Source: an uncultured Alphaproteobacteria bacterium (GTDB lineage Bacteria > Pseudomonadota > Alphaproteobacteria > SHNJ01). Taken from it: a stretch of DNA of 64,000 bases. The notes beneath the pieces are model-generated. The model was not told the DNA's origin. It searched no databases and worked only from the letters and a program-made list of their open reading frames with translations. The stretch's first letter is position 1; the number at the start of each line of letters is the position of its first letter. Made by a program: the position numbers and the translations under genes. Shown one piece after another: positions 1 through 64,000 of this stretch. The DNA lies in contig CAYWJR010000003.1 of NCBI GenBank assembly GCA_964458615.1, positions 2,262 to 66,261 on the forward strand, given 5' to 3'.

Positions 1-723
1 TATATGCGGCTTGTGGTTGCGGTTGCGCATAAATTCAAAATTTATGGCTTGCCGATCAGCGATTTGATTCAAGAAGGCAATGTCGGATTGATGCAAGCGG
101 CGATGCGGTTCGACGTCGCGCGCAATGTCCGGTTTTCAACCTATGCGTCGTGGTGGATCCGCGCGCAAATCCAGGATTATATTTTGCGCAACTGGTCGAT
201 TGTGCGTACCGGCACGACGGCCGCGCACAAATCGTTGTTTTTCAATTTCAACCGTTTGCGCGCCCGTATCGATGGGACGGCATCGCGCGGTTTGAACGAT
301 GGCGACCGTAGCCGTATAGCGCGGGAATTGGGCGTCGCCGACAGCGATGTGCGCCATATGGAACAACGTCTTTCCGGCGGCGATTATTCTTTGTCTTATC
401 AAATTGGCGAAGATTCCGAATCCACCGCGCAGGATTTTTTGGCCGATACGCGCCCGACGCCGGAACAATATGTGACATCCAAACACGACAGCATCACGCG
501 GTCGCATTGGTTGAACGATGCGTTGGCGTCGTTGACCGAACGCGAACGTTTTATCATCACCCGCCGCCGGTTGCAGGATGATGGCGACACGCTGGAGGTT
601 TTGGGCGAAAAAATGGGCGTCAGCAAGGAACGTGTCCGTCAAATCGAAACGCGCGCGATGCAAAAATTGGAAAATCATCTGCGCAAATCGGTTCCATCGC
701 CGCAAGATTTATTCGGCGACTAG
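1..723 (+). CDS. rpoH: RNA polymerase sigma-32 (RpoH) family sigma factor, 5' end cut by the window edge
   Basis: The frame is open from nt 1. Sigma-70 region 2–4 motifs are present (YASWWIRAQIQDYIL, region 4 HTH LGEKMGVSKERVRQIE). It is clearly paralogous to the rpoH at 37509..38417. Confidence 0.85.
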   Translation, partial: YMRLVVAVAHKFKIYGLPISDLIQEGNVGLMQAAMRFDVARNVRFSTYASWWIRAQIQDYILRNWSIVRTGTTAAHKSLFFNFNRLRARIDGTASRGLNDGDRSRIARELGVADSDVRHMEQRLSGGDYSLSYQIGEDSESTAQDFLADTRPTPEQYVTSKHDSITRSHWLNDALASLTERERFIITRRRLQDDGDTLEVLGEKMGVSKERVRQIETRAMQKLENHLRKSVPSPQDLFGD

Positions 724-1632
724 ATCGTCTTCGTCGCTTTCAACAGGCGCCATATCTTCGGGTTTGGCGTCTTGTTTTTCCGCCTTCTTGGCGCGTTTTT
801 TGCGTTTTGGGGCATCCGGCGGTTTTGCGCCCGGCGCATAAGATAACAATTCCAATTGCTGTGCGTGCGACAATTCAATGCTGGGTCCGTTTTTCGATTC
901 CACCCAGCCGCGAACCCGCACCACCGCGCCGGTCAATTCCTTCGGCTTTATTTTATCCGCAGTAAATGCGGCGCGCGCCGAAATCGGTATCACGGCGGTG
1001 AAATCGTCGCGCCAATTATCGCCGAAATTCAAATATATGGTTTTTTTAACCTCTGCCACCTCGCGCACGCGGCCTTCGACCAATTGATACGTATCGATGA
1101 ATTTTTTATCTAAAACCGATTGCGGATTTTGAATCGCGTAATAAGGATGATTCCATATGCCGCGTTTTTGCGTCCGTGCCGCCGATTCCAATTTCAATAA
1201 TTCCGCCGTCATGGATTTGTTATCCGGGAAACTGTAAACCCTGGCCATGCCGGATGAAATCATTTCCGCTTGCACCCATTTGCCGCCGGGTAAAAAAAGA
1301 TGCGCCAGAATCCGGCCATGACGGTCTTGGTGCGTGCCGTCATATTTCAATTGTAAAATCTGTGCGCCGATCAAATTTTGCAAAAAAGATTTGGCGTCTT
1401 GCGACATCGGCCAATCGGTCATATGGGCGCGGCCCAATGATAATTTTGGCGCCTGAATCCCAACCAGCCGTATTTGCCGCCCATCCGGCAGCCGGACGGT
1501 ATCGCCGTCGATGACCGATTCGATAGGGGTGGATTCGCCGTCCGTTAACATTTGACCGCTCGCCGCGATTGCGCCAGTTGGCGCGGAAAATATCAATAAA
1601 CACAATAATAGCGGTAAAAATATCTGTGACAT
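709..1632 (-). CDS. secreted thermonuclease (staphylococcal-nuclease-like) with signal peptide and Lys/Asp-rich C-terminal tail
   Basis: ATG start at 1632. N-terminal signal peptide MSQIFLPLLLCLLIFSAPTGAIA. SNase-like core (IDGDTVRL...IRLVGIQAPK). The 15 nt overlap with the rpoH paralog is convergent. Confidence 0.75.
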   Translation of the reverse strand: MSQIFLPLLLCLLIFSAPTGAIAASGQMLTDGESTPIESVIDGDTVRLPDGRQIRLVGIQAPKLSLGRAHMTDWPMSQDAKSFLQNLIGAQILQLKYDGTHQDRHGRILAHLFLPGGKWVQAEMISSGMARVYSFPDNKSMTAELLKLESAARTQKRGIWNHPYYAIQNPQSVLDKKFIDTYQLVEGRVREVAEVKKTIYLNFGDNWRDDFTAVIPISARAAFTADKIKPKELTGAVVRVRGWVESKNGPSIELSHAQQLELLSYAPGAKPPDAPKRKKRAKKAEKQDAKPEDMAPVESDEDDLVAE

Positions 1633-1789
1633 AGGCCGATATTAACGAATTTCGGTGTTATGTCCAGGCCGCGTTCGGGTGCATTGCGGAATGAAATATC
1701 TGCTGCGCCCGATGCAAAACCTTGCGAAATCAGGATTCAAAATGCTATAGATACAATCGTCTTTAATTCCCAGTCAGAAAGTTTTTCGA

Positions 1790-2302
1790 ATGCGTTTTGT
1801 AATTGCGATTGCAGTTTTTTTAATTTGCCCGTTGGTTTTTGCGAATCATGCCGTTGCCGCAGACGGTAAAAAAACCGGCACCCCGGATTTGATCAGTTTT
1901 GCCGTTGGCCAATATGATGTATTCGACAACGAAGAAGCGGCGGAATTCGTTTTGGAATACCGCGCGAAATCATGGAATTGGAATACATTGTCCCCATTGG
2001 CGGGCGTAATGGCGACAACCGACGGCGCGGTTTATGGATTCGGTGGGATCGGATTCGATTGGGCGATCGACAATAAATGGATTATCAATCCGAATTTCGC
2101 CGTGGGCGCGTACCATAATGGCGCAGGCAAGGATTTGGGGCATGGGTTGGAATTCCGGTCGGGTTTGGAATTGAATTATGTGACCGACGATTTGTCGCGT
2201 TTGGGCGTGGCATTCAATCATATTTCCAACGCCAGTTTGGGCGATGAAAATCCAGGCACGGAATCGTTGTTGTTTACGTATTCGATTCCTGTCGGCTGGT
2301 AA
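1790..2302 (+). CDS. pagL: lipid A 3-O-deacylase PagL-like outer-membrane protein
   Basis: ATG at 1790. Signal peptide, about 150 aa of beta-barrel-like sequence, a terminal aromatic residue and a PagL-like H...S motif (FNHISNASLGDE). A terminator follows. Confidence 0.6.
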   Translation: MRFVIAIAVFLICPLVFANHAVAADGKKTGTPDLISFAVGQYDVFDNEEAAEFVLEYRAKSWNWNTLSPLAGVMATTDGAVYGFGGIGFDWAIDNKWIINPNFAVGAYHNGAGKDLGHGLEFRSGLELNYVTDDLSRLGVAFNHISNASLGDENPGTESLLFTYSIPVGW

Positions 2303-2327
2303 AAGAATATAAACGGATGGAATGAAA

Positions 2328-2353
2328 AAAACCGCCCAGTGGGCGGTTTTTTG
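2328..2353 (+). terminator. rho-independent terminator downstream of pagL
   Basis: aaaaaaACCGCCCAgtGGGCGGTtttttg. A GC stem followed by a T tract. Confidence 0.55.
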
Positions 2354-2375
2354 TTTCAAGATTATTTGAAAAAAA

Positions 2376-2452
2376 TGGCGTCCCCGAGATGATTCGAACA
2401 TCCGACACCCGGTTTAGGAAACCGGTGCTCTATCCAGCTGAGCTACGGGGAC
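2376..2452 (-). tRNA. tRNA-Arg (anticodon CCU)
   Basis: The reverse complement GTCCCCGTAGCTCAGCTGGATAGAGCACCGGTTTCCTAAACCGGGTGTCGGATGTTCGAATCATCTCGGGGACGCCA folds as a cloverleaf. 7-bp acceptor stem GTCCCCG/CGGGGAC. Anticodon loop TTCCTAA. GTTCGAATC T-loop. Encoded CCA. Confidence 0.9.
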
Positions 2453-2535
2453 AATAAAATTATTTTATCATTTGGCACTTAATTTTCAATTTTTATAAAA
2501 TGGGTTGTAAATCAAATGCTTTATAAAGATAAAAA

Positions 2536-2567
2536 ACCCGGCGAATTACTTCGCCGGGTTTTTTTTG
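2536..2567. terminator. bidirectional hairpin terminator
   Basis: aaaaaaCCCGGCGAAttacTTCGCCGGGttttttttg. A perfect stem flanked by A and T tracts on both sides. Confidence 0.55.
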
Positions 2568-2584
2568 TTCGAATGAATTTTAAA

Positions 2585-2851
2585 TCAGGCCACTGATTTT
2601 TTCGATCCGCTCTTTTTTTCAAACTTTGTCAAACGGTCGATTAAATCCTGCGCGTACCCGGCGCCATACCGCATTTCCAGGAATTTATACAACTCCAGAT
2701 TGCTGTGATCGTTGCCGATTGGGTCGGTGGATACGGGATCGGTGTTGGAATTGGCCGGCGGGGTTTTTGTGCTGTGGGATTGTTTTGGTATCATAATGGC
2801 TCCGTAACTAATCATATTTTGTTGATTTTTTGTCTTAACTATTGTTAACAA
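2585..2851 (-). CDS. hypothetical small protein; TTG start in the track, so the real start is uncertain
   Basis: Only ORF evidence, with no recognisable motif. It lies between a terminator and the EamA gene. Confidence 0.25.
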   Translation of the reverse strand: MLTIVKTKNQQNMISYGAIMIPKQSHSTKTPPANSNTDPVSTDPIGNDHSNLELYKFLEMRYGAGYAQDLIDRLTKFEKKSGSKKSVA

Positions 2852-2915
2852 ACTAACGCGGAATGGTTAACGAACGGTTAAGATGGGTTTAAAACCAACT
2901 TATGGAGCAAAAAAA

Positions 2916-3820
2916 TTATGACGTGGAATGTTCCTTGTGGGTAACTGGCTGGCTGATTGCGAAAATTGCCGATACAACCATAAATACGCCAATATATTGC
3001 ATCAAAGTCAGACTTTCGGATAACAGCCATACCGCGCCAAGGATCGATACAACCGGTTCCAGCTTCATTACCAAACTGACACGCAGGGCGGATATGCTTT
3101 TGATAGCGACAAAGAACGAAATTTGACCCACCAGCGATAATATTAAAGATGTTGCGATCAATGCCCATCCCGATGCGTCATCGGCAGCGGGCAGGGCGAT
3201 GCCGTGCGATAACGACAATCCCGCAAATGCCAATGTTGGAATCAAACTGAGTTGTACGGTAAAAACATACGCATCGCGGTCGGCGATTACCTTGTTGCTT
3301 AGATAAAGGTAACTGGCGATCAATATGCTTGCGCCAAATGCCATGGCGCCGCCAGCGATATTGAAATCGCTGTGAATCATTCGGTCTGGATTTATCACCA
3401 ACGCCAATCCAACAAGAGCGGTTGCCAGCGACAAAAGAAACACCCGCGTCAATTTTGTTTTGTCGAAATAAAAATGCAGCGCTGCCAAAATCAATGGGTA
3501 AAGAAAAACCAGCATGGTGACGGATGCAATATCCAAATATTCAATCGAGCTGTAATGCAGCCAGCTGAATAAAAGGAAAATAACGCTGATTGCCGCAACC
3601 GGCGCGTAATTTTTAACGCCCGACCATAATTGTTTGCCCATTAAATACAGCACAAAGCCGACGCCAAAACATTGCGCCATGCGGTTGGCCGCCATATAGG
3701 AATAAACATCCATGCCATGGCATAAACGGCCTTGGCGATCGGAACCTGGATGCCGAAACAAAACGCGGACACAACCGCCAATGCGCATCCGATCCAAAAT
3801 TCTTTTTTTTGTTGGGACAT
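2916..3820 (-). CDS. EamA/DMT-family transporter with an apparent single-nt frameshift near 3700-3730 (pseudogene or sequencing error)
   Basis: The N-terminal TM1 frame (MSQQKKEFWIGCALAVVSAFCFGIQVPIAKAVYAMAW) starts at ATG 3820, overlapping the upstream stop as TAATG. The rest of a 10-TM DMT protein continues in the -1 frame (MDVYSYMAANRMAQCFGVGFVLYL...). Confidence 0.6.
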
Positions 3821-5892
3821 TATCGTCCTTCCCTGCGCCAAGCCATCAGCAATAACAAAATCCCCAAAAGCAAATATACAATCGATGGCATTAACGGCGT
3901 TTGTTTAATGCCGCTAATGGTGTAATTGTTATTTTTTCTAACGCCAATCCAATTCCGGCCGGACATGGAACGGTTGGCGTCGACATGCCGTATTCCGGGC
4001 TGGCCGTCTTCGGCGATCCAACGGATCGATCCGTTGCTGGCATCGGCCAACGGCGATAATTTTTCTTTGCTGGATGCCAAATCGGAGTATTCCAACGGAT
4101 TTAATCCGCCAACTCCGGCCATGATCGATTGGCGGCCATTGCTGATTCTGTAAATTCCTGTTTTGGCGACCTGGATTTTTGCGCGTGAAAATCCGGGCAT
4201 TTCTTCGGTCAGCGAGATGGTTTCGATTTCGCCGCCCGGTTTGGTCACGGTGACCGAATTGTTGCTTTGCGCCAGGCTCCGTTGAGTTATTGTGACAGTA
4301 CGGCCTTGGACTTCGGCGCGCAAATCGTCTTCTTCCAATTGGGGTTCTTTCATCAACCAATGCGACAGGCGGCGCAACAGTTCGGAATGCGGTCCGCCGC
4401 CTTGATGTCCGCGCGCCCAAAGCCAGATTTGATCGGAAAATAATTGCGCCACGCGTCCTTGGCCAATTCGGTCCAGAATCAATAATGGCCGTTCATCCGC
4501 GCCGGACATCAATATATTGCCATGCCGGACTTTGGAATCGATTTGCCGCAACCATGGCCCCCATTTGCTTGGTTTTCCGGGTTTTCCCGCGCCCGGCAAA
4601 TCCGATGTCACCGGATGGCGCGCGCCGTCGGATGTCAGTGCCGGAACAAATTCCGATTCGATAATTTTCTGGGTTGGAATTGCGGGCAGAATATTGCCGA
4701 CTGGGGTGTCGAATAAACTTAAGGATGCGTCCGGCAACGGGCCTTCGGCATCCAATACCGCGCCGCCTTTTTCCACGAATTCGACGATATGATTCATGTA
4801 TTCGTTCGGCAAAACGCTTAGGCGGCGGTAACGGTCGAAAATAATCAGGTTGAAATCGTATAATTTTTCTTCGAACAATTCTTTGGTGGGAAAGGCGATC
4901 AACGACAATTCTTCGGTTGGAATGGAATCTTGTTTTTCAGGCGGACGCAAAATGGTGAAATGCACCAAATCCACCGACGGGTCGGATTTTAGAAAATTTC
5001 TCCATACCCTGGTGCCGGGGTGCGGATCGCCGGAAATCAACAAAACCCGCAACCGGTCACGCACGCCGTTTACGGTCAGCACGGCATGGTTGTTTTCATC
5101 CGACAATTCGGCCGCGCCTTTTGGAATGGACAGCTCGAAAATATTCGCGCCGGCGTGGCGGATATTGACGGGAATTTCCACGTCTTGTCCAACCGGGATC
5201 GATTGGGTTTGAACCTTGTCGGCGTCGGTGCGCAAGGAAATGTCGACATTTCCGCCTTCGTCGGTGCCGTCTTCGACATGCACGGTAATGGTTTGGTTCT
5301 GGCCGACGATGCCGAATCCGGGGCTGCGCACGATTTTCAGCCTGCGGTCGCGTTCGCCCGGCGCGCCGGTCAATAATATTTGAAACGGCGCTTGGCCAAT
5401 ATCCGCCAATGACACCGGCACGTCATGCACTTGCCCGTCGGTGATTAAAATAACCGCCCCGATATGCGATTTTGGAATATCGCCGCTGCCGCGAGAAATC
5501 GCGGAAAACAACATCGTGCCGCCCGCATCGTCCGGGTTGTCGCCCACGGCGATGGTGCGGAAATTTATGTTTTCCATACCGGCCAGTTCGGATTCGATTG
5601 CGCGCCGCGCGGCATCCGTTTGCGCGGATCTTTGATTAATTTGATTGCTGGTGGATTCGTCGATCACGACCAAAACGGTGTCGGGTTTTATTTCACGTAT
5701 TTCTTCGACCAGCGATGGATTGCACAGCATCAATAAAAACAAAGCCAAGGCGGATATGCGCCAAGGCCAGCCGCGGGCGCGTTTCGATATGGCGTATACC
5801 GCCAGCGCAGCGGCGATAACGGCCAATACCACAATCGCCCAAAATGGCAGGGATGGGAAAAAACGGATGAATAATTCGGGATTGTTATTCAT
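3820..5892 (-). CDS. membrane-anchored vWA-domain protein of the MoxR/Bat-like operon
   Basis: N-terminal pair of TM helices. DxSxS MIDAS motif (VLVVIDESTSN). C-terminal TM. 8-nt overlap with the upstream gene. Confidence 0.7.
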   Translation of the reverse strand: MNNNPELFIRFFPSLPFWAIVVLAVIAAALAVYAISKRARGWPWRISALALFLLMLCNPSLVEEIREIKPDTVLVVIDESTSNQINQRSAQTDAARRAIESELAGMENINFRTIAVGDNPDDAGGTMLFSAISRGSGDIPKSHIGAVILITDGQVHDVPVSLADIGQAPFQILLTGAPGERDRRLKIVRSPGFGIVGQNQTITVHVEDGTDEGGNVDISLRTDADKVQTQSIPVGQDVEIPVNIRHAGANIFELSIPKGAAELSDENNHAVLTVNGVRDRLRVLLISGDPHPGTRVWRNFLKSDPSVDLVHFTILRPPEKQDSIPTEELSLIAFPTKELFEEKLYDFNLIIFDRYRRLSVLPNEYMNHIVEFVEKGGAVLDAEGPLPDASLSLFDTPVGNILPAIPTQKIIESEFVPALTSDGARHPVTSDLPGAGKPGKPSKWGPWLRQIDSKVRHGNILMSGADERPLLILDRIGQGRVAQLFSDQIWLWARGHQGGGPHSELLRRLSHWLMKEPQLEEDDLRAEVQGRTVTITQRSLAQSNNSVTVTKPGGEIETISLTEEMPGFSRAKIQVAKTGIYRISNGRQSIMAGVGGLNPLEYSDLASSKEKLSPLADASNGSIRWIAEDGQPGIRHVDANRSMSGRNWIGVRKNNNYTISGIKQTPLMPSIVYLLLGILLLLMAWRREGR

Positions 5893-8590
5893 GTCCCAAC
5901 CGTTCCAAAATCGCAGGTACGTGCACCTGGTCGGATTTATAATTGCCGGTCAAGGCGTACATCACCAGATTAATGCCAAAACGGCGCGCTGTTTCGCGTT
6001 GTTTTTCTCCGCCAGGAACGGCGGGATATAATGGTTTTCCAGATTTATCGACCGCCCATGCCGCCGCCCAATCCTGGGTGCCGATGATGATCGATGCCAC
6101 GCCGTCGAAATTGTTGGAATCGTGATCGGAAATCCATAATGTCTTATCGCTCCACCGGCCCGGCCATTCTTTTAGTAAATAAAAACTGCGCAACAAAACA
6201 TGTTCCGGGCGGATCGGATTCAAAACCGGAACGTCGATATTTTGAAAATAATCGGCCAGTAAATTTTCCGATATGCTGCTGCCGTCGCCATCGCGCGTGT
6301 CGATTATAATCATGCCGCCGTTGCGTATGTATGAATTGATACGCATCGAAGCCGCCTGCGATAACGGCGTTGCATGATCCGGCATCGGCCAATACAGAAT
6401 CGGATAAAACGCCAAATCGTCGTTTTCGATATCGACGCCTTTTGGGTCGGCCGCTTCGACCGATGTTCGCGTGCGTAATACATGCGTCAAACCGGTCAAT
6501 CCCGCGGCACTGATCCGGTCGATGTCCGCATTGTATGTTTTAATATACCCCAGCCGCGGATGCTTGGCGGCTTGAATGTTGTCTGGGCTTGCGGCGGCGG
6601 ATGGCGCAGTCATCAATATCCCGATTGCGATCATAGCGGCGGGCATGGAACGGCGCAGTGTTGGAATAAACGATGCCAAATTCAAACTGATAATCATATC
6701 CGCCAACGCCAACAACAAAGCGGCCAGATACAAAAATGGGCGTATGTCTTTTTCCCGGCTTTTTAGGTCGTCCATGATTTTTATGCCATTCGGCAAATCG
6801 ACGATCGGATCCATCGCCGCCACATGATCGCTTAGATTGAACGCTTTTTTATCGGTTTCGCTGCCATAATATCCGGGCGGGTAATAAGGGCCGGCGCGGT
6901 GCGTTTGCAAATCTTCGTAGGTCGCGTTTTTAACGTATGTCGGCGGTGTTTGCAGTTGGCCGAAACCGTTCAACATTTCATACAAACTGAAACCTTCTTG
7001 GGCGTTTGCGGCTATGACGCCTTGGCTGCTCCAAATCAAGCGTTGCAACATTTCAACGAACAGCCCAGATAAAATCAAATTCGACCATTGGTGGTTGGCG
7101 GCGATATGGAATAAAATCACCTGGCCATTGCCCAATTTCGTTCCGGTGACAAGCGGCGTGCCGTCTTGCAAGGCTGCCCAGGTTTTTTGCGCCAGATCGG
7201 GTGTTGGGGTTGTCAGCAATTGACGGTTGATTTTAATATCGGGTGGCACGGTTAAACCGTAAAACGGGCCGTTATCCGGCATGGCCGCAAGCCCGATCGG
7301 TTCCGACCACGACAAATTTCCGGTCATGCTGCGCGGTTTATCATGTACCGGAACCGGCAATAACGAATCGGGGGTTTTTACCAAATTATCGCCGGCAAAC
7401 CGGATCAATGTGCCGCCTTTTTCGACCCAGCGGCGCAATTCATCGTTTTCCAGTTTGTTCGGATTATTGGCGTCGGTTAAAATCATGACGGCAATATTTG
7501 ATTTCAACAATTCATCGATGTTACCGTGAAAAACTTCTGCGAATGGCGCTGCGGCGCGTTCGATAAAATACAAATCGTCCAATAACGGCTTGCTGGAATC
7601 CATCGCTTGCGTGGTTACGATACCCAACGGATGCTGCCGCCCTGTTTCATCGATCAAATAAGTCGTTCCGGCATTGATTTGTTCGGATACAATCAGCCGG
7701 CTGACTTTGTTTTTTACGTCCAATGGCAGTTCCAATTTGCTTTTGGCGACGGTTTTGCCGCTTTCAAACGTGGCGGCGATTTGACCCAATGCCTTGCCGT
7801 CTTGGGAAAATGCCTGCACCGTGACGGATGCGGGCGGCATAGGCCGGTTTAACGGCAATGTGCGGCGAACCACCAAATCGATTCCGCCCGCTTGCGAAGC
7901 GTCGGCGGACAAAAGTAAATTATGTTGATCCTGGCGCAGGATAAAAAATAATTGTCCTTTGCTAGACAAACCATTCAGCAAATCGTAAAAACCGTCGTCT
8001 TTTAAACCGTCGCTGAACCAAAAAATATCCGGATTCGGCACCAATTTTTTTTCCGAAAATTCCTTGGCCGCCAAATCGTAACGCGCCGGCCATGGCAGCG
8101 GTCGCAAGCCCTTTATAATTTGCGCCGCTTCGGCAGGGGTCAAATAATCGGATACAAAATCGAATGTGCTGTCCGGATTCGGGGCGGTGGTTATAATTTG
8201 CACCGTTTTATTTTCCCGCATGGCGACGTCGATGATTTGCCCGGCTTGCTGCGATACCGAAGCCCAGTTTTTCGCCGAATTCCATCCATTGTCGATGGCC
8301 AGAATAATCGAATTGCGGGTTGCCAATTGCTGTTCCGGGTTCAAAATCGGGTGCGCCGCGCCGATGATAATCAACACAATCAATCCAATGCGCAAAGCAA
8401 GCAACCACCACGGCGCGCGCCGGGGTGTTTCTTCTTTTTGTTTCAGGAATTTTAACAATTTGATCGCCGGAAATTCGATGCGGCGCGGCGATGGCGGCGT
8501 GAAGCGGACGATTTGCCACAATACCGGCAATATCATCAATGCCAAAAGGCACCAGGGAGACAAGAATCCGATAAATCCCAGCGACAGCAT
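5885..8590 (-). CDS. large (901 aa) BatA-N-like double-transmembrane-anchor protein of the MoxR/Bat-like operon
   Basis: N-terminus matches the aerotolerance-regulator (BatA) N-terminal double-TM pattern (MLSLGFIGFLSPWCLLALMILPVLWQIVRFTPPSPRR...LLALRIGLIVLIIIGAAHP). TAATG overlap with DUF58. An internal TM is followed by a large periplasmic region. Confidence 0.7.
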   Translation of the reverse strand: MLSLGFIGFLSPWCLLALMILPVLWQIVRFTPPSPRRIEFPAIKLLKFLKQKEETPRRAPWWLLALRIGLIVLIIIGAAHPILNPEQQLATRNSIILAIDNGWNSAKNWASVSQQAGQIIDVAMRENKTVQIITTAPNPDSTFDFVSDYLTPAEAAQIIKGLRPLPWPARYDLAAKEFSEKKLVPNPDIFWFSDGLKDDGFYDLLNGLSSKGQLFFILRQDQHNLLLSADASQAGGIDLVVRRTLPLNRPMPPASVTVQAFSQDGKALGQIAATFESGKTVAKSKLELPLDVKNKVSRLIVSEQINAGTTYLIDETGRQHPLGIVTTQAMDSSKPLLDDLYFIERAAAPFAEVFHGNIDELLKSNIAVMILTDANNPNKLENDELRRWVEKGGTLIRFAGDNLVKTPDSLLPVPVHDKPRSMTGNLSWSEPIGLAAMPDNGPFYGLTVPPDIKINRQLLTTPTPDLAQKTWAALQDGTPLVTGTKLGNGQVILFHIAANHQWSNLILSGLFVEMLQRLIWSSQGVIAANAQEGFSLYEMLNGFGQLQTPPTYVKNATYEDLQTHRAGPYYPPGYYGSETDKKAFNLSDHVAAMDPIVDLPNGIKIMDDLKSREKDIRPFLYLAALLLALADMIISLNLASFIPTLRRSMPAAMIAIGILMTAPSAAASPDNIQAAKHPRLGYIKTYNADIDRISAAGLTGLTHVLRTRTSVEAADPKGVDIENDDLAFYPILYWPMPDHATPLSQAASMRINSYIRNGGMIIIDTRDGDGSSISENLLADYFQNIDVPVLNPIRPEHVLLRSFYLLKEWPGRWSDKTLWISDHDSNNFDGVASIIIGTQDWAAAWAVDKSGKPLYPAVPGGEKQRETARRFGINLVMYALTGNYKSDQVHVPAILERLGHE

Positions 8591-9476
8591 TACACCACCC
8601 GCCGTTGCGATAAATCACGGTACAATTCCATCAACGCCAATTCAGGCGGTTTATCGGTGCGGTGAAAACTGTATGTCCAGCCCGCTTGTTTGCAAACCGA
8701 TTCCACCGCCAATCGGTGCGATTCCGCCCGCCGCGCATAGGCGGCGCGAATATCGTCGGCGCGTTTTATTTCAACTTTGCCGTCATCGCTTTCCAGTCCT
8801 TCGAAAATAACGCGGCCACGGAACGGCAGATCGATTTCGGCGGGATCGAATATTTGCACGATGTGCCCTTTGACGCTGATGGATGCATAGGATTGAATCA
8901 ATTTGCGTATATCGCGAATAGGATTTAAAAAATCGCCGATAAAAACCACTTGGGAATGGCGCGGTAAAATGTAATATGGCGGCAAGCTGGGCGTGCGGCG
9001 TTTTTCGTCGATCATGAATTCGGTTGCGCGGTACAAGCCGTGTTTTCCGGTCATTGGCGGCAAACCGCTGGCCAATATGGTGAATTTTTCGCCCCCCCCC
9101 GCGCCAAAAGCGCGATAATGGCCAGCAACAATAACGCGCCGCGCCGCACCTTGGATGGGAATTTCTTTTTTGAACGATACACCATCGACATCGACGTGTC
9201 CGCCCACAACCATAATGTTTGCGGCGCTTCCCATTCTTTTTGCCGGACGAATAATTGTTCGGCGCGCGCAGAACGGCGCCAGTCGATAATGCCTGCGGGA
9301 TCGCCGCTTAGATATGGGCGGTATTGCCAAAAATTGTCGCCTTGCCCGGCGCGGCGCAATCCATGTAAACCTTGGGCCACGGTCTTTGCGATCTTTTCCG
9401 CCTCGAGCAGCAATGGCGGCAACCGCGAAGCCAATGCTTCGGCGCGGTTTTGGATTTTGATCGGATTGACCGGCAT
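8590..9476 (-). CDS. DUF58 (vWA-like) protein, frameshifted in a G9 homopolymer
   Basis: The N-terminal part (MPVNPIKIQ...TLWLWADTSMSM...ALLARGG) and the C-terminal part (GGGEKFTILASGLPPMTG...) lie in two frames joined at CCCCCCCCC 9092-9100. One more G would restore a continuous 295-aa DUF58 protein. The start is ATG 9476, 2 nt after the moxR stop. Confidence 0.7.
9092..9100. repeat. C9/G9 homopolymer at the DUF58 frameshift site
   Basis: Direct count in the sequence. Confidence 0.95.
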
Positions 9477-9478
9477 GA

Positions 9479-10492
9479 TTACCGCAAAGGTTCCAATAAC
9501 CGGTTGATAATGCCGTCGATGGTGATGCCTTCGGCGCGGGCGGCGAAATTCAACGCCATGCGGTGCCGCAAAACCGGATGCGCCAGGGAAATAATATCGT
9601 CGATCGATGGCGCAAGACGGCCTTGCAACATGGCGCGCGCGCGGCACGCCATCATCAATGCCTGGCTGGCGCGGGGGCCGGGGCCCCATGCGACATAAGA
9701 CGTTACATCGTCGTATTCTGTATCGCTGGGCCGCCCGCCGCGAACCAATGTTAAAATCGCATTGACGAAATTTTCACCCACCGGCATGCGGCGTAAAATA
9801 TTTTGTCCTTGAACCAGTTCTTGGGGCGTGATGATGGCGGTCGGTTTGTATTCTTCGTTGCCGGTTGTGGTTAGCAACATTTTATATTCCGAATCCCGAT
9901 CCGGATACCCCACGTCGATTTGCAGCAAAAAACGATCCAATTGCGCTTCGGGCAATGGGTATGTGCCTTCTTGTTCCAGCGGGTTTTGCGTGGCCAGAAC
10001 GTGAAACGGCGTTGGCAATTCGTAATCTTGTCCCGCAACCGATACGCGCCGTTCTTGCATCGCTTGCAATAATGCGGATTGCGTGCGCGGGCTGGCGCGG
10101 TTGATTTCGTCGGCCATCAATAATTCGCAAAATACCGGGCCTTTGATGAAACGGAAAAAACGTTCGCCGGTTTGCGATTCTTCTAAAACTTCGGAACCGA
10201 TAATGTCGGCGGGCATTAAATCGGGCGTACATTGCACGCGTTTATCGGCCAATCCCGTAACGCGGGCGATGGTGTCGACCAATTTGGTTTTCGCAAGCCC
10301 CGGAACGCCGATCAGCAATCCGTGACCGCCCGCCAATAACGTGATCAAGGTTTGTTCAATCACTTCGTTTTGTCCGAATATGACCTTGGAAACCGCGGAT
10401 CGCAGATTGGAAAATTTTTTGCCTAAATTTTCAATTTCGCGGATTGTTTGCTGGACATCATGGCTTGGGTTTAATGGCGGCAGATCGGTCAC
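9479..10492 (-). CDS. moxR: MoxR-family AAA+ ATPase
   Basis: Walker A GVPGLAKT, VIFGQ, and a MoxR-like C-terminus. Start re-placed at GTG 10492, which has a GGAG Shine-Dalgarno 7 nt upstream; the track uses TTG 10576. Confidence 0.9.
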   Translation of the reverse strand: MTDLPPLNPSHDVQQTIREIENLGKKFSNLRSAVSKVIFGQNEVIEQTLITLLAGGHGLLIGVPGLAKTKLVDTIARVTGLADKRVQCTPDLMPADIIGSEVLEESQTGERFFRFIKGPVFCELLMADEINRASPRTQSALLQAMQERRVSVAGQDYELPTPFHVLATQNPLEQEGTYPLPEAQLDRFLLQIDVGYPDRDSEYKMLLTTTGNEEYKPTAIITPQELVQGQNILRRMPVGENFVNAILTLVRGGRPSDTEYDDVTSYVAWGPGPRASQALMMACRARAMLQGRLAPSIDDIISLAHPVLRHRMALNFAARAEGITIDGIINRLLEPLR

Positions 10493-10648
10493 GGGGTGAC
10501 TCCATAACGGTTGGGGAAATAATAATTGGATTCGATACCTTATATTATGGGCTTTGCAGCCAAAAAAAACCATCAATCCATGAATTTGTCATAAAAAAAT
10601 AACATTACTATGGCATCTATGCGGTCGTAAAAACGAAAGAAATAAAAT

Positions 10649-11827
10649 ATGGCGACAGCGATTAAGAAATCAATCGATACGGGCGATGCAAGAGCTTTGG
10701 CAGGCAGATGCCGCGCTTTGGTCAAGCACCTAAAAAAACCGGATTTAAATCCTGAAATTCTATATTGGATGATTCGCGGACGGCATGATGGCGATGTCGC
10801 GCAAATTTTAGGTTTGCAGCCAAGCGATGTTGAACGCCATCAAGAATTATGGATGGATGCCATATATGGGCAAAATGCGCGCCCGAATCATGCGGATTTA
10901 AGGCCGATATTGTTCAAATACATTGGAAAATTCGGATATAGTGGCGGCACATGGTTGAATCCAAATTTACTGGAATTCGATTCGTCATGGGAAAATTCGC
11001 CATTTGTTGAAAAGCCACCCAAAGAAAATAAAAAAGAAAAACCAGCAATAAAGACCGAGAAAAAACCGCGCCGAACATCGCTGTTGACGTCTGCGGCGCC
11101 AGTTACATCGGGTATCGTTCCGGTGAATCCGCCGCATGAAACGATAACGTCAATACAGTCCCCGACATCTGGGGCGGCTATACAATCTGTTTCTGTATCT
11201 GTTCCTGCCAAACCGCGCAGGTCAGTTGTACGGCCGGATGTTAAGATTGATGATAAACAATTTCAATTTTTTATGATGTTGGCCTTTGCGGATCATGGAT
11301 TCACCTCGCAGGATTATGATTCTATGTTGGCCAGAGAACCTTTGCCGGCAGATCGCCTGATGCATATCGTGAATAAATTCGATTTGGCGGAACCCGCCGA
11401 TAAGACAGAAATTTTGTACCATGTATGGGATTTATCGCGGTCGCAGATCGATGTTGCACGCATTGTTGATGATCTGGATTATCCAGGTGCGGTGCGTAAA
11501 ATAGGCAATTTTTTAGGCGTGAAATCGAAAGATATTGATGCATTCTTGCAAGTCGTTTCGCCAACAGGCGTTCCGATTTTTGACCGCGTGCAAGAGGCAT
11601 TGCCGTTCGCGACCGCATTGAACCAAAGATTGAAAATCGTCGATCAAGATTTTCCCCCTGTGCAAGTAGCAATTATCGGCGGCGGAATCCGGCGCCGGTT
11701 GAATGGATTGAAATCGACAGCGACGACGCCAAAATCGAACGGTACCGATTCAAGTCATCTGCGAATTCAAACGGCATTGACGGATTTGCGGCGTCAGATG
11801 CAGGATAGAGTTGCCGCAAAAGCATAA
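10649..11827 (+). CDS. hypothetical protein (392 aa), no recognisable domain
   Basis: Long ORF with coding-like composition, divergent from moxR. It has a Pro/Ser/Thr-rich middle linker. Confidence 0.6.
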   Translation: MATAIKKSIDTGDARALAGRCRALVKHLKKPDLNPEILYWMIRGRHDGDVAQILGLQPSDVERHQELWMDAIYGQNARPNHADLRPILFKYIGKFGYSGGTWLNPNLLEFDSSWENSPFVEKPPKENKKEKPAIKTEKKPRRTSLLTSAAPVTSGIVPVNPPHETITSIQSPTSGAAIQSVSVSVPAKPRRSVVRPDVKIDDKQFQFFMMLAFADHGFTSQDYDSMLAREPLPADRLMHIVNKFDLAEPADKTEILYHVWDLSRSQIDVARIVDDLDYPGAVRKIGNFLGVKSKDIDAFLQVVSPTGVPIFDRVQEALPFATALNQRLKIVDQDFPPVQVAIIGGGIRRRLNGLKSTATTPKSNGTDSSHLRIQTALTDLRRQMQDRVAAKA

Positions 11828-11845
11828 TACGTGCTATTTTCCGGC

Positions 11846-13060
11846 ATGGAATCCAAATCAGCGATCAACCTGCCGCCGCAACTTTGTGGCGCGAAAACAA
11901 ACCGTATATTCGCCGCGCTGGGCAGCGATTCGGCGCGTTTTGTCGGCGGTTGCGTGCGCGATGCGATTCTTGGCCGTCCGTTCAAGGATGTGGATATTGC
12001 CACATCGCATTCGCCGCCGGAAATTATGCGGTTGCTGCAATCGGGTGGGATCAAATGCATTCCAACCGGCATCGACCATGGCACCGTAACGGCGGTTGTG
12101 GATGGCGCGTCTTTTGAAATCACTGCATTGCGCCGCGATGTCGCAACCGATGGGCGGCATGCCGTGGTTGAATTCACGGATGATTGGCAATTGGATGCGT
12201 TGCGCCGCGATTTTACCATGAACGCGATTTATTGCGGCATGGACGGTGAAATTTTCGATCCAACCGGGGGCAGGGCGGATGCGATTGCCGGAAATGTGCG
12301 GTTTGTCGGCGATCCTGATGCACGTATTTGTGAAGATTATTTGCGCATTTTGCGGTATTTCCGGTTTTACGCGCATTATGGAAAAATACCGATGGATTCA
12401 AGTGCGGTGGCGGCGTGCCGCCGTCATGCCGCGATGATTGAAACATTGTCGATGGAACGCGTGCGCGATGAATTTTTAAAATTGCTGGCTGCTAAAAACT
12501 GCGTTGATGTATTGCAATCCATGAGCGGCGAGATTATGCGCCATGTGATTGCAGCGGATAAATTCGATTTATTGCAAAATCTTGTGAATATGGAAAAGAC
12601 GCCGGATCCGGTACGGCGGTTGGGCGCAATCATTTTGCAAAACCGAATCGATTCCGATCAAATCGCGCATCGTTGGAAATTGTCGAATGAACAGAAAAAC
12701 CGTCTGATAAATATGGCGAAAAACAGCGATTTATATTCATCGATTGCGGATGAAAAAAATGCGCGTGCGATAATTTATAAAATTTGCGCGCGGGATTTTA
12801 TCGATGTTTGTCATGTCATTGCCGCAAAAGGCATTATGAATCAAAATCAGTTAAACGATTTTGTGCAATATGCGGAAACATGCCATATCCCATCTCTGCC
12901 GATAAATGGCGGCGATGTCATGGCGATTGGAATCGGCCAAGGATCGCGCGTGGGCGAATTGTTGGCGCAAATCGAAAATTGGTGGATTGCGGGCGATTTC
13001 ACGGCGACGCGCGATGAGTGCCTATCGCGATTGCGGCAATTGGCCGGTTTGGCGCAATGA
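11846..13060 (+). CDS. cca: CCA-adding tRNA nucleotidyltransferase / poly(A) polymerase family protein
   Basis: GGCVRDAILGRPFKDVDIAT nucleotidyltransferase motif and an RxxRxxxF head domain. ATG 11846 chosen; GTG 11831 is an alternative. Confidence 0.8.
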   Translation: MESKSAINLPPQLCGAKTNRIFAALGSDSARFVGGCVRDAILGRPFKDVDIATSHSPPEIMRLLQSGGIKCIPTGIDHGTVTAVVDGASFEITALRRDVATDGRHAVVEFTDDWQLDALRRDFTMNAIYCGMDGEIFDPTGGRADAIAGNVRFVGDPDARICEDYLRILRYFRFYAHYGKIPMDSSAVAACRRHAAMIETLSMERVRDEFLKLLAAKNCVDVLQSMSGEIMRHVIAADKFDLLQNLVNMEKTPDPVRRLGAIILQNRIDSDQIAHRWKLSNEQKNRLINMAKNSDLYSSIADEKNARAIIYKICARDFIDVCHVIAAKGIMNQNQLNDFVQYAETCHIPSLPINGGDVMAIGIGQGSRVGELLAQIENWWIAGDFTATRDECLSRLRQLAGLAQ

Positions 13061-13474
13061 TTCCGTTAAAACAATCGATCCTGCAATCGCCACGTTCAAC
13101 GAACGGCCTTGGGATTGCGGTATATATATAGTCGCGTCGCACTGCGTATAAATTTCCGGTGGTGTTCCCGCGCTTTCCCTGCCCAGAATCAATATATCGT
13201 CCGGTTGAAATGCGAATTGGTGATAAGGCCGTGTTCCATCGGTTTCCACCAATATCAACCGGCCAGATTTTTTGGTTACGAAATCGTTCCACGAAGAATG
13301 CCGCGCAACTACCGCCAAATCGATGTAATCCATGCCCGCGCGCCGCAATTTTGAATCCGAAAAGGGAAAGCCGCAAGGTTCAATAACATCCAACCCCACC
13401 CCCATACAGGCGCAAAGCCGGATCAAAGTGCCGGTATTTTGTGGAATATCAGGTTGATATAATGCCAAACGCAT
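13022..13474 (-). CDS. trmL: tRNA (cytidine/uridine-2'-O)-methyltransferase TrmL (SpoU family)
   Basis: MRLALYQPDIPQNTGTLIRLCACMGVGLDVIEP aligns with the E. coli TrmL N-terminus. The start was set at that Met. Confidence 0.8.
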   Translation of the reverse strand: MRLALYQPDIPQNTGTLIRLCACMGVGLDVIEPCGFPFSDSKLRRAGMDYIDLAVVARHSSWNDFVTKKSGRLILVETDGTRPYHQFAFQPDDILILGRESAGTPPEIYTQCDATIYIPQSQGRSLNVAIAGSIVLTESLRQTGQLPQSR

Positions 13475-13659
13475 GGCGGGCATAATAATCCGCGGAATCG
13501 GGGTTGTCCAAACCGATTCATACACAATTGCTGAAAATTTCCCCTAAAAACCGGATTTTTTTTGTGCCTTTTGACGCGCAAATAGGCTAGAAACCATGTG
13601 TTAATCCGTCAAATAATCCAAGTAAATCAAAGACGATACAAATACATTAGGAACCAATC

Positions 13660-14196
13660 ATGGGTGCTCATTCTGCTAATAACAATCAATCCCGGCGCGA
13701 ATTTTTATATTTAACCACAGCTGCCGTGGCTGGCGCCGGCGTTATCGGTACGGCGTGGAATCTTGTCGATTATATGAATCCTTCTGCCGACGTATTGGCT
13801 GTTTCGACAACCGAAGTCGATTTATCGCCAATCAAAGAAGGCCAATCGATAACCGTGATGTGGCGTGGCAAACCGGTGTTTATCCGCCGCCGTACGCCAG
13901 ATGAAATCAAATCGGCCGAAACCGACGACAAGGCTGCTTTACCAGACCCGCAAGCAGACGAAAAACGCGTGCAGAAACCGGAATGGTTGGTTGTATTGGG
14001 CGTTTGTACGCATTTGGGTTGCGTTCCGCTGGGTCAAAAAATCACCGACAGCCGCGGCGAATATGGCGGCTGGTTTTGTCCGTGTCATGGATCGCATTAC
14101 GATACATCCGGCCGTATTCGCAAAGGTCCGGCGCCGCGCAATTTAGAAGTTCCAACATATTCATTTTTGACCGACACCAAAGTGCGCATCGGTTAA
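13660..14196 (+). CDS. petA: ubiquinol-cytochrome c reductase Rieske iron-sulfur subunit
   Basis: TM anchor plus CTHLGC...CPCHGS Rieske boxes. AGGAA Shine-Dalgarno. Confidence 0.9.
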
Positions 14197-14239
14197 TCGC
14201 GCGCGGTTTATTAAAAAGGTTTTTAGGAGTTCCAATATT

Positions 14240-16210
14240 ATGGCCAATAACAATCCCGCCAATTTTAACAATCCGGTTGTCAAATGGATCGACAGCCGGT
14301 TGCCGATTTTCAGCCTGATGAGCAAGGAATACGGCGTTTTCCCAACGCCGCGTAATTTCAATTACTTTTGGAATTTCGGCGCGATCGCCATGTTCATGCT
14401 GGTGACCATGATCGTGACTGGAATTTTCTTGGCGATGAATTATCAGCCGTCGACCATGCACGCATTCGATTCGGTCGAACGGATTATGCGCGATGTAAAT
14501 CACGGCTGGTTGTTGCGGTATGTGCACGCGAACGGCGCATCGTTTTTCTTTATCGCCGTTTATATCCATATTTTCCGTGGCCTGTATTACGGGTCTTATA
14601 AAAATCCGCGTGAATTATTGTGGATTTTAGGCGTCGTCATTTTGTTGTTGATGATGGCGACCGCGTTTATGGGTTACGTATTGCCTTGGGGGCAAATGTC
14701 TTTTTGGGGCGCGACGGTAATTACCAATTTGTTTTCGGCGATACCCGGCATCGGCCATGACATCGTCACATTGTTATGGGGTGGTTTTTCGGTCGATAAC
14801 CCGACATTGAACCGTTTCTTTGCGTTGCATTATTTATTGCCGTTCGTGTTGGTGGCGGTGGTGTTTTTGCATGTTTGGGCGTTGCATGTGACAGGATCGA
14901 ACAATCCTCTCGGTATCGACGTTAAAACGCCGCAAGACACATTGCCGTTTCATCCATATTACACAGTCAAAGACATGTTCGGTCTTTCGGTGTTTTTGAT
15001 CATTTATTTCGGGTTCGTTTTCTTTGCGCCTAATTATTTGGGCCACCCGGACAATTATATCCCGGCCGATCCGATGGTAACGCCGGCGCACATCGTGCCG
15101 GAATGGTATTTCTTGCCGTTTTACGCGATCTTGCGTTCGGTGCCGGATAAATTGATGGGCGTTATCGCCATGTTCGGCGCCATCGCGGTGTTGTTTGTGG
15201 TGCCGTGGTTGGATACATCCAAGGTGCGCAGCGCGCGTTTCCGCCCGATTTACAAATGGTTTTTCTGGATCTTGGCGATCGTTTGCGTTGCCTTGGGATG
15301 GGCCGGGCAAAAACCGCCCGAAGGAATTCCACTCCTGGTCGCACGTTTGGGAACCGTTTATTATTTCGCGCATTTTTTGATCATTCTGCCTTTGCTTGGC
15401 AGAATTGAAAAACCTTTGCCGTTGCCGAAATCGATTGCCGAATCGGTATTGAAAAAAGGCGCGGTTGCGGTAATCGCGGCGATGTTCTTGTTCGCCGCCA
15501 CCCCGTCGCATGCGTCTGAATCCAACATCGTTTTACCGAAAAATAATTGGTCTTTCGATGGCCCGTTCGGCACCTATGACCGCGCCGCCGCGCAACGCGG
15601 ATTCCAAGTATACAAAGAAGTATGCGCCGCATGCCATTCCCTAAGCCTGGTGGCATACCGCAACTTGGCCGATTTGGGTTATAACGAGGCGGAAATAAAG
15701 GCGATTGCCGCGCAAGCAACCGTAAAAGACGGCCCGAACGACGAAGGCGACATGTTCGAACGTCCCGGCCGCCCGTCGGATAAATTTGTATCCCCTTATG
15801 CGAATAAACAATCGGCGCGCGCCGCGAATAATGGCGCCGCACCGCCGGATTTATCCTTGATCACCAAATCGCGCGTTGGCGGCGCCGATTATTTGCATGC
15901 TTTGCTGATCGGATATGAACCTGCTCCGGCGGATTTTAAATTGTCGCCTGGCATGCATTACAATAAATATTTTGCCGGGCATCAAATCGCCATGCCTGCG
16001 CCGCTTAGCGAAGGTCAGGTGACTTATGCCGACGGCACCAAGGCAAGCGTCGATCAAATGTCGCAAGATGTCGCAACATTTTTGACATGGGCGGCGGAAC
16101 CGGAAATGGAACATCGCAAACGCACCGGCGTGCGGGTATTGGCGTTTCTTGCGGTGTTGGCCGGATTGTTTTACATGAGCAAACGCAAATTATGGAGCGC
16201 GGTGAAGTAG
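14240..16210 (+). CDS. fbcH: fused cytochrome b / cytochrome c1 polyprotein (fbcH-type)
   Basis: A single uninterrupted 656-aa ORF. Residues 1 to about 400 are cytochrome b ([13 protein letters not shown]). An internal signal-peptide-like segment follows ([23 protein letters not shown]), then cytochrome c1 (CAACHSL heme site, C-terminal TM). AGGAG Shine-Dalgarno. Confidence 0.9.
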
Positions 16211-16237
16211 TCTTTCCTGCGCTATCTTCTATTTAAA

Positions 16238-16272
16238 CGCCCGCAATCTATTGATATTGCGGGCGTTTTTAT
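16238..16272 (+). terminator. rho-independent terminator of the petA-fbcH operon
   Basis: CGCCCGCAAT ctattgat ATTGCGGGCG, a perfect 10-bp stem, followed by tttttatttttt. Confidence 0.65.
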
Positions 16273-16347
16273 TTTTTAAAAATTTAAACAAATATTGTCG
16301 GTTTTATAGCAAAATATGCGTTCGAGCGTTTTTTATAAGCCGGTTCA

Positions 16348-16833
16348 GTGCTTAAATTATATTTCGATTGCTGTGTCCCAATTCAGTATGCGCGGTCATT
16401 TACAGGCCGCGGATTCGATGTTGCATTCGCAAAAGAAAAAATTCCCGATCCGCAGGTTGCGATAGATTGTGTTGAAGGAAATGGGGTTCTGGTTACCGCG
16501 AATGCAAAAGATTTTTTGAATATTTATTCGCAATTTCCACAAAATCCAGGTCTTGCAATCACCCCAAATCTTGGTCGTGGTTACCGGATGAATCATGCTG
16601 TAGACACGATGGACAGGTTTGCCGAATTTTTATCAATCAGGAAACCGGATTTGCAAAATAAATTGATCGTTGTCGGGCGTCACAAAGACCCAGATATATT
16701 TCAGTACACAGCACGCGGAGTTCAGGGGCCGGATATAAAAGATCTTTGTGACCCCGGTCTTATCAGGCGCAATAGCCAACAGGGCGCCTATTTAACCGCG
16801 CTGCGTAGCTTGCAGGCGGAAAAATCAAAATAG
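16348..16833 (+). CDS. hypothetical protein, possibly a PIN-like (DUF5615-like) fold; GTG start uncertain
   Basis: ORF with no Shine-Dalgarno. There is weak resemblance to DUF5615 PIN-like proteins (..VLVTANAKDF..). No partner gene is present. Confidence 0.35.
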   Translation: MLKLYFDCCVPIQYARSFTGRGFDVAFAKEKIPDPQVAIDCVEGNGVLVTANAKDFLNIYSQFPQNPGLAITPNLGRGYRMNHAVDTMDRFAEFLSIRKPDLQNKLIVVGRHKDPDIFQYTARGVQGPDIKDLCDPGLIRRNSQQGAYLTALRSLQAEKSK

Positions 16834-16837
16834 ATTT

Positions 16838-17938
16838 TTAGACATTAAACCGGAAATGCATCACATCGCCGTCGGCGACGATGTATTCCTTGCCTTCCAG
16901 GCGCATTTTTCCGGTTTCTTTCGCGCCGGCCTCGCCATTCCCGCTAATATAATCAGGGTATGCGATGGTTTCCGCGCAAATAAAACCTTTTTCAAAATCG
17001 GTATGAATCACGCCCGCCGCGCCAGGCGCCTTGGTGTTTTTGATGATGGTCCAGGCGCGCGCTTCTTTCGGGCCGATGGTGAAATAAGTAATCAGATCCA
17101 GCAATGCGTATCCCGCGCGAATGACGCGGTTTAAACCGGGTTCCGATAAATTCATGGTTCGCAGAAATTCCAATTTATCGGCTTCGTTATCCATCACCGA
17201 AATTTCCGATTCGATTTTCGCGGAAATCACCACGCTTTGCGAATTTTCCGCTTTGGCGTGCGCGGCGACTTTGGCGGACAGGGCATTGCCTTTGTCGGCT
17301 TCGTTTTCTTCGACATTGCAAATGTATAAAACAGGTTTGGATGTCATCAATTGCAATAATCGCACCAGTGGTTTTTGTTCTTTGGTGAAATTGACGCTGC
17401 GTGCCGGTTTTCCATCGCGCAAGGCGGCCAGTATCGGGTCGACGATTTCCAATAACTCTTTGGATTCTTTGTCGCCTTGTTTGGCTTTTTTGGCCAGATT
17501 GTCGTACCGTTTTTCCAGCGATTCCATGTCCGCCAGCATCAATTCCGTGTCGATGATTTCAATATCGCGGATGGGATCGACCGATCCTTCGACATGGGTA
17601 ATATCGCCGCCGTCGAAACAACGCACCACATGCAAAATCGCATCGACTTCGCGGATGTTGGCCAGGAACTGGTTGCCCAATCCTTCGCCCTTGCTGGCGC
17701 CTTTGACGATTCCGGCAATGTCGACAAATTCAATAAAAGTCGGGATAATTTTAGCCGAAGATGCGATTTTCGCCAATTTATCCAACCGGTCGTCGGGAAC
17801 CGCGACGCGGCCAACGTTCGGTTCAATGGTGCAAAACGGATAATTGGCCGCCGCGGCAGCAGCCGATGCAGTCAGCGCGTTGAACAAAGTGGATTTGCCG
17901 ACGTTTGGCAAACCGACGATACCGCAATTGAATCCCAT
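16838..17938 (-). CDS. ychF: redox-regulated ATPase YchF (Obg-family GTPase)
   Basis: MGFNCGIVGLPNVGKSTLFNALT P-loop and a TGS domain at the C-terminus. Confidence 0.9.
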   Translation of the reverse strand: MGFNCGIVGLPNVGKSTLFNALTASAAAAAANYPFCTIEPNVGRVAVPDDRLDKLAKIASSAKIIPTFIEFVDIAGIVKGASKGEGLGNQFLANIREVDAILHVVRCFDGGDITHVEGSVDPIRDIEIIDTELMLADMESLEKRYDNLAKKAKQGDKESKELLEIVDPILAALRDGKPARSVNFTKEQKPLVRLLQLMTSKPVLYICNVEENEADKGNALSAKVAAHAKAENSQSVVISAKIESEISVMDNEADKLEFLRTMNLSEPGLNRVIRAGYALLDLITYFTIGPKEARAWTIIKNTKAPGAAGVIHTDFEKGFICAETIAYPDYISGNGEAGAKETGKMRLEGKEYIVADGDVMHFRFNV

Positions 17939-17974
17939 AATTATCTCCGTTTTTTCGTATGTGTGGTTATTTCG

Positions 17975-18532
17975 TTATTTTGAAATGGAATTTAAAAATT
18001 CGCTGTCTTTGCCGTCCAAAATCAGGGCAAAGTTTTTTGCAATCGACCATATCGCCGGATCGACCAGTTCTTTTTCTTCTTTTGCGAAATCGTGCAAAAC
18101 AAAAGAAGAAACCAAATCCTTGCGCCCCGGATGGCCGATTCCAAACCGCAGGCGTTTATATTCCACGCCGGCATTGGCGTCAATCGACCGCAGGCCGTTA
18201 TGCCCCGCGTTGCCGCCGCCGGTTTTTATTTTCAATTGCGCGGGATCCAAATCCAGTTCGTCGTGTATGACGACGACGTTTCCGATCGGGATTTTATAAA
18301 ACGCAATCGCTTGTTGCACGGCAACGCCGGATACGTTCATGTATGTTTGCGGTTTCAAAACCAGCACTTTGTGGTCGCCGATCGTTCCATCGAACGCTTC
18401 GGATTCGAATTTTTTCTTAGGCCCCGACAAACCAAACCGCGAAATCAGTTCATCGGCAACCATGAATCCCACATTGTGGCGGTTGTTCCGGTATTCCGAT
18501 CCGGGATTGCCAAGTCCGACGATTAAAAACAT
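17975..18532 (-). CDS. pth: peptidyl-tRNA hydrolase
   Basis: MFLIVGLGNPGSEYRNNRHNVGF signature. Confidence 0.9.
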   Translation of the reverse strand: MFLIVGLGNPGSEYRNNRHNVGFMVADELISRFGLSGPKKKFESEAFDGTIGDHKVLVLKPQTYMNVSGVAVQQAIAFYKIPIGNVVVIHDELDLDPAQLKIKTGGGNAGHNGLRSIDANAGVEYKRLRFGIGHPGRKDLVSSFVLHDFAKEEKELVDPAIWSIAKNFALILDGKDSEFLNSISK

Positions 18533-18560
18533 GGGAATCGGGAATTGGGAATTGGGAATA
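18533..18560 (+). repeat. left terminal repeat: (GGGAATN)x4
   Basis: GGGAATC GGGAATT GGGAATT GGGAATA read directly. Confidence 0.9.
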
Positions 18561-18571
18561 AGATGAACATA

Positions 18572-18955
18572 TTATGCGGCCAAATTTTTACGCAGGCGGT
18601 TTAACATTTGCCGAATAGACATAATTTCCGCCAGCAATTGATCTAATTCAGCGGCAGGGACATAGTTTAAATCGCCAGCCAAGATCAATAATGTTTCCAG
18701 TTCGGCGGACGATCCGGCAGATATTGAAATAAAATGGGCATATTCTTTGCGAGAAGACCGCGCATTGCCTTCGGCAATATTGGAGGGAATGGAAACAACG
18801 GCGCGTTGCAGTTGAGAAGATAAGCCGAATTTCTCGGTGGGCGGGAAATGGGAGGTCAATTCATAAACCGATTTTACCAATGCTCTGGATTTCTTGAAAA
18901 CATCCAGATCTCGATAATCTCGGATTAATGGAACGACCGATTCCCCATTCCCCAT
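18572..18955 (-). CDS. four-helix-bundle protein (TIGR02436-like, formerly called 23S rRNA intervening-sequence protein)
   Basis: Hallmark motifs SIPSNIAEGNAR and SAELETLLILA. 127 aa. Confidence 0.85.
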   Translation of the reverse strand: MGNGESVVPLIRDYRDLDVFKKSRALVKSVYELTSHFPPTEKFGLSSQLQRAVVSIPSNIAEGNARSSRKEYAHFISISAGSSAELETLLILAGDLNYVPAAELDQLLAEIMSIRQMLNRLRKNLAA

Positions 18956-18966
18956 TCCCGATTCCC
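18939..18966 (-). repeat. right terminal repeat: (GGGAATN)x4 on the minus strand, i.e. inverted relative to the left one
   Basis: Plus strand reads GATTCCC CATTCCC CATTCCC GATTCCC, whose reverse complement is GGGAATC GGGAATG GGGAATG GGGAATC. The cargo gene's ATG lies inside this repeat. Confidence 0.9.
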
Positions 18967-18968
18967 TT

Positions 18969-19673
18969 CTACTTCTTCGCCGGAGCCGCAGGTTTCGCAG
19001 CGTCTTTGCCAGCAGCAGCCGCAGGAGCGGCAGCAGCAGCGCCTTCGGCCGGAGCAGCGGCAGCGTCTGTCGCAGCGGCGGCAGTCGCCGGTGCGTCGTC
19101 TTTAACGACTGTCGGCGGATTGATCGCCAATACGGTAAAGTCGCGGTCGCGTTGTACCGGTTGCACGGTCGACGGCAATTTCATTTGGCTGATATGGACG
19201 GATGTATTGATTTCCAAACCTTCTAGGTCGATTTCAAAATATTCCGGAATATCGGCGGCCAAACATGTTACTTCGATTTCATGTTGTACCAAGTTCAATA
19301 CGCCGCCTTGTTTCAAGCCAGGGCATTTCGCTTCGTTTTTCACATGGATCGGCACGTTGACGCGGATGCGGGTTTTATCCGACACGCGCAAGAAATCGAC
19401 GTGAATAACATGATCCGTTACCGGATGGGTTTGCACATCGCGGGGCAGGGTGCGGATTTTCGCGCCGCCCATTTCAATGTCCACCAATTTGGTGAAAAAG
19501 TTTCCGGCCATGTATAATTTGCCCAGTTCCAATGGGTTGAGCATGATGATCTGCGGATCTTTTTTGTCGCCGTAAATTACGGCAGGAATTTTATTGTCGC
19601 GGCGTGTCGCGCGGGCGGCCCCTTTACCAGCTCCCGGGCGAGATTCGGCAGACAATTTCAGTACTTGTGTCAT
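18969..19673 (-). CDS. rplY: 50S ribosomal protein L25 / general stress protein Ctc, with an Ala/Pro/Lys-rich C-terminal tail
   Basis: RRDNKIPAVIYG N-terminus and an L25 beta-barrel, followed by a low-complexity tail of about 45 aa typical of alphaproteobacterial L25. Confidence 0.9.
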   Translation of the reverse strand: MTQVLKLSAESRPGAGKGAARATRRDNKIPAVIYGDKKDPQIIMLNPLELGKLYMAGNFFTKLVDIEMGGAKIRTLPRDVQTHPVTDHVIHVDFLRVSDKTRIRVNVPIHVKNEAKCPGLKQGGVLNLVQHEIEVTCLAADIPEYFEIDLEGLEINTSVHISQMKLPSTVQPVQRDRDFTVLAINPPTVVKDDAPATAAAATDAAAAPAEGAAAAAPAAAAGKDAAKPAAPAKK

Positions 19674-19888
19674 AACGAGCCTCTTCGTTTGGTTGCTATT
19701 CCACGCGGCCTCCAGGGGTGCCGTCGCGGCCTTGTTGCCAAGGAACGCGGTTTATACGCGATTTTATTGCAAAAACCAAGCTTTCTAAGTCGGTTAATGC
19801 AATAAATGACGTATTTACAATTGGTCAAACACATATTGTATTGCTTTAAGATACGATTTTTAATAAGATTTGGGAGGTAGGATCAATA

Positions 19889-20293
19889 ATGACGGAAAAA
19901 TCATCTCAATTCGGCGGCTGCGGCGAACAGGACAGGTTGGTAACAAATTACCAATTGCGCCTTGGGGAATTGATGGACGCCAAATTGGATTGTTGTCCCA
20001 ATCAAAAATCGGCCGAGGCGGTTTTGGGAATGATAACACGTGCTTGTTTTCAAAATGTACGTGAAGGCGGCAAATACGTGGCCGGCAGCATAAAATTATT
20101 GGTTGGCGATTATATTCGCGGCAACCAAGGCGGAAAATCGATCAGTGCAGAAAATGTGATTGTTGCTGCTGGTTTAAGATTGCCGGATACGCCAGGCAGG
20201 AATACCGATCCGAAACCGGCGCGCGGCAAATCACGCAGGTTGGGCAGCGGCGAATTGCGCCTTCATACATCCCGGCAACGCCGTCGGCCATAA
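19889..20293 (+). CDS. hypothetical protein (134 aa)
   Basis: Strong GGGAGG Shine-Dalgarno 8 nt upstream of the ATG. No recognisable domain. It lies in the inserted region between rplY and prs. Confidence 0.4.
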   Translation: MTEKSSQFGGCGEQDRLVTNYQLRLGELMDAKLDCCPNQKSAEAVLGMITRACFQNVREGGKYVAGSIKLLVGDYIRGNQGGKSISAENVIVAAGLRLPDTPGRNTDPKPARGKSRRLGSGELRLHTSRQRRRP

Positions 20294-20312
20294 ATGACGA
20301 TGCGCATTCCGA

Positions 20313-21245
20313 TTAGTGTTTAATATATTTGTTGCGGATTTTCCATGCGGTCGATCCAATTCCGATCATCGCCATTCCCATGGCAATCAACGTAATCGGC
20401 CATCCGATCGTATCGGCGAAATTTTCCGCGCTGAAATATCCCAAATACCCGATCAATGCGATGGTGCCGTTGAATAATAACGCGGTGCTGCGAACATAGG
20501 TGCTTAGGTAAATAACACCCGCGCAAATTCCCAAATACAATATTTCGGCCGGTGTGCGGTCGACCAGGCTGAAACCGGCGAATAATGCAAATGCGCTGCC
20601 GGTGAAATACCAGAACGGGCATAAAACACGGTGGATCGTGCCTTGTAAATGATAGGCGATCAATCCAATCGAAACGCCGATTGTGGCGAATGTCCAATCG
20701 CCGTCAATGCCGATGCGGTTGGCATAGGTTAAAACCCACGCGAATCCCAAAAACATCATCAAGAAAACCAACGATGTCCGGTGTATCGCGGTGAATAATA
20801 AAACCTGAACCAAAAATAAAGATCCGGATGCGATCAAAAACGCCAATTCCGCATCGCCGCCATGCGGCCAGATTTCCGCCATCGTGACCAAAATACCGGT
20901 CAATTGCAATCCGGCCGCGACCACGAGCAGCGGCGCGACCGCTTTTTGATAGCGAGTGTCCTTGTGGCATAAGATTCCCATCACCAATGCGACGGTGCCG
21001 GATCCCAAAGTTGCGATGATGCGCGCGGCGGAATTCATATCGTCCCACCGCATGGCGATGAATACGCCGATGCCGCATAAAATGAAAATCCCGCCAAGAT
21101 AAGACAATACCGATGGCAATAAGGCGGATTTTGAATCGTTGTGTTTCGATTTGCCGATTGCGGCGATTTCAGCCGGCGATATTTGAAATTGCTGAATCAA
21201 TGCGGCGATATATTCAATTGCTTGATCGCGGGTGCGGATTTCCAT
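20313..21245 (-). CDS. hypothetical polytopic membrane protein (about 9 TM segments)
   Basis: Highly hydrophobic throughout. Starts 3 nt after the stop of the upstream gene. Confidence 0.65.
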   Translation of the reverse strand: MEIRTRDQAIEYIAALIQQFQISPAEIAAIGKSKHNDSKSALLPSVLSYLGGIFILCGIGVFIAMRWDDMNSAARIIATLGSGTVALVMGILCHKDTRYQKAVAPLLVVAAGLQLTGILVTMAEIWPHGGDAELAFLIASGSLFLVQVLLFTAIHRTSLVFLMMFLGFAWVLTYANRIGIDGDWTFATIGVSIGLIAYHLQGTIHRVLCPFWYFTGSAFALFAGFSLVDRTPAEILYLGICAGVIYLSTYVRSTALLFNGTIALIGYLGYFSAENFADTIGWPITLIAMGMAMIGIGSTAWKIRNKYIKH

Positions 21246-21248
21246 CGG

Positions 21249-21974
21249 TTAATCCTTTCTGATCCAGCCAAGGAATTTCGTATTGGCGTAATCGTAACGG
21301 TATCTTTGTTCGGGATTGGCGATGGAATATGACCGCCCGTTCTTGACGATACGGAAATCGGAATTGCCCCGGCTGTTGTAAAATATTTCGCTGAACAGGC
21401 TGCGGTTGCGGTATCCACCATATTCCGTACCATATCCATCGGGGGCGACCGTGCCTTTGTACAGGCGGACATTCTGCAATTCCGGCAATTGGATTGTTAC
21501 ATAATCGTTGCCTTTTGCGCCCGATTCTCTGTTCGGGCAATCGCCCTTTGGTGTGGATGGGACAATGGCTGGCGGATTCGTTTGCGCCGGATCGATTGGC
21601 GCGGATGGTTTTACGCAACTGAAATATTCCTTGGGAACTTGTTTTTCCAACGCATCGGCAAATGGAATTTCAATAGACCGGCCGGTTTTTGCGTCAAAAC
21701 GGTAAATTTTCGGATTGTTGTAACGGTTGTAATTGTCGTCCGACCAACGCGCCGCCGCGCGAACCCGCACCTGATCGCCGGATGTATCTACGGTGATGGC
21801 AAGATCGCCATGATTGTCGTTATTGTAATTTTGCGCGGTGTATAAAAAATCATATTGCGGCGCATCGACAAACAATGACGGCAAATAAGTAGCCAGCCAG
21901 AAAAAAACGACCAGCAATAAAGGCAAGCAAATCCCAGCCGCCAGAACAAAGTTTTCGCGGAAAAATTTTTTCAT
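21249..21974 (-). CDS. hypothetical N-terminally anchored or secreted protein (241 aa)
   Basis: AGGAT Shine-Dalgarno. N-terminal signal/anchor MKKFFRENFVLAAGICLPLLLVVFFWLA. The extracytoplasmic part is rich in Tyr/Asn/Arg. Confidence 0.6.
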   Translation of the reverse strand: MKKFFRENFVLAAGICLPLLLVVFFWLATYLPSLFVDAPQYDFLYTAQNYNNDNHGDLAITVDTSGDQVRVRAAARWSDDNYNRYNNPKIYRFDAKTGRSIEIPFADALEKQVPKEYFSCVKPSAPIDPAQTNPPAIVPSTPKGDCPNRESGAKGNDYVTIQLPELQNVRLYKGTVAPDGYGTEYGGYRNRSLFSEIFYNSRGNSDFRIVKNGRSYSIANPEQRYRYDYANTKFLGWIRKD

Positions 21975-21995
21975 GGATTATCCTATGGTTTGGAA

Positions 21996-22931
21996 TTAAT
22001 CGAACAGGCTGGAAACGGATTTTTCTTCGGCGATCCGGCAAATCGCTTCGCCCAGCAATGGAGCGATATCTATTTGGCGGATATTGTGCGCGACGCGCAC
22101 CGCCTCGGTCGCTTGGATCGAATTTGTGGTAATCATCCCGCTGATCGGCGACGATGTGATGCGCGCAACCGCGCCGCCCGAAAACACGCCATGGGTGACA
22201 TAGGCCTTGACCGATTTTGCGCCTGCCTCCATCAATGCGACGGCGGCGTTGCACAATGTTCCGGCCGAATCGACAATATCGTCCACCAAAACGCAATCGC
22301 GGCCACGGACATCGCCGATGATATTCATAACTTCGGATACGCCGGCGCGTTCGCGGCGTTTATCGATAATCGCCAAATCCGCATCGACCTTGCGGGCAAA
22401 GGCGCGGGTGCGGCCCACGCCGCCGACATCCGGCGATACAAATAATAAATTCCCCGCGTCGGGGAATTGGTCTTTGATGTCTTTGACAAAAACTGGGAAT
22501 GCAATCAGATTGTCGGTTGGAATGTCAAAGAAACCTTGGATTTGCGAGGCATGCAGGTCCAGGGTCAATACCCGGTCCGCGCCTGCGGTTGTGATCAAAT
22601 TCGCCATCAATTTGGCGGAAATCGGCGTGCGCGGGGACGATTTGCGATCCTGGCGGGCATATCCATAATACGGCACCACGGCGGTAATGCGCTTGGCCGA
22701 ACTCCGGCGCAAGGCATCGATCATGACCAACAATTCCATAACGTGATCGTTGGCGGGATAAGATGTCGATTGAATAACGAAAACGTCTTCGCCGCGAACA
22801 TTTTCGTGGATTTCGACGAATACTTCCATGTCGGCGAATCTTTTGACGCTGGCATTGGTCGCGCCGATATTCAGGTATGCGCCGATACTTTCCGCAAGTG
22901 GACGGTTGCTGTTTCCTGCTACTATTTTCAT
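21996..22931 (-). CDS. prs: ribose-phosphate pyrophosphokinase
   Basis: PRPP synthetase motifs ([21 protein letters not shown]). Confidence 0.9.
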
Positions 22932-23044
22932 GCAACTATTTTCATGGCGATTTTCATGTAGCGGTACCCTACCGGTAATGGTTTGCCGTAATTTCGCCGG
23001 AATCTATCAGGGCTGCCAAAATCTGTAAAGTGAAATGTTAAAAA

Positions 23045-23827
23045 TCAAGGTTTTAACGATATCGCCGATACTTGTCTGGCATAGTCGGGTTCGGCGTTTA
23101 ACGTGGCGCGCCGGTGGCTGAAAAAAACGCCGCTGTTGGCGCAGGTATCGCCCGGCACGTGCCCGACATATCCCAATTTCGACCGCAGCAATCGGCCAAT
23201 CACATATCCAGCCAAATCGAATTGGTAATGGCCCGGTTTCGGATCCTTGCCGAAATAAACCGAATTGCCATGATCCAGATTGATGAAATTTTGATAATAT
23301 TCCGAACCTACTTGATAGGATGTTTGCCCGATACACGGCCCGACCGAAGCCATAATGTCGCTGCGGCGCGATCCCAATTTTTCCATCGCCAAGATAGTGG
23401 ATTCTAAAATTCCGTTCACCGCGCCGCGCCACCCTGCGTGCGCCGCGCCGATAATTTTTGCGTTGGGATCGTAAAATAAAACCGGGGCGCAATCGGCGGT
23501 CAATACACCGATCGGAAAATTTCTGACATTGGTTACGATCGCGTCCATTTTCGCCTGATCCCACGCAGGCACAGCGGCCTTATCGGTGATGGTCAGGCAT
23601 TGGTTGCTGTGAATTTGATATAATGTGGTCAGTTCCGTGCCATGCAACGCCGATGCGACGCGTTTGCGGTTTTCGGCGACCGCATCGCCGTTATCTTTGG
23701 TGCCAAGCCCGCAATTCAACGACGCATAAATTCCCTGGCTGATTCCGCCATTGCGCGTGAAAAAACCATGCGCCACCGATGCGGTGTGCGCAGCAAATTC
23801 GGAGTCGGTTAGAAATTCGGCAGTCAT
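23045..23827 (-). CDS. pgeF: peptidoglycan editing factor PgeF / YfiH (Cu-oxidase_4, DUF152)
   Basis: Conserved H/C/H residues within the AHAGWRG...C...H pattern. Confidence 0.85.
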   Translation of the reverse strand: MTAEFLTDSEFAAHTASVAHGFFTRNGGISQGIYASLNCGLGTKDNGDAVAENRKRVASALHGTELTTLYQIHSNQCLTITDKAAVPAWDQAKMDAIVTNVRNFPIGVLTADCAPVLFYDPNAKIIGAAHAGWRGAVNGILESTILAMEKLGSRRSDIMASVGPCIGQTSYQVGSEYYQNFINLDHGNSVYFGKDPKPGHYQFDLAGYVIGRLLRSKLGYVGHVPGDTCANSGVFFSHRRATLNAEPDYARQVSAISLKP

Positions 23828-23843
23828 AATAAAAATCTATGGT

Positions 23844-24896
23844 TTAACGGCTGACAATCAATACCTTGAACAGCCTGCCCATTTGATCCGGCAAAGTCAA
23901 TCTGTCCGCGCCCTGGCGCAATGTTTGTTGTTGTTCCGGCGTTGCCGATTTCATCAATTGCGACAACCGCAATTCGATGCCATAGGATTTCAAAAACGCG
24001 CCTTGCGTTCCTAAAAACCGTGTGCGCAATCCGCATTCCCCGGCAATCAACGAAAGGGCGTTAAAATCGACATGGGTGGTCATATCGGCCAGTCCGGGAT
24101 GATCCCGCGCATCGACTTTTTGGTGTTTTAACAATGCCTGAATCGTATCGCCGTAGCCCGGTTCGGTGTGGCCATAATCGATTATGATCGCCATGCCGCC
24201 ATGGCGTTGCAAATGCGCGGCCATATTGCGGAATATGGCGTGGCTTGCGGCGCTGTATTCGAAAACATCGCCGCGCCGCGCGGCCGTTTTGGGCATAAAT
24301 TTTTGTATCGCGGCAATACCCGCATCGCCATGACAATCCCAAACCAATTTGTCCGCGGGATCCAATTTTAAACCCCTTGTCATCCACCGGTCGCCCAAAA
24401 TTATTTGATCGGTTGGTAACGTGTCGAAAAATTCGTTGGCGATGAACAATAACGGCTGATCGGGCAATTGCGATAAATCGTCGATCCAATTCGTGTTGCA
24501 GGATGCCAATTTTTTTGCCTGTTGTTGCCGCAAATTCGGGTTGGCTTCCAGTAGGAAAATATCGTCTGGTACGGTTTTGGCGGCTTGGGCGATTGCGCGC
24601 ACCGCGTCTTGCATCAATGTGCCGCGTCCGGGGCCGAATTCGCACAAGCGCAAATTGTGGCCTTGCCATTCTTTTTGCCAGGCCTCGATGCCCCACAGGC
24701 CGATAATTTCGCCGAACAATTGCGATATTTCGGGCGCGGTGATGAAATCGCCGTGCGTGCCCAACGGGTCGCGGTCGGCGCGGTAATATCCATGTTCGCC
24801 GATCAGGCATTCATGAATGAATCGCGCTGTGGTGATAAATCCGTTTTGGCGGATATATTCAACGATTAAATCAAGACAGGGATTTTTTGCGGGCAT
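23844..24896 (-). CDS. SAM-dependent methyltransferase, MidA/NDUFAF7 family (DUF185)
   Basis: HGYYR...FITAPEISQLFGE...EFGPGRGTL motifs. Start placed at ATG 24896; the track uses TTG 24917. It overlaps the lgt 3' end by 26 nt. Confidence 0.8.
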   Translation of the reverse strand: MPAKNPCLDLIVEYIRQNGFITTARFIHECLIGEHGYYRADRDPLGTHGDFITAPEISQLFGEIIGLWGIEAWQKEWQGHNLRLCEFGPGRGTLMQDAVRAIAQAAKTVPDDIFLLEANPNLRQQQAKKLASCNTNWIDDLSQLPDQPLLFIANEFFDTLPTDQIILGDRWMTRGLKLDPADKLVWDCHGDAGIAAIQKFMPKTAARRGDVFEYSAASHAIFRNMAAHLQRHGGMAIIIDYGHTEPGYGDTIQALLKHQKVDARDHPGLADMTTHVDFNALSLIAGECGLRTRFLGTQGAFLKSYGIELRLSQLMKSATPEQQQTLRQGADRLTLPDQMGRLFKVLIVSR

Positions 24897-25665
24897 AGGC
24901 CACCAGCGCGATTCCAAATGCCATCATCGGCACACACAACCATTGCCCCATCGTCAATCCCAGTTGCAATAACCCCAAGAAACTGTCCGGTTCACGGAAT
25001 ATTTCGACGAACATGCGCGATGCGGCATAAAATATTAAAAACAAACCGGATGCCAATCCCGGCGATTGCAACATCGATGTGCGGCGTTGCAGGATAAAAA
25101 ACGCAATCAGCATGGCGACGCCTTCCAATCCGGCTTCGTACAGCTGGCTGGGATGGCGGGGCAGATCGCCGCCGTTTGGAAAAACCATGCCCCACGGCGC
25201 ATCGGTTGGCCGGCCGTATAATTCGCCGTTGATAAAATTGGCGACTCTTCCTAAAAACAATCCAATTGGCGTTACGCACGCGCCGACATCCAAAATATTC
25301 CATTTGTTCAATCCGCGTTTTTTCGCGAATAAAACCGCGGCGATCAGAACGCCTAAAAATCCGCCGTGGAACGACATGCCGCCTTGCCACAACATAAAAA
25401 TTTGCGCGGGATGTTCCAAATAAAACACCGGTTTGTAAAAAATCACATATCCCAACCGTCCGCCCAAAACCACGCCCATGGTCGCCCAGAAAATAACGTC
25501 GTCCCATATTTCGCGCGTTAAATGCGGCAGGTGTTTTTGCGATAAATAAACGGCATAACGCCAACCCAAAAATATTCCAAAGAAATAGGCCAGCGCGTAC
25601 CAATGCACCGCCAACGGGCCGATTTGAACGGCGATTGGGTCAATCGATGGAAATTGCAAGGACAT
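24871..25665 (-). CDS. lgt: prolipoprotein diacylglyceryl transferase
   Basis: Lgt signature (HWYALAYFFG ... GGRLGY) and polytopic topology. TAATG overlap with hldD. Confidence 0.9.
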   Translation of the reverse strand: MSLQFPSIDPIAVQIGPLAVHWYALAYFFGIFLGWRYAVYLSQKHLPHLTREIWDDVIFWATMGVVLGGRLGYVIFYKPVFYLEHPAQIFMLWQGGMSFHGGFLGVLIAAVLFAKKRGLNKWNILDVGACVTPIGLFLGRVANFINGELYGRPTDAPWGMVFPNGGDLPRHPSQLYEAGLEGVAMLIAFFILQRRTSMLQSPGLASGLFLIFYAASRMFVEIFREPDSFLGLLQLGLTMGQWLCVPMMAFGIALVAYARKKSLS

Positions 25666-26651
25666 TAATTGTACGGATCGACTTTGGTCAAATAATCTTG
25701 GACATAGGCGCGGACGCCGTCTTCGAGCGACGTGAATTCCTTGGAATATCCGGCTGCGCGCAGCCGATCCATTTTCGCTTCGGTGAAATATTGGTATTTT
25801 TCACGGATGTTTTCGGGCGTATCGACAAATTTAATGTCTGGTTTTTTGTCAAGCGCCGCATAAACCGCATGCGCCAGATCCAAGAAACTGCGTGCCTTGC
25901 CGGTGCCCAAATTGAATACGCCGTTTACCTTGTGATTGTCATAAAGCCATAACATCACATCCACGCAATCTTGCACCCAAACGAAATCGCGCAATTGCCC
26001 GCCATCTGGGTATTTGGGGTTGTGCGAGCGGAATAACGTTGCCGATTCGCCGCGCGCGATCTTGTCGTGAATTTGCGATACAACGCTGCGTTGGCCGCCT
26101 TTGTGGTATTCGTTGGGGCCATAAACGTTGAAAAATTTCAATCCAACCCACTGCGGTGGGCGCACGCGGCCTGTTCTGACGACGCGCGCGACCCAACGGT
26201 CGAATGCGTGCTTGCTCCACCCATAGGCGTTCAATGGGCGGTATGTTTCAAGAACATCAGATGAAAAATCATCGTCGAACCCGGATGCGCCATCGCCATA
26301 AGTTGCCGCCGAAGACGCGTATACGAACCGCGTGCCGTGACGGCAGCACCAGCGCCATAAATTAACCGGCAGTTGAAAATTACTTTGCACGATTAGGTCG
26401 GCATTGGTTTCCGTTGTCGCCGAAACACCGCCCAAATGATAAATCATGCTGATTTCACTGGCGTGGTCATTCAAAAACTCGAACAAATCGTTCGACATGA
26501 TGAATTCGGCCATTTCGCGTTTGGCGACATTGCGCCATTTTTCGTCATGACCAAGCGTGTCGCAAATAATGATGTCGTTGTGTCCGCGCTTTTCAAGGCC
26601 GGCAACCAAATTCGATCCGATAAAACCCGCCCCGCCAGTGACAATAATCAT
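25665..26651 (-). CDS. hldD: ADP-L-glycero-D-manno-heptose-6-epimerase
   Basis: MIIVTGGAGFIGSNL Rossmann motif and YxxxK. Length and motifs are consistent with HldD/RfaD. Confidence 0.85.
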   Translation of the reverse strand: MIIVTGGAGFIGSNLVAGLEKRGHNDIIICDTLGHDEKWRNVAKREMAEFIMSNDLFEFLNDHASEISMIYHLGGVSATTETNADLIVQSNFQLPVNLWRWCCRHGTRFVYASSAATYGDGASGFDDDFSSDVLETYRPLNAYGWSKHAFDRWVARVVRTGRVRPPQWVGLKFFNVYGPNEYHKGGQRSVVSQIHDKIARGESATLFRSHNPKYPDGGQLRDFVWVQDCVDVMLWLYDNHKVNGVFNLGTGKARSFLDLAHAVYAALDKKPDIKFVDTPENIREKYQYFTEAKMDRLRAAGYSKEFTSLEDGVRAYVQDYLTKVDPYN

Positions 26652-26767
26652 TTTGGAATCCCGCTTAAATCAAGGTTGCATTTATAATATGTATGTGTAA
26701 ACCGAACGGTTATAGATGTAAATAGGGGCGGCGTGCGCCGCCATCAATCCTGCAAATAGGTGTGGAT

Positions 26768-27073
26768 ATGAGCGAATGGAAGTTGTTATTGGACGATTTG
26801 GCCAAAATGGCGGTGTCTACATTCGGTTTGGCCGATGGTGTGCGCCGGGATGGCGCGGATAAAATCCGGCTGCGGTTTGAAAAACTGGCCAAGAAAATGG
26901 ATTTGGTCAGCCGCCAGGAATTCGAAGTGGTCAAGGCCATGGCCGCGCGCGCACGCGCCGAGCATGAACATTTAAAAGCGCGTTTGGATAAATTGGAAAA
27001 ATCGGGCAAGCTGTCTAAAACATCGGCGGGAAAAAAAACCGGATCGGCCAAGCGCGCGAAAAAATCCAAATAA
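26768..27073 (+). CDS. ubiK: ubiquinone biosynthesis accessory factor UbiK (YqiC/BMFP family) coiled-coil protein
   Basis: DLVSRQEFEV...LKARLDKLE coiled coil with a basic C-terminus. ATG 26768; GTG 26762 in the track. Confidence 0.65.
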   Translation: MSEWKLLLDDLAKMAVSTFGLADGVRRDGADKIRLRFEKLAKKMDLVSRQEFEVVKAMAARARAEHEHLKARLDKLEKSGKLSKTSAGKKTGSAKRAKKSK

Positions 27074-27265
27074 TTTTTTGGGATTTAAATCGGGTTCAGG
27101 AATCTGTTATCCCCAAGCGCTGTATTTTAGAAGCATCATTTTTATAAAAATATATTGCGCGGCGCTTTGACTATTGTCACTATGGATTATGGATGGCAAT
27201 CTAAAGGTCAGGTAACAAACCTACCCATAACAACTGGTTGGGGCTTGTACGAGAGACAGGGTGTG

Positions 27266-27823
27266 ATGCCCACCGCCAGCGGGAATAATTTGCCAATCCT
27301 TAACCGACAGGAGTTGCAAAATATGGCCGCTTTGTCCGAAGATTTTCAAATCACCGAAAACCCGATCGATTTAGTCGAAGAATTCGTCGCCGCGAATTCC
27401 TGGCAATTCAACCGTTTTGACCCGGATGAAATGATGGCCGACGTCAAAGGCAAATGGTGCCAGTACAAATTGCATTTTTTATGGCGCGAAGATCTGAACG
27501 CGCTGTATTTTTCCGCCGCGCTTGACGATGCGATTCCGGAAAACCGCCGGGCGGCCGTTTATGAATTGCTGGCCCATATGAATGAAAAAATGTGGATGGG
27601 GCATTTTGAAATTTGCCACGAAGAAATGGCCATCGCTTTTCGTCAAACATGTCTGATGCGCGGGCAATTCGCCGCCAGTTTCGAACAAATCGAGGATTTG
27701 GTCGACATTGCGCTTGCGGAATGCGACCGGTTTTTCCCTGCGATCCAGCATGTGATCCAAGGCGGCAAGCATGCCGAAGAAGCATTGTTGATGTCGTTGG
27801 TTGATGTTGCGGGAATGGCGTAA
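27266..27823 (+). CDS. YbjN-domain protein (putative sensory-transduction regulator); start uncertain
   Basis: IDLVEEFVAANSWQFNRFDPDEMMADVKGKWCQYKLHFLWREDLNALYF pattern. Immediately upstream of proC. The track ORF begins at 27155. Confidence 0.55.
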   Translation: MPTASGNNLPILNRQELQNMAALSEDFQITENPIDLVEEFVAANSWQFNRFDPDEMMADVKGKWCQYKLHFLWREDLNALYFSAALDDAIPENRRAAVYELLAHMNEKMWMGHFEICHEEMAIAFRQTCLMRGQFAASFEQIEDLVDIALAECDRFFPAIQHVIQGGKHAEEALLMSLVDVAGMA

Positions 27824-27840
27824 CCGTTCTATCATAGGCC

Positions 27841-28674
27841 ATGGCAAATAATATCGTACTTTTGGGCTGTGGCCGCATGGGTCGCGCGATGTTGCGCGGA
27901 TGGATGTCAAATGCGGCGTTGGCAAGCCACCGTTTTTTCGTCGTCGATCCAAAATCCACGCAATTGCGCGACGATCCCGAATTTTCCGGTTTGTCCGGCA
28001 GTGCTCCAAAATTCGTGTCAGACGCATTCGGATTGCCGGATCAGATCGATATTATTGTCGTTGCGCTGAAACCCCAAAAAATTCCAGGCATTTTGCCGTT
28101 GTACCAATCTAAAATCGGTGCAGGCACATTGATATTGTCGATTGCGGCGGGCACAAGAATTGACACGTTGCAACGCGCCGCAGGACGGGGCGATTGCATG
28201 ATTGTGCGCGCGATGCCCAATCTTCCGGCATCGATTGGGCGGGGCATTACCGTTTGTTTCGCCAAGCCGGATATAACCAAAACCCAAAAACAATCGGTGC
28301 AAACGTTGTTGGAATCGTTGGGGCAGGCGGTGTGGATCGATCAAGAATCGTATATGGATGCGGTAACGGCGGTATCGGGCAGCGGGCCCGCGTATGTTTT
28401 CCGTTTGTGCGAGGCGATGGCGGATGCTGGAATTAAATCCGGCCTGCCGGCCGATCTTGCCATGCAATTGGCGCGGCAAACAATTATTGGCAGCGGATTT
28501 ATTATGGATGCAACCGAACAATCCGCGTCCGAATTGCGCCAAAATGTTACAAGCCCGGGCGGCACCACCCAGGCCGCGCTGGATGTCATGAACGGTGGCG
28601 GCGCATTCGATGCGATTGTAACCAAGGCGGTTGCGGCGGCGGTAAAGCGCGGCAAGGAATTGGCGGAATCGTAA
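27841..28674 (+). CDS. proC: pyrroline-5-carboxylate reductase
   Basis: NADP-binding N-terminus (LLGCGRMGRAM) and a P5CR dimerisation domain. Confidence 0.9.
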   Translation: MANNIVLLGCGRMGRAMLRGWMSNAALASHRFFVVDPKSTQLRDDPEFSGLSGSAPKFVSDAFGLPDQIDIIVVALKPQKIPGILPLYQSKIGAGTLILSIAAGTRIDTLQRAAGRGDCMIVRAMPNLPASIGRGITVCFAKPDITKTQKQSVQTLLESLGQAVWIDQESYMDAVTAVSGSGPAYVFRLCEAMADAGIKSGLPADLAMQLARQTIIGSGFIMDATEQSASELRQNVTSPGGTTQAALDVMNGGGAFDAIVTKAVAAAVKRGKELAES

Positions 28675-28677
28675 TTT

Positions 28678-29268
28678 ATGGCCAAGGTTAAAAAAACAAT
28701 TCCCAAAAAATCGGGCAAGTTAAAAAAAGCGGCGCGACCCGGCCATGCGAAAATGCCGAAACGCGCGGTGAAATCAGGCGGCAAAAAAGAGGCGGAAATT
28801 TTACGCATTATCGCAAAAATTCAAACGCCGGATGCGTGGAAAAAATACCCAGACAAGCATAAATTGCTGCATGATTTTTTTTCCTATATTGGCTCTGTTG
28901 CGGCGGAAACGCGGCAAGATAAAAAGCCGGTTTTTGTGTCCCGCGACCAAATGTTCGATTTTGTCTTTTCGCATATAGATGCAATGGCAACGCATAAAAA
29001 ATTTATAAGCGCGGTATTGGCGGATCCGGCGTATGTGCCGCAATTTTCGGTTGCAATTTTCCGTATTATGCCTGTTTGGACGGGTGAATGGAAAATAAAA
29101 AATGCGCCGGTTCCTGGGTTTGTCATATCCACCGTATCCAGTATTATATATGGTTATGCATTGTGGCGTTGGCGATCGGATCCATCGGCCGATGGTGCGC
29201 AGACAATGGCAGGACTGGATCGGTTGTTGCAGCAAATTGAAATCGTGCTGGCGCGCGCGGTGCGGTAA
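28678..29268 (+). CDS. hypothetical protein with a highly basic N-terminal tail (MAKVKKTIPKKSGKLKKAARPGHAKMPKRAVKSGGKK)
   Basis: ATG 3 nt after the proC stop. An alpha-helical domain follows the Lys-rich tail. The family was not recognised. Confidence 0.5.
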   Translation: MAKVKKTIPKKSGKLKKAARPGHAKMPKRAVKSGGKKEAEILRIIAKIQTPDAWKKYPDKHKLLHDFFSYIGSVAAETRQDKKPVFVSRDQMFDFVFSHIDAMATHKKFISAVLADPAYVPQFSVAIFRIMPVWTGEWKIKNAPVPGFVISTVSSIIYGYALWRWRSDPSADGAQTMAGLDRLLQQIEIVLARAVR

Positions 29269-29498
29269 AATCCGCCATTTCAAGTATATTAAAAATTCGC
29301 ATAATAATGCTGTGGATATAATATTTTGCTATTTATGCGGGATGTGGTATAGTTGCGCTTGCAACCATGGGTAATGCAATTTATCTGTGTGTTGTTCACG
29401 ATAATATTAAAAATAACAATCCAAAAAAATATTTCAAACAAACTTATCAAGGCCAGCGCGTTGTTGGCATAACAATCGGTTCTGTAAGGCGGACGCAA

Positions 29499-29960
29499 AT
29501 GACCAAAGCCAGAGGATCTTTTGACCATAATTGGATCGCTTCTTTGTTCCAATTTTCTCCAAACTTTAACTATTCAGGTGTTGATATGAATAAATTGTTG
29601 AATTTGTACAAACGTAATTTTGAAATCATGTCGCAAGTAAGCCAAGTTGGCGTCGATTGCGTGCAGGCCGTCGCCCGTTGCCAAACCGAGGCGTTGCAGC
29701 AAAGTTTGAATGCCGTTGTAGGCACATTGGATTGCGTAACATCCCAAGGCGCCAGCAGCCAGCAAAAAGTCCGCAAAAGCAGCGAAATTTTGCAAGACGC
29801 ATGGCAAAATTCCAGCGCGAACGTAAAGGAATTGACCGAAATTTTAACCCGCAGCAACCGCGAAGTTTTCGAAATGTTGAGCGGCGGCATGCGCGAATCG
29901 GTTTCCGAATTGCAGGACATTATCCCAACCGAAACACGCCGCAAAACCGGCAGCAAATAA
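29499..29960 (+). CDS. phasin-family (PHA granule-associated) protein
   Basis: AAGGCGGA Shine-Dalgarno 7 nt upstream of ATG 29499. Phasin_2-like N-terminus (FDHNWIASLFQ...MNKLLNLYKRNFE) and an amphipathic helical remainder. The track ORF starts earlier at 29367. Confidence 0.7.
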   Translation: MTKARGSFDHNWIASLFQFSPNFNYSGVDMNKLLNLYKRNFEIMSQVSQVGVDCVQAVARCQTEALQQSLNAVVGTLDCVTSQGASSQQKVRKSSEILQDAWQNSSANVKELTEILTRSNREVFEMLSGGMRESVSELQDIIPTETRRKTGSK

Positions 29961-29981
29961 ACGCCGTTTCGACCGGATATT

Positions 29982-31283
29982 TTAAATCGGTAAGAACAGG
30001 GTGGCCGCAAGGCCGCCCTGTTTTGCTTTTGCCAATGTAATATCGCCGCCATGATTGCGGGCGATGTCCCGCGCAATGCTTAGGCCAAGACCGACGCCGC
30101 CGGTTTCTGAATTGCGCGAATCATCCAGGCGACGAAAAGGTTTGAATACTTCTTCGTGCATGGATTCTGGAATGCCGTGGCCGTCGTCCGACACAATAAT
30201 GCGGATCCCGCGCGTGCCCACATCCGTATCCAGCCAGATATTTTTACCCCATCTGGCGGCGTTGCCGATCAGATTGCCGACACAGCGTTTGATCGCGTTG
30301 CGGCGCGCCACGATGGCGGGCAGGGGTTTGGGCGTAAAATCGATCTTGTGCCCGTCGCGCGCGAAATCCCGCACGATTTCATCCAACAAATCCGTGATAA
30401 CGATCGACTGCGATTCTTCTTCGGCATCGCCGCGAGCAAAATTCAGATAACTTTCGACCATCTGCCGCATTTCGTCGACGTCGCTTTGCATCGCGGCAAT
30501 ATCATCCGATTTCGGCAATAACGCCAATTCCAATTTCAATCGCGTCAATGGGGTGCGCAAATCGTGCGAAATGCCTGATAACATGTCGGTGCGTTGCTGT
30601 ATCTGGCGGCGGATTCTGTCGCGCATGATACCGAACGAAGCTGTGGCCTGGCGAATTTCCATGGCGCCGGTCGGTTTCAAATCGTCGCAATCCTGTCCTT
30701 TGCCCAATTTTTCGGCGGCGATGGCCAGTTTACGGATGGGCCGGATTTGGTTGCGTAAAAATATGGTTGCAATGCCGAACAACAATATCGAGCTGCCGAC
30801 CATCCAGGCGATAACAAGTTGCGTTGTATAAGAAAACAGGCGCTTTTTATTGGCATAGACAAGTAAAAAATTATCATCCAATTGTACGATTACTTTGACC
30901 CGGTCTGGGTCGGCGTTCATCGTGGCATAAAATTTGTTATCCAGCCTGCGATCCAATTCTTCGTACAGCAATTGATCGACCAAACTGTCGAATTTGGGTT
31001 CCGCCGGCAATTCCATGGATTCAAGCGGCATAACAGCGAATTCAAGATGCAAATCGCGCATCGCCGCATCGATAATGGCGTCTTGTTTTTCGGTAGGCGC
31101 ATCGGCCAGCGCCCGCGCGACATAGGCGATTTCGCCGCCCAGACTGCTGGTTAAACGGCGCGCCAATGTTTCCCAATGCCGGTCATAGAATACATAAGTC
31201 GTAACGACTTGCACCAAAACGGTCGGAATGAATAAAATAAGCAGCGTGCGGGTGAATAACGATTTGGGCAAGAACCGTTTCAT
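29982..31283 (-). CDS. two-component sensor histidine kinase (EnvZ-like, two TM segments)
   Basis: HAMP, then HisKA (SHDLRTPLTRL), then HATPase (NLIGNAARWG...DDGHGIP...GLGLSI). Confidence 0.85.
   Translation of the reverse strand: MKRFLPKSLFTRTLLILFIPTVLVQVVTTYVFYDRHWETLARRLTSSLGGEIAYVARALADAPTEKQDAIIDAAMRDLHLEFAVMPLESMELPAEPKFDSLVDQLLYEELDRRLDNKFYATMNADPDRVKVIVQLDDNFLLVYANKKRLFSYTTQLVIAWMVGSSILLFGIATIFLRNQIRPIRKLAIAAEKLGKGQDCDDLKPTGAMEIRQATASFGIMRDRIRRQIQQRTDMLSGISHDLRTPLTRLKLELALLPKSDDIAAMQSDVDEMRQMVESYLNFARGDAEEESQSIVITDLLDEIVRDFARDGHKIDFTPKPLPAIVARRNAIKRCVGNLIGNAARWGKNIWLDTDVGTRGIRIIVSDDGHGIPESMHEEVFKPFRRLDDSRNSETGGVGLGLSIARDIARNHGGDITLAKAKQGGLAATLFLPI
29994..30033 (+). terminator. hairpin terminator for the phasin gene, embedded in the 3' end of the convergent kinase gene
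   Basis: CAGGGUGGCCGcaaGGCCGCCCUG stem with one G·U pair, followed by ttttgcttttg. Confidence 0.45.
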
Positions 31284-32005
31284 GATTCACCGTTCATCAA
31301 TATTTTTTCCGGTTTCAATACATATCCTTTGCCGCGCACGGTCTGCAAATAACGCGGAAATCCGGGATCGATTTCAACCTTGCGCCGCAATCGTGTGACC
31401 TGAACGTCGATGGCCCTCTCGCCGCCTTCAATGCCGCACAGCCTGACCAAATCCTCGCGGTTGCATGGGGAATGCGAATTTTCCGCCAATATGCGCAATA
31501 ACGACGATTCGGCGGTGGTTAAGTATACCGCCTCGCCGTCGGATTTTTTCAATTCCGAACGCGCGATATCGAAACGGTATCCGCCAAAATCCACAATGGC
31601 CGGAATGGCCGAAGGTTGTTGTATTCCCGGTTGCTGCGCGCGGCGCAAAATAGATTGAATGCGCAACACCAACTCGCGCGGTTCGAACGGTTTGGTTACA
31701 TAATCGTCCGCGCCGGTTTCAAATCCCGTTATGCGGTCGGCGGTGGTGTCTTTTGCGGTCAAAAGTAAAACCGGCACGGCATTTTTTTTGGCGCGCAATT
31801 TTTGCGTCAATTCGAAACCGGTGATGCCGGGCATCATAACGTCCAGGACGATCAAATCGAATTCCATGCTGCCAAGAACTTTTTCCGCTTCGGCCGCGTT
31901 TTCAACCGCAGTAACCAGAAAATCATTCTGCGACAAATATCTTTTCAATAAATCGCGCAGGCGGCGGTCGTCATCGACCACTAAAATATGCCTGCTTTCC
32001 GTCAT
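31280..32005 (-). CDS. OmpR-family response regulator
   Basis: REC domain (ILVVDDD...LDVMMPG...TAKD) and a winged-helix domain (TKPFEPRELVLRIQSILRR...). ATG 32005. ATGA overlaps on both sides. Confidence 0.85.
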   Translation of the reverse strand: MTESRHILVVDDDRRLRDLLKRYLSQNDFLVTAVENAAEAEKVLGSMEFDLIVLDVMMPGITGFELTQKLRAKKNAVPVLLLTAKDTTADRITGFETGADDYVTKPFEPRELVLRIQSILRRAQQPGIQQPSAIPAIVDFGGYRFDIARSELKKSDGEAVYLTTAESSLLRILAENSHSPCNREDLVRLCGIEGGERAIDVQVTRLRRKVEIDPGFPRYLQTVRGKGYVLKPEKILMNGES

Positions 32006-32580
32006 GCGGCTGAATCTTCGCACATGGTTTGCGCAAATGCGCGGAAATAATTCCAAGCGGTAATAACGGATAAAATAGCGGCCACCCATAACGCCATGTC
32101 CGCCAATTCGGTAAACGGTTCCAATAACGGCAAGGCATCGATTGACAATAGCGCGATCAATGCGCCCATTTGAAATCCGGTTTTCCATTTGGCCAAATGC
32201 GATACCGGTATGGTCACCGATTTTTTCGATTCGCCTAAAAATTCGCGCAAGCCGGATATTAAAATTTCACGCCCGATAATCAAATAGGCCGCGATGACAT
32301 CGACCCCGGAAATCCGTTGTGTCATAATCAGCAGGATAATGACCGCCGCGACCGACAATTTATCGGCGATTGGATCCAAAAAACGGCCCAGCGGTGATAC
32401 CATATTGTATCGGCGCGCGACCCAGCCATCGAAATAATCGGTGATAGCGCCAAGTGCGAATAAGCCCAACGCCGCCCATTTGGCGCATTCCGCCCATTCT
32501 TGCGGCGCGTAATAGCAAGCGATGATCAGCGGGACAAAGGCGATGCGGACAAGCGTTAAAAGATTGGGCAGTTGCAGCAT
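32002..32580 (-). CDS. pgsA: CDP-diacylglycerol--glycerol-3-phosphate 3-phosphatidyltransferase
   Basis: CDP-alcohol phosphatidyltransferase motif DYFDGWVARR...G...DPIADK. Start set at ATG 32580 (MLQLPNLLTLVRI). Confidence 0.85.
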   Translation of the reverse strand: MLQLPNLLTLVRIAFVPLIIACYYAPQEWAECAKWAALGLFALGAITDYFDGWVARRYNMVSPLGRFLDPIADKLSVAAVIILLIMTQRISGVDVIAAYLIIGREILISGLREFLGESKKSVTIPVSHLAKWKTGFQMGALIALLSIDALPLLEPFTELADMALWVAAILSVITAWNYFRAFAQTMCEDSAA

Positions 32581-32626
32581 GATTTTGACGTTTGAGTATA
32601 TAAAGTTGAATATGCGCCAATATGCC

Positions 32627-34555
32627 CTAATCCGCCCCGGAATGGAAGTAGTTGAATACGCGCTTGGCTGTTGATTTGTTGATGCCTTTAACCATTTCAA
32701 GATCGGCCAATGATGCTTTTTTGATCCCCACAACGGACCCGAAATGATTCAATAACGCGCGTTTGCGGTTGCTGCCGATGCCGGATATGCCATCCAATTC
32801 CGACCGCCCCATTTCCGAAATGCGTTTTTTGCGGTGCCCGCCAATGGCGAAACGGTGCGCTTCGTCCCGCAGGCGTTGCAGAAAATGCAAGGCCGGATCG
32901 TTCGGCGGCAATTGAAACGGTTCGCGGCCTTGGATAAAAAAACGTTCCCGACCGGCGTTGCGATCTGGGCCTTTGGCGATGCCGACAACCGGAATTTCCG
33001 CCCATCCCGATTCCGCCAAAACCTGCAATGCGGTATTCAACTGGCCAAGCCCTCCATCGATCAAAAGCAACCCAGGTTTGGTATGGCTTGTATCTTCGGT
33101 TGCGGCATTGCCGGCGTTCGACAGGCGCGCAAACCGTCTTTGCAATACTTGGCGCAACATGCCGTAATCATCGCCGCCATGGCGCGGTTGTTGTTGTAAT
33201 TCGTCTGCGCGGATAGTGAATTTGCGGTATGATTTTTTTTGAAATCCTTCTTGGGTCGCGACGATCATCGCGCCAATGGCGTTTCTGCCTTGAATGTGGC
33301 TGTTATCGTAAACTTCGATGCGATGCGGCGTTTCCGGCAAATGCAGCTTTTCCGTGATTTGACGGAATAATTCTTCTTGGGCGGTGCGTTCGGCCAATGC
33401 GCGTTCCAGCGCGTTTTCCGCGTTTTTCAGGGCATGTAAAACCGCCTGGCGTTTTTTGCCGCGATTGGCGGCGGATATGTGAACGCTGTGCCCGGATTGT
33501 ATGGTCAATGCCTGAGCGACCAAATCTTGTTCGGGCAATTTATGGCTTACCAGAATGTTTTTCGGAATCGGTTTGCCTTGGTAAAATTGTACGGCGAACG
33601 CGGATAATATTTCGCCCAAACTTTCTTCATCGCCCGTTTTCGGGAAATAGGCGTGATTGCCCAAATAACAATCGTCGCGATAGGTGAATAATTGCACGCA
33701 TGTTTTGCCGGCCTGTTGCGCGATGGCTACGACATCGGTATCGCCCAGCCCGTCGATATGCACGCGTTGTTTCGCCTGGATCAATGTCAACGCGCGGATA
33801 CGGTCGCGGTATTGCGCGGCTGTTTCGTAATCCATGTTTTGGCTGGCTTGGTGCATGGTTTGGGCAAATTGTTCTTGGATCTGGCCGTGTTTTCCGCGCA
33901 AGAAATCTTTGACGTGGCGCACGCTTTGTCCGTATTCGTCTTGGGAAATATAATTGACGCATGGCGCGGAACAACGTTTGATATGATATTGCAAACATGG
34001 GCGTTTGCGGCCCGAAAAATAAGAATCGGAGCAATTGCGGATCAAAAAAGCGCGTTGCAGCGTGGCGATGGTTTGGTCGACTGCGCCGCCGCTGCTTAGG
34101 AACGGGCCGAAATAATCGCCCTTGTCCACGCGCGCGCCGCGATGTTTGGATATGCGCGGAAATTCATGATCGCCGGAAATATAAATAAAAGGGAACGATT
34201 TGTCGTCGCGCAACAATATATTGTATCGCGGCAAATGTTCTTTGATTAAAACCGATTCCAACAACAATGCCTCGGCTTCGGATTGCGTTGTGGTGAATTC
34301 CATTTTGACCGTTTCGGCGATCATGCGTTGCAAACGGATCGGCAATTGCGCTGGACGGGTATATGACGCGACGCGCGCGTGCAAATTGCGCGCCTTGCCG
34401 ACGTATAAAACATCGCCTTTCGCGCTGATCATACGGTAAACGCCGGGGCCTTGCGCCAGATGTTTTTGAAACGACCTAATCGCATCGACGCCTTGCGCCA
34501 ATCGCGTGGCCATTGTGGGTTTTGATTGTATGGATTTTGATTTGGGTGCGTTCAT
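32627..34555 (-). CDS. uvrC: excinuclease ABC subunit C
   Basis: GIY-YIG (GVYRMISAKGDVLYVGKA), UvrBC-interaction, RNaseH-like and HhH domains. Confidence 0.9.
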   Translation of the reverse strand: MNAPKSKSIQSKPTMATRLAQGVDAIRSFQKHLAQGPGVYRMISAKGDVLYVGKARNLHARVASYTRPAQLPIRLQRMIAETVKMEFTTTQSEAEALLLESVLIKEHLPRYNILLRDDKSFPFIYISGDHEFPRISKHRGARVDKGDYFGPFLSSGGAVDQTIATLQRAFLIRNCSDSYFSGRKRPCLQYHIKRCSAPCVNYISQDEYGQSVRHVKDFLRGKHGQIQEQFAQTMHQASQNMDYETAAQYRDRIRALTLIQAKQRVHIDGLGDTDVVAIAQQAGKTCVQLFTYRDDCYLGNHAYFPKTGDEESLGEILSAFAVQFYQGKPIPKNILVSHKLPEQDLVAQALTIQSGHSVHISAANRGKKRQAVLHALKNAENALERALAERTAQEELFRQITEKLHLPETPHRIEVYDNSHIQGRNAIGAMIVATQEGFQKKSYRKFTIRADELQQQPRHGGDDYGMLRQVLQRRFARLSNAGNAATEDTSHTKPGLLLIDGGLGQLNTALQVLAESGWAEIPVVGIAKGPDRNAGRERFFIQGREPFQLPPNDPALHFLQRLRDEAHRFAIGGHRKKRISEMGRSELDGISGIGSNRKRALLNHFGSVVGIKKASLADLEMVKGINKSTAKRVFNYFHSGAD

Positions 34556-34574
34556 AAAATATATTCTTGAATAA

Positions 34575-34934
34575 TCATATATTTTGGGTTCGGATTATTT
34601 CCACTCCGACCGATTCGCAATCCGCGAAAACATCCAATTTTTCGACCCGTACGGTTGCGGTGCGCACACGTTTATCGCCAAGGCATATCGCGGCGATTTC
34701 TTCGGCGGCGGTTTCGGCCAAATGCGTGTGGGATCCGCCAAGGCGGTTTATGATGCCGCTGCGTACTTTGTCGTAACAGACCGTGTCGCCGATGGCGTCA
34801 TCGCCGATTCTGGATTTTTCATGCAATTCCATAACGCAATTGATGCGGATGCGTTGCGGCGATTTCTTTTCATGATCGTGAATTCCAATCAGAGTGGAGA
34901 AAATAAGATCTTTGATGATGATTTTCGTGCTCAT
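34575..34934 (-). CDS. folB: dihydroneopterin aldolase
   Basis: Start set at MSTKIIIKDLIFSTLIGIHDHEK. FolB fold, 119 aa. Confidence 0.8.
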   Translation of the reverse strand: MSTKIIIKDLIFSTLIGIHDHEKKSPQRIRINCVMELHEKSRIGDDAIGDTVCYDKVRSGIINRLGGSHTHLAETAAEEIAAICLGDKRVRTATVRVEKLDVFADCESVGVEIIRTQNI

Positions 34935-35698
34935 GACGGTTGTTTTCCGGACAGAATCGGATGCGGGGTTAAATGGCGGCCGGAATCCAGCGGAATCAAC
35001 TGGCCGTTGATGGACGGATGTTCGATCACGTACAGGCAGGCGGATACAATGTCTTGAACCGATTCGTCGTGCGGCAAAGGCGATGGTGAGTAATCGCGCC
35101 GCCAATCGGGGTTCTGCGCGGTGTTATTGGGTTCTGCGGGGGGCAAGACAATGCCCGGCGCAATCGCGTTTACCCGGAATTTCGGCGCGAATTGTGCGGA
35201 TGCCGATTGCGTTGCCGCCCACAACGCCGATTTGCTGATCGCATAGGATGTGTATCCGCGAGGCGATTTTAAAATCGCGTGATCCAGAATATTGACGACC
35301 GATCCGCCATCAATATCTTGCGCGAAAAAATGATGCATCAACATGGCCGGCGCGATCGTGTTGACTTGCAAATGGTTGTGCATTTGCATCGGCGTGATGT
35401 TTTGCCACGTGTCCCGTACGAACAACGCGGCGTTATTGATCAAAACGCCGATAGGGCCAAATATTTTTGTAGCAGCGGAAAATAATTCGCTGGCGCCGTT
35501 TGGATTCGATAAATCGGCGCCGATTGCGGCGGCGCGTCCGCCAGCCCGGTTTATTTCCGCAACCAAATTTTCTGCATCAGCACGCGAATTGTTGTAATGC
35601 GCGGCAACCGAATATCCGCGTTGCGCGATTGCGCGCGCAAGATCGCATCCAATTCGTTTGGCGGATCCGGTGATCAAAACGGTGCGAGGTCGATTCAT
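34931..35698 (-). CDS. SDR-family oxidoreductase (pteridine-reductase/FolM-like), coupled to folB
   Basis: TGSAKRIG Rossmann motif and YxxxK (YAISKSAL). The stop abuts the folB start. Confidence 0.75.
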   Translation of the reverse strand: MNRPRTVLITGSAKRIGCDLARAIAQRGYSVAAHYNNSRADAENLVAEINRAGGRAAAIGADLSNPNGASELFSAATKIFGPIGVLINNAALFVRDTWQNITPMQMHNHLQVNTIAPAMLMHHFFAQDIDGGSVVNILDHAILKSPRGYTSYAISKSALWAATQSASAQFAPKFRVNAIAPGIVLPPAEPNNTAQNPDWRRDYSPSPLPHDESVQDIVSACLYVIEHPSINGQLIPLDSGRHLTPHPILSGKQPS

Positions 35699-35817
35699 AA
35701 ATAAATTGTTGTAATTAATAAATTCTTGTAATTCAGAGCATTTTCCCGCTAAATGATTATATACCATTAACGTCTGTGCCGCGCCACGGCCAATCTGTTC
35801 AATATATAAAGCAATTT

Positions 35818-37494
35818 ATGGATCATAATCTCGATTTAACCATTCCAATTATCATGCTGGCCGCCGCCGTTTTGGTCAGCCTGGTTATGCAACGTTTGCG
35901 ATTCAGCCCTATTATCGGATATTTGCTGGCGGGATTGTTGATCGGGCCGTCGGGATTCGGATTTATTCAAAATATCGCCGCCAGCCAATTATTGGCCGAT
36001 TTGGGCGTGGTATTCCTGTTATTCGCCATCGGTTTGGAATTGCCCTTGGAACGATTGCGGATTATGCGGCATTTGGTATTCGGATTTGGCGGCGCCAGCA
36101 TGCTGATATTGATGGGGGTTTTCGGCGGAATTGTAATTTACAGCCGCGGCAGCCTGGCCGAGGCGATTATTATCGCCGGCGCGCTGGCGTTTTCATCGAC
36201 GGCGATGTTGGTGCAATTATTATCGGAACGCGGCGAATTTTCAACCCGTCATGGCCGCGCCAGTTTTTCGGCCGCATTGTTTCAAGATTTGGCGGTCGTG
36301 CCGTTGTTGGTGGTTATTCCTCTGCTGGGTCAAAAGGGCGCCGTAATTGTCGGCAGTTTGGTGTGGGCGGGAATAAAAGCGGTTGCGGCGTTGATCGTGA
36401 TTATGTATGCGGGTCAGAAAATTTTACGCCCGATTTACCGCGTGGTTGTGGCGCAAAAAAACCATGAATTATTTACCGCGATGACTTTGCTTGTGATTCT
36501 TAGCATCGGATTCGCGACTTATCATTTTGGCCTCAGCATGGCTTTGGGCGCTTTTTTGGCGGGGGTTATGCTGTCGGAAACGGAATTCCGTCACCAAATC
36601 GCCGCCGATATTGAACCGTTCCGCGGTTTGTTGCTTGGGTTGTTTTTTATGACCGTCGGGATGATGATCGATTCTTCGTTGGTTGCCGCGAATTTCGCGT
36701 TGATTCTGAAATTGCTGGCTGCATTGGTGTTTGTAAAACTGGCGGTGTTTTACACCGTCGGACTTTATTTCGGCCTTTCCAAACAAAAATCCCTGAAAAC
36801 CGCGATTTTATTGGCGCAAGGCGGTGAATTCGCATTCGTGTTATTCGGCGTTGCGCGGCAATCCGGTTTGATGCCCGAAGGCCATATGAATATTTTATCG
36901 ATGGCGGTTATTCTAAGCATGGTGATCACGCCAATTTTGTTGCGCCTGACATGGCCGCATTTGACCCAGGAAATGCCAAAGAATTCCGAAGATTTAGCGG
37001 CCGCCGACGTATTCAAGGATAAACAAAATCACATCGTGATTTGCGGTTTCGGCAGGGTGGGCGAGGTTATCGCCGGCATGTGCGAGGCGCAAAAAATACC
37101 GTACATCGTCATCGACGACGATCATAACCGCACCACCCAAGCCAGGGTACAGGATTTGCCGGTATTTTATGGCGACGCGACCAAGGCGCATGTGTTGCGG
37201 TCGGTCGGTATCGATGCGGCGCGCGCCGTTGTCGTGGCCGCCAGCGAATCGAAAATTGCCACCAAAATGGTTCACGTGATCCGCGAAAATTGGCCGCATG
37301 TTCCCGTATTCGGACGCGCGCGCGACAGCGAACATGCAAAACAATTGATCGAGGCGGGCGTTACCGCGACCGTTCCGATTACATTGAATGCCAGCCTGGA
37401 ATTGGGCAAAACATTATTGCAAAATTTGGGTCTGGATAACGATGAGATCGACGTCACCGCCAATTTGGTGCGTTTCAATCAGCAAGGTTTTTAA
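35818..37494 (+). CDS. kefB: CPA2-family monovalent cation:proton antiporter with C-terminal TrkA-N/RCK domain (KefB/KefC-like)
   Basis: 12-13 TM segments (GYLLAGLLIGPSGFGFI) followed by an RCK domain (IVICGFGRVGEVIA). Confidence 0.8.
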   Translation: MDHNLDLTIPIIMLAAAVLVSLVMQRLRFSPIIGYLLAGLLIGPSGFGFIQNIAASQLLADLGVVFLLFAIGLELPLERLRIMRHLVFGFGGASMLILMGVFGGIVIYSRGSLAEAIIIAGALAFSSTAMLVQLLSERGEFSTRHGRASFSAALFQDLAVVPLLVVIPLLGQKGAVIVGSLVWAGIKAVAALIVIMYAGQKILRPIYRVVVAQKNHELFTAMTLLVILSIGFATYHFGLSMALGAFLAGVMLSETEFRHQIAADIEPFRGLLLGLFFMTVGMMIDSSLVAANFALILKLLAALVFVKLAVFYTVGLYFGLSKQKSLKTAILLAQGGEFAFVLFGVARQSGLMPEGHMNILSMAVILSMVITPILLRLTWPHLTQEMPKNSEDLAAADVFKDKQNHIVICGFGRVGEVIAGMCEAQKIPYIVIDDDHNRTTQARVQDLPVFYGDATKAHVLRSVGIDAARAVVVAASESKIATKMVHVIRENWPHVPVFGRARDSEHAKQLIEAGVTATVPITLNASLELGKTLLQNLGLDNDEIDVTANLVRFNQQGF

Positions 37495-37508
37495 TTTTCA
37501 GGGTATAT

Positions 37509-38417
37509 TTATTGCGGCGGTTGTTTGCGGTATTCGATAAAATTCCGTGGCGACGCATCGACCAGCAACTTCATATTTTTTTGCAATTTTTCAAAGGCTT
37601 TTTCTTCGATCTGGCGGATGCGTTCACGGCTGACGCCGAATTCCTGGCTTAGATCGTCCAATGTTTTCGGCGTATCCAGCAGGCGTCTGGCGGTGATGAT
37701 CGCGCGTTCGCGGTCGTTCAAACTGCTCATCGCCTGTTGCAACAATTTCTTGCGCTGCGTTTCTTCTTGCCTGTCGGACAACGATTCTTCTTGGTTGACT
37801 GTTTGATCGACCAGCCAATCTTGCCATTCCGTACTGCCTTCGTCGTATCCGCGCGTCGGCGCGTTTAACGATTGGTCGCCGAACGCCAGGCGGCGGTTCA
37901 TGTCCACGACGTCTTTTTCCGGCACATCCAGTTTGGTCGCGATTGCGGCGACTTGTTCGGGATTCAAATCGCCGTCGTCGATCGCTTGCATCTGGCTTTT
38001 CAGTTTTCGCAAATTGAAAAACAACCGTTTTTGCGCTGCCGATGTGCCGATTTTAACCAACGACCAGGATCGCAAAACATATTCTTGAATCGACGCGCGG
38101 ATCCACCACATCGCGTATGTCGCCAGGCGGAAACCGCGGTCTGGATCGAATTTTTTTACCGCCTGCATCATGCCGATATTGCCTTCGGAAATCAGTTCGG
38201 CCAAAGGCAGGCCATATCCGCGGTATCCCATCGCGATTTTCGCGACAAGGCGCAAATGGCTTGTGATCAGCATGTGCGCTGCGTCGCGGTCGCCATGTTC
38301 CTGCCAGCGTTTGGCCAGCATATATTCTTGTTCTTTTTCCAGCATCGGAATTTTCCGGATTTCGGAAAGATACCGGGAAAGATTGCTATCTGGGCTTAGG
38401 GCTGGAACGTAACGCAT
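37509..38417 (-). CDS. rpoH: RNA polymerase sigma-32 factor RpoH
   Basis: Full-length sigma-32 with the RpoH box (QRKLFFNLRKLK). Canonical position downstream of rluD. Confidence 0.9.
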   Translation of the reverse strand: MRYVPALSPDSNLSRYLSEIRKIPMLEKEQEYMLAKRWQEHGDRDAAHMLITSHLRLVAKIAMGYRGYGLPLAELISEGNIGMMQAVKKFDPDRGFRLATYAMWWIRASIQEYVLRSWSLVKIGTSAAQKRLFFNLRKLKSQMQAIDDGDLNPEQVAAIATKLDVPEKDVVDMNRRLAFGDQSLNAPTRGYDEGSTEWQDWLVDQTVNQEESLSDRQEETQRKKLLQQAMSSLNDRERAIITARRLLDTPKTLDDLSQEFGVSRERIRQIEEKAFEKLQKNMKLLVDASPRNFIEYRKQPPQ

Positions 38418-38425
38418 TCTTCAAT

Positions 38426-39391
38426 CTAGCCTATGTGGGATAATTTTTCATCCAGTATCTGCAAATCGTCCGGCAGATCCGATTGAAAATCCAGCCATTT
38501 CAGGCTGATGGGATGGGTGAAAGCCAAGCTTTTGGCGTGCAAAGCCTGTCGTGGAAATTGATATAGGTAATCTTGTAGGTCCATTTCAAGCCCTCGGATT
38601 TTTCGCGGTTTGCCGTATGTTTGATCGCCGATCAAGGGATGGCCAGCGTGGGTCATATGCGCGCGGATTTGGTGGGTGCGTCCGGTTTCCAGGCGGCATT
38701 CGATCAAGCTTGCGATGTGTCCGAAACTTTTTATGACGTGGTAATGGGTGGTGGCGCGTTTGCCGCCCGACCGCATGACGGCCATTTTTTTCCGGTTTTG
38801 CTGGCTGCGTCCGATATTGCCGTGAATGGTGGATTTGGACGGATTCGGCATGCCCCAAACAAACGCGTGGTAACGCCGTTCGATTGTATGGTCGGCGAAT
38901 TGTTTGGATAGGTGGTGATGCGCTGTGTCGTGCTTGGCGATGACCAAAACGCCGCTTGTGTCTTTGTCGATGCGGTGGACAATGCCGGGGCGCTTTTCGC
39001 CGCCGATGCCGGACAATGAATCGCCGCAATGCGCCAAAAGCGCGTTGACCAATGTGCGGTCGGCATTTCCGGCGGCGGGATGAATCACCAATCCCGGCGG
39101 TTTGTTTAAAACCAAAATATCGTTGTCTTCGTATATGATGTTCAACGGGATGTTTTGCGCGGCAATGGATACCGGCGCAGCGGCCGGTATTGTCAAATCG
39201 AATGTCTGTCCCGATTTTATTTTAAAAGAATTTTCGGCAATCGGTTTTGACGCCGATGCAACATGCCCCGTGCCAATTAAATCCTGGATTCTGGCGCGCG
39301 ACAAATCCGGCGCGCAATGCGCCAAAAATTTATCCAGCCGCCAGCCGGCAACCGAATCATCGGCGGTAAAAGAAAGTTTTTTTTGAGACAT
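38426..39391 (-). CDS. rluD: 23S rRNA pseudouridine synthase RluD
   Basis: S4 domain plus the RluA-family catalytic motif (HRIDKDTSGVLV). ATG 39391 chosen; the track starts at GTG 39409. Confidence 0.85.
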   Translation of the reverse strand: MSQKKLSFTADDSVAGWRLDKFLAHCAPDLSRARIQDLIGTGHVASASKPIAENSFKIKSGQTFDLTIPAAAPVSIAAQNIPLNIIYEDNDILVLNKPPGLVIHPAAGNADRTLVNALLAHCGDSLSGIGGEKRPGIVHRIDKDTSGVLVIAKHDTAHHHLSKQFADHTIERRYHAFVWGMPNPSKSTIHGNIGRSQQNRKKMAVMRSGGKRATTHYHVIKSFGHIASLIECRLETGRTHQIRAHMTHAGHPLIGDQTYGKPRKIRGLEMDLQDYLYQFPRQALHAKSLAFTHPISLKWLDFQSDLPDDLQILDEKLSHIG

Positions 39392-39552
39392 TTTTTGTTT
39401 TGCAATCACGGCGCGGCGTTAAATGCGGCGCCCGTTAAAATCCAAAGCCCGTAAACCAGCAAACAGCTGAGAATCATAAAACTGATCCAACGTAATAATT
39501 TCATGCGGTCATTTTACCGGACTTGGCCATAATATGCCAAGCCAGAAAAGGC

Positions 39553-39580
39553 AAAAAAAGGCCGACCCGTAGGCCGACCT
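39553..39580 (-). terminator. minus-strand hairpin terminator (GGUCGGCC uacg GGUCGGCC followed by U7)
   Basis: The near-palindromic octamer pairs with itself using 2 G·U pairs and is followed by a run of 7 U on the minus strand. Confidence 0.4.
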
Positions 39581-39679
39581 TTTCAAGAGCACACCCCAAA
39601 AAAACCTTATTTCTTAGCCCGTCACCCCAACATCCCCCGCCAAAGCGCGGAATCCGGGCAATGGGCGCCTATCGAAACT

Positions 39680-39892
39680 TTATGGAATATTTTCCTTGCA
39701 ATCCCAACCCACATCGCCGACCGGTTCACAGTCCAATGTTTGGTTTTCATTGCTACCGCCGCTTCCGCCGTCTTCTCCGCCTTCGTCGCCGTCAAAGGCC
39801 ATTTGCATAGGCAGACGCCAATCCGCCTGAACGGGTGCCGAAAACGCGGTAAATGATAAAATAACCGCTAATATCAATAGCTTGGAATGCAT
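39680..39892 (-). CDS. small secreted acidic protein (70 aa) with signal peptide and two Cys
   Basis: AAGGGG Shine-Dalgarno 7 nt upstream of ATG. Signal peptide MHSKLLILAVILSFTAFSAPVQA. The mature part is rich in Asp/Glu/Gly. Confidence 0.4.
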   Translation of the reverse strand: MHSKLLILAVILSFTAFSAPVQADWRLPMQMAFDGDEGGEDGGSGGSNENQTLDCEPVGDVGWDCKENIP

Positions 39893-40029
39893 AATTCGCC
39901 CCTTGGGTTACGCTTTAATATTGCCTAAAACTGTCCGATACAAAACCATTATGACAAACAAAACCTAAATAACGGTTGAGAATGGTTAAAATTTTATTCG
40001 TTTTCTTGTGGGGGGGCAGGATGGGTGAT

Positions 40030-40758
40030 TTAACTGGCGGCCATGACATGGGATACAAATTCCCGCAAACGCGGTGTTTTTGGATTTTCCAGGATGCTGG
40101 CGTTGCCGTGTTCGATCACGCGGCCTTGATCCAGGCACAATATTTGATTGGCGGCGCGTTTGGCAAAATTCAAATGGTGGGTAATTAAAATTATGCCGCA
40201 ACCCCGGTCGCGCACCATCAATAGAAATTCTAAAATTTTTGCCGTTTGTTCGACATCCAATGCGGATGTAATTTCGTCCAGCAATAAATATTTTGGCTGC
40301 AACACAATCGCCCGCGCCAACGCCAGCCGTTGTTTTTGCCCGCCCGAAGATTGGCTTGGGTAACGGTCGATGAATTCTTCCATCGCGAAATAATCGATGA
40401 TTTCCTCAATCAACGATTCCCGTTCCGGCGTCATGCAATCTTCGACCGGAAGCAGCAAGTTTTGCCGCAACGTCAAATGCGGCCATAAAAACAATTGTTG
40501 GAACACAACGGTCATTTCCGGCCACGGTTCCGGCGCCGGCGCATCGGGTTTTTGCGGGAAATGGAAATTTTTTCCGTCGATCGATATGGATCCCGAATCG
40601 GGCGATTCAATCATCGATAACGACCGCAATAATGTGGTTTTTCCGCCGCCGCTGGGCCCGATGATGGCGGTAATCGTGCCGGGATTCACGGTCAATTCGA
40701 CATCCCGTACAATCGGGCGGCCTTGCAGGGATTTGGAAATATTTTTTGCGATAAACAT
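40030..40758 (-). CDS. amino-acid ABC transporter ATP-binding protein
   Basis: Walker A GPSGGGKTT, LSGGQKQR signature and Walker B LLLDE. 1-nt stop/start overlap with the permease. Confidence 0.85.
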   Translation of the reverse strand: MFIAKNISKSLQGRPIVRDVELTVNPGTITAIIGPSGGGKTTLLRSLSMIESPDSGSISIDGKNFHFPQKPDAPAPEPWPEMTVVFQQLFLWPHLTLRQNLLLPVEDCMTPERESLIEEIIDYFAMEEFIDRYPSQSSGGQKQRLALARAIVLQPKYLLLDEITSALDVEQTAKILEFLLMVRDRGCGIILITHHLNFAKRAANQILCLDQGRVIEHGNASILENPKTPRLREFVSHVMAAS

Positions 40759-41429
40759 CAACGATCCGATAAATTGCGCGTGTATTTGTTTTTAATCCAT
40801 ATGGCGACGCCGTTGATCGGCAAACAAACCGCCAGGAAAAACAATCCCAATGCGGTGTAAATTTCAACGGGTTTGTATATTTGCGCGTTAATGCGCTGCG
40901 CGACGCGGAAAATTTCTTCGACCGAAATCAGGCTTGCGAATAATGTGACATGCAACATGGTCACTTGTAAAATCAGCAATCCGGGCAAAATATGCCGCAA
41001 CAATATCGGCAATTGGATTTTGAATATGGTTTTCTTGCGCGATAATCCGCACACGCGCGCGGCCGATAAATACTGTTCGGGGAAATCTTCTAATGCGAAC
41101 CGAACCAAATCCGACACGCCGAAAATATTGATAATTGTGAATGTGAACGCGGCGGTATAAAATGGATCGATTACGACCTGGAACATCGCCTGTACCGGAT
41201 AATGCAGCCAGAATAAAAATACCAGAATTGGAATTCCCGCCAACACAAAAGAAATCATCCGGGAAACTTTGCCGATAGAATAAGGATGCTGCCACCCCAA
41301 AAACCCAAGCGCGGAACCCAATATGATTCCCAAGGACCATATGATTCCGCATAATTGCAATGTCACCACAAGCCCGGATAAAAAACCGGTATGATATTGA
41401 ATTAAAATGTCGAAAACGGTTGAAATCAT
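40758..41429 (-). CDS. amino-acid ABC transporter permease (His/Gln/Arg/opine family)
   Basis: EAA-like loop (AARVCGLSRKKTIFKIQLP). 5-6 TM segments. Confidence 0.85.
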   Translation of the reverse strand: MISTVFDILIQYHTGFLSGLVVTLQLCGIIWSLGIILGSALGFLGWQHPYSIGKVSRMISFVLAGIPILVFLFWLHYPVQAMFQVVIDPFYTAAFTFTIINIFGVSDLVRFALEDFPEQYLSAARVCGLSRKKTIFKIQLPILLRHILPGLLILQVTMLHVTLFASLISVEEIFRVAQRINAQIYKPVEIYTALGLFFLAVCLPINGVAIWIKNKYTRNLSDR

Positions 41430-41487
41430 GAATTTATGATATTGTTTTTGCGGATCGCTGTATAGTTATTTTTGCATCCGCCAAATA

Positions 41488-42357
41488 TTATTCCCGGTAC
41501 GGCTTCGCCAGCCGGTAAAAGCTGCCGGGGTATTTTTCATGCTTGTTCAATATATCGCTCATTTCGCCGTTATTGATTATATCGGTCAACGCGGCGTCGA
41601 TCATCGATTTAAACGCCGTATCGCCCTGAGGCAGCGCGATTACATTTGGAAACACCGCAACCGGTTTGTCATCGGCGCATAATTTTTTGTCCGTATTTTT
41701 GGCGTTCCAATCGAAAATTTGAAACGGTTCGACAAATGCCATGTCCGCCTTTGCGGTTGCGACATTCATCAACAATTGCGTTACATCGGCGGAATTCGGC
41801 AATGTCAATGACTGTGCCTTTGGAAACCGCGCCGCAGCCAGGCGCGATGCCACCGAACCGTCGACCATCGCGATTTTAAATGCCGGATCGTTCCAATCGG
41901 CTTGATTTTTTTGTTTTTCGCATTGTTGCGCGCCCACCATGCCGCTGTAATAAAACGGCACTGAAAATCCGACGAATTTGCCTTCGTTCGGATTCATCCA
42001 ATAAGTAATACATACGGCGTCATACCGTCCGGTTTGCAATCCTTGGACATTTGTCGCGAAACTGACTTCTTCGGTCCAATCGATTTTTAATCCCAGCCGT
42101 TCACCGATTTTTTGCATGATGTCGACGGCGATGCCCGAAAATTCACCGGTATTGGGATCTTTGATAACCGCGGGCGGGAACAATATATACCCGCAACGCA
42201 ATGTGCGGGTTTTCATTACCTTGGCATAAACCGATTCTGGCGCATTGGCGCCTGGCGGCGATTTAATTTCCCGCACCAAATGCGTTAACGCGATAATAAC
42301 CACCCATAACGCGACTGCGCCAAGGACGATACGGTGTATCAGGGGATGTTTTTGCAT
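41488..42357 (-). CDS. amino-acid ABC transporter substrate-binding protein (family 3)
   Basis: N-terminal anchor or signal followed by a periplasmic-binding-protein family 3 pattern. Confidence 0.8.
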   Translation of the reverse strand: MQKHPLIHRIVLGAVALWVVIIALTHLVREIKSPPGANAPESVYAKVMKTRTLRCGYILFPPAVIKDPNTGEFSGIAVDIMQKIGERLGLKIDWTEEVSFATNVQGLQTGRYDAVCITYWMNPNEGKFVGFSVPFYYSGMVGAQQCEKQKNQADWNDPAFKIAMVDGSVASRLAAARFPKAQSLTLPNSADVTQLLMNVATAKADMAFVEPFQIFDWNAKNTDKKLCADDKPVAVFPNVIALPQGDTAFKSMIDAALTDIINNGEMSDILNKHEKYPGSFYRLAKPYRE

Positions 42358-42423
42358 GGGGCTAGTTTTAATCTTTTGACAGTATGGATATGATATACTA
42401 ATCGGTATGGCGGAAATGACAAA

Positions 42424-43365
42424 ATGCTGATGCGTATCGTTTTATTCTTTATCCTGTGTGCTTTGCCGATGTGGCCGTTTGATTCGGCGTATTCGGCTCA
42501 ATTGGACATGAAGGCCGCGAAATCGGGCAATATGACCCAATTTTCCTATAAGTTCGAAGATTTTTCCGGGCGTCCCGTTTCATTGTCGTTCATGTTGAAT
42601 ACCCGCCAATTGAACGCAGGCGCCGGGCAATTTCAGGCATTCGATCAAGTGCAAATGGAAAATTACACGATGGAGTATTTGCATTACTATGCGGCGCAAA
42701 CGCCGGGGGTGCAAGTATCGGTCGATAAAATCGGCGATACGATCAGTTTTCACGTTATGGGGCCAAGCGACGAAGTCGTTCAACAAACCCTGGCGCAAAT
42801 GAAGCGCCGCAACGAAGAAGCGCAAGACCGGTATTTACAATCCAAATATTTTATCAAGGATACGACCGGAAAATACATTATGCCGGATCACATCCGCATC
42901 GCCGAGAATTATATCGCATCCATGCGCCCGGTGGCCAAGGCGATCGCCGCGCAATCCGCCGACAAAAGCCAGCGCGGCGTATTGAACGCCAGTTTGAATT
43001 TTTTACAATCCATACCCTATGACACATTGCAAAACCGGGCGACGTCGAACGGATCCGGATTCACGACGCCTTATGGCATGTTATTGATGAATCGCGGCGA
43101 TTGCGACACAAAAAGCGTGGCGTTGATCGCGATGATGCGGTCGTTATATCCCAACATGCCGATTGCCATGATTTATACCAATAATCATGCTTTTGTCGGA
43201 TTTCAGGTGCAGGCATTGTCGGGCGACAGGATATTGACAGTCGAACGCAAGGTGTTCGTTTTAACCGAACCCGCGGGGCCAGGGCAATTCCCGGTCGGGC
43301 GTATCGGCCATGTATCCAGCGCCGATCTAGACCGCGATTATTTTTCATATGTGATGATGCCGTAA
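42424..43365 (+). CDS. secreted protein with a transglutaminase-like cysteine-peptidase (Cys-His-Asp/Glu) motif arrangement
   Basis: Signal peptide. C-terminal region ...RGDCDTKSVALIAMMR...NNHAFVGF...VLTEP resembles a TGc papain-like catalytic triad. Confidence 0.55.
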   Translation: MLMRIVLFFILCALPMWPFDSAYSAQLDMKAAKSGNMTQFSYKFEDFSGRPVSLSFMLNTRQLNAGAGQFQAFDQVQMENYTMEYLHYYAAQTPGVQVSVDKIGDTISFHVMGPSDEVVQQTLAQMKRRNEEAQDRYLQSKYFIKDTTGKYIMPDHIRIAENYIASMRPVAKAIAAQSADKSQRGVLNASLNFLQSIPYDTLQNRATSNGSGFTTPYGMLLMNRGDCDTKSVALIAMMRSLYPNMPIAMIYTNNHAFVGFQVQALSGDRILTVERKVFVLTEPAGPGQFPVGRIGHVSSADLDRDYFSYVMMP

Positions 43366-43386
43366 TTCGAATGCCGGATCGCAAAT

Positions 43387-43420
43387 AAAAAACCCGGCAT
43401 TTTTCAATGCCGGGTTTTTC
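43387..43420. terminator. bidirectional hairpin terminator between convergent genes
   Basis: aaaaAACCCGGCATttttcaATGCCGGGTTttttc. Confidence 0.6.
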
Positions 43421-43433
43421 AAATATTTTACGA

Positions 43434-44063
43434 TTAAATGATTTCGATGGATTCGGCTTCTTGGCCTTTGCCGCCGCTGACGACGCGCATGCGAACGGCC
43501 TGGCCTTCGTCCAGGTTTTGCAATCCCGAACGGCGCAAGGTGGACATGTGAACGAACACATCGCGGCTGCCGTCATCTGGCATCACGAACCCGAATCCTT
43601 TGTTGCTGTTGTACCATTTTACGGTGCCGTTTACTTCGTGGGCAGGTCCGGTCGGGGCGCGGCGCTCGCCGTGTCCGGAATTCCGATCGCCAAAACCGCC
43701 ACGGTCGCCATATTTGCTGCGTCCGCCGCCGCCACCGCCGCCGCCAAAATTGTTGCGGCGGAAACCGCCACCGCCGCCGCCAAAATCACGATCGCCGCGC
43801 GGGCGTTCTTGGGCTGTGCTGGTATCGACGGAAATAATTTGTTTTACTTCTTGGCCTTTTTGGCCGGTGCCGACAATGCATGTAATCGTGGTGCCGTCCG
43901 GCAATTCATCATGCCCGGAATTGGTAACAGCCGACATATGAATGAACACATCCCGATCCTGGCCGGGGATGTTGGCGAAACCAAAACCTTTTCTAGAGGA
44001 AAACCATTTGACAGTTAATGTAACAGGAGAACCGTTAGAATCCGAAGCGCCAAAATTATTCAT
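43434..44063 (-). CDS. cold-shock protein with two CSD domains joined by a Gly/Arg-rich linker
   Basis: Two copies of the G(T)VKW(F/Y)N..KGFGF motif, separated by FGGGGGGFRRNNFGGGGGGGGR. ATG 44063; the track uses GTG 44072. Confidence 0.85.
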   Translation of the reverse strand: MNNFGASDSNGSPVTLTVKWFSSRKGFGFANIPGQDRDVFIHMSAVTNSGHDELPDGTTITCIVGTGQKGQEVKQIISVDTSTAQERPRGDRDFGGGGGGFRRNNFGGGGGGGGRSKYGDRGGFGDRNSGHGERRAPTGPAHEVNGTVKWYNSNKGFGFVMPDDGSRDVFVHMSTLRRSGLQNLDEGQAVRMRVVSGGKGQEAESIEII

Positions 44064-44318
44064 ATCAATCACACTCTTAATATATATTAAAAATCAAAGA
44101 CCAGTGGTTCCATAATAAAACAAAAAGCGGATTTAGCAACTATTTTGTATGGCGGGTTTCATGGTCTTTAGCCACTATATCGGCATAGGGTAAATTTTAC
44201 TTTAACAAAAACAAAAATCAATCCGTTTGACGCAAAATTTTCTTTGCGGATTTTTTATATTGCTATGCAAAATGCCTTATAATACTGTGTTTATTCAATT
44301 TCATGGCAAAGGGTTGAT

Positions 44319-45101
44319 ATGCTGCAAAACAAAAAAGTTCTGGTCACCGGGTCGGCGCGCGGCATTGGGCTTGCGATTGTAACCGAATTCGCGAAAAACG
44401 GCGCGTCGGTCGTTATTCATGGATTGTGCGAAGACCATTATTTGCAATCTGTTGCCACGGATATAACGGCAAAATATAAAAATAATGTTTTGATTTCAAA
44501 TGCCGATCTGGCCGATCCGGCCGGCATTACGGATTTGGCCGATATGGTGATGGGCCAATGGGGTGGCGTGGATGTATTGGTCAATAACGCAGGCATGCAA
44601 TATGTCAGCCCGATTGAAACATTTCCGCGCGATCAGTGGGATCGCGTTCTGGCGGTGAATTTATCGGCGGCTTTTTTACTGGCGCAGCGATTTATTCCCG
44701 CCATGAAAAAAACCGGGTGGGGGCGTATTATCAATATTGCGTCGGCGCATGGCATGGTCGCGTCGATTCACAAATCCGCTTATGTGGCAAGCAAACATGG
44801 GCTTTTGGGATTGACCAAGGTTATGGCGCTGGAATTGGCTAACGACAATATCACCAGCAACGCGATTTGCCCCGGGTGGGTGCAAACCGACATCGTCGAT
44901 AAACAAGTCGCGGCGCGTGCGAACGCCACAAATATTCCAATTCAACAAGCGGCAGTCGATTTAATATCGGAAAAAATGCCGTACCACCAATTCGTACAGG
45001 CCGCGGATATTGCGTCCCTGGCGGTTTTTTTATGCGGCGACGCCGCGCGCGCAATCACCGGCGCCAGTTTGCCAATTGATGGCGGGTGGACAGCGCAGTA
45101 A
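44319..45101 (+). CDS. bdhA: 3-hydroxybutyrate dehydrogenase (SDR)
   Basis: TGSARGIG, NAG and YxxxK (YVASKHG) motifs, with an overall pattern typical of BdhA. Confidence 0.8.
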   Translation: MLQNKKVLVTGSARGIGLAIVTEFAKNGASVVIHGLCEDHYLQSVATDITAKYKNNVLISNADLADPAGITDLADMVMGQWGGVDVLVNNAGMQYVSPIETFPRDQWDRVLAVNLSAAFLLAQRFIPAMKKTGWGRIINIASAHGMVASIHKSAYVASKHGLLGLTKVMALELANDNITSNAICPGWVQTDIVDKQVAARANATNIPIQQAAVDLISEKMPYHQFVQAADIASLAVFLCGDAARAITGASLPIDGGWTAQ

Positions 45102-45243
45102 TATAATACAATTAATGGTTGTATTATAATTTCTGTCATGCATTTGTCACAGCGGTGGGATAAGTATGCGGATTTTGTTTTTTCATTCCATAATCCGATA
45201 AGCAAGTTTCATTCAATTATAATTTAATTGTTATTTATCACTA

Positions 45244-45266
45244 TTAGTCAAAATTAAATTGACTAA
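45244..45266. promoter_or_regulatory. perfect palindrome TTAGTCAA-aattaaa-TTGACTAA in the AT-rich region upstream of an orphan gene (candidate operator)
   Basis: 8-bp inverted arms separated by 7 bp, read directly from the sequence. Confidence 0.3.
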
Positions 45267-45504
45267 AATAGATGTTTTTCGTATTAAAACTCCAATTACA
45301 AAAAATAACAGGACATACGAAGATGAACCAAACGAAACATAATTGCTGATCCGGTTTGATCGGCAGTTAACCAGAATCCGGCAAAATTCGGCGGCACGAT
45401 TTTAAAGTGGAATTGCATATTCTACCAATGGTTGTGTTTTGCCGTTTTGCCGGAACCACGGATTACACCACAATTATAACATCAACCATAACAGCGAGGG
45501 AATC

Positions 45505-46431
45505 ATGGCACTTACGGCATTAAAACAAAAATGGTCGGCCGCCACGCAAAGCGTGCGGTCGGCTTTTGATTCGGCCAAGTACGAAACCGATACAAAGCGA
45601 GACAATATCCACAAAATGATGGCTGCTTGGAATATCAAATCTTTTGGCGAGGCGGCAATCGATCTTGCCAGGCTTGCGGATGAAATGGGCACGCGGGCGC
45701 AACGCGAGGAAGGCGTTCCGGAACAAATGCGAATGCGTGTTTTTACGGCATTGTATCATTTGGCGTTACCGCAATTGCGATATGACATTGCCGGTTATTG
45801 GAATAAGCCCGGCGATGAATTGGAACAAGGGCCCGATGGCAAAATGAAAGAAAAAGATTGCAGCCGGTTTTTGGCAGGCGTACCCGTCGTGACGAGCGAG
45901 GGACGCCCGAGCCAGGCCAATTATGCGATCAAAACCAGTTGGCGGGACGACAGCGCGCCATTCCGCGAAGCGTTGTTTAAAATTGTCGATCCGCATACTC
46001 CGCCAACGCCGGGTAAAAAACACGCGATTTTCCATCAAATGTTCGATGCGGTCGCGTGGTATGACGGGTTTTGCGCCGTATCCGGCAATCCCGTAACGAC
46101 AGTCCGGTTGGCCAATATTTTATCCCAAGCGGCGGAATTCAGGGCGCGGGCGTATTTCGGCGCGCCGCCTTTGGAAAAAGACCTTGCTGCGCAATCGGGC
46201 GAAACGATACCTCAACGGTGGTCGCGCGCGGAACAATACGATCAATTTCAGCGTGTTTACGTTATTCGCAGCAATGTGCGGATGCCCGCGACGGTTGAAA
46301 TTTTATCGGTCGGCCAGGGTACGGCGGTCGATAAATTGATGCGAAAGGCTATGCGGGGCTGGGCAGAAGATCGCGCTGCCGCAAGATCCGTAGCCGGCGA
46401 GAAGACCAGGGAGAAAGTCCAAGCCAGATAA
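45505..46431 (+). CDS. hypothetical protein (309 aa), orphan
   Basis: Strong AGCGAGGGAATC Shine-Dalgarno before ATG 45505. Preceded by a 400-bp AT-rich non-coding stretch. No recognisable domain. Confidence 0.55.
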   Translation: MALTALKQKWSAATQSVRSAFDSAKYETDTKRDNIHKMMAAWNIKSFGEAAIDLARLADEMGTRAQREEGVPEQMRMRVFTALYHLALPQLRYDIAGYWNKPGDELEQGPDGKMKEKDCSRFLAGVPVVTSEGRPSQANYAIKTSWRDDSAPFREALFKIVDPHTPPTPGKKHAIFHQMFDAVAWYDGFCAVSGNPVTTVRLANILSQAAEFRARAYFGAPPLEKDLAAQSGETIPQRWSRAEQYDQFQRVYVIRSNVRMPATVEILSVGQGTAVDKLMRKAMRGWAEDRAAARSVAGEKTREKVQAR

Positions 46432-46477
46432 ATTCCGTCCGATCGGAAAATGGAATTTATATAAAATGGCGCAAAAA

Positions 46478-46512
46478 AATGGCCGGAACATTCATTCCGG
46501 CCATTGTTATTT
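46478..46512. terminator. bidirectional hairpin terminator
   Basis: aaaaaaATGGCCGGAAcattcaTTCCGGCCATTgttatttt. Confidence 0.55.
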
Positions 46513-46523
46513 TACCAAGAATT

Positions 46524-47093
46524 TTAGTTGGATTTCGCCTTGGATTTGGTTTTTGGTTTTTCCACGACATCCGCTGCAACATGCATTTCCAGAATTTTGT
46601 CTGGATCTTCCACTTTGCCGTTTCTGGAACGATCGCCTTTTTTCAAGGAATCGACATGTTCCATGCCTTCGGCAACGCGGCCCCAAACGGTGTACTGGCC
46701 GTCCAAATACGATGCCGGTGCAAAACAGATGAAAAATTGGCTATCCGCGCTGTTCGGATCGGCGGTGCGCGCCATCGAAACCGTGCCGCGCACGTGTTTT
46801 TCGCTGCTAAATTCGGCTGGCAATTTCGTGCCCGATCCGCCGGTTCCATCACCCTTTGGATCGCCTGTTTGCGCCATGAATCCATCGATGACGCGATGGA
46901 ACACCAAACCGTCATAATATTTTTGGCGAACCAATTCTTTGATCCGGGCGACATGTTTCGGCGCCAAATCCGGGCGCAATTCGATCACGACCCGGCCGGA
47001 TTTCAATTCCATATATAAAGTATTTTCTAAATCAGCAGCATTCACAGAAGTCACCATAATTAAAGTTAGAAAAAGAGTAAGAAGAAAACGCAT
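46524..47093 (-). CDS. ppiB: periplasmic cyclophilin-type peptidyl-prolyl cis-trans isomerase
   Basis: Signal peptide plus cyclophilin motifs (FHRVIDGFMAQTGDP...). Confidence 0.9.
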   Translation of the reverse strand: MRFLLTLFLTLIMVTSVNAADLENTLYMELKSGRVVIELRPDLAPKHVARIKELVRQKYYDGLVFHRVIDGFMAQTGDPKGDGTGGSGTKLPAEFSSEKHVRGTVSMARTADPNSADSQFFICFAPASYLDGQYTVWGRVAEGMEHVDSLKKGDRSRNGKVEDPDKILEMHVAADVVEKPKTKSKAKSN

Positions 47094-47116
47094 AGAATTC
47101 TCCGTTGCGGTTTAAA

Positions 47117-47545
47117 TTAAGAAGAAGGGGACGATTTTTTGCCAAAAGGCTTTTTGAACGCATCTGCGATCGCGCGCAAATTATTGCCGTGACCCGGGCT
47201 TTGCGCCGCTTTGTTAACCGGCTGCCCCGGCGCAGGTTTCAAACTGTTGGCGGACAACGGGTCTTGGCCGCCGATGGTTTTTTCCAGATGGCTGACCATG
47301 TTGGCGAATGCCGAACCGTCGATGCCTTGCGCAGATTCGTTCGCCGCGCCTTTGTTTTCCATACGATGCGCCACGCGTTGCACATGCGCCATGGTAATTG
47401 ATTCGCGGAAATTGGCGAACAGGCCGTCTTCCAATAACGGATCATCGGCGCACCGCGCCAGCAACATTTGACAGGCCTTGGTGCGGTTGCCGGTGGATTT
47501 GATCAAAGCTTCTTCGATACAGGCGTCGACGTAATTTTTGCTCAT
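47117..47545 (-). CDS. hypothetical protein (142 aa)
   Basis: ORF with a weak Shine-Dalgarno. It sits where ccmH might be expected downstream of ccmF, but it lacks a CXXC motif or signal peptide. Confidence 0.4.
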   Translation of the reverse strand: MSKNYVDACIEEALIKSTGNRTKACQMLLARCADDPLLEDGLFANFRESITMAHVQRVAHRMENKGAANESAQGIDGSAFANMVSHLEKTIGGQDPLSANSLKPAPGQPVNKAAQSPGHGNNLRAIADAFKKPFGKKSSPSS

Positions 47546-47646
47546 GATTTTTTACTCGGTTGGGAACAAACTGGATGCGCTCGAAAAAGTCTAGCATGAA
47601 AGGGGCAAAAGAAAAATTAAAAATAGCCCCCGCCACGATAAAGCCA

Positions 47647-49695
47647 TCAAAAGAACAAGAAAATGGGCGATCCGATAACGGCGTAAATGCATGCGCCGAT
47701 GCCGCAACTTATGGCTATCGGTTTGTAAGAAAACGGCAAATCGCCGGGCAGGGCGTGTTGCGATTGCGGTTTTGCGGTTAACGACCGGATTGATTGTAAA
47801 AATCCCGCCAGCGCCATAATCATCGCACCCACCCAAATCCATAAAACCAGCGGGTGATAGGACAAACGGATAATCGCATAGGATTTATCCGGCGCAACTT
47901 CGGCCAGTGCGGTGTAAACATCGCCCAAAAGATCCGGGTCGCGCGCCGCTTCGGTTGTGACGGCGCCTTGGGACGGGTACAGGCGTTTTTCGGGAAATAA
48001 ATAAAACGCGGATTGTCCGGTTTCTTCGACCAATAATTTCGCGCGCACATAGGCGTAATTATTTTCCGATCCTTCGTCGATGGATTGCAGTTCAAAACGA
48101 TAATCGCCCAATTGGTATTTTTGGCCGACGGACATTTTTTGAATATCTTCGGTCAAATACGCGGTCGATGCGATCATGCCGATCATGCAAATTCCAAGCC
48201 CCGCATGGCCAAGCGCCAATGTATGCGCGCCGAAATTCATTTGCCGCAACCGTGGCCACAACGCCAATTGTTTCGGCGCGGATTTAAACGCGCGCCGCCA
48301 ATATATCAAACTGCCGGCGATAATCCCGCATGCGATCCACATCATCGCGGCTGGGAAAAATTGAAAATGATTTTGCAAAATCAACGCCGCGGACAAAATC
48401 GCGCCCAATATCGCGCTTTGCGCCAACGGGCGCCATAAATTCGATGCGGGCGTGGCGCGATACGTCAAAAAAGGCGCGCAGATCATCAACAAAAGCAACG
48501 GGACGGATATGGGCACGAAAGTCATGGTGAAATACGGCGTGCCGACCGATAATTTTCCGCCATTATATAATTCCACAAACAACGGATATAGCGTGCCCAA
48601 AAAGACCGTAAAGCATAACACCGATAAAATCATATTGTTCAATGCAATCCCGGTTTCCCGCGACAGAAATCCGTAATCCTGTTTTGCAGGTATTGTTGCA
48701 ATCCGGCGCGCATACAAAATAAACGCCCCGCCCATGATGGCGGCGATCCCAAATAATAAAAACAGCCCGCGCCGTGGATCGTCCGCGAATGCGTGCACCG
48801 ACGTTAAAATTCCCGAACGAACCAGAAATGTGCCAATCAGACTTAGGCCGAATGTGCATAAGGAAAGCAATATTGTCGCATGCGCCAATGCCTGGCGTTT
48901 GGCGATCATCACGCTGTGCAATAACGCGGTGCATAATATCCATGGCATCAACGACGCATTTTCAACCGGATCCCAAAACCACCAACCGCCCCAACCCAAT
49001 TCATAATACGCCCAATAACTGCCCAGCGCGATGCCCAGGGTTAAAAACGACCAAACCATCGCCGCCCATCCGCGCATGGCGTGTAAAATTTCGGCGGATT
49101 TTTCCGGCTGCATCAACGCGGCGACGGCAAAACCGAACATCATCGCCGATCCGACATATCCCAGATACAAAAGCGGCGGATGGAATGCCAATCCCGGATC
49201 CTGCAAAAGCGGATTTAAATCCCGCCCGTCTTGTTCATACGGTATTTGGCGTAAAAACGGGTTGGATGCGGCAATCAGATACGCCAGAAAACAAATTGCC
49301 ACGATCATCAATGCGGTCATGACAATAAACCGGCTGCGGTGATCCAGGTTTTTTTCCAGATAACTGAACGCAAAACCGTACAACGATAAAATCCAGGACC
49401 AGAACAACACCGATCCTTCGTGATTTCCCCAGGCGCCCGCCAATTTATAAAGCCATGGTTTCATGGTATGGGAATTGGCGGCGACGTTGACGACCGTGAA
49501 ATCCGATTGCAAATAAGCCAGGATCAAACTTAGCATCGACAAGCTAAGCAACAGGAAATTGACACGCGTAAAATAAACGATCAGCCGGTAACGCGAAAGA
49601 TTTTGGGCGTATAATGGCTTCGCAGCGCAGATTATTCCGGCGGCGCAGAAAATAAACGCCAAGATGGCGGCAAAATGACCAATTTCGACGATCAT
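47647..49695 (-). CDS. ccmF: cytochrome c-type biogenesis heme lyase CcmF
   Basis: About 15 TM segments and the WGGWWFWDPVEN WWD motif. Confidence 0.9.
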   Translation of the reverse strand: MIVEIGHFAAILAFIFCAAGIICAAKPLYAQNLSRYRLIVYFTRVNFLLLSLSMLSLILAYLQSDFTVVNVAANSHTMKPWLYKLAGAWGNHEGSVLFWSWILSLYGFAFSYLEKNLDHRSRFIVMTALMIVAICFLAYLIAASNPFLRQIPYEQDGRDLNPLLQDPGLAFHPPLLYLGYVGSAMMFGFAVAALMQPEKSAEILHAMRGWAAMVWSFLTLGIALGSYWAYYELGWGGWWFWDPVENASLMPWILCTALLHSVMIAKRQALAHATILLSLCTFGLSLIGTFLVRSGILTSVHAFADDPRRGLFLLFGIAAIMGGAFILYARRIATIPAKQDYGFLSRETGIALNNMILSVLCFTVFLGTLYPLFVELYNGGKLSVGTPYFTMTFVPISVPLLLLMICAPFLTYRATPASNLWRPLAQSAILGAILSAALILQNHFQFFPAAMMWIACGIIAGSLIYWRRAFKSAPKQLALWPRLRQMNFGAHTLALGHAGLGICMIGMIASTAYLTEDIQKMSVGQKYQLGDYRFELQSIDEGSENNYAYVRAKLLVEETGQSAFYLFPEKRLYPSQGAVTTEAARDPDLLGDVYTALAEVAPDKSYAIIRLSYHPLVLWIWVGAMIMALAGFLQSIRSLTAKPQSQHALPGDLPFSYKPIAISCGIGACIYAVIGSPIFLFF

Positions 49696-49743
49696 GCCGG
49701 AATTGATAATCCAGCTTTCGATTTATGGCAAATGAATTAGCGG

Positions 49744-51036
49744 TTATTTGGGCTGAAATCCGTCTGGAAACTTGGTTCCATCGGTTTTTGCGCCTTCAAA
49801 CCGGGCGTTGTGCAAATTGCTGCCGCGCAAATCCGCGCCGCTAAGATCCGATTGCGACAAATTGGCGTCCGCCAGATTCGCGCCGGACAAATTCGCGCCC
49901 ACCATGCTGACTTTGAATAAATTCGCGCCGACCATATTGGTCGGCCAGGTGCGCCCGGTATGAATTCCATCGGGGCCTTTCAAATCGACCGGGCCCAATT
50001 GCGCGCCGTCCAAATTTGCCTGTTGTAAATCGGCGTTGGCCAGATTCACGCCTTCCATCACGGCTTTTTGCATGTTGGCTTGGCGCAAAAAGCTGTTGGA
50101 AAAATTGGTCATTACTAGGATCGAATTTTCCATATTTACATTTTGCATCACGCATTTGTCCAAATCCGCGCCGGATAAATTGGTGCCGGACAAATCCAGG
50201 CTGCTTAAATCCTCGCCGGTCAAGTTGGCGCGCGATCCTTTGGCTCCGGATTCCTTGATCCATAAAAAATGATCGTTCAATATTTGCTGGATCGACGGTT
50301 TGGCTTGTAAATTCGGGCGGGGCAGGTTGGCGCCGGTAATGTCGGCTTGCAATAAATCCAGGCCGGTCAAATTCGCTTCGTTTAAATCGGCGTGTTTAAA
50401 ACATGTGTCTTTGATTTGCGCGCCTTGCAAGTTGACTTTTATCAGCGATGCGCGGGTCAAATTCGCGCCGGATAAATTCGATCCCGATAAATTCGCGTTT
50501 TCCAAATCCGCTTCGGACAAATCGGCTTCGGACAAATTGGTTCCCGCCAATTGCGCGCCAATCAAAATAGTTTTCAGGAATTTGGCGTTTTTCAAATTGA
50601 CTTCGGCGTTCGCGCCCTTGCCGCCTTTTTTTTCATTGTCCGCCTGATACAAATCGGCGGTGGAAACATCTTCGTCCGATTTCGCCTTGCCGCTGATCAG
50701 CCGGCCGCTGCGCATATCGGCTTCGGTCATGTTGGCTTTGGTGAAATCGGCGTCCTGCAACGATGCGCCGCGCATATCGGTGCGGCATAAAATCGCCTTG
50801 GTTAAATTCGCGCCGGTCATGTTCGCGCCGTAAAAATCCGCCTCGCTTAGGTCGGATCCGGTGAAATTGCAATACCGCAAATCCGCGCCGGTGAATTGCG
50901 CCAATTTTAAATTCAAATCGACGAACGAAACACCCGACAAATTTTGGTGCGAAAAATTCGCGCGCTTGCCGCCCACCGCACCTTTTAACCAGGTTTCGTG
51001 CAAATTCAGAATTTTCATCAATTTGTCTGGGGTCAT
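49744..51036 (-). CDS. pentapeptide-repeat protein B (about 430 aa), internally duplicated
   Basis: Two blocks of A(D/N)LxX pentapeptides (GANLSGANLTRASL...), each preceded by an HxxWLxxxG helix. Start set at ATG 51036, 4 nt after the upstream stop. Confidence 0.8.
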   Translation of the reverse strand: MTPDKLMKILNLHETWLKGAVGGKRANFSHQNLSGVSFVDLNLKLAQFTGADLRYCNFTGSDLSEADFYGANMTGANLTKAILCRTDMRGASLQDADFTKANMTEADMRSGRLISGKAKSDEDVSTADLYQADNEKKGGKGANAEVNLKNAKFLKTILIGAQLAGTNLSEADLSEADLENANLSGSNLSGANLTRASLIKVNLQGAQIKDTCFKHADLNEANLTGLDLLQADITGANLPRPNLQAKPSIQQILNDHFLWIKESGAKGSRANLTGEDLSSLDLSGTNLSGADLDKCVMQNVNMENSILVMTNFSNSFLRQANMQKAVMEGVNLANADLQQANLDGAQLGPVDLKGPDGIHTGRTWPTNMVGANLFKVSMVGANLSGANLADANLSQSDLSGADLRGSNLHNARFEGAKTDGTKFPDGFQPK

Positions 51037-51040
51037 GAAA

Positions 51041-52312
51041 TCAGGCGTCCGAAAAAATGGCTTCGTTCTGGTTGGTGTTGGCGAAAACCGCCGTCGACAC
51101 GTCGCTGCCGATAAAATTGGTGTGGCGCAGATTCGATCCGGTAAAATCGGTTCCATTCAACAATGTGTTGCGGAAATTAGCGCCTTCTAAATTCGCTTCG
51201 ATCAATTGCGCGGCTTCGAGATTGGAATAGTGATTGGTGATTTTTTCGTTTCTTGATTCTTCGATCCAATCCAGATCCGCGCCGTATAAATTGGCTTTTT
51301 GCAAATTCGCTTTTTGCAAATCGACGCCGTTTAAAATCGCGCCGGTCAGATCCGCATTTTTTAAATTCGCCCAACTGAGATCCGCGAACGATAAAACGGC
51401 ATACGACAAATTCGCGGCTTCGAAATTCACGCCGGACAAATTCGCCCACATCAAATTGAAACCCGTCAAATTCGCGGATTTCAGTTCCGCGCGGCTTAGA
51501 TCGGCGCGTTGACCCAATGTTCCGCCGCTGCGGATCCATTGCAAATGCTCGCTTAACGCTTGGCGGACTTTGGACGGCAAATGCGATGTGATGGAATCGT
51601 GCATGGCGCCCATGATCGCGGCTTTGGTAAAATCGACGCCGTCGATGGTGGCGCCTTCGAAATCGGCGTAACGGAAATTGGCGCGTTCGATCGACGGGCT
51701 GGATAAATTCGCGCCTTTCAAAGACGCCAGCGATAAATTCGCATCGGTTAAAATGGTGCGGGTCAAATTCGCGCCATCCAAATTGGCGCGCGACAAATTG
51801 ACGGACGTTAAATTCGCATCGGCCAATTGCGTGCCGATCAAGGTTGCGCCCAACATCGACGATCCGGTCAAATTGGCTCCGCCGCTGTTGGGCGGATTTT
51901 TGGCCGACGATTCGATGAAATCTGCGACGGTGGCGCGGCGTTTGCCTTCGGGCGCTTCGCTTTCGGCGTCGAAAAACGATCCGCCGCGCAAATCGGCCTG
52001 TTTTAAATCCGCAAAATCCAAATTGACGCGCAACATCGATGCGCCGCGCAAATCGGCGCGGTTCATGTTGCAGTTGGATAAATCCGCGCCATCCAGTTTG
52101 GCGACGAATAAATCGGTGTAACTGAGGTTGGCGCCCGATAAATCCGCGCCGGACAAATCCGCACCGGTCAAACGCACCGATTGCAGCAAGGCGCCTTTTA
52201 GATTCATTCCGGTCAGTTTTTGTTTGGATAAATCGGCGCGTTGACCGCCAGGCAGCTTTTGCAGCCACTTGGCGTGTTTGTCTAAAATATCCTGTAATTC
52301 GGCGGTTTCCAT
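51041..52312 (-). CDS. pentapeptide-repeat protein A (about 423 aa), a paralog of B
   Basis: Same architecture (HAKWLQK... and EHLQWIRSGGTLG linkers). Start set at ATG 52312 (METAELQDILDKHAKWL). Confidence 0.8.
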   Translation of the reverse strand: METAELQDILDKHAKWLQKLPGGQRADLSKQKLTGMNLKGALLQSVRLTGADLSGADLSGANLSYTDLFVAKLDGADLSNCNMNRADLRGASMLRVNLDFADLKQADLRGGSFFDAESEAPEGKRRATVADFIESSAKNPPNSGGANLTGSSMLGATLIGTQLADANLTSVNLSRANLDGANLTRTILTDANLSLASLKGANLSSPSIERANFRYADFEGATIDGVDFTKAAIMGAMHDSITSHLPSKVRQALSEHLQWIRSGGTLGQRADLSRAELKSANLTGFNLMWANLSGVNFEAANLSYAVLSFADLSWANLKNADLTGAILNGVDLQKANLQKANLYGADLDWIEESRNEKITNHYSNLEAAQLIEANLEGANFRNTLLNGTDFTGSNLRHTNFIGSDVSTAVFANTNQNEAIFSDA

Positions 52313-52486
52313 GCGGATGAACCAGATGTTGTATCCAAACAAACTATACCACTTAAGCCGCAAAGTATATCCACATACCGGTTTGCGCGCCGGTGTTTTT
52401 GCCGCGCATGTATGATTTTATGTCGTAAAAACAACACTTTCCAATTTCGAATCCGGCGCTATATTGATTCGACATCGGAGAAATTT

Positions 52487-54040
52487 ATGACCAAATCCAA
52501 CAGCAAAAAATCCTTTTTATTAATCGTAATCGTAATCGCGGTCGGCGCGGTTTTATTTAAAAATCAGCTTATGGGAATGATTTCCGGCGGCGCGGGGGCT
52601 CCTCCGGGTGCGGCGGCGATGGGCGGGCAAATGCCGCCAATGCCTGTGGAAACGATGGTTCTGCGTAAATTGCCCATGGCTGCCGAAGTCAAGGCGGTCG
52701 GCACATTGCAAGCCGATGAATCGGTTATTTTGCGCCCGGAAATCGCTGGCCGTATCGAAACCATTCATTTCAACGAAGGCGAATCGGTCAAAAAAGGCCA
52801 GCCATTAATCACATTGGATCAAAGCCTGTATCAGGCGGAATTGCAGGAATCTTTGGCCGCGCGGGATTTGGCGCGCAAAATATACGAACGGTCCGAGGCG
52901 TTGTTTGAAAAAGGCACCGGCACCGCGAATGCCCGCGACGACAACCGTTTGAAATTGCAAGCCGCCGAGGCCAGCGTGAATCTATCCCGCGCCAGATTGG
53001 CGAAAATGCGCCTTATCGCGCCGTTCGACGGCGTTATCGGCGTGCGCGCGGTCAGTGTGGGCGATTATGTGGCGCCAGGACAGGATTTGGTCGGCGTAAC
53101 GAAATTGAATCCGTTGAAAGTCGATTTCCGCATTGCCGAAACATATTTGAACAATGTCCGCACCGGCCAGTCGATCAATTTGACATCGGCTTCGCAACCG
53201 GGTGAAAAATTCCCGGCGGAAATTTACGCCATCGATCCGCAAATCGATGTCAGCACGCGCAGCGTTGTATTGCGCGCCTATGTTCCAAACCCGAATCAAG
53301 TGTTGCGCCCCGGCGCGTTTGCGCAAATCACCATTCCGCTGGGCGATCAATTGACCGCGTTGATGGTGCCGGAACAATCCATCACCCCAACCGGCGGCAG
53401 CCAGTTCGTATATAAGGTCGTCGATGGCAAGGCGGTTACGGCGGACATTAAAACCGGATTCCGCGATAATGGGATGGTGCAAGTAACCGAAGGTTTGGCC
53501 GAAGGCGATATGATCGTCGTTGCGGGACAAATGAAAATACGCGATGGCGCGGCGGTTGCGCCAATGCCGTCGCAACAACCAATACAACAACAAGAGCAAC
53601 AACAACCTGCTCCGGCCGCTTCACCGGTGGAACATGCGCCGGCCGCTGAGGAACAATCCGTGATTGATCCAGACATGGCGGATGACGATATGGCGCAACA
53701 TGAAGCCGCGCCAATCGAAAACCCGCCTGTTGCGAAACCATCCGCGCCTGTAAAAAAGCCGGTTGCGAAAAAAACGAAACCCGCGCAACATTCCGCCCCA
53801 TCGCACACAGATCCAATCGATTCGGCCGTTCACGGTGATGCGGCGCATGGAAACGCAGCGCAAGAAAAAGCGCCAGAAAAATCATCTGCGCCAGTTGTGC
53901 CGCATGATTCCGGCACGGTCGATCATGCCGCGCCGTCTTCGCCATCCGCAAACGCGCCTGATTTGGCGGCTCCTCAACCCGATCCGGTAAAACCGCCACC
54001 TGTGTTGTTCGAAGAAGATCCGGCGCCGGCAAAAAATTAA
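52487..54040 (+). CDS. RND efflux periplasmic adaptor (membrane fusion protein) with a 170-aa Pro/Ala/Gln-rich C-terminal extension
   Basis: GGAGA Shine-Dalgarno. N-terminal anchor, then biotinyl-lipoyl and beta-barrel MFP motifs. The tail QQPIQQQEQQQPAPAASPVEHAPAAEE...PPPVLFEEDPAPAKN is low complexity. Confidence 0.85.
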   Translation: MTKSNSKKSFLLIVIVIAVGAVLFKNQLMGMISGGAGAPPGAAAMGGQMPPMPVETMVLRKLPMAAEVKAVGTLQADESVILRPEIAGRIETIHFNEGESVKKGQPLITLDQSLYQAELQESLAARDLARKIYERSEALFEKGTGTANARDDNRLKLQAAEASVNLSRARLAKMRLIAPFDGVIGVRAVSVGDYVAPGQDLVGVTKLNPLKVDFRIAETYLNNVRTGQSINLTSASQPGEKFPAEIYAIDPQIDVSTRSVVLRAYVPNPNQVLRPGAFAQITIPLGDQLTALMVPEQSITPTGGSQFVYKVVDGKAVTADIKTGFRDNGMVQVTEGLAEGDMIVVAGQMKIRDGAAVAPMPSQQPIQQQEQQQPAPAASPVEHAPAAEEQSVIDPDMADDDMAQHEAAPIENPPVAKPSAPVKKPVAKKTKPAQHSAPSHTDPIDSAVHGDAAHGNAAQEKAPEKSSAPVVPHDSGTVDHAAPSSPSANAPDLAAPQPDPVKPPPVLFEEDPAPAKN

Positions 54041-54062
54041 CTTAAACTGACAGAGAGTCGAT

Positions 54063-57000
54063 ATGCAATTTACCAACGTGATGATTAAACGGCCGGTGTT
54101 TACAACGGTCGTCAATCTTTTGGTCGTTTTGATCGGATTGATGGCTTATGACCGTTTAAGCATCCGCGAATACCCGAACATCGATGAACCGATCATCACG
54201 GTCGATGCGAAATATCCTGGCGCCAGCGCCGAAATTATGGAAAGCCGCGTCACGCAAATTATCGAAGAATCGGTCGCCGGTATCGAAGGGATCGAGGTTA
54301 TGTCGTCGATCAGCCGTTCGGAAAACAGCCAGATCACCATCCGGTTCCGCATCGACCGCGATGTCGATGCCGCCGCAAACGACGTGCGCGACCGTGTGGC
54401 GCGTGTGCAGGGCGTTTTACCCGAAGAAGTCGAAGATATCAGCATTGCCAAGGTCGAAGCCGACGCGCAGCCGATTATCTATTTGGCGTTTTCCAGCGAC
54501 CGGCACTCGCCGCTGGAAGTAACCGACATCGCCGACCGTTTCGTCAAAGACCGATTGCAAAATCTAAGCGGCGTTTCGGGCGTGCGGATTTTCGGCGAAC
54601 GCCGGTTCGCGATGCGAATCTGGTTGGACCGGTTGAAATTGGCGGCGTATAATTTGACCCCGCAAGATGTTTTGTTGGCATTGCGCAATCAAAACGTGGA
54701 ATTGCCCGCTGGCCGAATCGAAAGTTTGAAACGCGAATTCACCGTTCAGGCGACCACCGATTTGCGGACATCCGAACAGTTCGACAATTTAATTATCAAA
54801 CAGGGCGCCAATTATCTGGTTCGGTTAAAAGACATTGGCCGCGCGCAATTGGATGCCGAAAGCACGCGTGTGAACGCGCGGTTTAATGGCAAACCCGCCG
54901 TGGCATTGGGCGTGATCAAGCAATCGACCGCAAACCCGTTGGAAGTTTCCAAAGAAGTCCAACAAGTCATTCCAGAAATCGTCAAGGTTTTGCCCGAAGG
55001 AATGGATGTCAAAGTCGCTTATGATTCGTCGATTTTTATCGACCGTTCGATCCGTGAAGTTTTTAAAACGATTATCGAAGCCGTTGTGTTGGTTGCGTTC
55101 GTGATTTTCTTTTTCCTGCGGTCCATCCGGTCGTCGATCATCCCGTTGATTACCATACCTGTGTCCATGATCGGGGCGTTTGCGATTATGCTGGCGCTGG
55201 GTTTCAGTATCAACACGCTGACATTGTTGGCGTTCGTTTTGGCGGTCGGGCTTGTGGTCGACGATGCGATCGTGGTTTTGGAAAATATTTACCGTTATAT
55301 CGAAGAAGGCATGGAGCCGGTCGCGGCCGCGTTGCGCGGCGCCAAGGAAATCGGTTTTGCGGTTTTGGCCATGACCATCACATTGGCGGCGGTGTATGTG
55401 CCGATCGGTTTGATGACCGGCCGTACCGGCCGTTTATTTACCGAATTCGCCTGGAGTCTTGCGGGCGCGGTTTTGGTGTCGGGTTTTGTGGCATTGACGT
55501 TATCACCAATGATGTGTTCGCGCATTTTGCGCCATGAACATAATCCAGGACCGGTCAGCCGCAGAATCTCGCAGTTTTTGGACGGATTGAACGATGGGTA
55601 TAAATCCGCGCTGGAGAAAATCATCGACAAAAAAATGGTGATTATCGCCTTGGTCGCGGCCGTTTTGGCGGCGGCCGGTTTGTTATTAAAAGTCATTCCG
55701 TCGGAATTGTCGCCAACCGAAGATCGCGGCGTTTTGATCGGCGTCGGCGTTGCGCCCGAAGGATCGACCATCGATTACACCGATAAATACGCGCGCGCGT
55801 TGGAATCGATTTATGGATCCAATCCCAATATCGAAAAATATTTCATGATCGTCGGTTTCCCAACCGTCAGCAATTTGATTTCGTTCATCCGTTTGTATGA
55901 TTGGGACGACCGCACCATAAAACCGGCCGAATTGGCCGGGCAATTGATGGGACCGATGTTCGGCGTTCCCGGCATTCTGGCGTTTCCGGTCAGCCCGCCT
56001 TCGCTGGGCGCAAGTCCGCGCTCGCAGCCGATTGAATTTGTAATTCAATCGTCGCAAAGTTACGAAGAATTGCAGGAACTGGTCGATAAAATACTCGCCG
56101 ATGCGCGCGCCAATTTTCCAGGCCTACAAAATTTGGACACCGATTTAAAATTGAACAAACCGGAATTAAAGGTCGATATGAACCGCGACAAAGCGGCATT
56201 GATGGGGATTGCGGTCGAAGAAATCGGACGTACGCTGGAAACCATGCTGGGCGGAAGCCAGGTCACGCGGTTTAAACGCGACGGCAAACAATACGACGTT
56301 ATCGTCCAAGTCGCCGATGCCGACCGCCGCAATCCGCAGGATATGGATTCCATATATGTGCGCGCGGCGAACGGCGAAATGGTGCCTTTGTCGAATTTGC
56401 TTACTATCCGCGAAAGCATCGCGCCAAAAGAATTGAACCGGTTCAACAAATTGCGCGCCGCGAAAATCACCGCGACATTGGCGCCGGGCGTAACGATGGG
56501 CCAGGCATTGACGTTCCTGGAACAATCGGCGAAAAAAATATTGCCGCCATCCGCGCAATACGACATGGATGGGCAAAGCCGGGAATTCAAACAATCTTCC
56601 AGCGGTCTTTATATAACCTTCCTATTGGCGTTGGCGTTCATTTACCTGGTTCTGGCGGCGCAATTTGAAAGTTTCCGCGATCCATTGATGATTATGTTGA
56701 CGGTGCCGTTATCCATCACCGGCGCTTTGTTGACGGTATATTGGACGGGGGGAACCATTAACGTTTACAGCCAAATCGGGCTTGTCACATTAATCGGGCT
56801 TATCACCAAACACGGTATTTTGATCGTCGAATTCGCCAATCAAAAACAAGCCGATGGAAAATCGGTGCGGGAATCGATCATCGAATCCGCCATCCAAAGG
56901 TTGCGGCCGATTTTGATGACGACCGGGGCTATGGTTTTGGGGGCTGTGCCGTTGGCTTTGTCCGATGGGGCAGGCGCCGAAAGCCGCGCGGCAATCGGTT

Positions 57001-57137
57001 GGGTTATCGTTGGGGGCATGTTGTTCGGCACATTATTTACCCTGTTCGTCGTGCCGACCATTTACAACGCCTTTGCCAAAATCCACGTGCTGGAAAAAAT
57101 TGATACCGATTCCACGGCCAATACCAAGGGGCATTAG
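54063..57137 (+). CDS. RND multidrug efflux transporter permease (AcrB/AcrD family)
   Basis: 1024 aa, 12 TM segments and two large periplasmic loops. Conserved TM4 region VVDDAIVVLENI. Confidence 0.9.
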   Translation: MQFTNVMIKRPVFTTVVNLLVVLIGLMAYDRLSIREYPNIDEPIITVDAKYPGASAEIMESRVTQIIEESVAGIEGIEVMSSISRSENSQITIRFRIDRDVDAAANDVRDRVARVQGVLPEEVEDISIAKVEADAQPIIYLAFSSDRHSPLEVTDIADRFVKDRLQNLSGVSGVRIFGERRFAMRIWLDRLKLAAYNLTPQDVLLALRNQNVELPAGRIESLKREFTVQATTDLRTSEQFDNLIIKQGANYLVRLKDIGRAQLDAESTRVNARFNGKPAVALGVIKQSTANPLEVSKEVQQVIPEIVKVLPEGMDVKVAYDSSIFIDRSIREVFKTIIEAVVLVAFVIFFFLRSIRSSIIPLITIPVSMIGAFAIMLALGFSINTLTLLAFVLAVGLVVDDAIVVLENIYRYIEEGMEPVAAALRGAKEIGFAVLAMTITLAAVYVPIGLMTGRTGRLFTEFAWSLAGAVLVSGFVALTLSPMMCSRILRHEHNPGPVSRRISQFLDGLNDGYKSALEKIIDKKMVIIALVAAVLAAAGLLLKVIPSELSPTEDRGVLIGVGVAPEGSTIDYTDKYARALESIYGSNPNIEKYFMIVGFPTVSNLISFIRLYDWDDRTIKPAELAGQLMGPMFGVPGILAFPVSPPSLGASPRSQPIEFVIQSSQSYEELQELVDKILADARANFPGLQNLDTDLKLNKPELKVDMNRDKAALMGIAVEEIGRTLETMLGGSQVTRFKRDGKQYDVIVQVADADRRNPQDMDSIYVRAANGEMVPLSNLLTIRESIAPKELNRFNKLRAAKITATLAPGVTMGQALTFLEQSAKKILPPSAQYDMDGQSREFKQSSSGLYITFLLALAFIYLVLAAQFESFRDPLMIMLTVPLSITGALLTVYWTGGTINVYSQIGLVTLIGLITKHGILIVEFANQKQADGKSVRESIIESAIQRLRPILMTTGAMVLGAVPLALSDGAGAESRAAIGWVIVGGMLFGTLFTLFVVPTIYNAFAKIHVLEKIDTDSTANTKGH

Positions 57138-57232
57138 CCACATTTTCCAAGGATTTAGCGGCTGTTTGGGGATATTTCTTGATTGCTTTGATAAACGCCC
57201 ATAATCTAAGGTGGTATCAAAGGATTGAGCAT

Positions 57233-57475
57233 ATGGCATCGACGGCTAAAGATCTGGAAAAATTGAATTTCGAGCAGGCTATGGACGAACTTGAAAAAAT
57301 CGTCGGCAAGCTTGAGGCGGGCAATGCCAAACTCGAAGATGCTATCGGCGATTACGAACGCGGCGCGATGTTGAAAAAACGCGCCGAAGCGTTGTTGCAA
57401 GAAGCCGAAGTCCGCGTACAAAAAATCGTGGCCGGGAAATCCGGCGAAATAAGCACCGAACCATTGGATCAATAA
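57233..57475 (+). CDS. xseB: exodeoxyribonuclease VII small subunit
   Basis: AAGGATTGA Shine-Dalgarno. LNFEQAMDELEKIVGKLEAG motif. TAATG overlap with ispA. Confidence 0.8.
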   Translation: MASTAKDLEKLNFEQAMDELEKIVGKLEAGNAKLEDAIGDYERGAMLKKRAEALLQEAEVRVQKIVAGKSGEISTEPLDQ

Positions 57476-58383
57476 TGTCCCATCTTGCCCTTGTTATGAC
57501 CGATTTGAAACAGGCTTTGAAAGAAGCTGGCGAAGAATTAAACCGCACCATGGATCATTTGATCCCGCGTGGCGACGGCGAACAAGGAAAATTGTTCGAT
57601 GCGATGCGGTATGCCGCAACCGCAGGCGGAAAACGCATGCGTCCGTTTTTGGTTTTGCAATCGTCCAAATTGTTCGGCATCACGCAACAAACCGCATTGC
57701 GCACGGCGGCGGCGGTTGAATTCGTGCATGCTTATTCGTTGGTGCACGACGATTTGCCCGCGATGGATAACAGTTATTTGCGCCGGGGCAAACCGACAAC
57801 CCATGTGCAATATGGCGAAGCAACCGCGATTTTGGTCGGTGACGCATTGTTGACCCTGGCGTTCGAAGTGGTCAACGACCACGACACGCACCCCGATCCT
57901 GTGGTTCGTTCCAATCTGGTTGCGCGTTTGGCGCAGGCGGCGGGCGCGCGCGGCATGGTCGGCGGGCAGATGCTGGATATGCTGTCATCCGGCAATGAAT
58001 TGGATATGAACGAAATTGTCCGCATGCAGCGTTTGAAAACCGGCGAATTATTCTCATTTTCTTGCGAAGCCGGCGCGATTTTGGCCAAGGTGCCGGGCAA
58101 GGCGCGGCAATCATTGTCGTCTTACGCGCACGATCTGGGTTTGGCGTTTCAAATCACCGACGATGTGATGGATGCGGCGGGCAGTACGGCGGAAACCGGA
58201 AAATCCGTGCGCAAAGACGCAGAAAACAACAAACCGAATTTTGTCACGCTTTTGGGCGTCGACCGGGCAAAGGCGCAGGCGGAAATGTTGGCGGCGCAAG
58301 CGATCCGGCATCTGGACATGTTCGATGAACGCGCCGATTTGCTGCGTTCATTGGCGCGGTACGCCATCGACCGCAAAATGTAA
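57475..58383 (+). CDS. ispA: polyprenyl (farnesyl/geranylgeranyl) diphosphate synthase
   Basis: FARM motif LVHDDLPAMDNSYLRRG and SARM motif ITDDVMD. Confidence 0.85.
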   Translation: MSHLALVMTDLKQALKEAGEELNRTMDHLIPRGDGEQGKLFDAMRYAATAGGKRMRPFLVLQSSKLFGITQQTALRTAAAVEFVHAYSLVHDDLPAMDNSYLRRGKPTTHVQYGEATAILVGDALLTLAFEVVNDHDTHPDPVVRSNLVARLAQAAGARGMVGGQMLDMLSSGNELDMNEIVRMQRLKTGELFSFSCEAGAILAKVPGKARQSLSSYAHDLGLAFQITDDVMDAAGSTAETGKSVRKDAENNKPNFVTLLGVDRAKAQAEMLAAQAIRHLDMFDERADLLRSLARYAIDRKM

Positions 58384-58386
58384 TCG

Positions 58387-59145
58387 GTGACGGCGCCCGA
58401 TCAAAAAATACGGCTCGATTTATTGCTGACGCAGCGCGGGCTTGCCGTTTCGCGCAGCAAGGCGCAAGCGCTTGTTGCCGAAGGCAAGGTATTTTGCGGC
58501 GATCATCCATTGACCAAATCTTCGGAATTGGTCGATTGGGACATCGCATTGGAATTGCGCGGCGCAACCGAACAATTCGCGTCGCGCGGCGGATTGAAAC
58601 TGGACGCCGCGATCAAACATTTTAACGTCGATTGCCGTGGAAAAACCGGCGTCGATATTGGCGCATCGACCGGCGGATTTACCGATGTTTTGTTGCATCA
58701 CGGCGCTGACAAGATATACGCGGTCGATGTTGGCGAAGGCCAGTTGATAGACCGTTTGCGCACAGATCGCCGCGTGATTATGATCGAAAAAGTAAATGCG
58801 CGTTATATCACCCGTGACATATTGCCCGAAGATTTTCAAATCCTGGTTTGCGACGTCAGTTTTATCAGCCTGACCAAGGCATTGCCCGCAGTGATGCAAT
58901 TGGCGCCGGAAAATTGCGTTTTAATCGCGTTGATAAAGCCGCAATTCGAAGTAGGGGCGGGCAATGTCGGCAAGGGCGGTATTGTCAAAGACCCTGTGCA
59001 GCATGACCGTGTTTGCGCGGAAATTCAAAACTGGCTGGCGGATGAAATGGGATGGCAGGTCGACGGTATTATGAACAGTCCCATCGATGGACAGGATGGA
59101 AACCGCGAATTTTTGATTGCGGCGCGCAAATCCAGAATCCGTTAG
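58387..59145 (+). CDS. tlyA: TlyA-family rRNA 2'-O-methyltransferase (hemolysin A homolog)
   Basis: S4 domain (RLDLLLTQRGLAVSRSKAQALV) plus an FtsJ-like methyltransferase (VDIGASTGGFTDVLL). GTG start. Confidence 0.85.
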   Translation: MTAPDQKIRLDLLLTQRGLAVSRSKAQALVAEGKVFCGDHPLTKSSELVDWDIALELRGATEQFASRGGLKLDAAIKHFNVDCRGKTGVDIGASTGGFTDVLLHHGADKIYAVDVGEGQLIDRLRTDRRVIMIEKVNARYITRDILPEDFQILVCDVSFISLTKALPAVMQLAPENCVLIALIKPQFEVGAGNVGKGGIVKDPVQHDRVCAEIQNWLADEMGWQVDGIMNSPIDGQDGNREFLIAARKSRIR

Positions 59146-59148
59146 GTT

Positions 59149-59406
59149 TTACCGCGTATTGATGCGAAGCGGCAATAACGTTGCGTATTGGCTGCGCGGT
59201 ATTTTGCAAATCAAACGCCATTTTAATGGAATCAACAATGTCACCGGCGGATGGTTTTGTTCCATCGCCGGGATAGTTGCCGGAATGATTGTTTGCATGG
59301 ACTGCGTTTCAATTGGTGCGGGCGGGAAAACTTGACTGTCGGCGATTTGGGATGTGAATATTGTCGCTGCGAAAAGACCGAATGTTGCCATTTTATTGGT
59401 GTGCAT
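59149..59406 (-). CDS. hypothetical small exported protein (85 aa)
   Basis: ORF with a hydrophobic N-terminus (MATFGLFAATIFTSQIA) and a weak Shine-Dalgarno. Confidence 0.25.
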   Translation of the reverse strand: MHTNKMATFGLFAATIFTSQIADSQVFPPAPIETQSMQTIIPATIPAMEQNHPPVTLLIPLKWRLICKIPRSQYATLLPLRINTR

Positions 59407-59441
59407 ATTTCATCTGCCTTTCAAATTTATCAACTATCCAA

Positions 59442-61190
59442 TTATTTGACGATCCAATTCAAACGCGCCTGGGCATGGCCTGTGCGCGCGGCATCGCCCA
59501 TATGCAATACCGCCGATATTTGCGCGATCCGTGATGCAAAACCGGATGAATAATATCCGACATTGTCGATCAATTCATTCCATGGCGATTTCGGTTTCGG
59601 ATAGATTTCAAACGATATTTCATCGCCGATGTCCAATTCCAATTCGTCGCGCAATTCCATTTCCGCTTCGACCCATCCGCCGGTTCCATCGATCAATCCC
59701 AATTCCAAAGCCTGCTGGCCGGTCCAAACGCGACCTTTGGCGGCTTGGCGCATATCGGATAATTCAAGCCCGCGCGCGGTTGCCGCCTTTTGCAGGAAAT
59801 CGCCGTATGAACGATCCAAAAATTCGTCCAATTTCTTTTCCATAGCGGGCGTGAAATCGCGGGTCATCGACCACATCCCGGCATTTTCGCCGGTTTGCAG
59901 GGTGTCAAACCGGATGCCCAGTTTTTGCGCCAATTCGCTGGCGGATATTTTGCCGGCGATCACGCCGATGGACCCGGTGATGGTACCGGGACTGGCAAAA
60001 ATACGGTCGGTGGCCATGGCGATATAATACCCGCCCGATGCGGCATAATCGCTCATGACGGCATAAACCGGTTTACCGGATTTTTTCATGTCCTGGATCG
60101 CGTTCCAAATCGTGTCCGACGCCAAATACGAACCGCCCGGGCTGTTGATCGCGATAATGACGGCTTTGATGTCGGGGTTTTTGGCGACATCGTTCAATGT
60201 TTCAACCAAATCGTCCGCGAAAATTCCGTCATTCCAGTTGAATTGATCGCGCGGTTCCTTGCCGCCCCGCATGATGTCGCCCGATGCATAAACAACCGCG
60301 ACCTGCGTTCCATGGATTTGGGGCGCGGACCATGCATAATCTGCCAAATGCACGAATTCAGCCCGATTGCCTTGTTCTGCGCGCATCGCTTCGCTTAGGT
60401 TGTTGGTATATCCGGTTTTGTCGATTAATTTTAAACGCAACGATTCATCCGGCGCGATGGGTGAATTTTTTACCGCCGCCTGCAATTGGTCGATTGGGAT
60501 TTCGCGGGATTTGGCGATGTCGGACAATTTTTGCCCGAATAAATCGTCGATCATGGATTGCAGGGATTTTTTTTCTTCGGCGCCATAAGATCTGTTGGTT
60601 AAAAACGACATGGCGTTTTTATATTCTTCGCGCGCTTTGAAAGACGGCTTGATGCCAATTTTATCCAAAAAATCGCGTAAAAACGGGGTTTCCAGAGAAA
60701 TGCCGAACAATCCCCAATCGCCCGAAGGTTGCAGCCAGATTTCATCGAACGCGCTGGCCAAATAATACGCATTGTCGCCCCCGGATTCAAAACCGAACGT
60801 GTCGGCGAATACATAAGTTTTTTTGCCGAATCCGCGAAAATACGTGATCGCTTCGCGCAATTGCTGAATTTTCGCAATTCCCATGTCGGTCGAATCGACG
60901 CGCATGGCGATCGCCTTTACCCGTGGATCTTCGGCGGCTTGTTGAATGGCATATACCGCTTCGCGCGCTGAAAAATCGCCATCGCCGAAAAACGATGAAA
61001 TGCCGCCCGCGCCTTCGTGGTCGCTTAATCCTTCACCCGTATTAAAAGTAAGGATCATCGAGCCAGGCAATTCCATATCCTTGGCGCTATATCCCCAAAA
61101 GGCGCCGTATATCCCCAGCGCCACAATTAAACATACGATAAAACCGATGACTGCGAAAAATCGAACCAGAAATTTTTTCAATCCGGTCAT
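59442..61190 (-). CDS. sppA: signal peptide peptidase SppA (67K type, protease IV)
   Basis: N-terminal TM and two ClpP/crotonase-like S49 domains. Start set at ATG 61190 (MTGLKKFLVRFFAV). ATGA overlap with fabI. Confidence 0.85.
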   Translation of the reverse strand: MTGLKKFLVRFFAVIGFIVCLIVALGIYGAFWGYSAKDMELPGSMILTFNTGEGLSDHEGAGGISSFFGDGDFSAREAVYAIQQAAEDPRVKAIAMRVDSTDMGIAKIQQLREAITYFRGFGKKTYVFADTFGFESGGDNAYYLASAFDEIWLQPSGDWGLFGISLETPFLRDFLDKIGIKPSFKAREEYKNAMSFLTNRSYGAEEKKSLQSMIDDLFGQKLSDIAKSREIPIDQLQAAVKNSPIAPDESLRLKLIDKTGYTNNLSEAMRAEQGNRAEFVHLADYAWSAPQIHGTQVAVVYASGDIMRGGKEPRDQFNWNDGIFADDLVETLNDVAKNPDIKAVIIAINSPGGSYLASDTIWNAIQDMKKSGKPVYAVMSDYAASGGYYIAMATDRIFASPGTITGSIGVIAGKISASELAQKLGIRFDTLQTGENAGMWSMTRDFTPAMEKKLDEFLDRSYGDFLQKAATARGLELSDMRQAAKGRVWTGQQALELGLIDGTGGWVEAEMELRDELELDIGDEISFEIYPKPKSPWNELIDNVGYYSSGFASRIAQISAVLHMGDAARTGHAQARLNWIVK

Positions 61191-62017
61191 GCGGCACTGG
61201 ATTCTTTGTTGACGGTAATGTCTGGCGCATCCACGGCCTTCATGCCGATAACGTTGTAACCGCAATCGACATAATGGATTTCACCGGTTACGCCGGACGA
61301 TAAATCCGACAATAAATACAATCCCGATTTGCCGACATCTTCGAGAGATACGTTGCGGCGCAACGGCGAGTTATATTCGTTCCATTTCAAAATATAGCGG
61401 AAATCGCCGATACCGGCGGCGGCCAATGTGCGAATTGGACCTGCCGATAACGCGTTAACGCGGATATTTTGCGGCCCCAAATCCATGGCCAGGTAACGCA
61501 CGCTTGCTTCCAACGCGGCCTTGGCTACGCCCATCACGTTGTAATGCGGCATAACGCGCATCGATCCGCCATATGTCAGCGTCAATAAACTGCCGCCGTT
61601 TTTCATCAAAGGTATGGCGCGTTGCGCAACCGCAGTGAATGAAAAACAGGATATGTCCATGGTCATGTTGAAATTTTTACGCGACGTTGAAACATATTTT
61701 CCTTTTAATTCGTCTTTGTCGGAAAAACCGATCGCGTGCAAAACGAAATCCAAACCGCCCCATTCTTTTTCCAATGTTTGGAAAACGGCGTCGATGCTTT
61801 CTTCGTTGCTGACATCGCAGGGCAGCATGATTTTGCTGCCGATCGATTGCGCCAATGGTTCGACGCGTTTTTTCAACGCATCGCCTTGGTAAGTGAATGC
61901 CAATTCCGCGCCTTGTTCGTGCAATTGCTGGCTTATGCCCCAGGCGATGGATTTGTCGTTGGCAACGCCCATAATCAGGCCGCGTTTACCCTTCATCAGA
62001 TTGTTATTGGCGGTCAT
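61187..62017 (-). CDS. fabI: enoyl-[acyl-carrier-protein] reductase (NADH) FabI
   Basis: LMKGKRGLIMGVANDKSIAWGI N-terminus and the FabI Y...K catalytic pattern. Confidence 0.9.
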   Translation of the reverse strand: MTANNNLMKGKRGLIMGVANDKSIAWGISQQLHEQGAELAFTYQGDALKKRVEPLAQSIGSKIMLPCDVSNEESIDAVFQTLEKEWGGLDFVLHAIGFSDKDELKGKYVSTSRKNFNMTMDISCFSFTAVAQRAIPLMKNGGSLLTLTYGGSMRVMPHYNVMGVAKAALEASVRYLAMDLGPQNIRVNALSAGPIRTLAAAGIGDFRYILKWNEYNSPLRRNVSLEDVGKSGLYLLSDLSSGVTGEIHYVDCGYNVIGMKAVDAPDITVNKESSAA

Positions 62018-62246
62018 GTCGAAAAGATCCTGTTTCAAATAAAAAATTCATGAAAAACAACACGTTATACATACACCAATCTGCCCAAAAGGCAAAGAAT
62101 TTAATCATTTATACAGCTTTGTTTGTTAGGGTAATTAAATATTATTTATCAAGCATTTCAGGGAAAATTTCCAATTGCAACATGGTTTGTCACGGCTTTG
62201 GACGGATCTGATCGATTCGGATCGGCGGCTGCTTAAAAAACTGTCG

Positions 62247-64000
62247 ATGGTTTTCATCGCCTTAATCGTTGTCGCGTTGGGATTGTTGTTCGTCTTTGTA
62301 TGGGAAGGCGTGCGCACATTGGACCGGGTGGACGCGCAAAACGATGTTGAAATCGTCGATTCGTTGTTGGCCGACCGCAAAAAATCCATGATCAATTTGT
62401 TGCGCGATTATGCCGAATGGACGGACGCATACCGCCGCCTGTATCAAAAAGAAGATTTGCGGTTCGCAACCGAAAACATCGCCTATAACCTGACCAACAA
62501 CTATTCCATTTATTCGGCGGCTGTGGTTCGGTTCGATAAATCGGTATGGGTGCGGTATGTTAACGGCAAAAAATCCGACCATAACGTGCTGCACGCGCAA
62601 AAAATGCGCCTCGTCGATTTATTGCTGGCGGATTTTAAGCGCAATAACGGATACCCCGAACACCGCAGCGTGGTTTCATTTGCCCAGGAAAACGGCGAAT
62701 TGATGATGTTAAGCGCCAGTTTTATCGCGCGCCTTGATGAACAATCGGGCGATGTTCTGACATTGCCGAAAAATCCATCCATGCTGTTGATGTCGCGTAA
62801 ATTGGATCGCGCGACATTGCGCGATTGGGCGGATTTATACAATATCAAGGACGTGACATTCAGCGCGCAACCGCAACCCGCCAATGATTATTTTAAAAAC
62901 ACAGGCCGTTTTCACGTCTCTTTGCACGACATAGACGGCGATCATTTGGGTTTTATCAGCTGGAAACCGACATTAAGCAGCGAATTGGTCGTGCAGGAAT
63001 TGATCCCGAATTTGACTTGTGTTTTTCTGTTGCTTGCGGCTCTGGGCGCGGTGTTTTTCTTTTATGTGCGGCGCGCGTTCGAACATCAATACAAGGCGGG
63101 GCGGGACATAGACGCCAGCCGCCAATTTTTGCAATTGGTGTTCGATACCGATCCGACCCATATTCAGGTGCGCAACAAAGAAGGCCAGATTGTATTTTGC
63201 AATGCCGCCGCCGCATCGCGTTACGGCATGACTGCAGACCGACTGACCGGACAGTCGGTGTTGAGCATAGACGCGGATCCAAATCGCGGGCACATGATTT
63301 ACGAAGACGATTTAAAAGTGATCGTGGGCGGCCGCGAAACCGCGATGGAAGAATCGTGGATGGACGACAAAGGCAATCAGCGCGTTTTTTACACGATGCG
63401 CAAACCGATTGCAGGATTTGGCAGCGAATCGATGGTGTTGTCGGTGTCCAGCGATATTACCGAACAAAAAAAGATTTTAGAGGAACTGGGAAAGGCGAAA
63501 TCGAAAGCCGAAGACGCATCGCGCGCCAAAACCGATTTTTTGGCGACCATCAGCCACGAAATCAGAACGCCGATGAACGGTATTTTGGGATTCTCGCAAT
63601 TATTGTCGGATACCAATTTAACGCAGGAACAAAACGACCATATCAAAATTATTCAAAATTCCTCGCGGTCGCTGCTTGCGATCATCAACGATATTTTGGA
63701 TATGTCGAAAATCGAATCCGGCCGGTTGCAATTGGAAAATATTATTTTATCGCCCGCCGATATTGTCAATTCGGTGATCGGCGTCACCATGCCGATGGCA
63801 AAAGAAAAGAATTTGAACATCGTCAAGGAAGCGGTTGGATCGATTCCGCCGTATTTGGGCGGCGATCCGACGCGTTTGGGCCAGATATTGATGAATATGG
63901 TGTCGAACGCGGTTAAATTCACGGAAAAGGGCGGCGTGACGGTGCGGATGCAGCAAATCGGAGCCGATAAAAAAACCACCAGAATGAAATTCGAAATTAT
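62247..64000 (+). CDS. sensor histidine kinase (TM – periplasmic domain – TM – PAS – HisKA – HATPase), 3' end beyond the window. It is not in the supplied ORF track because no stop codon falls inside the window
   Basis: Own translation of the frame that starts with TTG at 62175 runs open to nt 64000. It contains MVFIALIVVALGLLFVFVW (TM), a periplasmic domain of about 240 aa, TCVFLLLAALGAVFFFYV (TM), a PAS-like region, the H-box FLATISHEIRTPMNGILGFSQLL and the N-box LGQILMNMVSNAVKFTEKGG. TTG 62175 is an alternative start. Confidence 0.8.
   Translation, partial: MVFIALIVVALGLLFVFVWEGVRTLDRVDAQNDVEIVDSLLADRKKSMINLLRDYAEWTDAYRRLYQKEDLRFATENIAYNLTNNYSIYSAAVVRFDKSVWVRYVNGKKSDHNVLHAQKMRLVDLLLADFKRNNGYPEHRSVVSFAQENGELMMLSASFIARLDEQSGDVLTLPKNPSMLLMSRKLDRATLRDWADLYNIKDVTFSAQPQPANDYFKNTGRFHVSLHDIDGDHLGFISWKPTLSSELVVQELIPNLTCVFLLLAALGAVFFFYVRRAFEHQYKAGRDIDASRQFLQLVFDTDPTHIQVRNKEGQIVFCNAAAASRYGMTADRLTGQSVLSIDADPNRGHMIYEDDLKVIVGGRETAMEESWMDDKGNQRVFYTMRKPIAGFGSESMVLSVSSDITEQKKILEELGKAKSKAEDASRAKTDFLATISHEIRTPMNGILGFSQLLSDTNLTQEQNDHIKIIQNSSRSLLAIINDILDMSKIESGRLQLENIILSPADIVNSVIGVTMPMAKEKNLNIVKEAVGSIPPYLGGDPTRLGQILMNMVSNAVKFTEKGGVTVRMQQIGADKKTTRMKFEI

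Follow-up and report, generated by a model that had tools for sequence, protein, structure and literature searches.

The closest described counterparts of the element reported here are the ORF-bearing intervening sequences (IVS) of 23S rRNA, which reside in helix 9, 25 or 45. The IVS of Coxiella burnetii is 428 nt long and is closed by a 28-bp terminal stem, in which RNase III cuts at the first repeat; three GACAGAT heptamers and one GACAGAA lie beside the start of its S23p ORF, and the number of units varies between strains (PMC4990558). Proteins of this family share the motif RxxxSxxxNxxE, and a family gene annotated as 23S_rRNA_IVP has previously been noted between cas genes (PMC3936711).

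Tandem heptamers have also been described in bacterial genomes outside this context. Rehm et al. (2015) described 186 GGGAATC-type arrays in X. campestris, with a preference for four units; coding-strand arrays directly follow stop codons, and those of the non-coding strand directly precede ORFs (PMC4692102). They report 70-75 convergent inverted pairs per genome, arrays that are transcribed and of species-variable length, and the formation of G-quadruplexes (G4) in vitro, the arrays being read as G4 elements without assigned function; in the text examined there is no mention of four-helix-bundle genes, IVS or RNase III (PMC4692102). Another heptamer, TAACTGA, forms intergenic direct repeats with a patchy distribution across phyla (Beggiatoaceae, cyanobacteria, Bacteroidetes); a single nucleotide separates their end from the start codon, and a Shine-Dalgarno sequence is often absent (MacGregor 2015, PMC4679880).

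The element analysed here combines a four-helix-bundle gene with a pair of complementary heptamer arrays, and lies between two protein-coding genes of one operon. In our reading it is an IVS-type cassette that has its place in an mRNA operon, and its stem would be processed or would insulate the operon; to this reading as a whole we assign a probability of about 0.6. Several of its components we hold with high confidence, namely the family-wide architecture, the inheritance of ORF and arms as a unit, the placement in operon spacers, the age and maintenance of the copy studied, and the loss of the ORF with the hairpin kept.

The cassette between rplY and pth

The window, i.e. the whole 64-kb stretch of DNA that was analysed, contains the element in the first spacer of a co-directional rplY-pth-ychF block. 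The features are as follows, all on the minus strand:

18969-19673, minus strand: rplY (bL25/Ctc), host gene 5' of the cassette and not part of it
18939-18966, minus strand: 5' arm of the transcript, GGGAATC GGGAATG GGGAATG GGGAATC (from the sequence)
18572-18955, minus strand: 127-aa four-helix-bundle ORF (TIGR02436 / PF05635, XCC0516-like; from HMM searches)
18561-18571, minus strand: 11-nt spacer from the ORF stop codon to the 3' arm
18533-18560, minus strand: 3' arm of the transcript, TATTCCC AATTCCC AATTCCC GATTCCC (from the sequence)
17975-18532, minus strand: pth (peptidyl-tRNA hydrolase), host gene 3' of the cassette
16838-17938, minus strand: ychF, the gene after pth in the co-directional block

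The element totals 434 nt, with arms of 28 nt, i.e. four heptamers each; read on the plus strand, positions 18533-18560 are GGGAATC GGGAATT GGGAATT GGGAATA and face the second array inward. The array sequences and both sets of coordinates are those given in the preliminary description, which was also right that the element occupies the rplY-pth gap and that the ATG of the ORF lies within the right repeat. In transcript order, the rplY stop codon is followed by 2 nt, the G-rich arm, the ORF, the 11-nt spacer, and the C-rich arm, which ends at the base preceding the pth ATG (0 nt gap); the ORF ATG (18953-18955) corresponds to nt 12-14 of the 5' arm. The inverted repeat had, however, been called "perfect", and this has to be corrected: 25 of 28 positions pair, the GGGAAT cores matching and three of the four N positions being mismatched. 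No other period-7 arrays are present in the window, and all six occurrences of GGGAATNGGGAAT are at the two arms, against a mean of 0.67 in shuffled windows (0 of 100 shuffles reach six).

Inspection by eye revealed Shine-Dalgarno sequences for rplY, ychF and the ORF, and nothing resembling one in the sequence upstream of the pth ATG. The GC3 of the ORF is 0.45 vs 0.56-0.59 in the neighboring genes, and its GC content is somewhat lower. An Rfam scan called no RNA family at the locus, and a single tRNA and no rRNA in the window.

Membership of the ORF in TIGR02436 had been named beforehand as a point on which the description could fail, and the formal HMM scores lie far above the cut-offs, at 118.5 bits for TIGR02436 (cut-off 24) and 126.7 bits for PF05635 (cut-off 33.8). 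The family motif is intact (R51-S55-N59-E62 in RAVVSIPSNIAEG), all 13 columns that are invariant in a 60-sequence alignment of the family are kept, and phmmer matches PDB entry 2GSC with E=5e-22; the product is a true member of the XCC0516 family. Its predicted monomer is a confident four-helix up-down bundle (pLDDT 93.4), which matches the solved structures. The dN/dS values against two orthologues, 0.12-0.16, indicate that the protein is maintained under purifying selection. By homology with Avd, the accessory protein of the same fold class in diversity-generating retroelements, it is probably a nucleic-acid-binding pentamer. An identification as Avd itself was rejected (NF033474, 27.9 bits against a cut-off of 80; PF22296, 25.1 bits against a cut-off of 40), and neither a reverse transcriptase nor a template/variable repeat was found among the identified neighbors (rplY, pth, ychF, DUF2157). 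We know of no heptamer-array brackets around Avd genes.

That the two arrays could form a long stem, as originally proposed, agrees with RNA fold prediction. For the complete element, folded as minus-strand RNA, the prediction is an arm-arm stem that encloses the entire ORF (MFE -142.5 kcal/mol, z=-3.5), and the arms alone, joined by a short artificial loop, are predicted to form 25 bp (-44.6 kcal/mol, z=-5.8). At ~28 bp, such a duplex would plausibly be long enough to serve RNase III as a substrate. Across the family, mismatches between arms showed no excess of G.U wobbles compatible with the sense RNA (86 sense-compatible vs 91 antisense-compatible), which lends no support to selection on the sense RNA and fits pairing at the DNA level equally well. 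Manual inspection of the three orthologous stems described below for compensatory changes yielded a single informative change (GGGAATG to GGAAATG), which is uncompensated in contig L004. Stop codons in all three frames occur in 40% of 5' arms vs 17% of shuffles, an excess for which periodicity and composition account.

Distribution and inheritance of the bracketed gene

Relatives of the locus were found with ychF as a handle, and a local phylogeny was based on three proteins (RplY, Pth and YchF). Three metagenomic contigs (L002, L003 and L004) have an orthologous ORF at the rplY-pth position (proteins 71% and 76% identical to that of the window), with GGGAATN-type arrays on both flanks and an array-encoded N-terminus, MGNGES. 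Such heptamer-encoded N-terminal peptides are confined to these three orthologues, and no 7-aa periodicity was seen in 147 representatives of the family. Divergence of the four-helix-bundle protein is similar to that of RplY (71% vs 72% identity). Judged from these comparisons, the copy in the window is an old, vertically inherited ortholog, and recent mobility of this copy does not agree with vertical descent in lineages whose proteins are 71-76% identical.

Four further contigs (L125, L126, L127 and L129, one of them a MAG labeled Alphaproteobacteria bacterium), with YchF 91-94% identical to that of the window, lack the ORF at rplY-pth. Their spacers of 52-83 nt are hairpins of G-rich heptamers and their complement, with the unit GGGTTTN in L125, L126 and L127 and GGGCATN in L129, and fold at -32 to -42 kcal/mol (z -4.8 to -5.8). 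The preliminary description had proposed a search for empty rplY-pth junctions; junctions without the ORF do exist, yet they carry heptamer hairpins of other units and are thus not naive sites. L002, which possesses the ORF and the GGGAATN unit, is the outgroup by the identity of RplY, Pth and YchF (YchF 85% identical to that of the window), which makes presence of the ORF the probable ancestral condition. The simplest history is that of an ancestral cassette which descended vertically and lost its ORF in the lineages nearer to the window, with the hairpin kept. No ORF remnants were found within hairpin loops of intermediate size. Since the ORF was lost and the hairpin retained, the stem appears to be the constant part of the spacer and the ORF the dispensable one; a stem-over-ORF conclusion was likewise drawn for the Coxiella IVS by its authors (PMC4990558).

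The family to which the ORF belongs is large, with 44,002 clusters at 50% identity for E≤1e-3 and 23,248 for E≤1e-10. Gene callers place the start 3' of the arrays, so that DNA contexts are needed to detect them. We therefore examined a metagenome set, obtained by a profile-guided scan with one seed peptide pattern and comprising the best 80 tblastn loci, with relatives 41-55% identical; its contigs carry no taxonomy, and neighboring genes were called by a simple ORF rule. By eye, nearly all 80 loci show a tandem array of ~7-nt units before the gene and the complementary array after it, and each locus has a unit of its own (GTCAGTA, GGCAAGT, GGTTGAT, CGGATAC, GTGACGA, AAGACAA and others). Complementarity between the flanks was compared with that of 135 control ORFs on these contigs; it lies above the controls' 99th percentile at 46 of 66 metagenome loci (56 of 74 with 200-nt flanks), and it does so at 34 of 41 loci on viral contigs. 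Of the 45 clear arrays, 36 have a period of 7 and the others mostly one of 8; arms have a mode of four units and a median length of 27-31 nt. Bracketed copies are also present in Chitinophagaceae, a cyanobacterium and Saprospiraceae, as well as in Pseudoxanthomonas, where the cassette lies between accB and accC and likewise measures 434 bp, and in the carA-carB spacer of Xanthomonas campestris, where the unit is GGGGACC. None of the 20 related loci scanned with Rfam lies in rRNA.

Absence of the arrays from other copies of the gene family would have spoken for a local feature, and the opposite was found, most relatives carrying them. Taken over ~120 relatives, the sequences suggest that the whole gene family generally has the heptamer bracket, a trait that has apparently not been reported; in a full-text search of mostly open-access literature, the Coxiella IVS was the one case in which heptamer arrays beside a gene of the family were described. 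An exact genome scan for (GGGAATN)3 returned 120 hits, mostly cyanobacterial arrays, of which 4 adjoin a four-helix-bundle gene. This small fraction indicates that it is the pairing that is diagnostic of the family, and not the unit.

The position of the cassettes within their hosts is equally regular. The upstream neighbor is co-directional at 46 of 53 loci (p=4e-8), with a median distance of 1.5 nt from its stop codon to the arm, and the downstream neighbor at 35 of 46 loci, with a median distance of 8 nt from the 3' arm to its start; exact filling of the intergenic gap is the norm for the family. The co-orientation with the operon speaks for a constraint linked to transcription. The arms are chiral: G is abundant and C scarce in the 5' arm (G 0.33, C 0.08, A 0.29, T 0.31) of all 56 metagenome pairs, and in the viral-contig set this chirality holds by 28 to 3. 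Genomic pairs of GGGAAT arrays within 900 nt of each other have the order GGGAAT...ATTCCC at 15 loci, the reverse order being seen at none. As an inverted repeat is identical on both strands, the chirality belongs to the bracket and not to the orientation of the ORF.

Arms and ORF are inherited together. Arm units are shared by 33-67% of protein pairs that are at least 60% identical vs 1-2% of pairs below 60%. The cassettes L146, L171, L176 and L185 (67-79% identical) are flanked on both sides by unrelated genes, and so are L150, L159 and L161 (69-71% identical); in alignments of the L146 and L150 groups, similarity ends at the outer edges of the arms. Homology that stops at the arms, together with unrelated flanks, indicates that ORF and arms relocate as one. 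The window holds a single copy of the cassette, units differ between loci, and at two loci, L015 and L176, an ORF-less hairpin shares the unit of a nearby cassette. The characterization of the element as a mobile or excisable cassette is therefore upheld in part: the ORF is absent from rplY-pth in close relatives and related ORF-arm units occur in unrelated contexts, but recent movement of the window copy is not supported.

Mechanism and alternative explanations

If the element is an IVS-type cassette of an mRNA operon, the promoterless ORF would be transcribed by read-through from the rplY promoter, the arms would zip in the transcript into a stem of ~28 bp around it, and the stem would be cut by RNase III, as in the homologous IVS of Coxiella. 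Cleavage would free the ORF segment, and the flanking host messages would be separated or re-coupled. By analogy with that IVS, processing by RNase III at the rplY-pth locus itself is a possibility that we rate at slightly under even odds. The stem may also bring the end of rplY into contact with the start of pth, for which no Shine-Dalgarno sequence is present, and a ribosome terminating on rplY could open the stem at its foot and thereby make the pth AUG accessible. Such coupling of rplY and pth would explain why the hairpin persists after loss of the ORF; it cannot be a general principle, as at many loci the gene that follows the arm has a Shine-Dalgarno sequence in between. The arrays themselves would grow and homogenize through slippage. 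Against this reading it must be said that an RNase III stem as such does not predict the strict chirality, that the G.U counts do not support selection on the sense RNA, and that with a loop of 380 nt the pairing in vivo competes with translating ribosomes. Moreover, with the ORF start within the stem, formation or cleavage of the stem would oppose translation of the ORF; the same conflict has been argued for S23p of Coxiella, yet dN/dS indicates that the protein in the window is maintained.

Part of this evidence could be accommodated if the arms acted at the level of DNA, as terminal inverted repeats, or as a cruciform or single-strand hairpin, used in insertion, excision or arm-to-arm gene conversion, with the RNA stem as a by-product. 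In favor of such a bracket are related units in unrelated gene surroundings whose homology stops precisely at the arms, arm mismatches without G.U bias and the variable presence of the ORF among relatives; and the occurrence of one unit per locus in both arms, differing between loci, is what self-correction of a palindrome predicts. We consider this explanation unlikely. There is no target-site duplication at the locus, where the element is bordered by AA and ATG, and over the family the longest direct match averages 3.44 vs 3.32 in shuffled pairs; neither the cassettes nor their immediate surroundings showed a transposase or recombinase; and arm units that are not conserved offer no common site for a binding protein. 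The co-orientation of neighboring genes (46 of 53) points to a constraint from transcription instead, and the window copy has remained stationary through ~29% protein divergence.

Two other explanations place the function in the host spacer. The hairpin may belong to the host, as an attenuator, mRNA stabilizer or processing site between rplY and pth that predates the ORF, which then landed in its loop. An array hairpin indeed spans the interval from the rplY stop to the pth start in all six relatives examined, with or without the ORF, and pth has no Shine-Dalgarno sequence in any relative examined. An origin of this kind is nonetheless rather improbable, given that the outgroup L002 has both the ORF and the GGGAATN unit, that across the family arm units track the phylogeny of the ORF into unrelated contexts, and that intrinsic terminator prediction called no terminator-like site at the arms. 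The least probable of the explanations considered, and one we regard as very unlikely, is that the arrays are G-quadruplex SSRs regulating rplY and pth, with the enclosed ORF incidental. Each arm is of the form G3N4 x4, a canonical G4 motif, the variants of the locus in relatives (GGGAATN, GGGTTTA, GGGCATA) all retain G3 tracts, and for the Xanthomonas repeats Rehm et al. showed G4 formation in vitro along with the four-unit preference (PMC4692102). The arrays, however, come as complementary pairs around an ORF, control ORFs lack them, and the duplex would compete with the quadruplex. Only 3 of 58 5' arms of the family are capable of forming a G4 while four units are still the commonest number, so that G4 cannot be the general principle and a duplex of ~28 bp fits better; we rejected G4 as a family-wide explanation, and it is still possible for the clade of the window.

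Wider meaning and comparison with known systems

On the reading as an IVS-type cassette, a broader proposal can be made, which we put forward tentatively and as a single joint claim, thinking it more doubtful than the reading itself. TIGR02436 genes with complementary heptamer arrays would form an unrecognized, cross-phylum class of guest cassettes that colonize transcribed spacers, with the 23S IVS as their rRNA-resident subset and with the GGGAATC pairs of Xanthomonas and the ORF-less rplY-pth hairpins as decayed or non-autonomous derivatives; the arms would be kept identical by active arm-to-arm copying, and the Avd-like pentamer would handle the stem or move the cassette. If this is true, the ORFs of the 23S IVS (unexplained since ~1990), the abundant four-helix-bundle genes and the heptamers of Xanthomonas and cyanobacteria are one phenomenon, and the IVS question becomes testable in operons of culturable bacteria, e.g. 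carA-4HB-carB of X. campestris and accB-4HB-accC of Pseudoxanthomonas (4HB, the four-helix-bundle gene). It would also offer a simple route by which an operon tolerates a foreign gene, the stem suturing the transcript around the insert. The preference for four units could be read as a duplex length instead of a G-quadruplex, and it holds even where no G4 is possible.

Among known repeats of operon spacers, the Correia elements of Neisseria and the ERIC and REP sequences of enterobacteria are imperfect palindromes that are co-transcribed with their neighbors. RNase III cuts the hairpins of Correia elements, which change the expression of neighboring genes; Correia elements have TA target duplications and no ORF. 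The ORF-less rplY-pth hairpins of relatives look functionally similar to these elements, which however have a fixed family consensus, whereas the arms of the cassettes are locus-specific tandem heptamers.

Inverted GGGAATC arrays were already known between co-directional genes of Xanthomonas (PMC4692102). Both arms of the window fit the GGGNATC-type SSR of Xanthomonas and Nostoc as defined by Rehm et al., i.e. at least two tandem GGGANTN units including GGGAATC in non-coding DNA, and their placement (2 nt past the rplY stop, 0 nt before the pth ATG, G-rich at the 5' side) is that of the arrays in the same account. Most of the pairs described there appear to be ORF-less, in contrast to the pair in the window, which encloses a gene. 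The TAACTGA repeats are resembled by some 3' arms of the family (CAACTGA and CTAACGA units), but they are single sets of direct repeats and not complementary pairs, with no four-helix-bundle gene reported (PMC4679880).

The preliminary description knew of no report of such a module outside rRNA. The family is in fact commonplace there, as its ~44,000 clusters and the gene between cas genes attest (PMC3936711). The comparison with the ORF-bearing 23S rRNA IVS, on the other hand, is borne out, size, 28-nt stem arms, heptamers and PF05635 ORF all being in agreement. As in the IVS of Coxiella and Leptospira, a PF05635 protein is encoded, 5' heptamers lie at the start of the ORF, the start is near or inside the stem, and the GC content is below that of the host. 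There are also differences. Cleavage by RNase III has been demonstrated for the Coxiella IVS, whereas at rplY-pth the stem is a predicted one; the ORF of Coxiella is seemingly decaying, whereas that of the window is under purifying selection; and, unlike the IVS of 23S rRNA, the element described here resides in an mRNA operon, rplY-pth-ychF.

The rplY-pth spacer and the start of pth

In three relatives that lack the cassette ORF (contigs L125, L126 and L129), an ORF-less heptamer hairpin occupies the rplY-pth spacer in full, reaching from the stop codon of rplY to the start codon of pth:

L125:2843-2925, ORF-less heptamer hairpin, rplY-pth spacer
L126:2803-2871, ORF-less heptamer hairpin, rplY-pth spacer
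L129:2858-2909, ORF-less heptamer hairpin, rplY-pth spacer

The heptamers of these hairpins, GGGTTTA and GGGCATA, differ from those of the window; the unit changes, yet the G3N4 pattern and the hairpin are retained. GGGTTTA has the same sequence as the plant telomere unit.

Inspection by eye reveals purine-rich sites for rplY, ychF and the cassette ORF, whereas the pth start (18532 in the window, with the upstream stretch 18533-18545) has no Shine-Dalgarno-like sequence, either there or in any of the relatives examined. In all of them, as in the window, the G-poor arm immediately precedes the pth ATG. These features suggest hairpin-mediated coupling or Shine-Dalgarno-independent initiation.

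Arrays with and without an ORF

Two ORF-less array hairpins share their unit with a neighbouring ORF-bearing cassette, which hints at within-genome families comprising autonomous and ORF-less forms:

L015:6517-6600, ORF-less array hairpin, unit GGGAATA
L176, downstream of the cassette, ORF-less array hairpin, unit GGATTCAAGG

A genome scan for (GGGAATN)3 arrays (loci L005-L124) revealed that cyanobacteria commonly carry them, for the most part as lone arrays with no four-helix-bundle gene. Short hairpins, with 50-110 nt between the arms, are the form seen in Xanthomonadales, Gemmatimonadota and Bacteroidota, and Thermoplasmata archaea carry such arrays as well.

Other features of the window

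Between ychF and the gene for a fused cytochrome b/c1 lies a segment (16050-16833 in the window) that is variable among the relatives (L125, L126 and L129). The 15-nt tandem periodicity detected in the window by Tandem Repeats Finder is due to two pentapeptide-repeat ORFs:

Window 16050-16833 segment, 161-aa ORF of low GC (0.40-0.44), weak DUF5615 match
L125, L126, L127, same segment, luxI/luxR-like pair
L129, same segment, metallo-beta-lactamase/RNase J-like gene
Window 49744-52363, minus strand, a pair of neighbouring ORFs that overlap and encode long pentapeptide-repeat proteins (470 and 440 aa)

Cassettes in operons and overlapping coding sequence

Cassettes also interrupt well-known two-gene operons:

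L081:5027-5460, Pseudoxanthomonas, between accB and accC
L210:1440-1905, Xanthomonas campestris, between carA and carB, GGGGACC units

The former is exactly 434 bp, the same length as the window element; the GGGGACC units of the latter overlap the end of carA.

According to the alignment of the related cassettes L146, L171, L176 and L185, the 3' array starts within the ORF and encodes its final codons and stop codon, the counterpart of the array-encoded N-terminus (MGNGES) of the window ORF. Arrays and coding sequence thus overlap at either end of such elements, which are very compact.

What the first reader, a model, noticed from the sequence alone, without database searches (positions are those of the whole stretch)
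49744..52312. Tandem pair of internally duplicated pentapeptide-repeat proteins upstream of ccmF
Two adjacent minus-strand genes, 4 nt apart, each encode about 425 aa made almost entirely of A(D/N)LxX pentapeptide repeats. Each protein is itself a two-fold repeat: an HxxWLxxxG helix (HETWLKG, HFLWIKESGAKG, HAKWLQK, HLQWIRSGG) followed by a long pentapeptide block, then the same again. The locus therefore reflects both intragenic and tandem gene duplication. The pair lies 49 nt upstream of ccmF on the same strand and is divergent from an RND pump operon. Pentapeptide-repeat proteins form right-handed quadrilateral beta-helices and include DNA mimics (Qnr, MfpA) and secreted effectors of intracellular bacteria. 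Two large paralogs in tandem beside a cytochrome c maturation gene do not match any described arrangement I know of. The repeats also explain the long Arg-rich artefact ORF called on this stretch (51177..52268).
Basis: partly seen in the sequence, partly recalled or inferred. Interest (0 to 1): 0.65.

Follow-up and report, generated by a model that had tools for sequence, protein, structure and literature searches.

The report
Conserved pentapeptide-repeat gene pair beside ccmF
Two adjacent genes encode real, well-conserved "double-barrel" pentapeptide-repeat proteins that sit in front of the cytochrome c maturation gene ccmF in a whole group of uncultured alphaproteobacteria, but they belong to a very common protein fold, and their function is unknown.

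Summary
Gene B (51041-52312, 423 aa) and gene A (49744-51036, 430 aa) lie 4 nt apart on the minus strand, 48 nt upstream of ccmF. Both are strong Pfam Pentapeptide matches. Each consists of two modules: a cap helix with an HxxW motif, followed by a beta-helix. Three independent assemblies reproduce the DNA, so it is not an artefact or a mis-join.

New here:
- The two-module architecture defines a wider alphaproteobacterial family (Micavibrio, Azospirillum, Skermanella). The intragenic duplication is therefore old.
- The cluster B-A-ccmF-orf142-cyclophilin recurs in at least five other lineages (six with the window) of uncultured alphaproteobacteria, with CcmF identity down to about 42%. One further lineage has A only.
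- A and B orthologues are 55-83% identical, with dN/dS of about 0.1-0.28. The B-A junction is an ATGA overlap or a 2-4 nt gap.
- AlphaFold2 gives two capped quadrilateral beta-helices per protein (pLDDT 87). Some of the protruding segments are conserved.

Both proteins score below the family cut-offs for Qnr, MfpA, PipB/PipB2 and HetL. They have no signal peptide and only a weak net charge.

Most likely they are cytoplasmic, co-translated and possibly heteromeric protein-binding scaffolds, co-transcribed with ccmF. The target is unknown. Interest is modest.

The parts
52415..52444 (-). Sigma-70-like promoter candidate, about 100 nt upstream of gene B. It lies in the divergent intergenic region; the true start of the membrane-fusion gene is probably the ATG near 52487.
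   Evidence: 9/12 consensus match. Weak: fewer such sites were found than in shuffled sequence, so this is only a candidate.
51041..52312 (-). Gene B: two-module pentapeptide-repeat protein, 423 aa, the upstream paralogue.
   Evidence: AF2 pLDDT 87.7, pTM 0.67. Orthologues in L006, L008, L011, L019, L020 and L022 are 55-75% identical.
52262..52306 (-). B cap helix 1 (aa 3-17, includes H13-x-x-W16-L).
51878..51982 (-). B protruding loop (aa 111-145, RGGsFFdAExEAPEGKRRATVADFIE...). Low AF2 confidence, but 46% of positions are invariant among 7 orthologues.
51527..51574 (-). B cap helix 2 (aa 247-262, includes H256-x-x-W259), which opens the second beta-helix (aa 263-420).
49744..51036 (-). Gene A: two-module pentapeptide-repeat protein, 430 aa, the downstream paralogue directly before ccmF.
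   Evidence: AF2 pLDDT 87.2, pTM 0.52. Orthologues in L006, L008, L011, L015, L018/L019 and L020 are 56-83% identical.
50986..51030 (-). A cap helix 1 (aa 3-17, HETWL).
50608..50706 (-). A protruding loop (aa 111-143). Predicted disordered. Its base (GRLI) and the STADxY motif are invariant.
50254..50292 (-). A cap helix 2 (aa 249-261, HFLWIKE).
49939..49989 (-). A beta-hairpin excursion from the second beta-helix (aa 350-366, VDLKGPDGIHTGRTWPT). It is the most conserved segment of A (mean identity 0.84).
47647..49695 (-). ccmF (heme lyase, 682 aa), 48 nt downstream of A. It carries a clade-specific hydrophobic C-terminal extension.
47117..47545 (-). orf142: conserved unknown protein that always follows ccmF in this clade.
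46524..47093 (-). Cyclophilin-type peptidyl-prolyl isomerase with a hydrophobic signal-like N-terminus (MRFLLTLFLTLIMVTSVNA), read by eye as a signal peptide. It is the last gene of the conserved cluster.
46478..46505 (-). Strongest terminator-like hairpin of the region (12-bp stem plus a T run), 19 nt after the cyclophilin stop.
51177..52268 (-). Arg/Phe-rich shadow ORF in a different frame of gene B. Not a gene.

Best explanation
B and A are ancient tandem paralogues from a family of cytoplasmic, two-module pentapeptide-repeat proteins.

Structure. Each protein is built from two right-handed quadrilateral beta-helices. An N-terminal HxxW helix caps each beta-helix. Sequence-conserved protrusions decorate the helices: a roughly 33-aa loop in the first barrel of both proteins, and a beta-hairpin in the second barrel of A.

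Shown:
- the fold, the two-module architecture, the paralogy and the absence of export signals;
- strong purifying selection on both copies;
- a tight B-A junction (ATGA overlap or a 2-4 nt gap) in six lineages;
- a conserved cluster B-A-ccmF-orf142-cyclophilin with no convincing internal terminator and a strong terminator after the last gene.

Inferred:
- The five genes form one operon.
- B and A are made in equal amounts by translational coupling. They act together as a heteromer that replaced an ancestral A-only homomer.
- Like the few pentapeptide-repeat proteins of known function, they work as rigid binding surfaces that dock onto another macromolecule through the protruding loops.
- The partner is most likely a protein.

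Whether the partner has anything to do with CcmF or envelope biogenesis is the weakest step.
For: Fold:
- Pfam Pentapeptide matches at E=2e-77 and 1e-71.
- AF2 mean pLDDT is 87.2 (A) and 87.7 (B). The models show helices at 3-17 and about 247-262, and a strand every fifth residue elsewhere.
- Foldseek matches HetL, Np275/276, AlbG, QnrB1 and MfpA at E=1e-12 to 1e-7. Each hit covers only one of the two domains (TM normalised to query <=0.32).

Family:
- In the 22-protein alignment, H13, G22, G23, D87, R89, G90, D107, R109, G111, H256 and G264 are invariant. W259 and G267 are invariant in 14 proteins and at least 90% conserved in 22.

Pairing and operon:
- The B-A distance is -4, -4, -4, +2, +2 and +4 nt in six lineages.
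- The A-ccmF gap is 8-95 nt in six lineages.
- There is a terminator-like hairpin only 19 nt after the cyclophilin gene.

Conservation:
- The cluster is found in L006/L007, L008, L011/L012, L018/L019 and L020. L015/L016 has A only, and L013/L014 has at least A.
- The divergent neighbour changes between lineages (RND pump or xseB/polyprenyl synthase).
- dN/dS is about 0.10-0.28 at dS of about 0.9-1.3. A and B orthologues are 69-83% identical in genomes where CcmF is 54-57% identical.

Functional surfaces:
- 46% of B's loop positions are invariant.
- A's hairpin is its best-conserved segment.

Location:
- The maximum 19-aa hydropathy is below 1.0, and there is no twin-arginine motif.
- In the NJ tree the nearest outgroup is a Skermanella/Azospirillaceae group. 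Several 490-505-aa two-module proteins among the hits carry a C-terminal PilZ domain (PF07238), which is a cytoplasmic signalling domain. The group's two Azospirillaceae members, P0012 and P0035, have a PilZ-like C-terminal motif by eye but no PF07238 annotation.
Against: - No direct evidence exists for any binding partner, for A-B association or for co-transcription. The promoter and terminator calls are consensus matches only.
- The whole neighbourhood is syntenic in this clade (SppA, polyprenyl synthase, xseB, SDR). Adjacency to ccmF could therefore be inherited gene order without a functional link.
- In L008 a 213-nt gap separates A from ccmF.
- Family members outside the clade are not next to ccm genes.
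- The AF2 alignments were shallow (14 and 22 sequences), and the relative orientation of the domains is uncertain (pTM 0.52-0.67).
- dS is near saturation, so the dN/dS values are approximate.
- The tree was built from repeat proteins, which are hard to align.
Confidence: 0.5

Rival explanations
1. DNA mimics of the Qnr/MfpA/AlbG type. Each roughly 200-aa barrel imitates a stretch of B-form DNA, and the two barrels in one chain stand in for the Qnr/MfpA homodimer. The pair would bind gyrase or topoisomerase IV and regulate or protect it.
For: - This is the only well-established biochemical activity of free-standing bacterial pentapeptide-repeat proteins (review PMC8145042).
- QnrB1, AhQnr, AlbG and MfpA are structural matches to single domains.
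- Each domain is about Qnr-sized and carries a protruding loop near its middle, as Qnr proteins do.
- Both proteins are acidic, with pI 5.1-5.5.
Against: - NCBIfam scores fall well below the cut-offs: Qnr 84 and 77 bits against 240, MfpA 85 and 70 bits against 360.
- Net charge is only -7 and -11 over about 430 residues, and the A-only orthologue in L015 is +1 (pI 7.65).
- The modules are joined head-to-tail through a linker and a helix. As far as I know, Qnr and MfpA form two-fold C-terminal dimers (own knowledge).
- No mfpB-like GTPase or topoisomerase gene is adjacent.
- The closest sequence and structure matches are HetL and Np275/276, not Qnr.
Confidence: 0.2
2. Dedicated cytoplasmic accessory factors of cytochrome c maturation. 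A (with B) would dock on cytoplasmic parts of the clade-specific CcmF, or on orf142, and control assembly or activity of the heme lyase.
For: - A is directly upstream of ccmF in every lineage of the clade that was found. The gap can be as short as 8 nt.
- CcmF of this clade has a C-terminal hydrophobic extension absent from other alphaproteobacteria, and orf142 is found only with it.
- There is a loose precedent. The pentapeptide-repeat protein PedD is conserved beside a PQQ dehydrogenase and cytochrome c550, and is needed for growth on alcohols (PMC12997753).
Against: - The evidence is gene order only, in a region that is syntenic as a whole.
- The chemistry of CcmF takes place on the periplasmic side, while A and B have no export signal.
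- Relatives of the family elsewhere are not linked to ccm genes.
- No other ccm genes were found among the genes scanned in the window.
Confidence: 0.12
3. Secreted or translocated effectors, in the manner of PipB2, SopA or Legionella-type repeat proteins. They would act on a eukaryotic or bacterial host or prey.
For: - One source names a relative 'secreted effector protein PipB2' (P0012).
- Some family members come from predatory Micavibrio.
- PipB and PipB2 models give partial hits.
Against: - PipB2 scores 123 and 137 bits against a 354-bit cut-off, and PipB scores 132 and 124 bits against 274. The matches are to repeats only.
- There is no signal peptide.
- No secretion-system genes appear among the window genes scanned.
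- Purifying selection is strong, and the genes sit in a housekeeping cluster.
- The PADLOC defence library gives no hit.
Confidence: 0.05
4. An artefact: a mis-assembled repeat region, or two Qnr-sized genes wrongly joined.
For: The DNA contains short 15-nt tandem repeats.
Against: - Three independent assemblies are 99.9-100% identical across the region.
- Intact orthologues of the same length occur in at least seven other contigs.
- dN/dS is well below 1.
Confidence: 0.01

Closest known systems
Unnamed family of about 400-500-aa two-module pentapeptide-repeat proteins of Alphaproteobacteria (for example P0069 and P0082 from Micavibrio, P0046 from Skermanella pratensis, and P0012 and P0035 from Azospirillaceae). 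Databases annotate them only as 'pentapeptide repeat-containing protein'.
   Same: They have the same architecture and the same invariant residues: H13, G22, G23, D107, R109 and G111 at the loop base, and H256 and G264, with W259 and G267 nearly invariant. Identity is 25-35% over the full length.
   Different: Those checked are single genes in unrelated contexts. Several related hits carry a C-terminal PilZ domain. Here there are two diverged paralogues, translationally coupled and fixed in front of ccmF.
HetL (All3740, PDB 3DU1) and Np275/Np276 (PDB 2J8K) of Nostoc
   Same: These are the best structural and sequence matches among natural proteins. They are cytoplasmic pentapeptide-repeat beta-helices. 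Np275 and Np276 are adjacent pentapeptide-repeat genes that were crystallised as a fusion.
   Different: They are single beta-helix domains of 98-237 aa. The HetL NCBIfam model scores 173 and 159 bits against a cut-off of 260. They are cyanobacterial and have no link to ccm genes.
Qnr / MfpA / AlbG topoisomerase-protecting DNA mimics
   Same: They share the fold, and each has a monomer about the size of one domain here. Qnr proteins also carry functional loops that project from the beta-helix (review PMC8145042).
   Different: They are about 180-220 aa and form homodimers. All family models score well below their cut-offs here. The net charge here is weak. Gyrase activity was not tested.
PedD (PP_2673/PA1981), the pentapeptide-repeat protein of the Pseudomonas ped/exa cluster
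   Same: It is a pentapeptide-repeat protein of unknown function, conserved next to genes of a periplasmic redox system that includes a c-type cytochrome.
   Different: PedD is predicted to be non-cytoplasmic and is a single gene. It sits beside a dehydrogenase and cytochrome c550, not beside the maturation machinery. No sequence comparison was made here.

Membership tests
Pentapeptide-repeat protein superfamily (Pfam PF00805; Rfr fold) | At least eight contiguous A(D/N)LxX-type pentapeptides | tested here: met
   PF00805 matches at E=2e-77 (A) and 1e-71 (B), 11 stretches each. About 60 and 56 units are in register.
Pentapeptide-repeat protein superfamily (Pfam PF00805; Rfr fold) | Right-handed quadrilateral beta-helix | tested here: met
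   AF2 models have pLDDT 87. Foldseek hits to HetL, Np275/276, AlbG, Qnr and MfpA all have probability 1.00. These are predictions, not solved structures.
Two-module alphaproteobacterial PRP family (unnamed) | Two cap-helix-plus-beta-helix modules, with H13, G22-G23, D107-x-R109-x-G111, H256 and G264 invariant and W259 and G267 nearly invariant | tested here: met
   Alignments A1 and A3; cap profile test.
Qnr family (NCBIfam NF033086) | Whole-protein score at or above the curated cut-off (240 bits); length about 211-218 aa | tested here: not met
   84 bits (A) and 77 bits (B). Lengths are 430 and 423 aa.
Qnr family (NCBIfam NF033086) | Protects gyrase or topoisomerase IV from quinolones | not testable with these tools
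   Needs an enzyme assay or an MIC test.
MfpA (NCBIfam NF000349) | Score at or above 360 bits; about 183 aa; adjacent mfpB-type GTPase | tested here: not met
   85 and 70 bits. The neighbours are ccmF, orf142, cyclophilin, a membrane-fusion protein and an RND pump.
PipB / PipB2 type III effectors (NF011744 / NF011743) | Score at or above 274 / 354 bits, including the N-terminal translocation region | tested here: not met
   PipB scores 132 (A) and 124 (B) bits. PipB2 scores 123 (A) and 137 (B) bits. Only the repeat part of each model is matched.
HetL (NF047416) | Score at or above 260 bits | tested here: not met
   173 and 159 bits.
Alr5209 family (NF052603) | Score at or above 125 bits against a 113-position equivalog model of a roughly 149-aa protein | tested here: inconclusive
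   The 174 and 179 bits exceed the cut-off, but only as a sum over 6 and 4 separate repeat stretches in proteins three times the model length. Direct similarity to PDB 6OMX is weak (E=7e-10 over 57 residues). I do not file the proteins there.
Anti-phage defence components (PADLOC-DB) | Match to any defence-system protein model | tested here: not met
   No hits for A, B, orf142 or orf330.

The most novel reading that the evidence does not exclude
The A/B pair, together with orf142 and the extra C-terminal helix of CcmF, is a lineage-specific cytoplasmic accessory module of System I cytochrome c maturation. It would be the first case of a pentapeptide-repeat heteromer acting on a membrane heme lyase.
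Probability: 0.1. Interest if true: 0.65.

Novelty: new variant of a known kind. Interest (0 to 1): 0.3.

Why it matters
Pentapeptide-repeat proteins are very common. This search found 104,287 cluster representatives at E<=0.001. Yet according to the 2021 review (PMC8145042), an explicit biochemical function is known for only two kinds.

This locus gives a clean evolutionary handle on one subfamily. It has a two-barrel architecture that I did not find among solved structures. An ancient gene pair is kept under selection and is apparently co-translated. Specific loops are conserved. The genomic partner set is fixed (ccmF, orf142, a periplasmic cyclophilin). This turns "unknown repeat protein" into a few testable questions: do A and B form a heteromer, what do the loops bind, and does CcmF depend on them?

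If the answers are negative, this is simply another uncharacterised member of a huge family.

Tried and rejected
- The search for related loci with the 14-sequence family alignment failed because no stretch was conserved enough.
The source genome and its relatives are not in that collection.
- The search for homologous proteins with B returned repeat-driven hits of 41% identity or less, and no self hit. The exact A and B sequences are not in that protein collection. Orthologues were therefore reached indirectly, through CcmF and a metagenome scan.
- The search of 1.84 billion representatives was swamped by giant multi-block repeat proteins. It gave no family-specific count.
- The afdb50 fold library was unavailable.
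- P0120 had no encoding contig on record.
- Literature searches found nothing relevant on pentapeptide repeats with ccmF, with PilZ, or as heterodimeric paralogues, apart from PedD.
- Accession searches showed only that GCA_900143125.1 is a freshwater metagenome. The organism can be named only as an uncultured alphaproteobacterium. CcmF is 43-45% identical to those of Pelagibius, Kiloniellales and Sneathiella.
- I considered and rejected a link to the divergent RND pump, because the pump is absent in four lineages. I also rejected a defence-system role, because PADLOC gives no hit.
Full report
**1. Observation**

The ORF list and sequence reads place two genes on the minus strand.
- Gene B is at 51041-52312 and encodes 423 aa, starting METAELQDILDKHAKWLQK.
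- Gene A is at 49744-51036 and encodes 430 aa, starting MTPDKLMKILNLHETWLKG.
- The genes are 4 nt apart (TGAtttcATG).
- A's stop lies 48 nt before the ATG of a 682-aa CcmF. That protein matches PF16327 (E=7e-82) and PF01578 (E=7e-49).

Both A and B are overwhelming matches to Pfam Pentapeptide: E=2e-77 and 1e-71, with 11 stretches each. About 60 and 56 pentapeptide units are in register.

A and B align end to end at 32% identity (E=6e-66).

Logan assemblies from three different sequencing runs reproduce 47498-53201 at 99.9-100% identity. The repeats are therefore not an assembly artefact.

**2. Internal duplication**

I built a profile from the N-terminal cap segments of nine clade proteins. 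In every protein, its best non-self match is the segment around residue 245. The scores are +13 to +20 against a background of -24 +/- 10.

In B, residues 4-191 align colinearly with residues 247-423 (32% identity, E=1e-19).

AlphaFold2 gives the same picture for both proteins.
- A: mean pLDDT 87.2, pTM 0.52.
- B: mean pLDDT 87.7, pTM 0.67.
- The order of elements is helix 3-17, a beta-helix to about residue 240, a short linker, a second helix (249-261 in A, 247-262 in B), and a second beta-helix to the C-terminus.
- A low-confidence loop of about 33 residues interrupts the first barrel (111-143).
- A beta-hairpin excursion interrupts the second barrel (about 350-364).

Foldseek against the PDB returns only pentapeptide-repeat structures: HetL, the Np275/276-based designed solenoids, AlbG, QnrB1, AhQnr and MfpA, at E=1e-12 to 1e-7. 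Each hit covers one domain only, with TM normalised to the query of 0.32 or less.

The 2021 review counts sixteen solved pentapeptide-repeat structures. Thirteen are single domains with capping helices, and three are joined to other kinds of domain. I found no solved protein with two capped barrels in one chain.

**3. The architecture is a family trait, not a trait of this locus**

Full-length hits of 400-500 aa come from Micavibrio, Azospirillaceae, Skermanella and unnamed Alphaproteobacteria. They share the two-module layout.

In the 22-protein alignment, H13, G22, G23, D87, R89, G90, D107, R109, G111, H256 and G264 are invariant. W259 and G267 are invariant among 14 proteins and at least 90% conserved among 22.

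Several 490-505-aa two-module hits carry a C-terminal PilZ domain (PF07238).

The members whose context I could read are single genes in unrelated neighbourhoods:
- P0007 lies between pgi and an SDR gene.
- P0046 of Skermanella lies after an ABC transporter.
- P0035 lies beside a GGDEF response regulator.

The intragenic duplication therefore long predates this locus.

**4. The gene pair and its neighbours are conserved in a clade**

The protein collection does not hold A or B themselves, so I went through CcmF.
- Its closest relatives are only 42-57% identical.
- The nearest named ones (Pelagibius, Kiloniellales, Sneathiella) are 43-45% identical.

The contigs that encode the close relatives have the following layouts.

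| Contig(s) | Layout |
|---|---|
| L006/L007 (380-kb contig of GCA_013558375.1) | B-A-ccmF-orf140-cyclophilin |
| L008 (GCA_900143125.1, a freshwater metagenome) | same |
| L011/L012 | same |
| L018/L019 | same |
| L020 | same |
| L015/L016 | A-type gene only |
| L013/L014 | cut within A |

The divergent upstream neighbour varies. It is the RND pump in the window, L006 and L019. It is xseB/polyprenyl synthase in L008, L011, L015 and L020. The pump is therefore not part of the unit.

A neighbour-joining tree gives these results:
- The A orthologues have 100/100 bootstrap support, and so do the B orthologues.
- A+B are sisters in 90/100.
- The Skermanella/Azospirillaceae group is the nearest outgroup.

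Repeat proteins are hard to align, so the deeper nodes are tentative.

**5. Selection**

Between the window, L006 and L008:
- A is 69-83% identical and B is 69-75% identical.
- dN is 0.11-0.24 and dS is 0.9-1.3, giving dN/dS of roughly 0.10-0.28. dS is close to saturation.
- In the same genomes, CcmF is 54-57% identical and orf142 is 54-75% identical.

Both paralogues are thus better conserved than the heme lyase next to them.

Within the proteins, the protrusions are not freely variable.
- In B's loop (RGGxFFxAExxAPEGKRRATVADFIE), 46% of positions are invariant across seven orthologues.
- A's hairpin (VDLKGPDGIHTGRTWP) is its best-conserved segment, with mean identity 0.84.
- B's hairpin is variable (0.45).
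- A's loop keeps only its base (GRLI) and an STADxY motif.

The two copies have thus specialised differently.

**6. Operon structure (predicted)**

- The B-A junction is an ATGA overlap in three lineages, a 2-nt gap in two, and a 4-nt gap here.
- The A-ccmF gap is 8, 42, 48, 48, 55 and 95 nt in six lineages. It is 213 nt in L008, where it contains two GC hairpins.
- A promoter-like site lies at 52444-52415(-).
- The strongest terminator-like hairpin of the 6.4-kb region lies at 46505-46478(-), 19 nt after the cyclophilin stop. No comparable hairpin sits in the intergenic gaps.

These are consensus matches, not measurements.

**7. Location and family membership**

- Neither protein has a hydrophobic segment (maximum 19-aa Kyte-Doolittle mean below 1.0) or a twin-arginine motif.
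- The cyclophilin has a hydrophobic, signal-like N-terminus (read by eye).
- All NCBIfam models of characterised pentapeptide-repeat proteins score far below their cut-offs (A and B scores in bits):

| Family model | A | B | Cut-off |
|---|---|---|---|
| Qnr | 84 | 77 | 240 |
| MfpA | 85 | 70 | 360 |
| PipB2 | 123 | 137 | 354 |
| PipB | 132 | 124 | 274 |
| HetL | 173 | 159 | 260 |

- The short Alr5209 model passes its cut-off only by adding up 4-6 separate repeat stretches.
- PADLOC gives nothing.
- Net charge is -7 (A) and -11 (B), and +1 for the A-only orthologue.
- The rest of the window is ordinary alphaproteobacterial housekeeping sequence. It includes a fused cytochrome b-c1 gene, prs, lgt, L25, ychF, a MoxR/BatA cluster and ABC transporters. 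No secretion system was seen among the ORFs scanned.

**8. Interpretation**

Shown:
- Two real, selected, cytoplasmic, two-barrel pentapeptide-repeat paralogues.
- They are tightly juxtaposed and fixed in front of ccmF-orf142-cyclophilin across a deep, uncultured alphaproteobacterial clade.

Inferred:
- The five genes are co-transcribed.
- B and A are translationally coupled and act together. They are plausibly a heteromer that arose from an A-type homomer, given the A-only lineage.
- They bind a partner through the conserved protrusions. The few pentapeptide-repeat proteins of known function also work by binding.

I put about 0.5 on this general model. About 0.1 lies on the sub-case that the partner belongs to the cytochrome c maturation machinery.

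The Qnr/MfpA-type DNA-mimic alternative gets about 0.2. The fold, the domain size and the loops fit it. The family scores, the weak charge, the head-to-tail joining and the gene context do not.

A secreted-effector role is unlikely (0.05), and an artefact is excluded.

**9. Novelty and score**

The fold and the superfamily are well known and very abundant: 104,287 cluster representatives at E<=0.001.

What I could not find described is:
- the two-capped-barrel architecture as a defined family;
- the coupled A/B pair;
- its fixed association with ccmF.

PedD of the Pseudomonas ped cluster is the nearest published case of a pentapeptide-repeat gene kept beside a c-type-cytochrome-dependent system.

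I rate this a new variant of a known kind, with modest interest (0.3). It is a solid, testable lead, but a specialist would not find it very surprising, and no mechanism is established.

Noticed in passing
window 47647-47730 (-), CcmF residues ~655-682; also P0122, P0124, P0125, P0127, P0128: CcmF of this clade ends in a hydrophobic extension of about 25-30 aa (FSYKPIAISCGIGACIYAVIGSPIFLFF; motif Y..xG[SA]P[IVF]F). The extension is absent from CcmF of Pelagibius, Sneathiella, Nisaea and Marinivivus. It looks like one extra transmembrane helix.
   Followed up: partly
window 47117-47545 (-): orf142 follows ccmF in every clade contig but has no Pfam, NCBIfam, PADLOC or PDB match. Its N-terminal domain is conserved (YVDxCIEEAL..GNRTKA..LLA..D.LLEDGLFA.FRE), and the GNRTKA stretch faintly resembles a Fis-type helix-turn-helix. 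The middle region is variable, and the C-terminal motif HGxNLxAIADAFKKPFKK is invariant.
   Followed up: partly
window 53500-54040 (+): The membrane-fusion protein of the RND pump has a Pro/Ala/Gln-rich, low-complexity C-terminal tail of about 170 aa. The L006 orthologue lacks it (430 aa against 542 aa as called). The true start is probably the ATG near 52487 rather than 52412.
   Followed up: no
window 14240-16210 (+): A single 656-aa ORF combines cytochrome b and cytochrome c1 domains. This is a fused bc1 gene like fbcH of some alphaproteobacteria.
   Followed up: no
L008 9788-10000: The A-ccmF spacer is 213 nt here, against 8-95 nt in the other lineages. It contains two GC-rich hairpins (TCATTCCGGCGCAAGCCGGAATC and GACCCCGACTTGCGTCGGGGTGAC), which may be a small inserted repeat element.
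   Followed up: no
window 45439-46431 (+), 42424-43365 (+), 43407-44018 (+), 63017-63916 (+), 3820-5892 (-), 10649-11827 (+): Several sizeable ORFs have no Pfam match. orf330 (45439-46431) is syntenic but evolves fast: 31-51% identity where neighbouring genes are 54-91% identical, with dN up to 0.75.
   Followed up: partly
proteins P0003, P0004, P0006, P0018, P0054, P0112; also P0012 and P0035: Several 490-505-aa two-module pentapeptide-repeat proteins have a C-terminal PilZ domain (PF07238). This suggests that this kind of protein can be wired to cyclic-di-GMP signalling. P0012 and P0035 of Azospirillaceae have a PilZ-like C-terminal motif by eye only. P0035 lies next to a hemerythrin/GGDEF response regulator.
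   Followed up: partly
window 5885-10576 (-): A MoxR-type AAA ATPase, a DUF58 protein and a BatA/DUF4159 protein form a cluster of the Bat (aerotolerance-like) type, followed by a 690-aa ORF with no Pfam hit.
   Followed up: no
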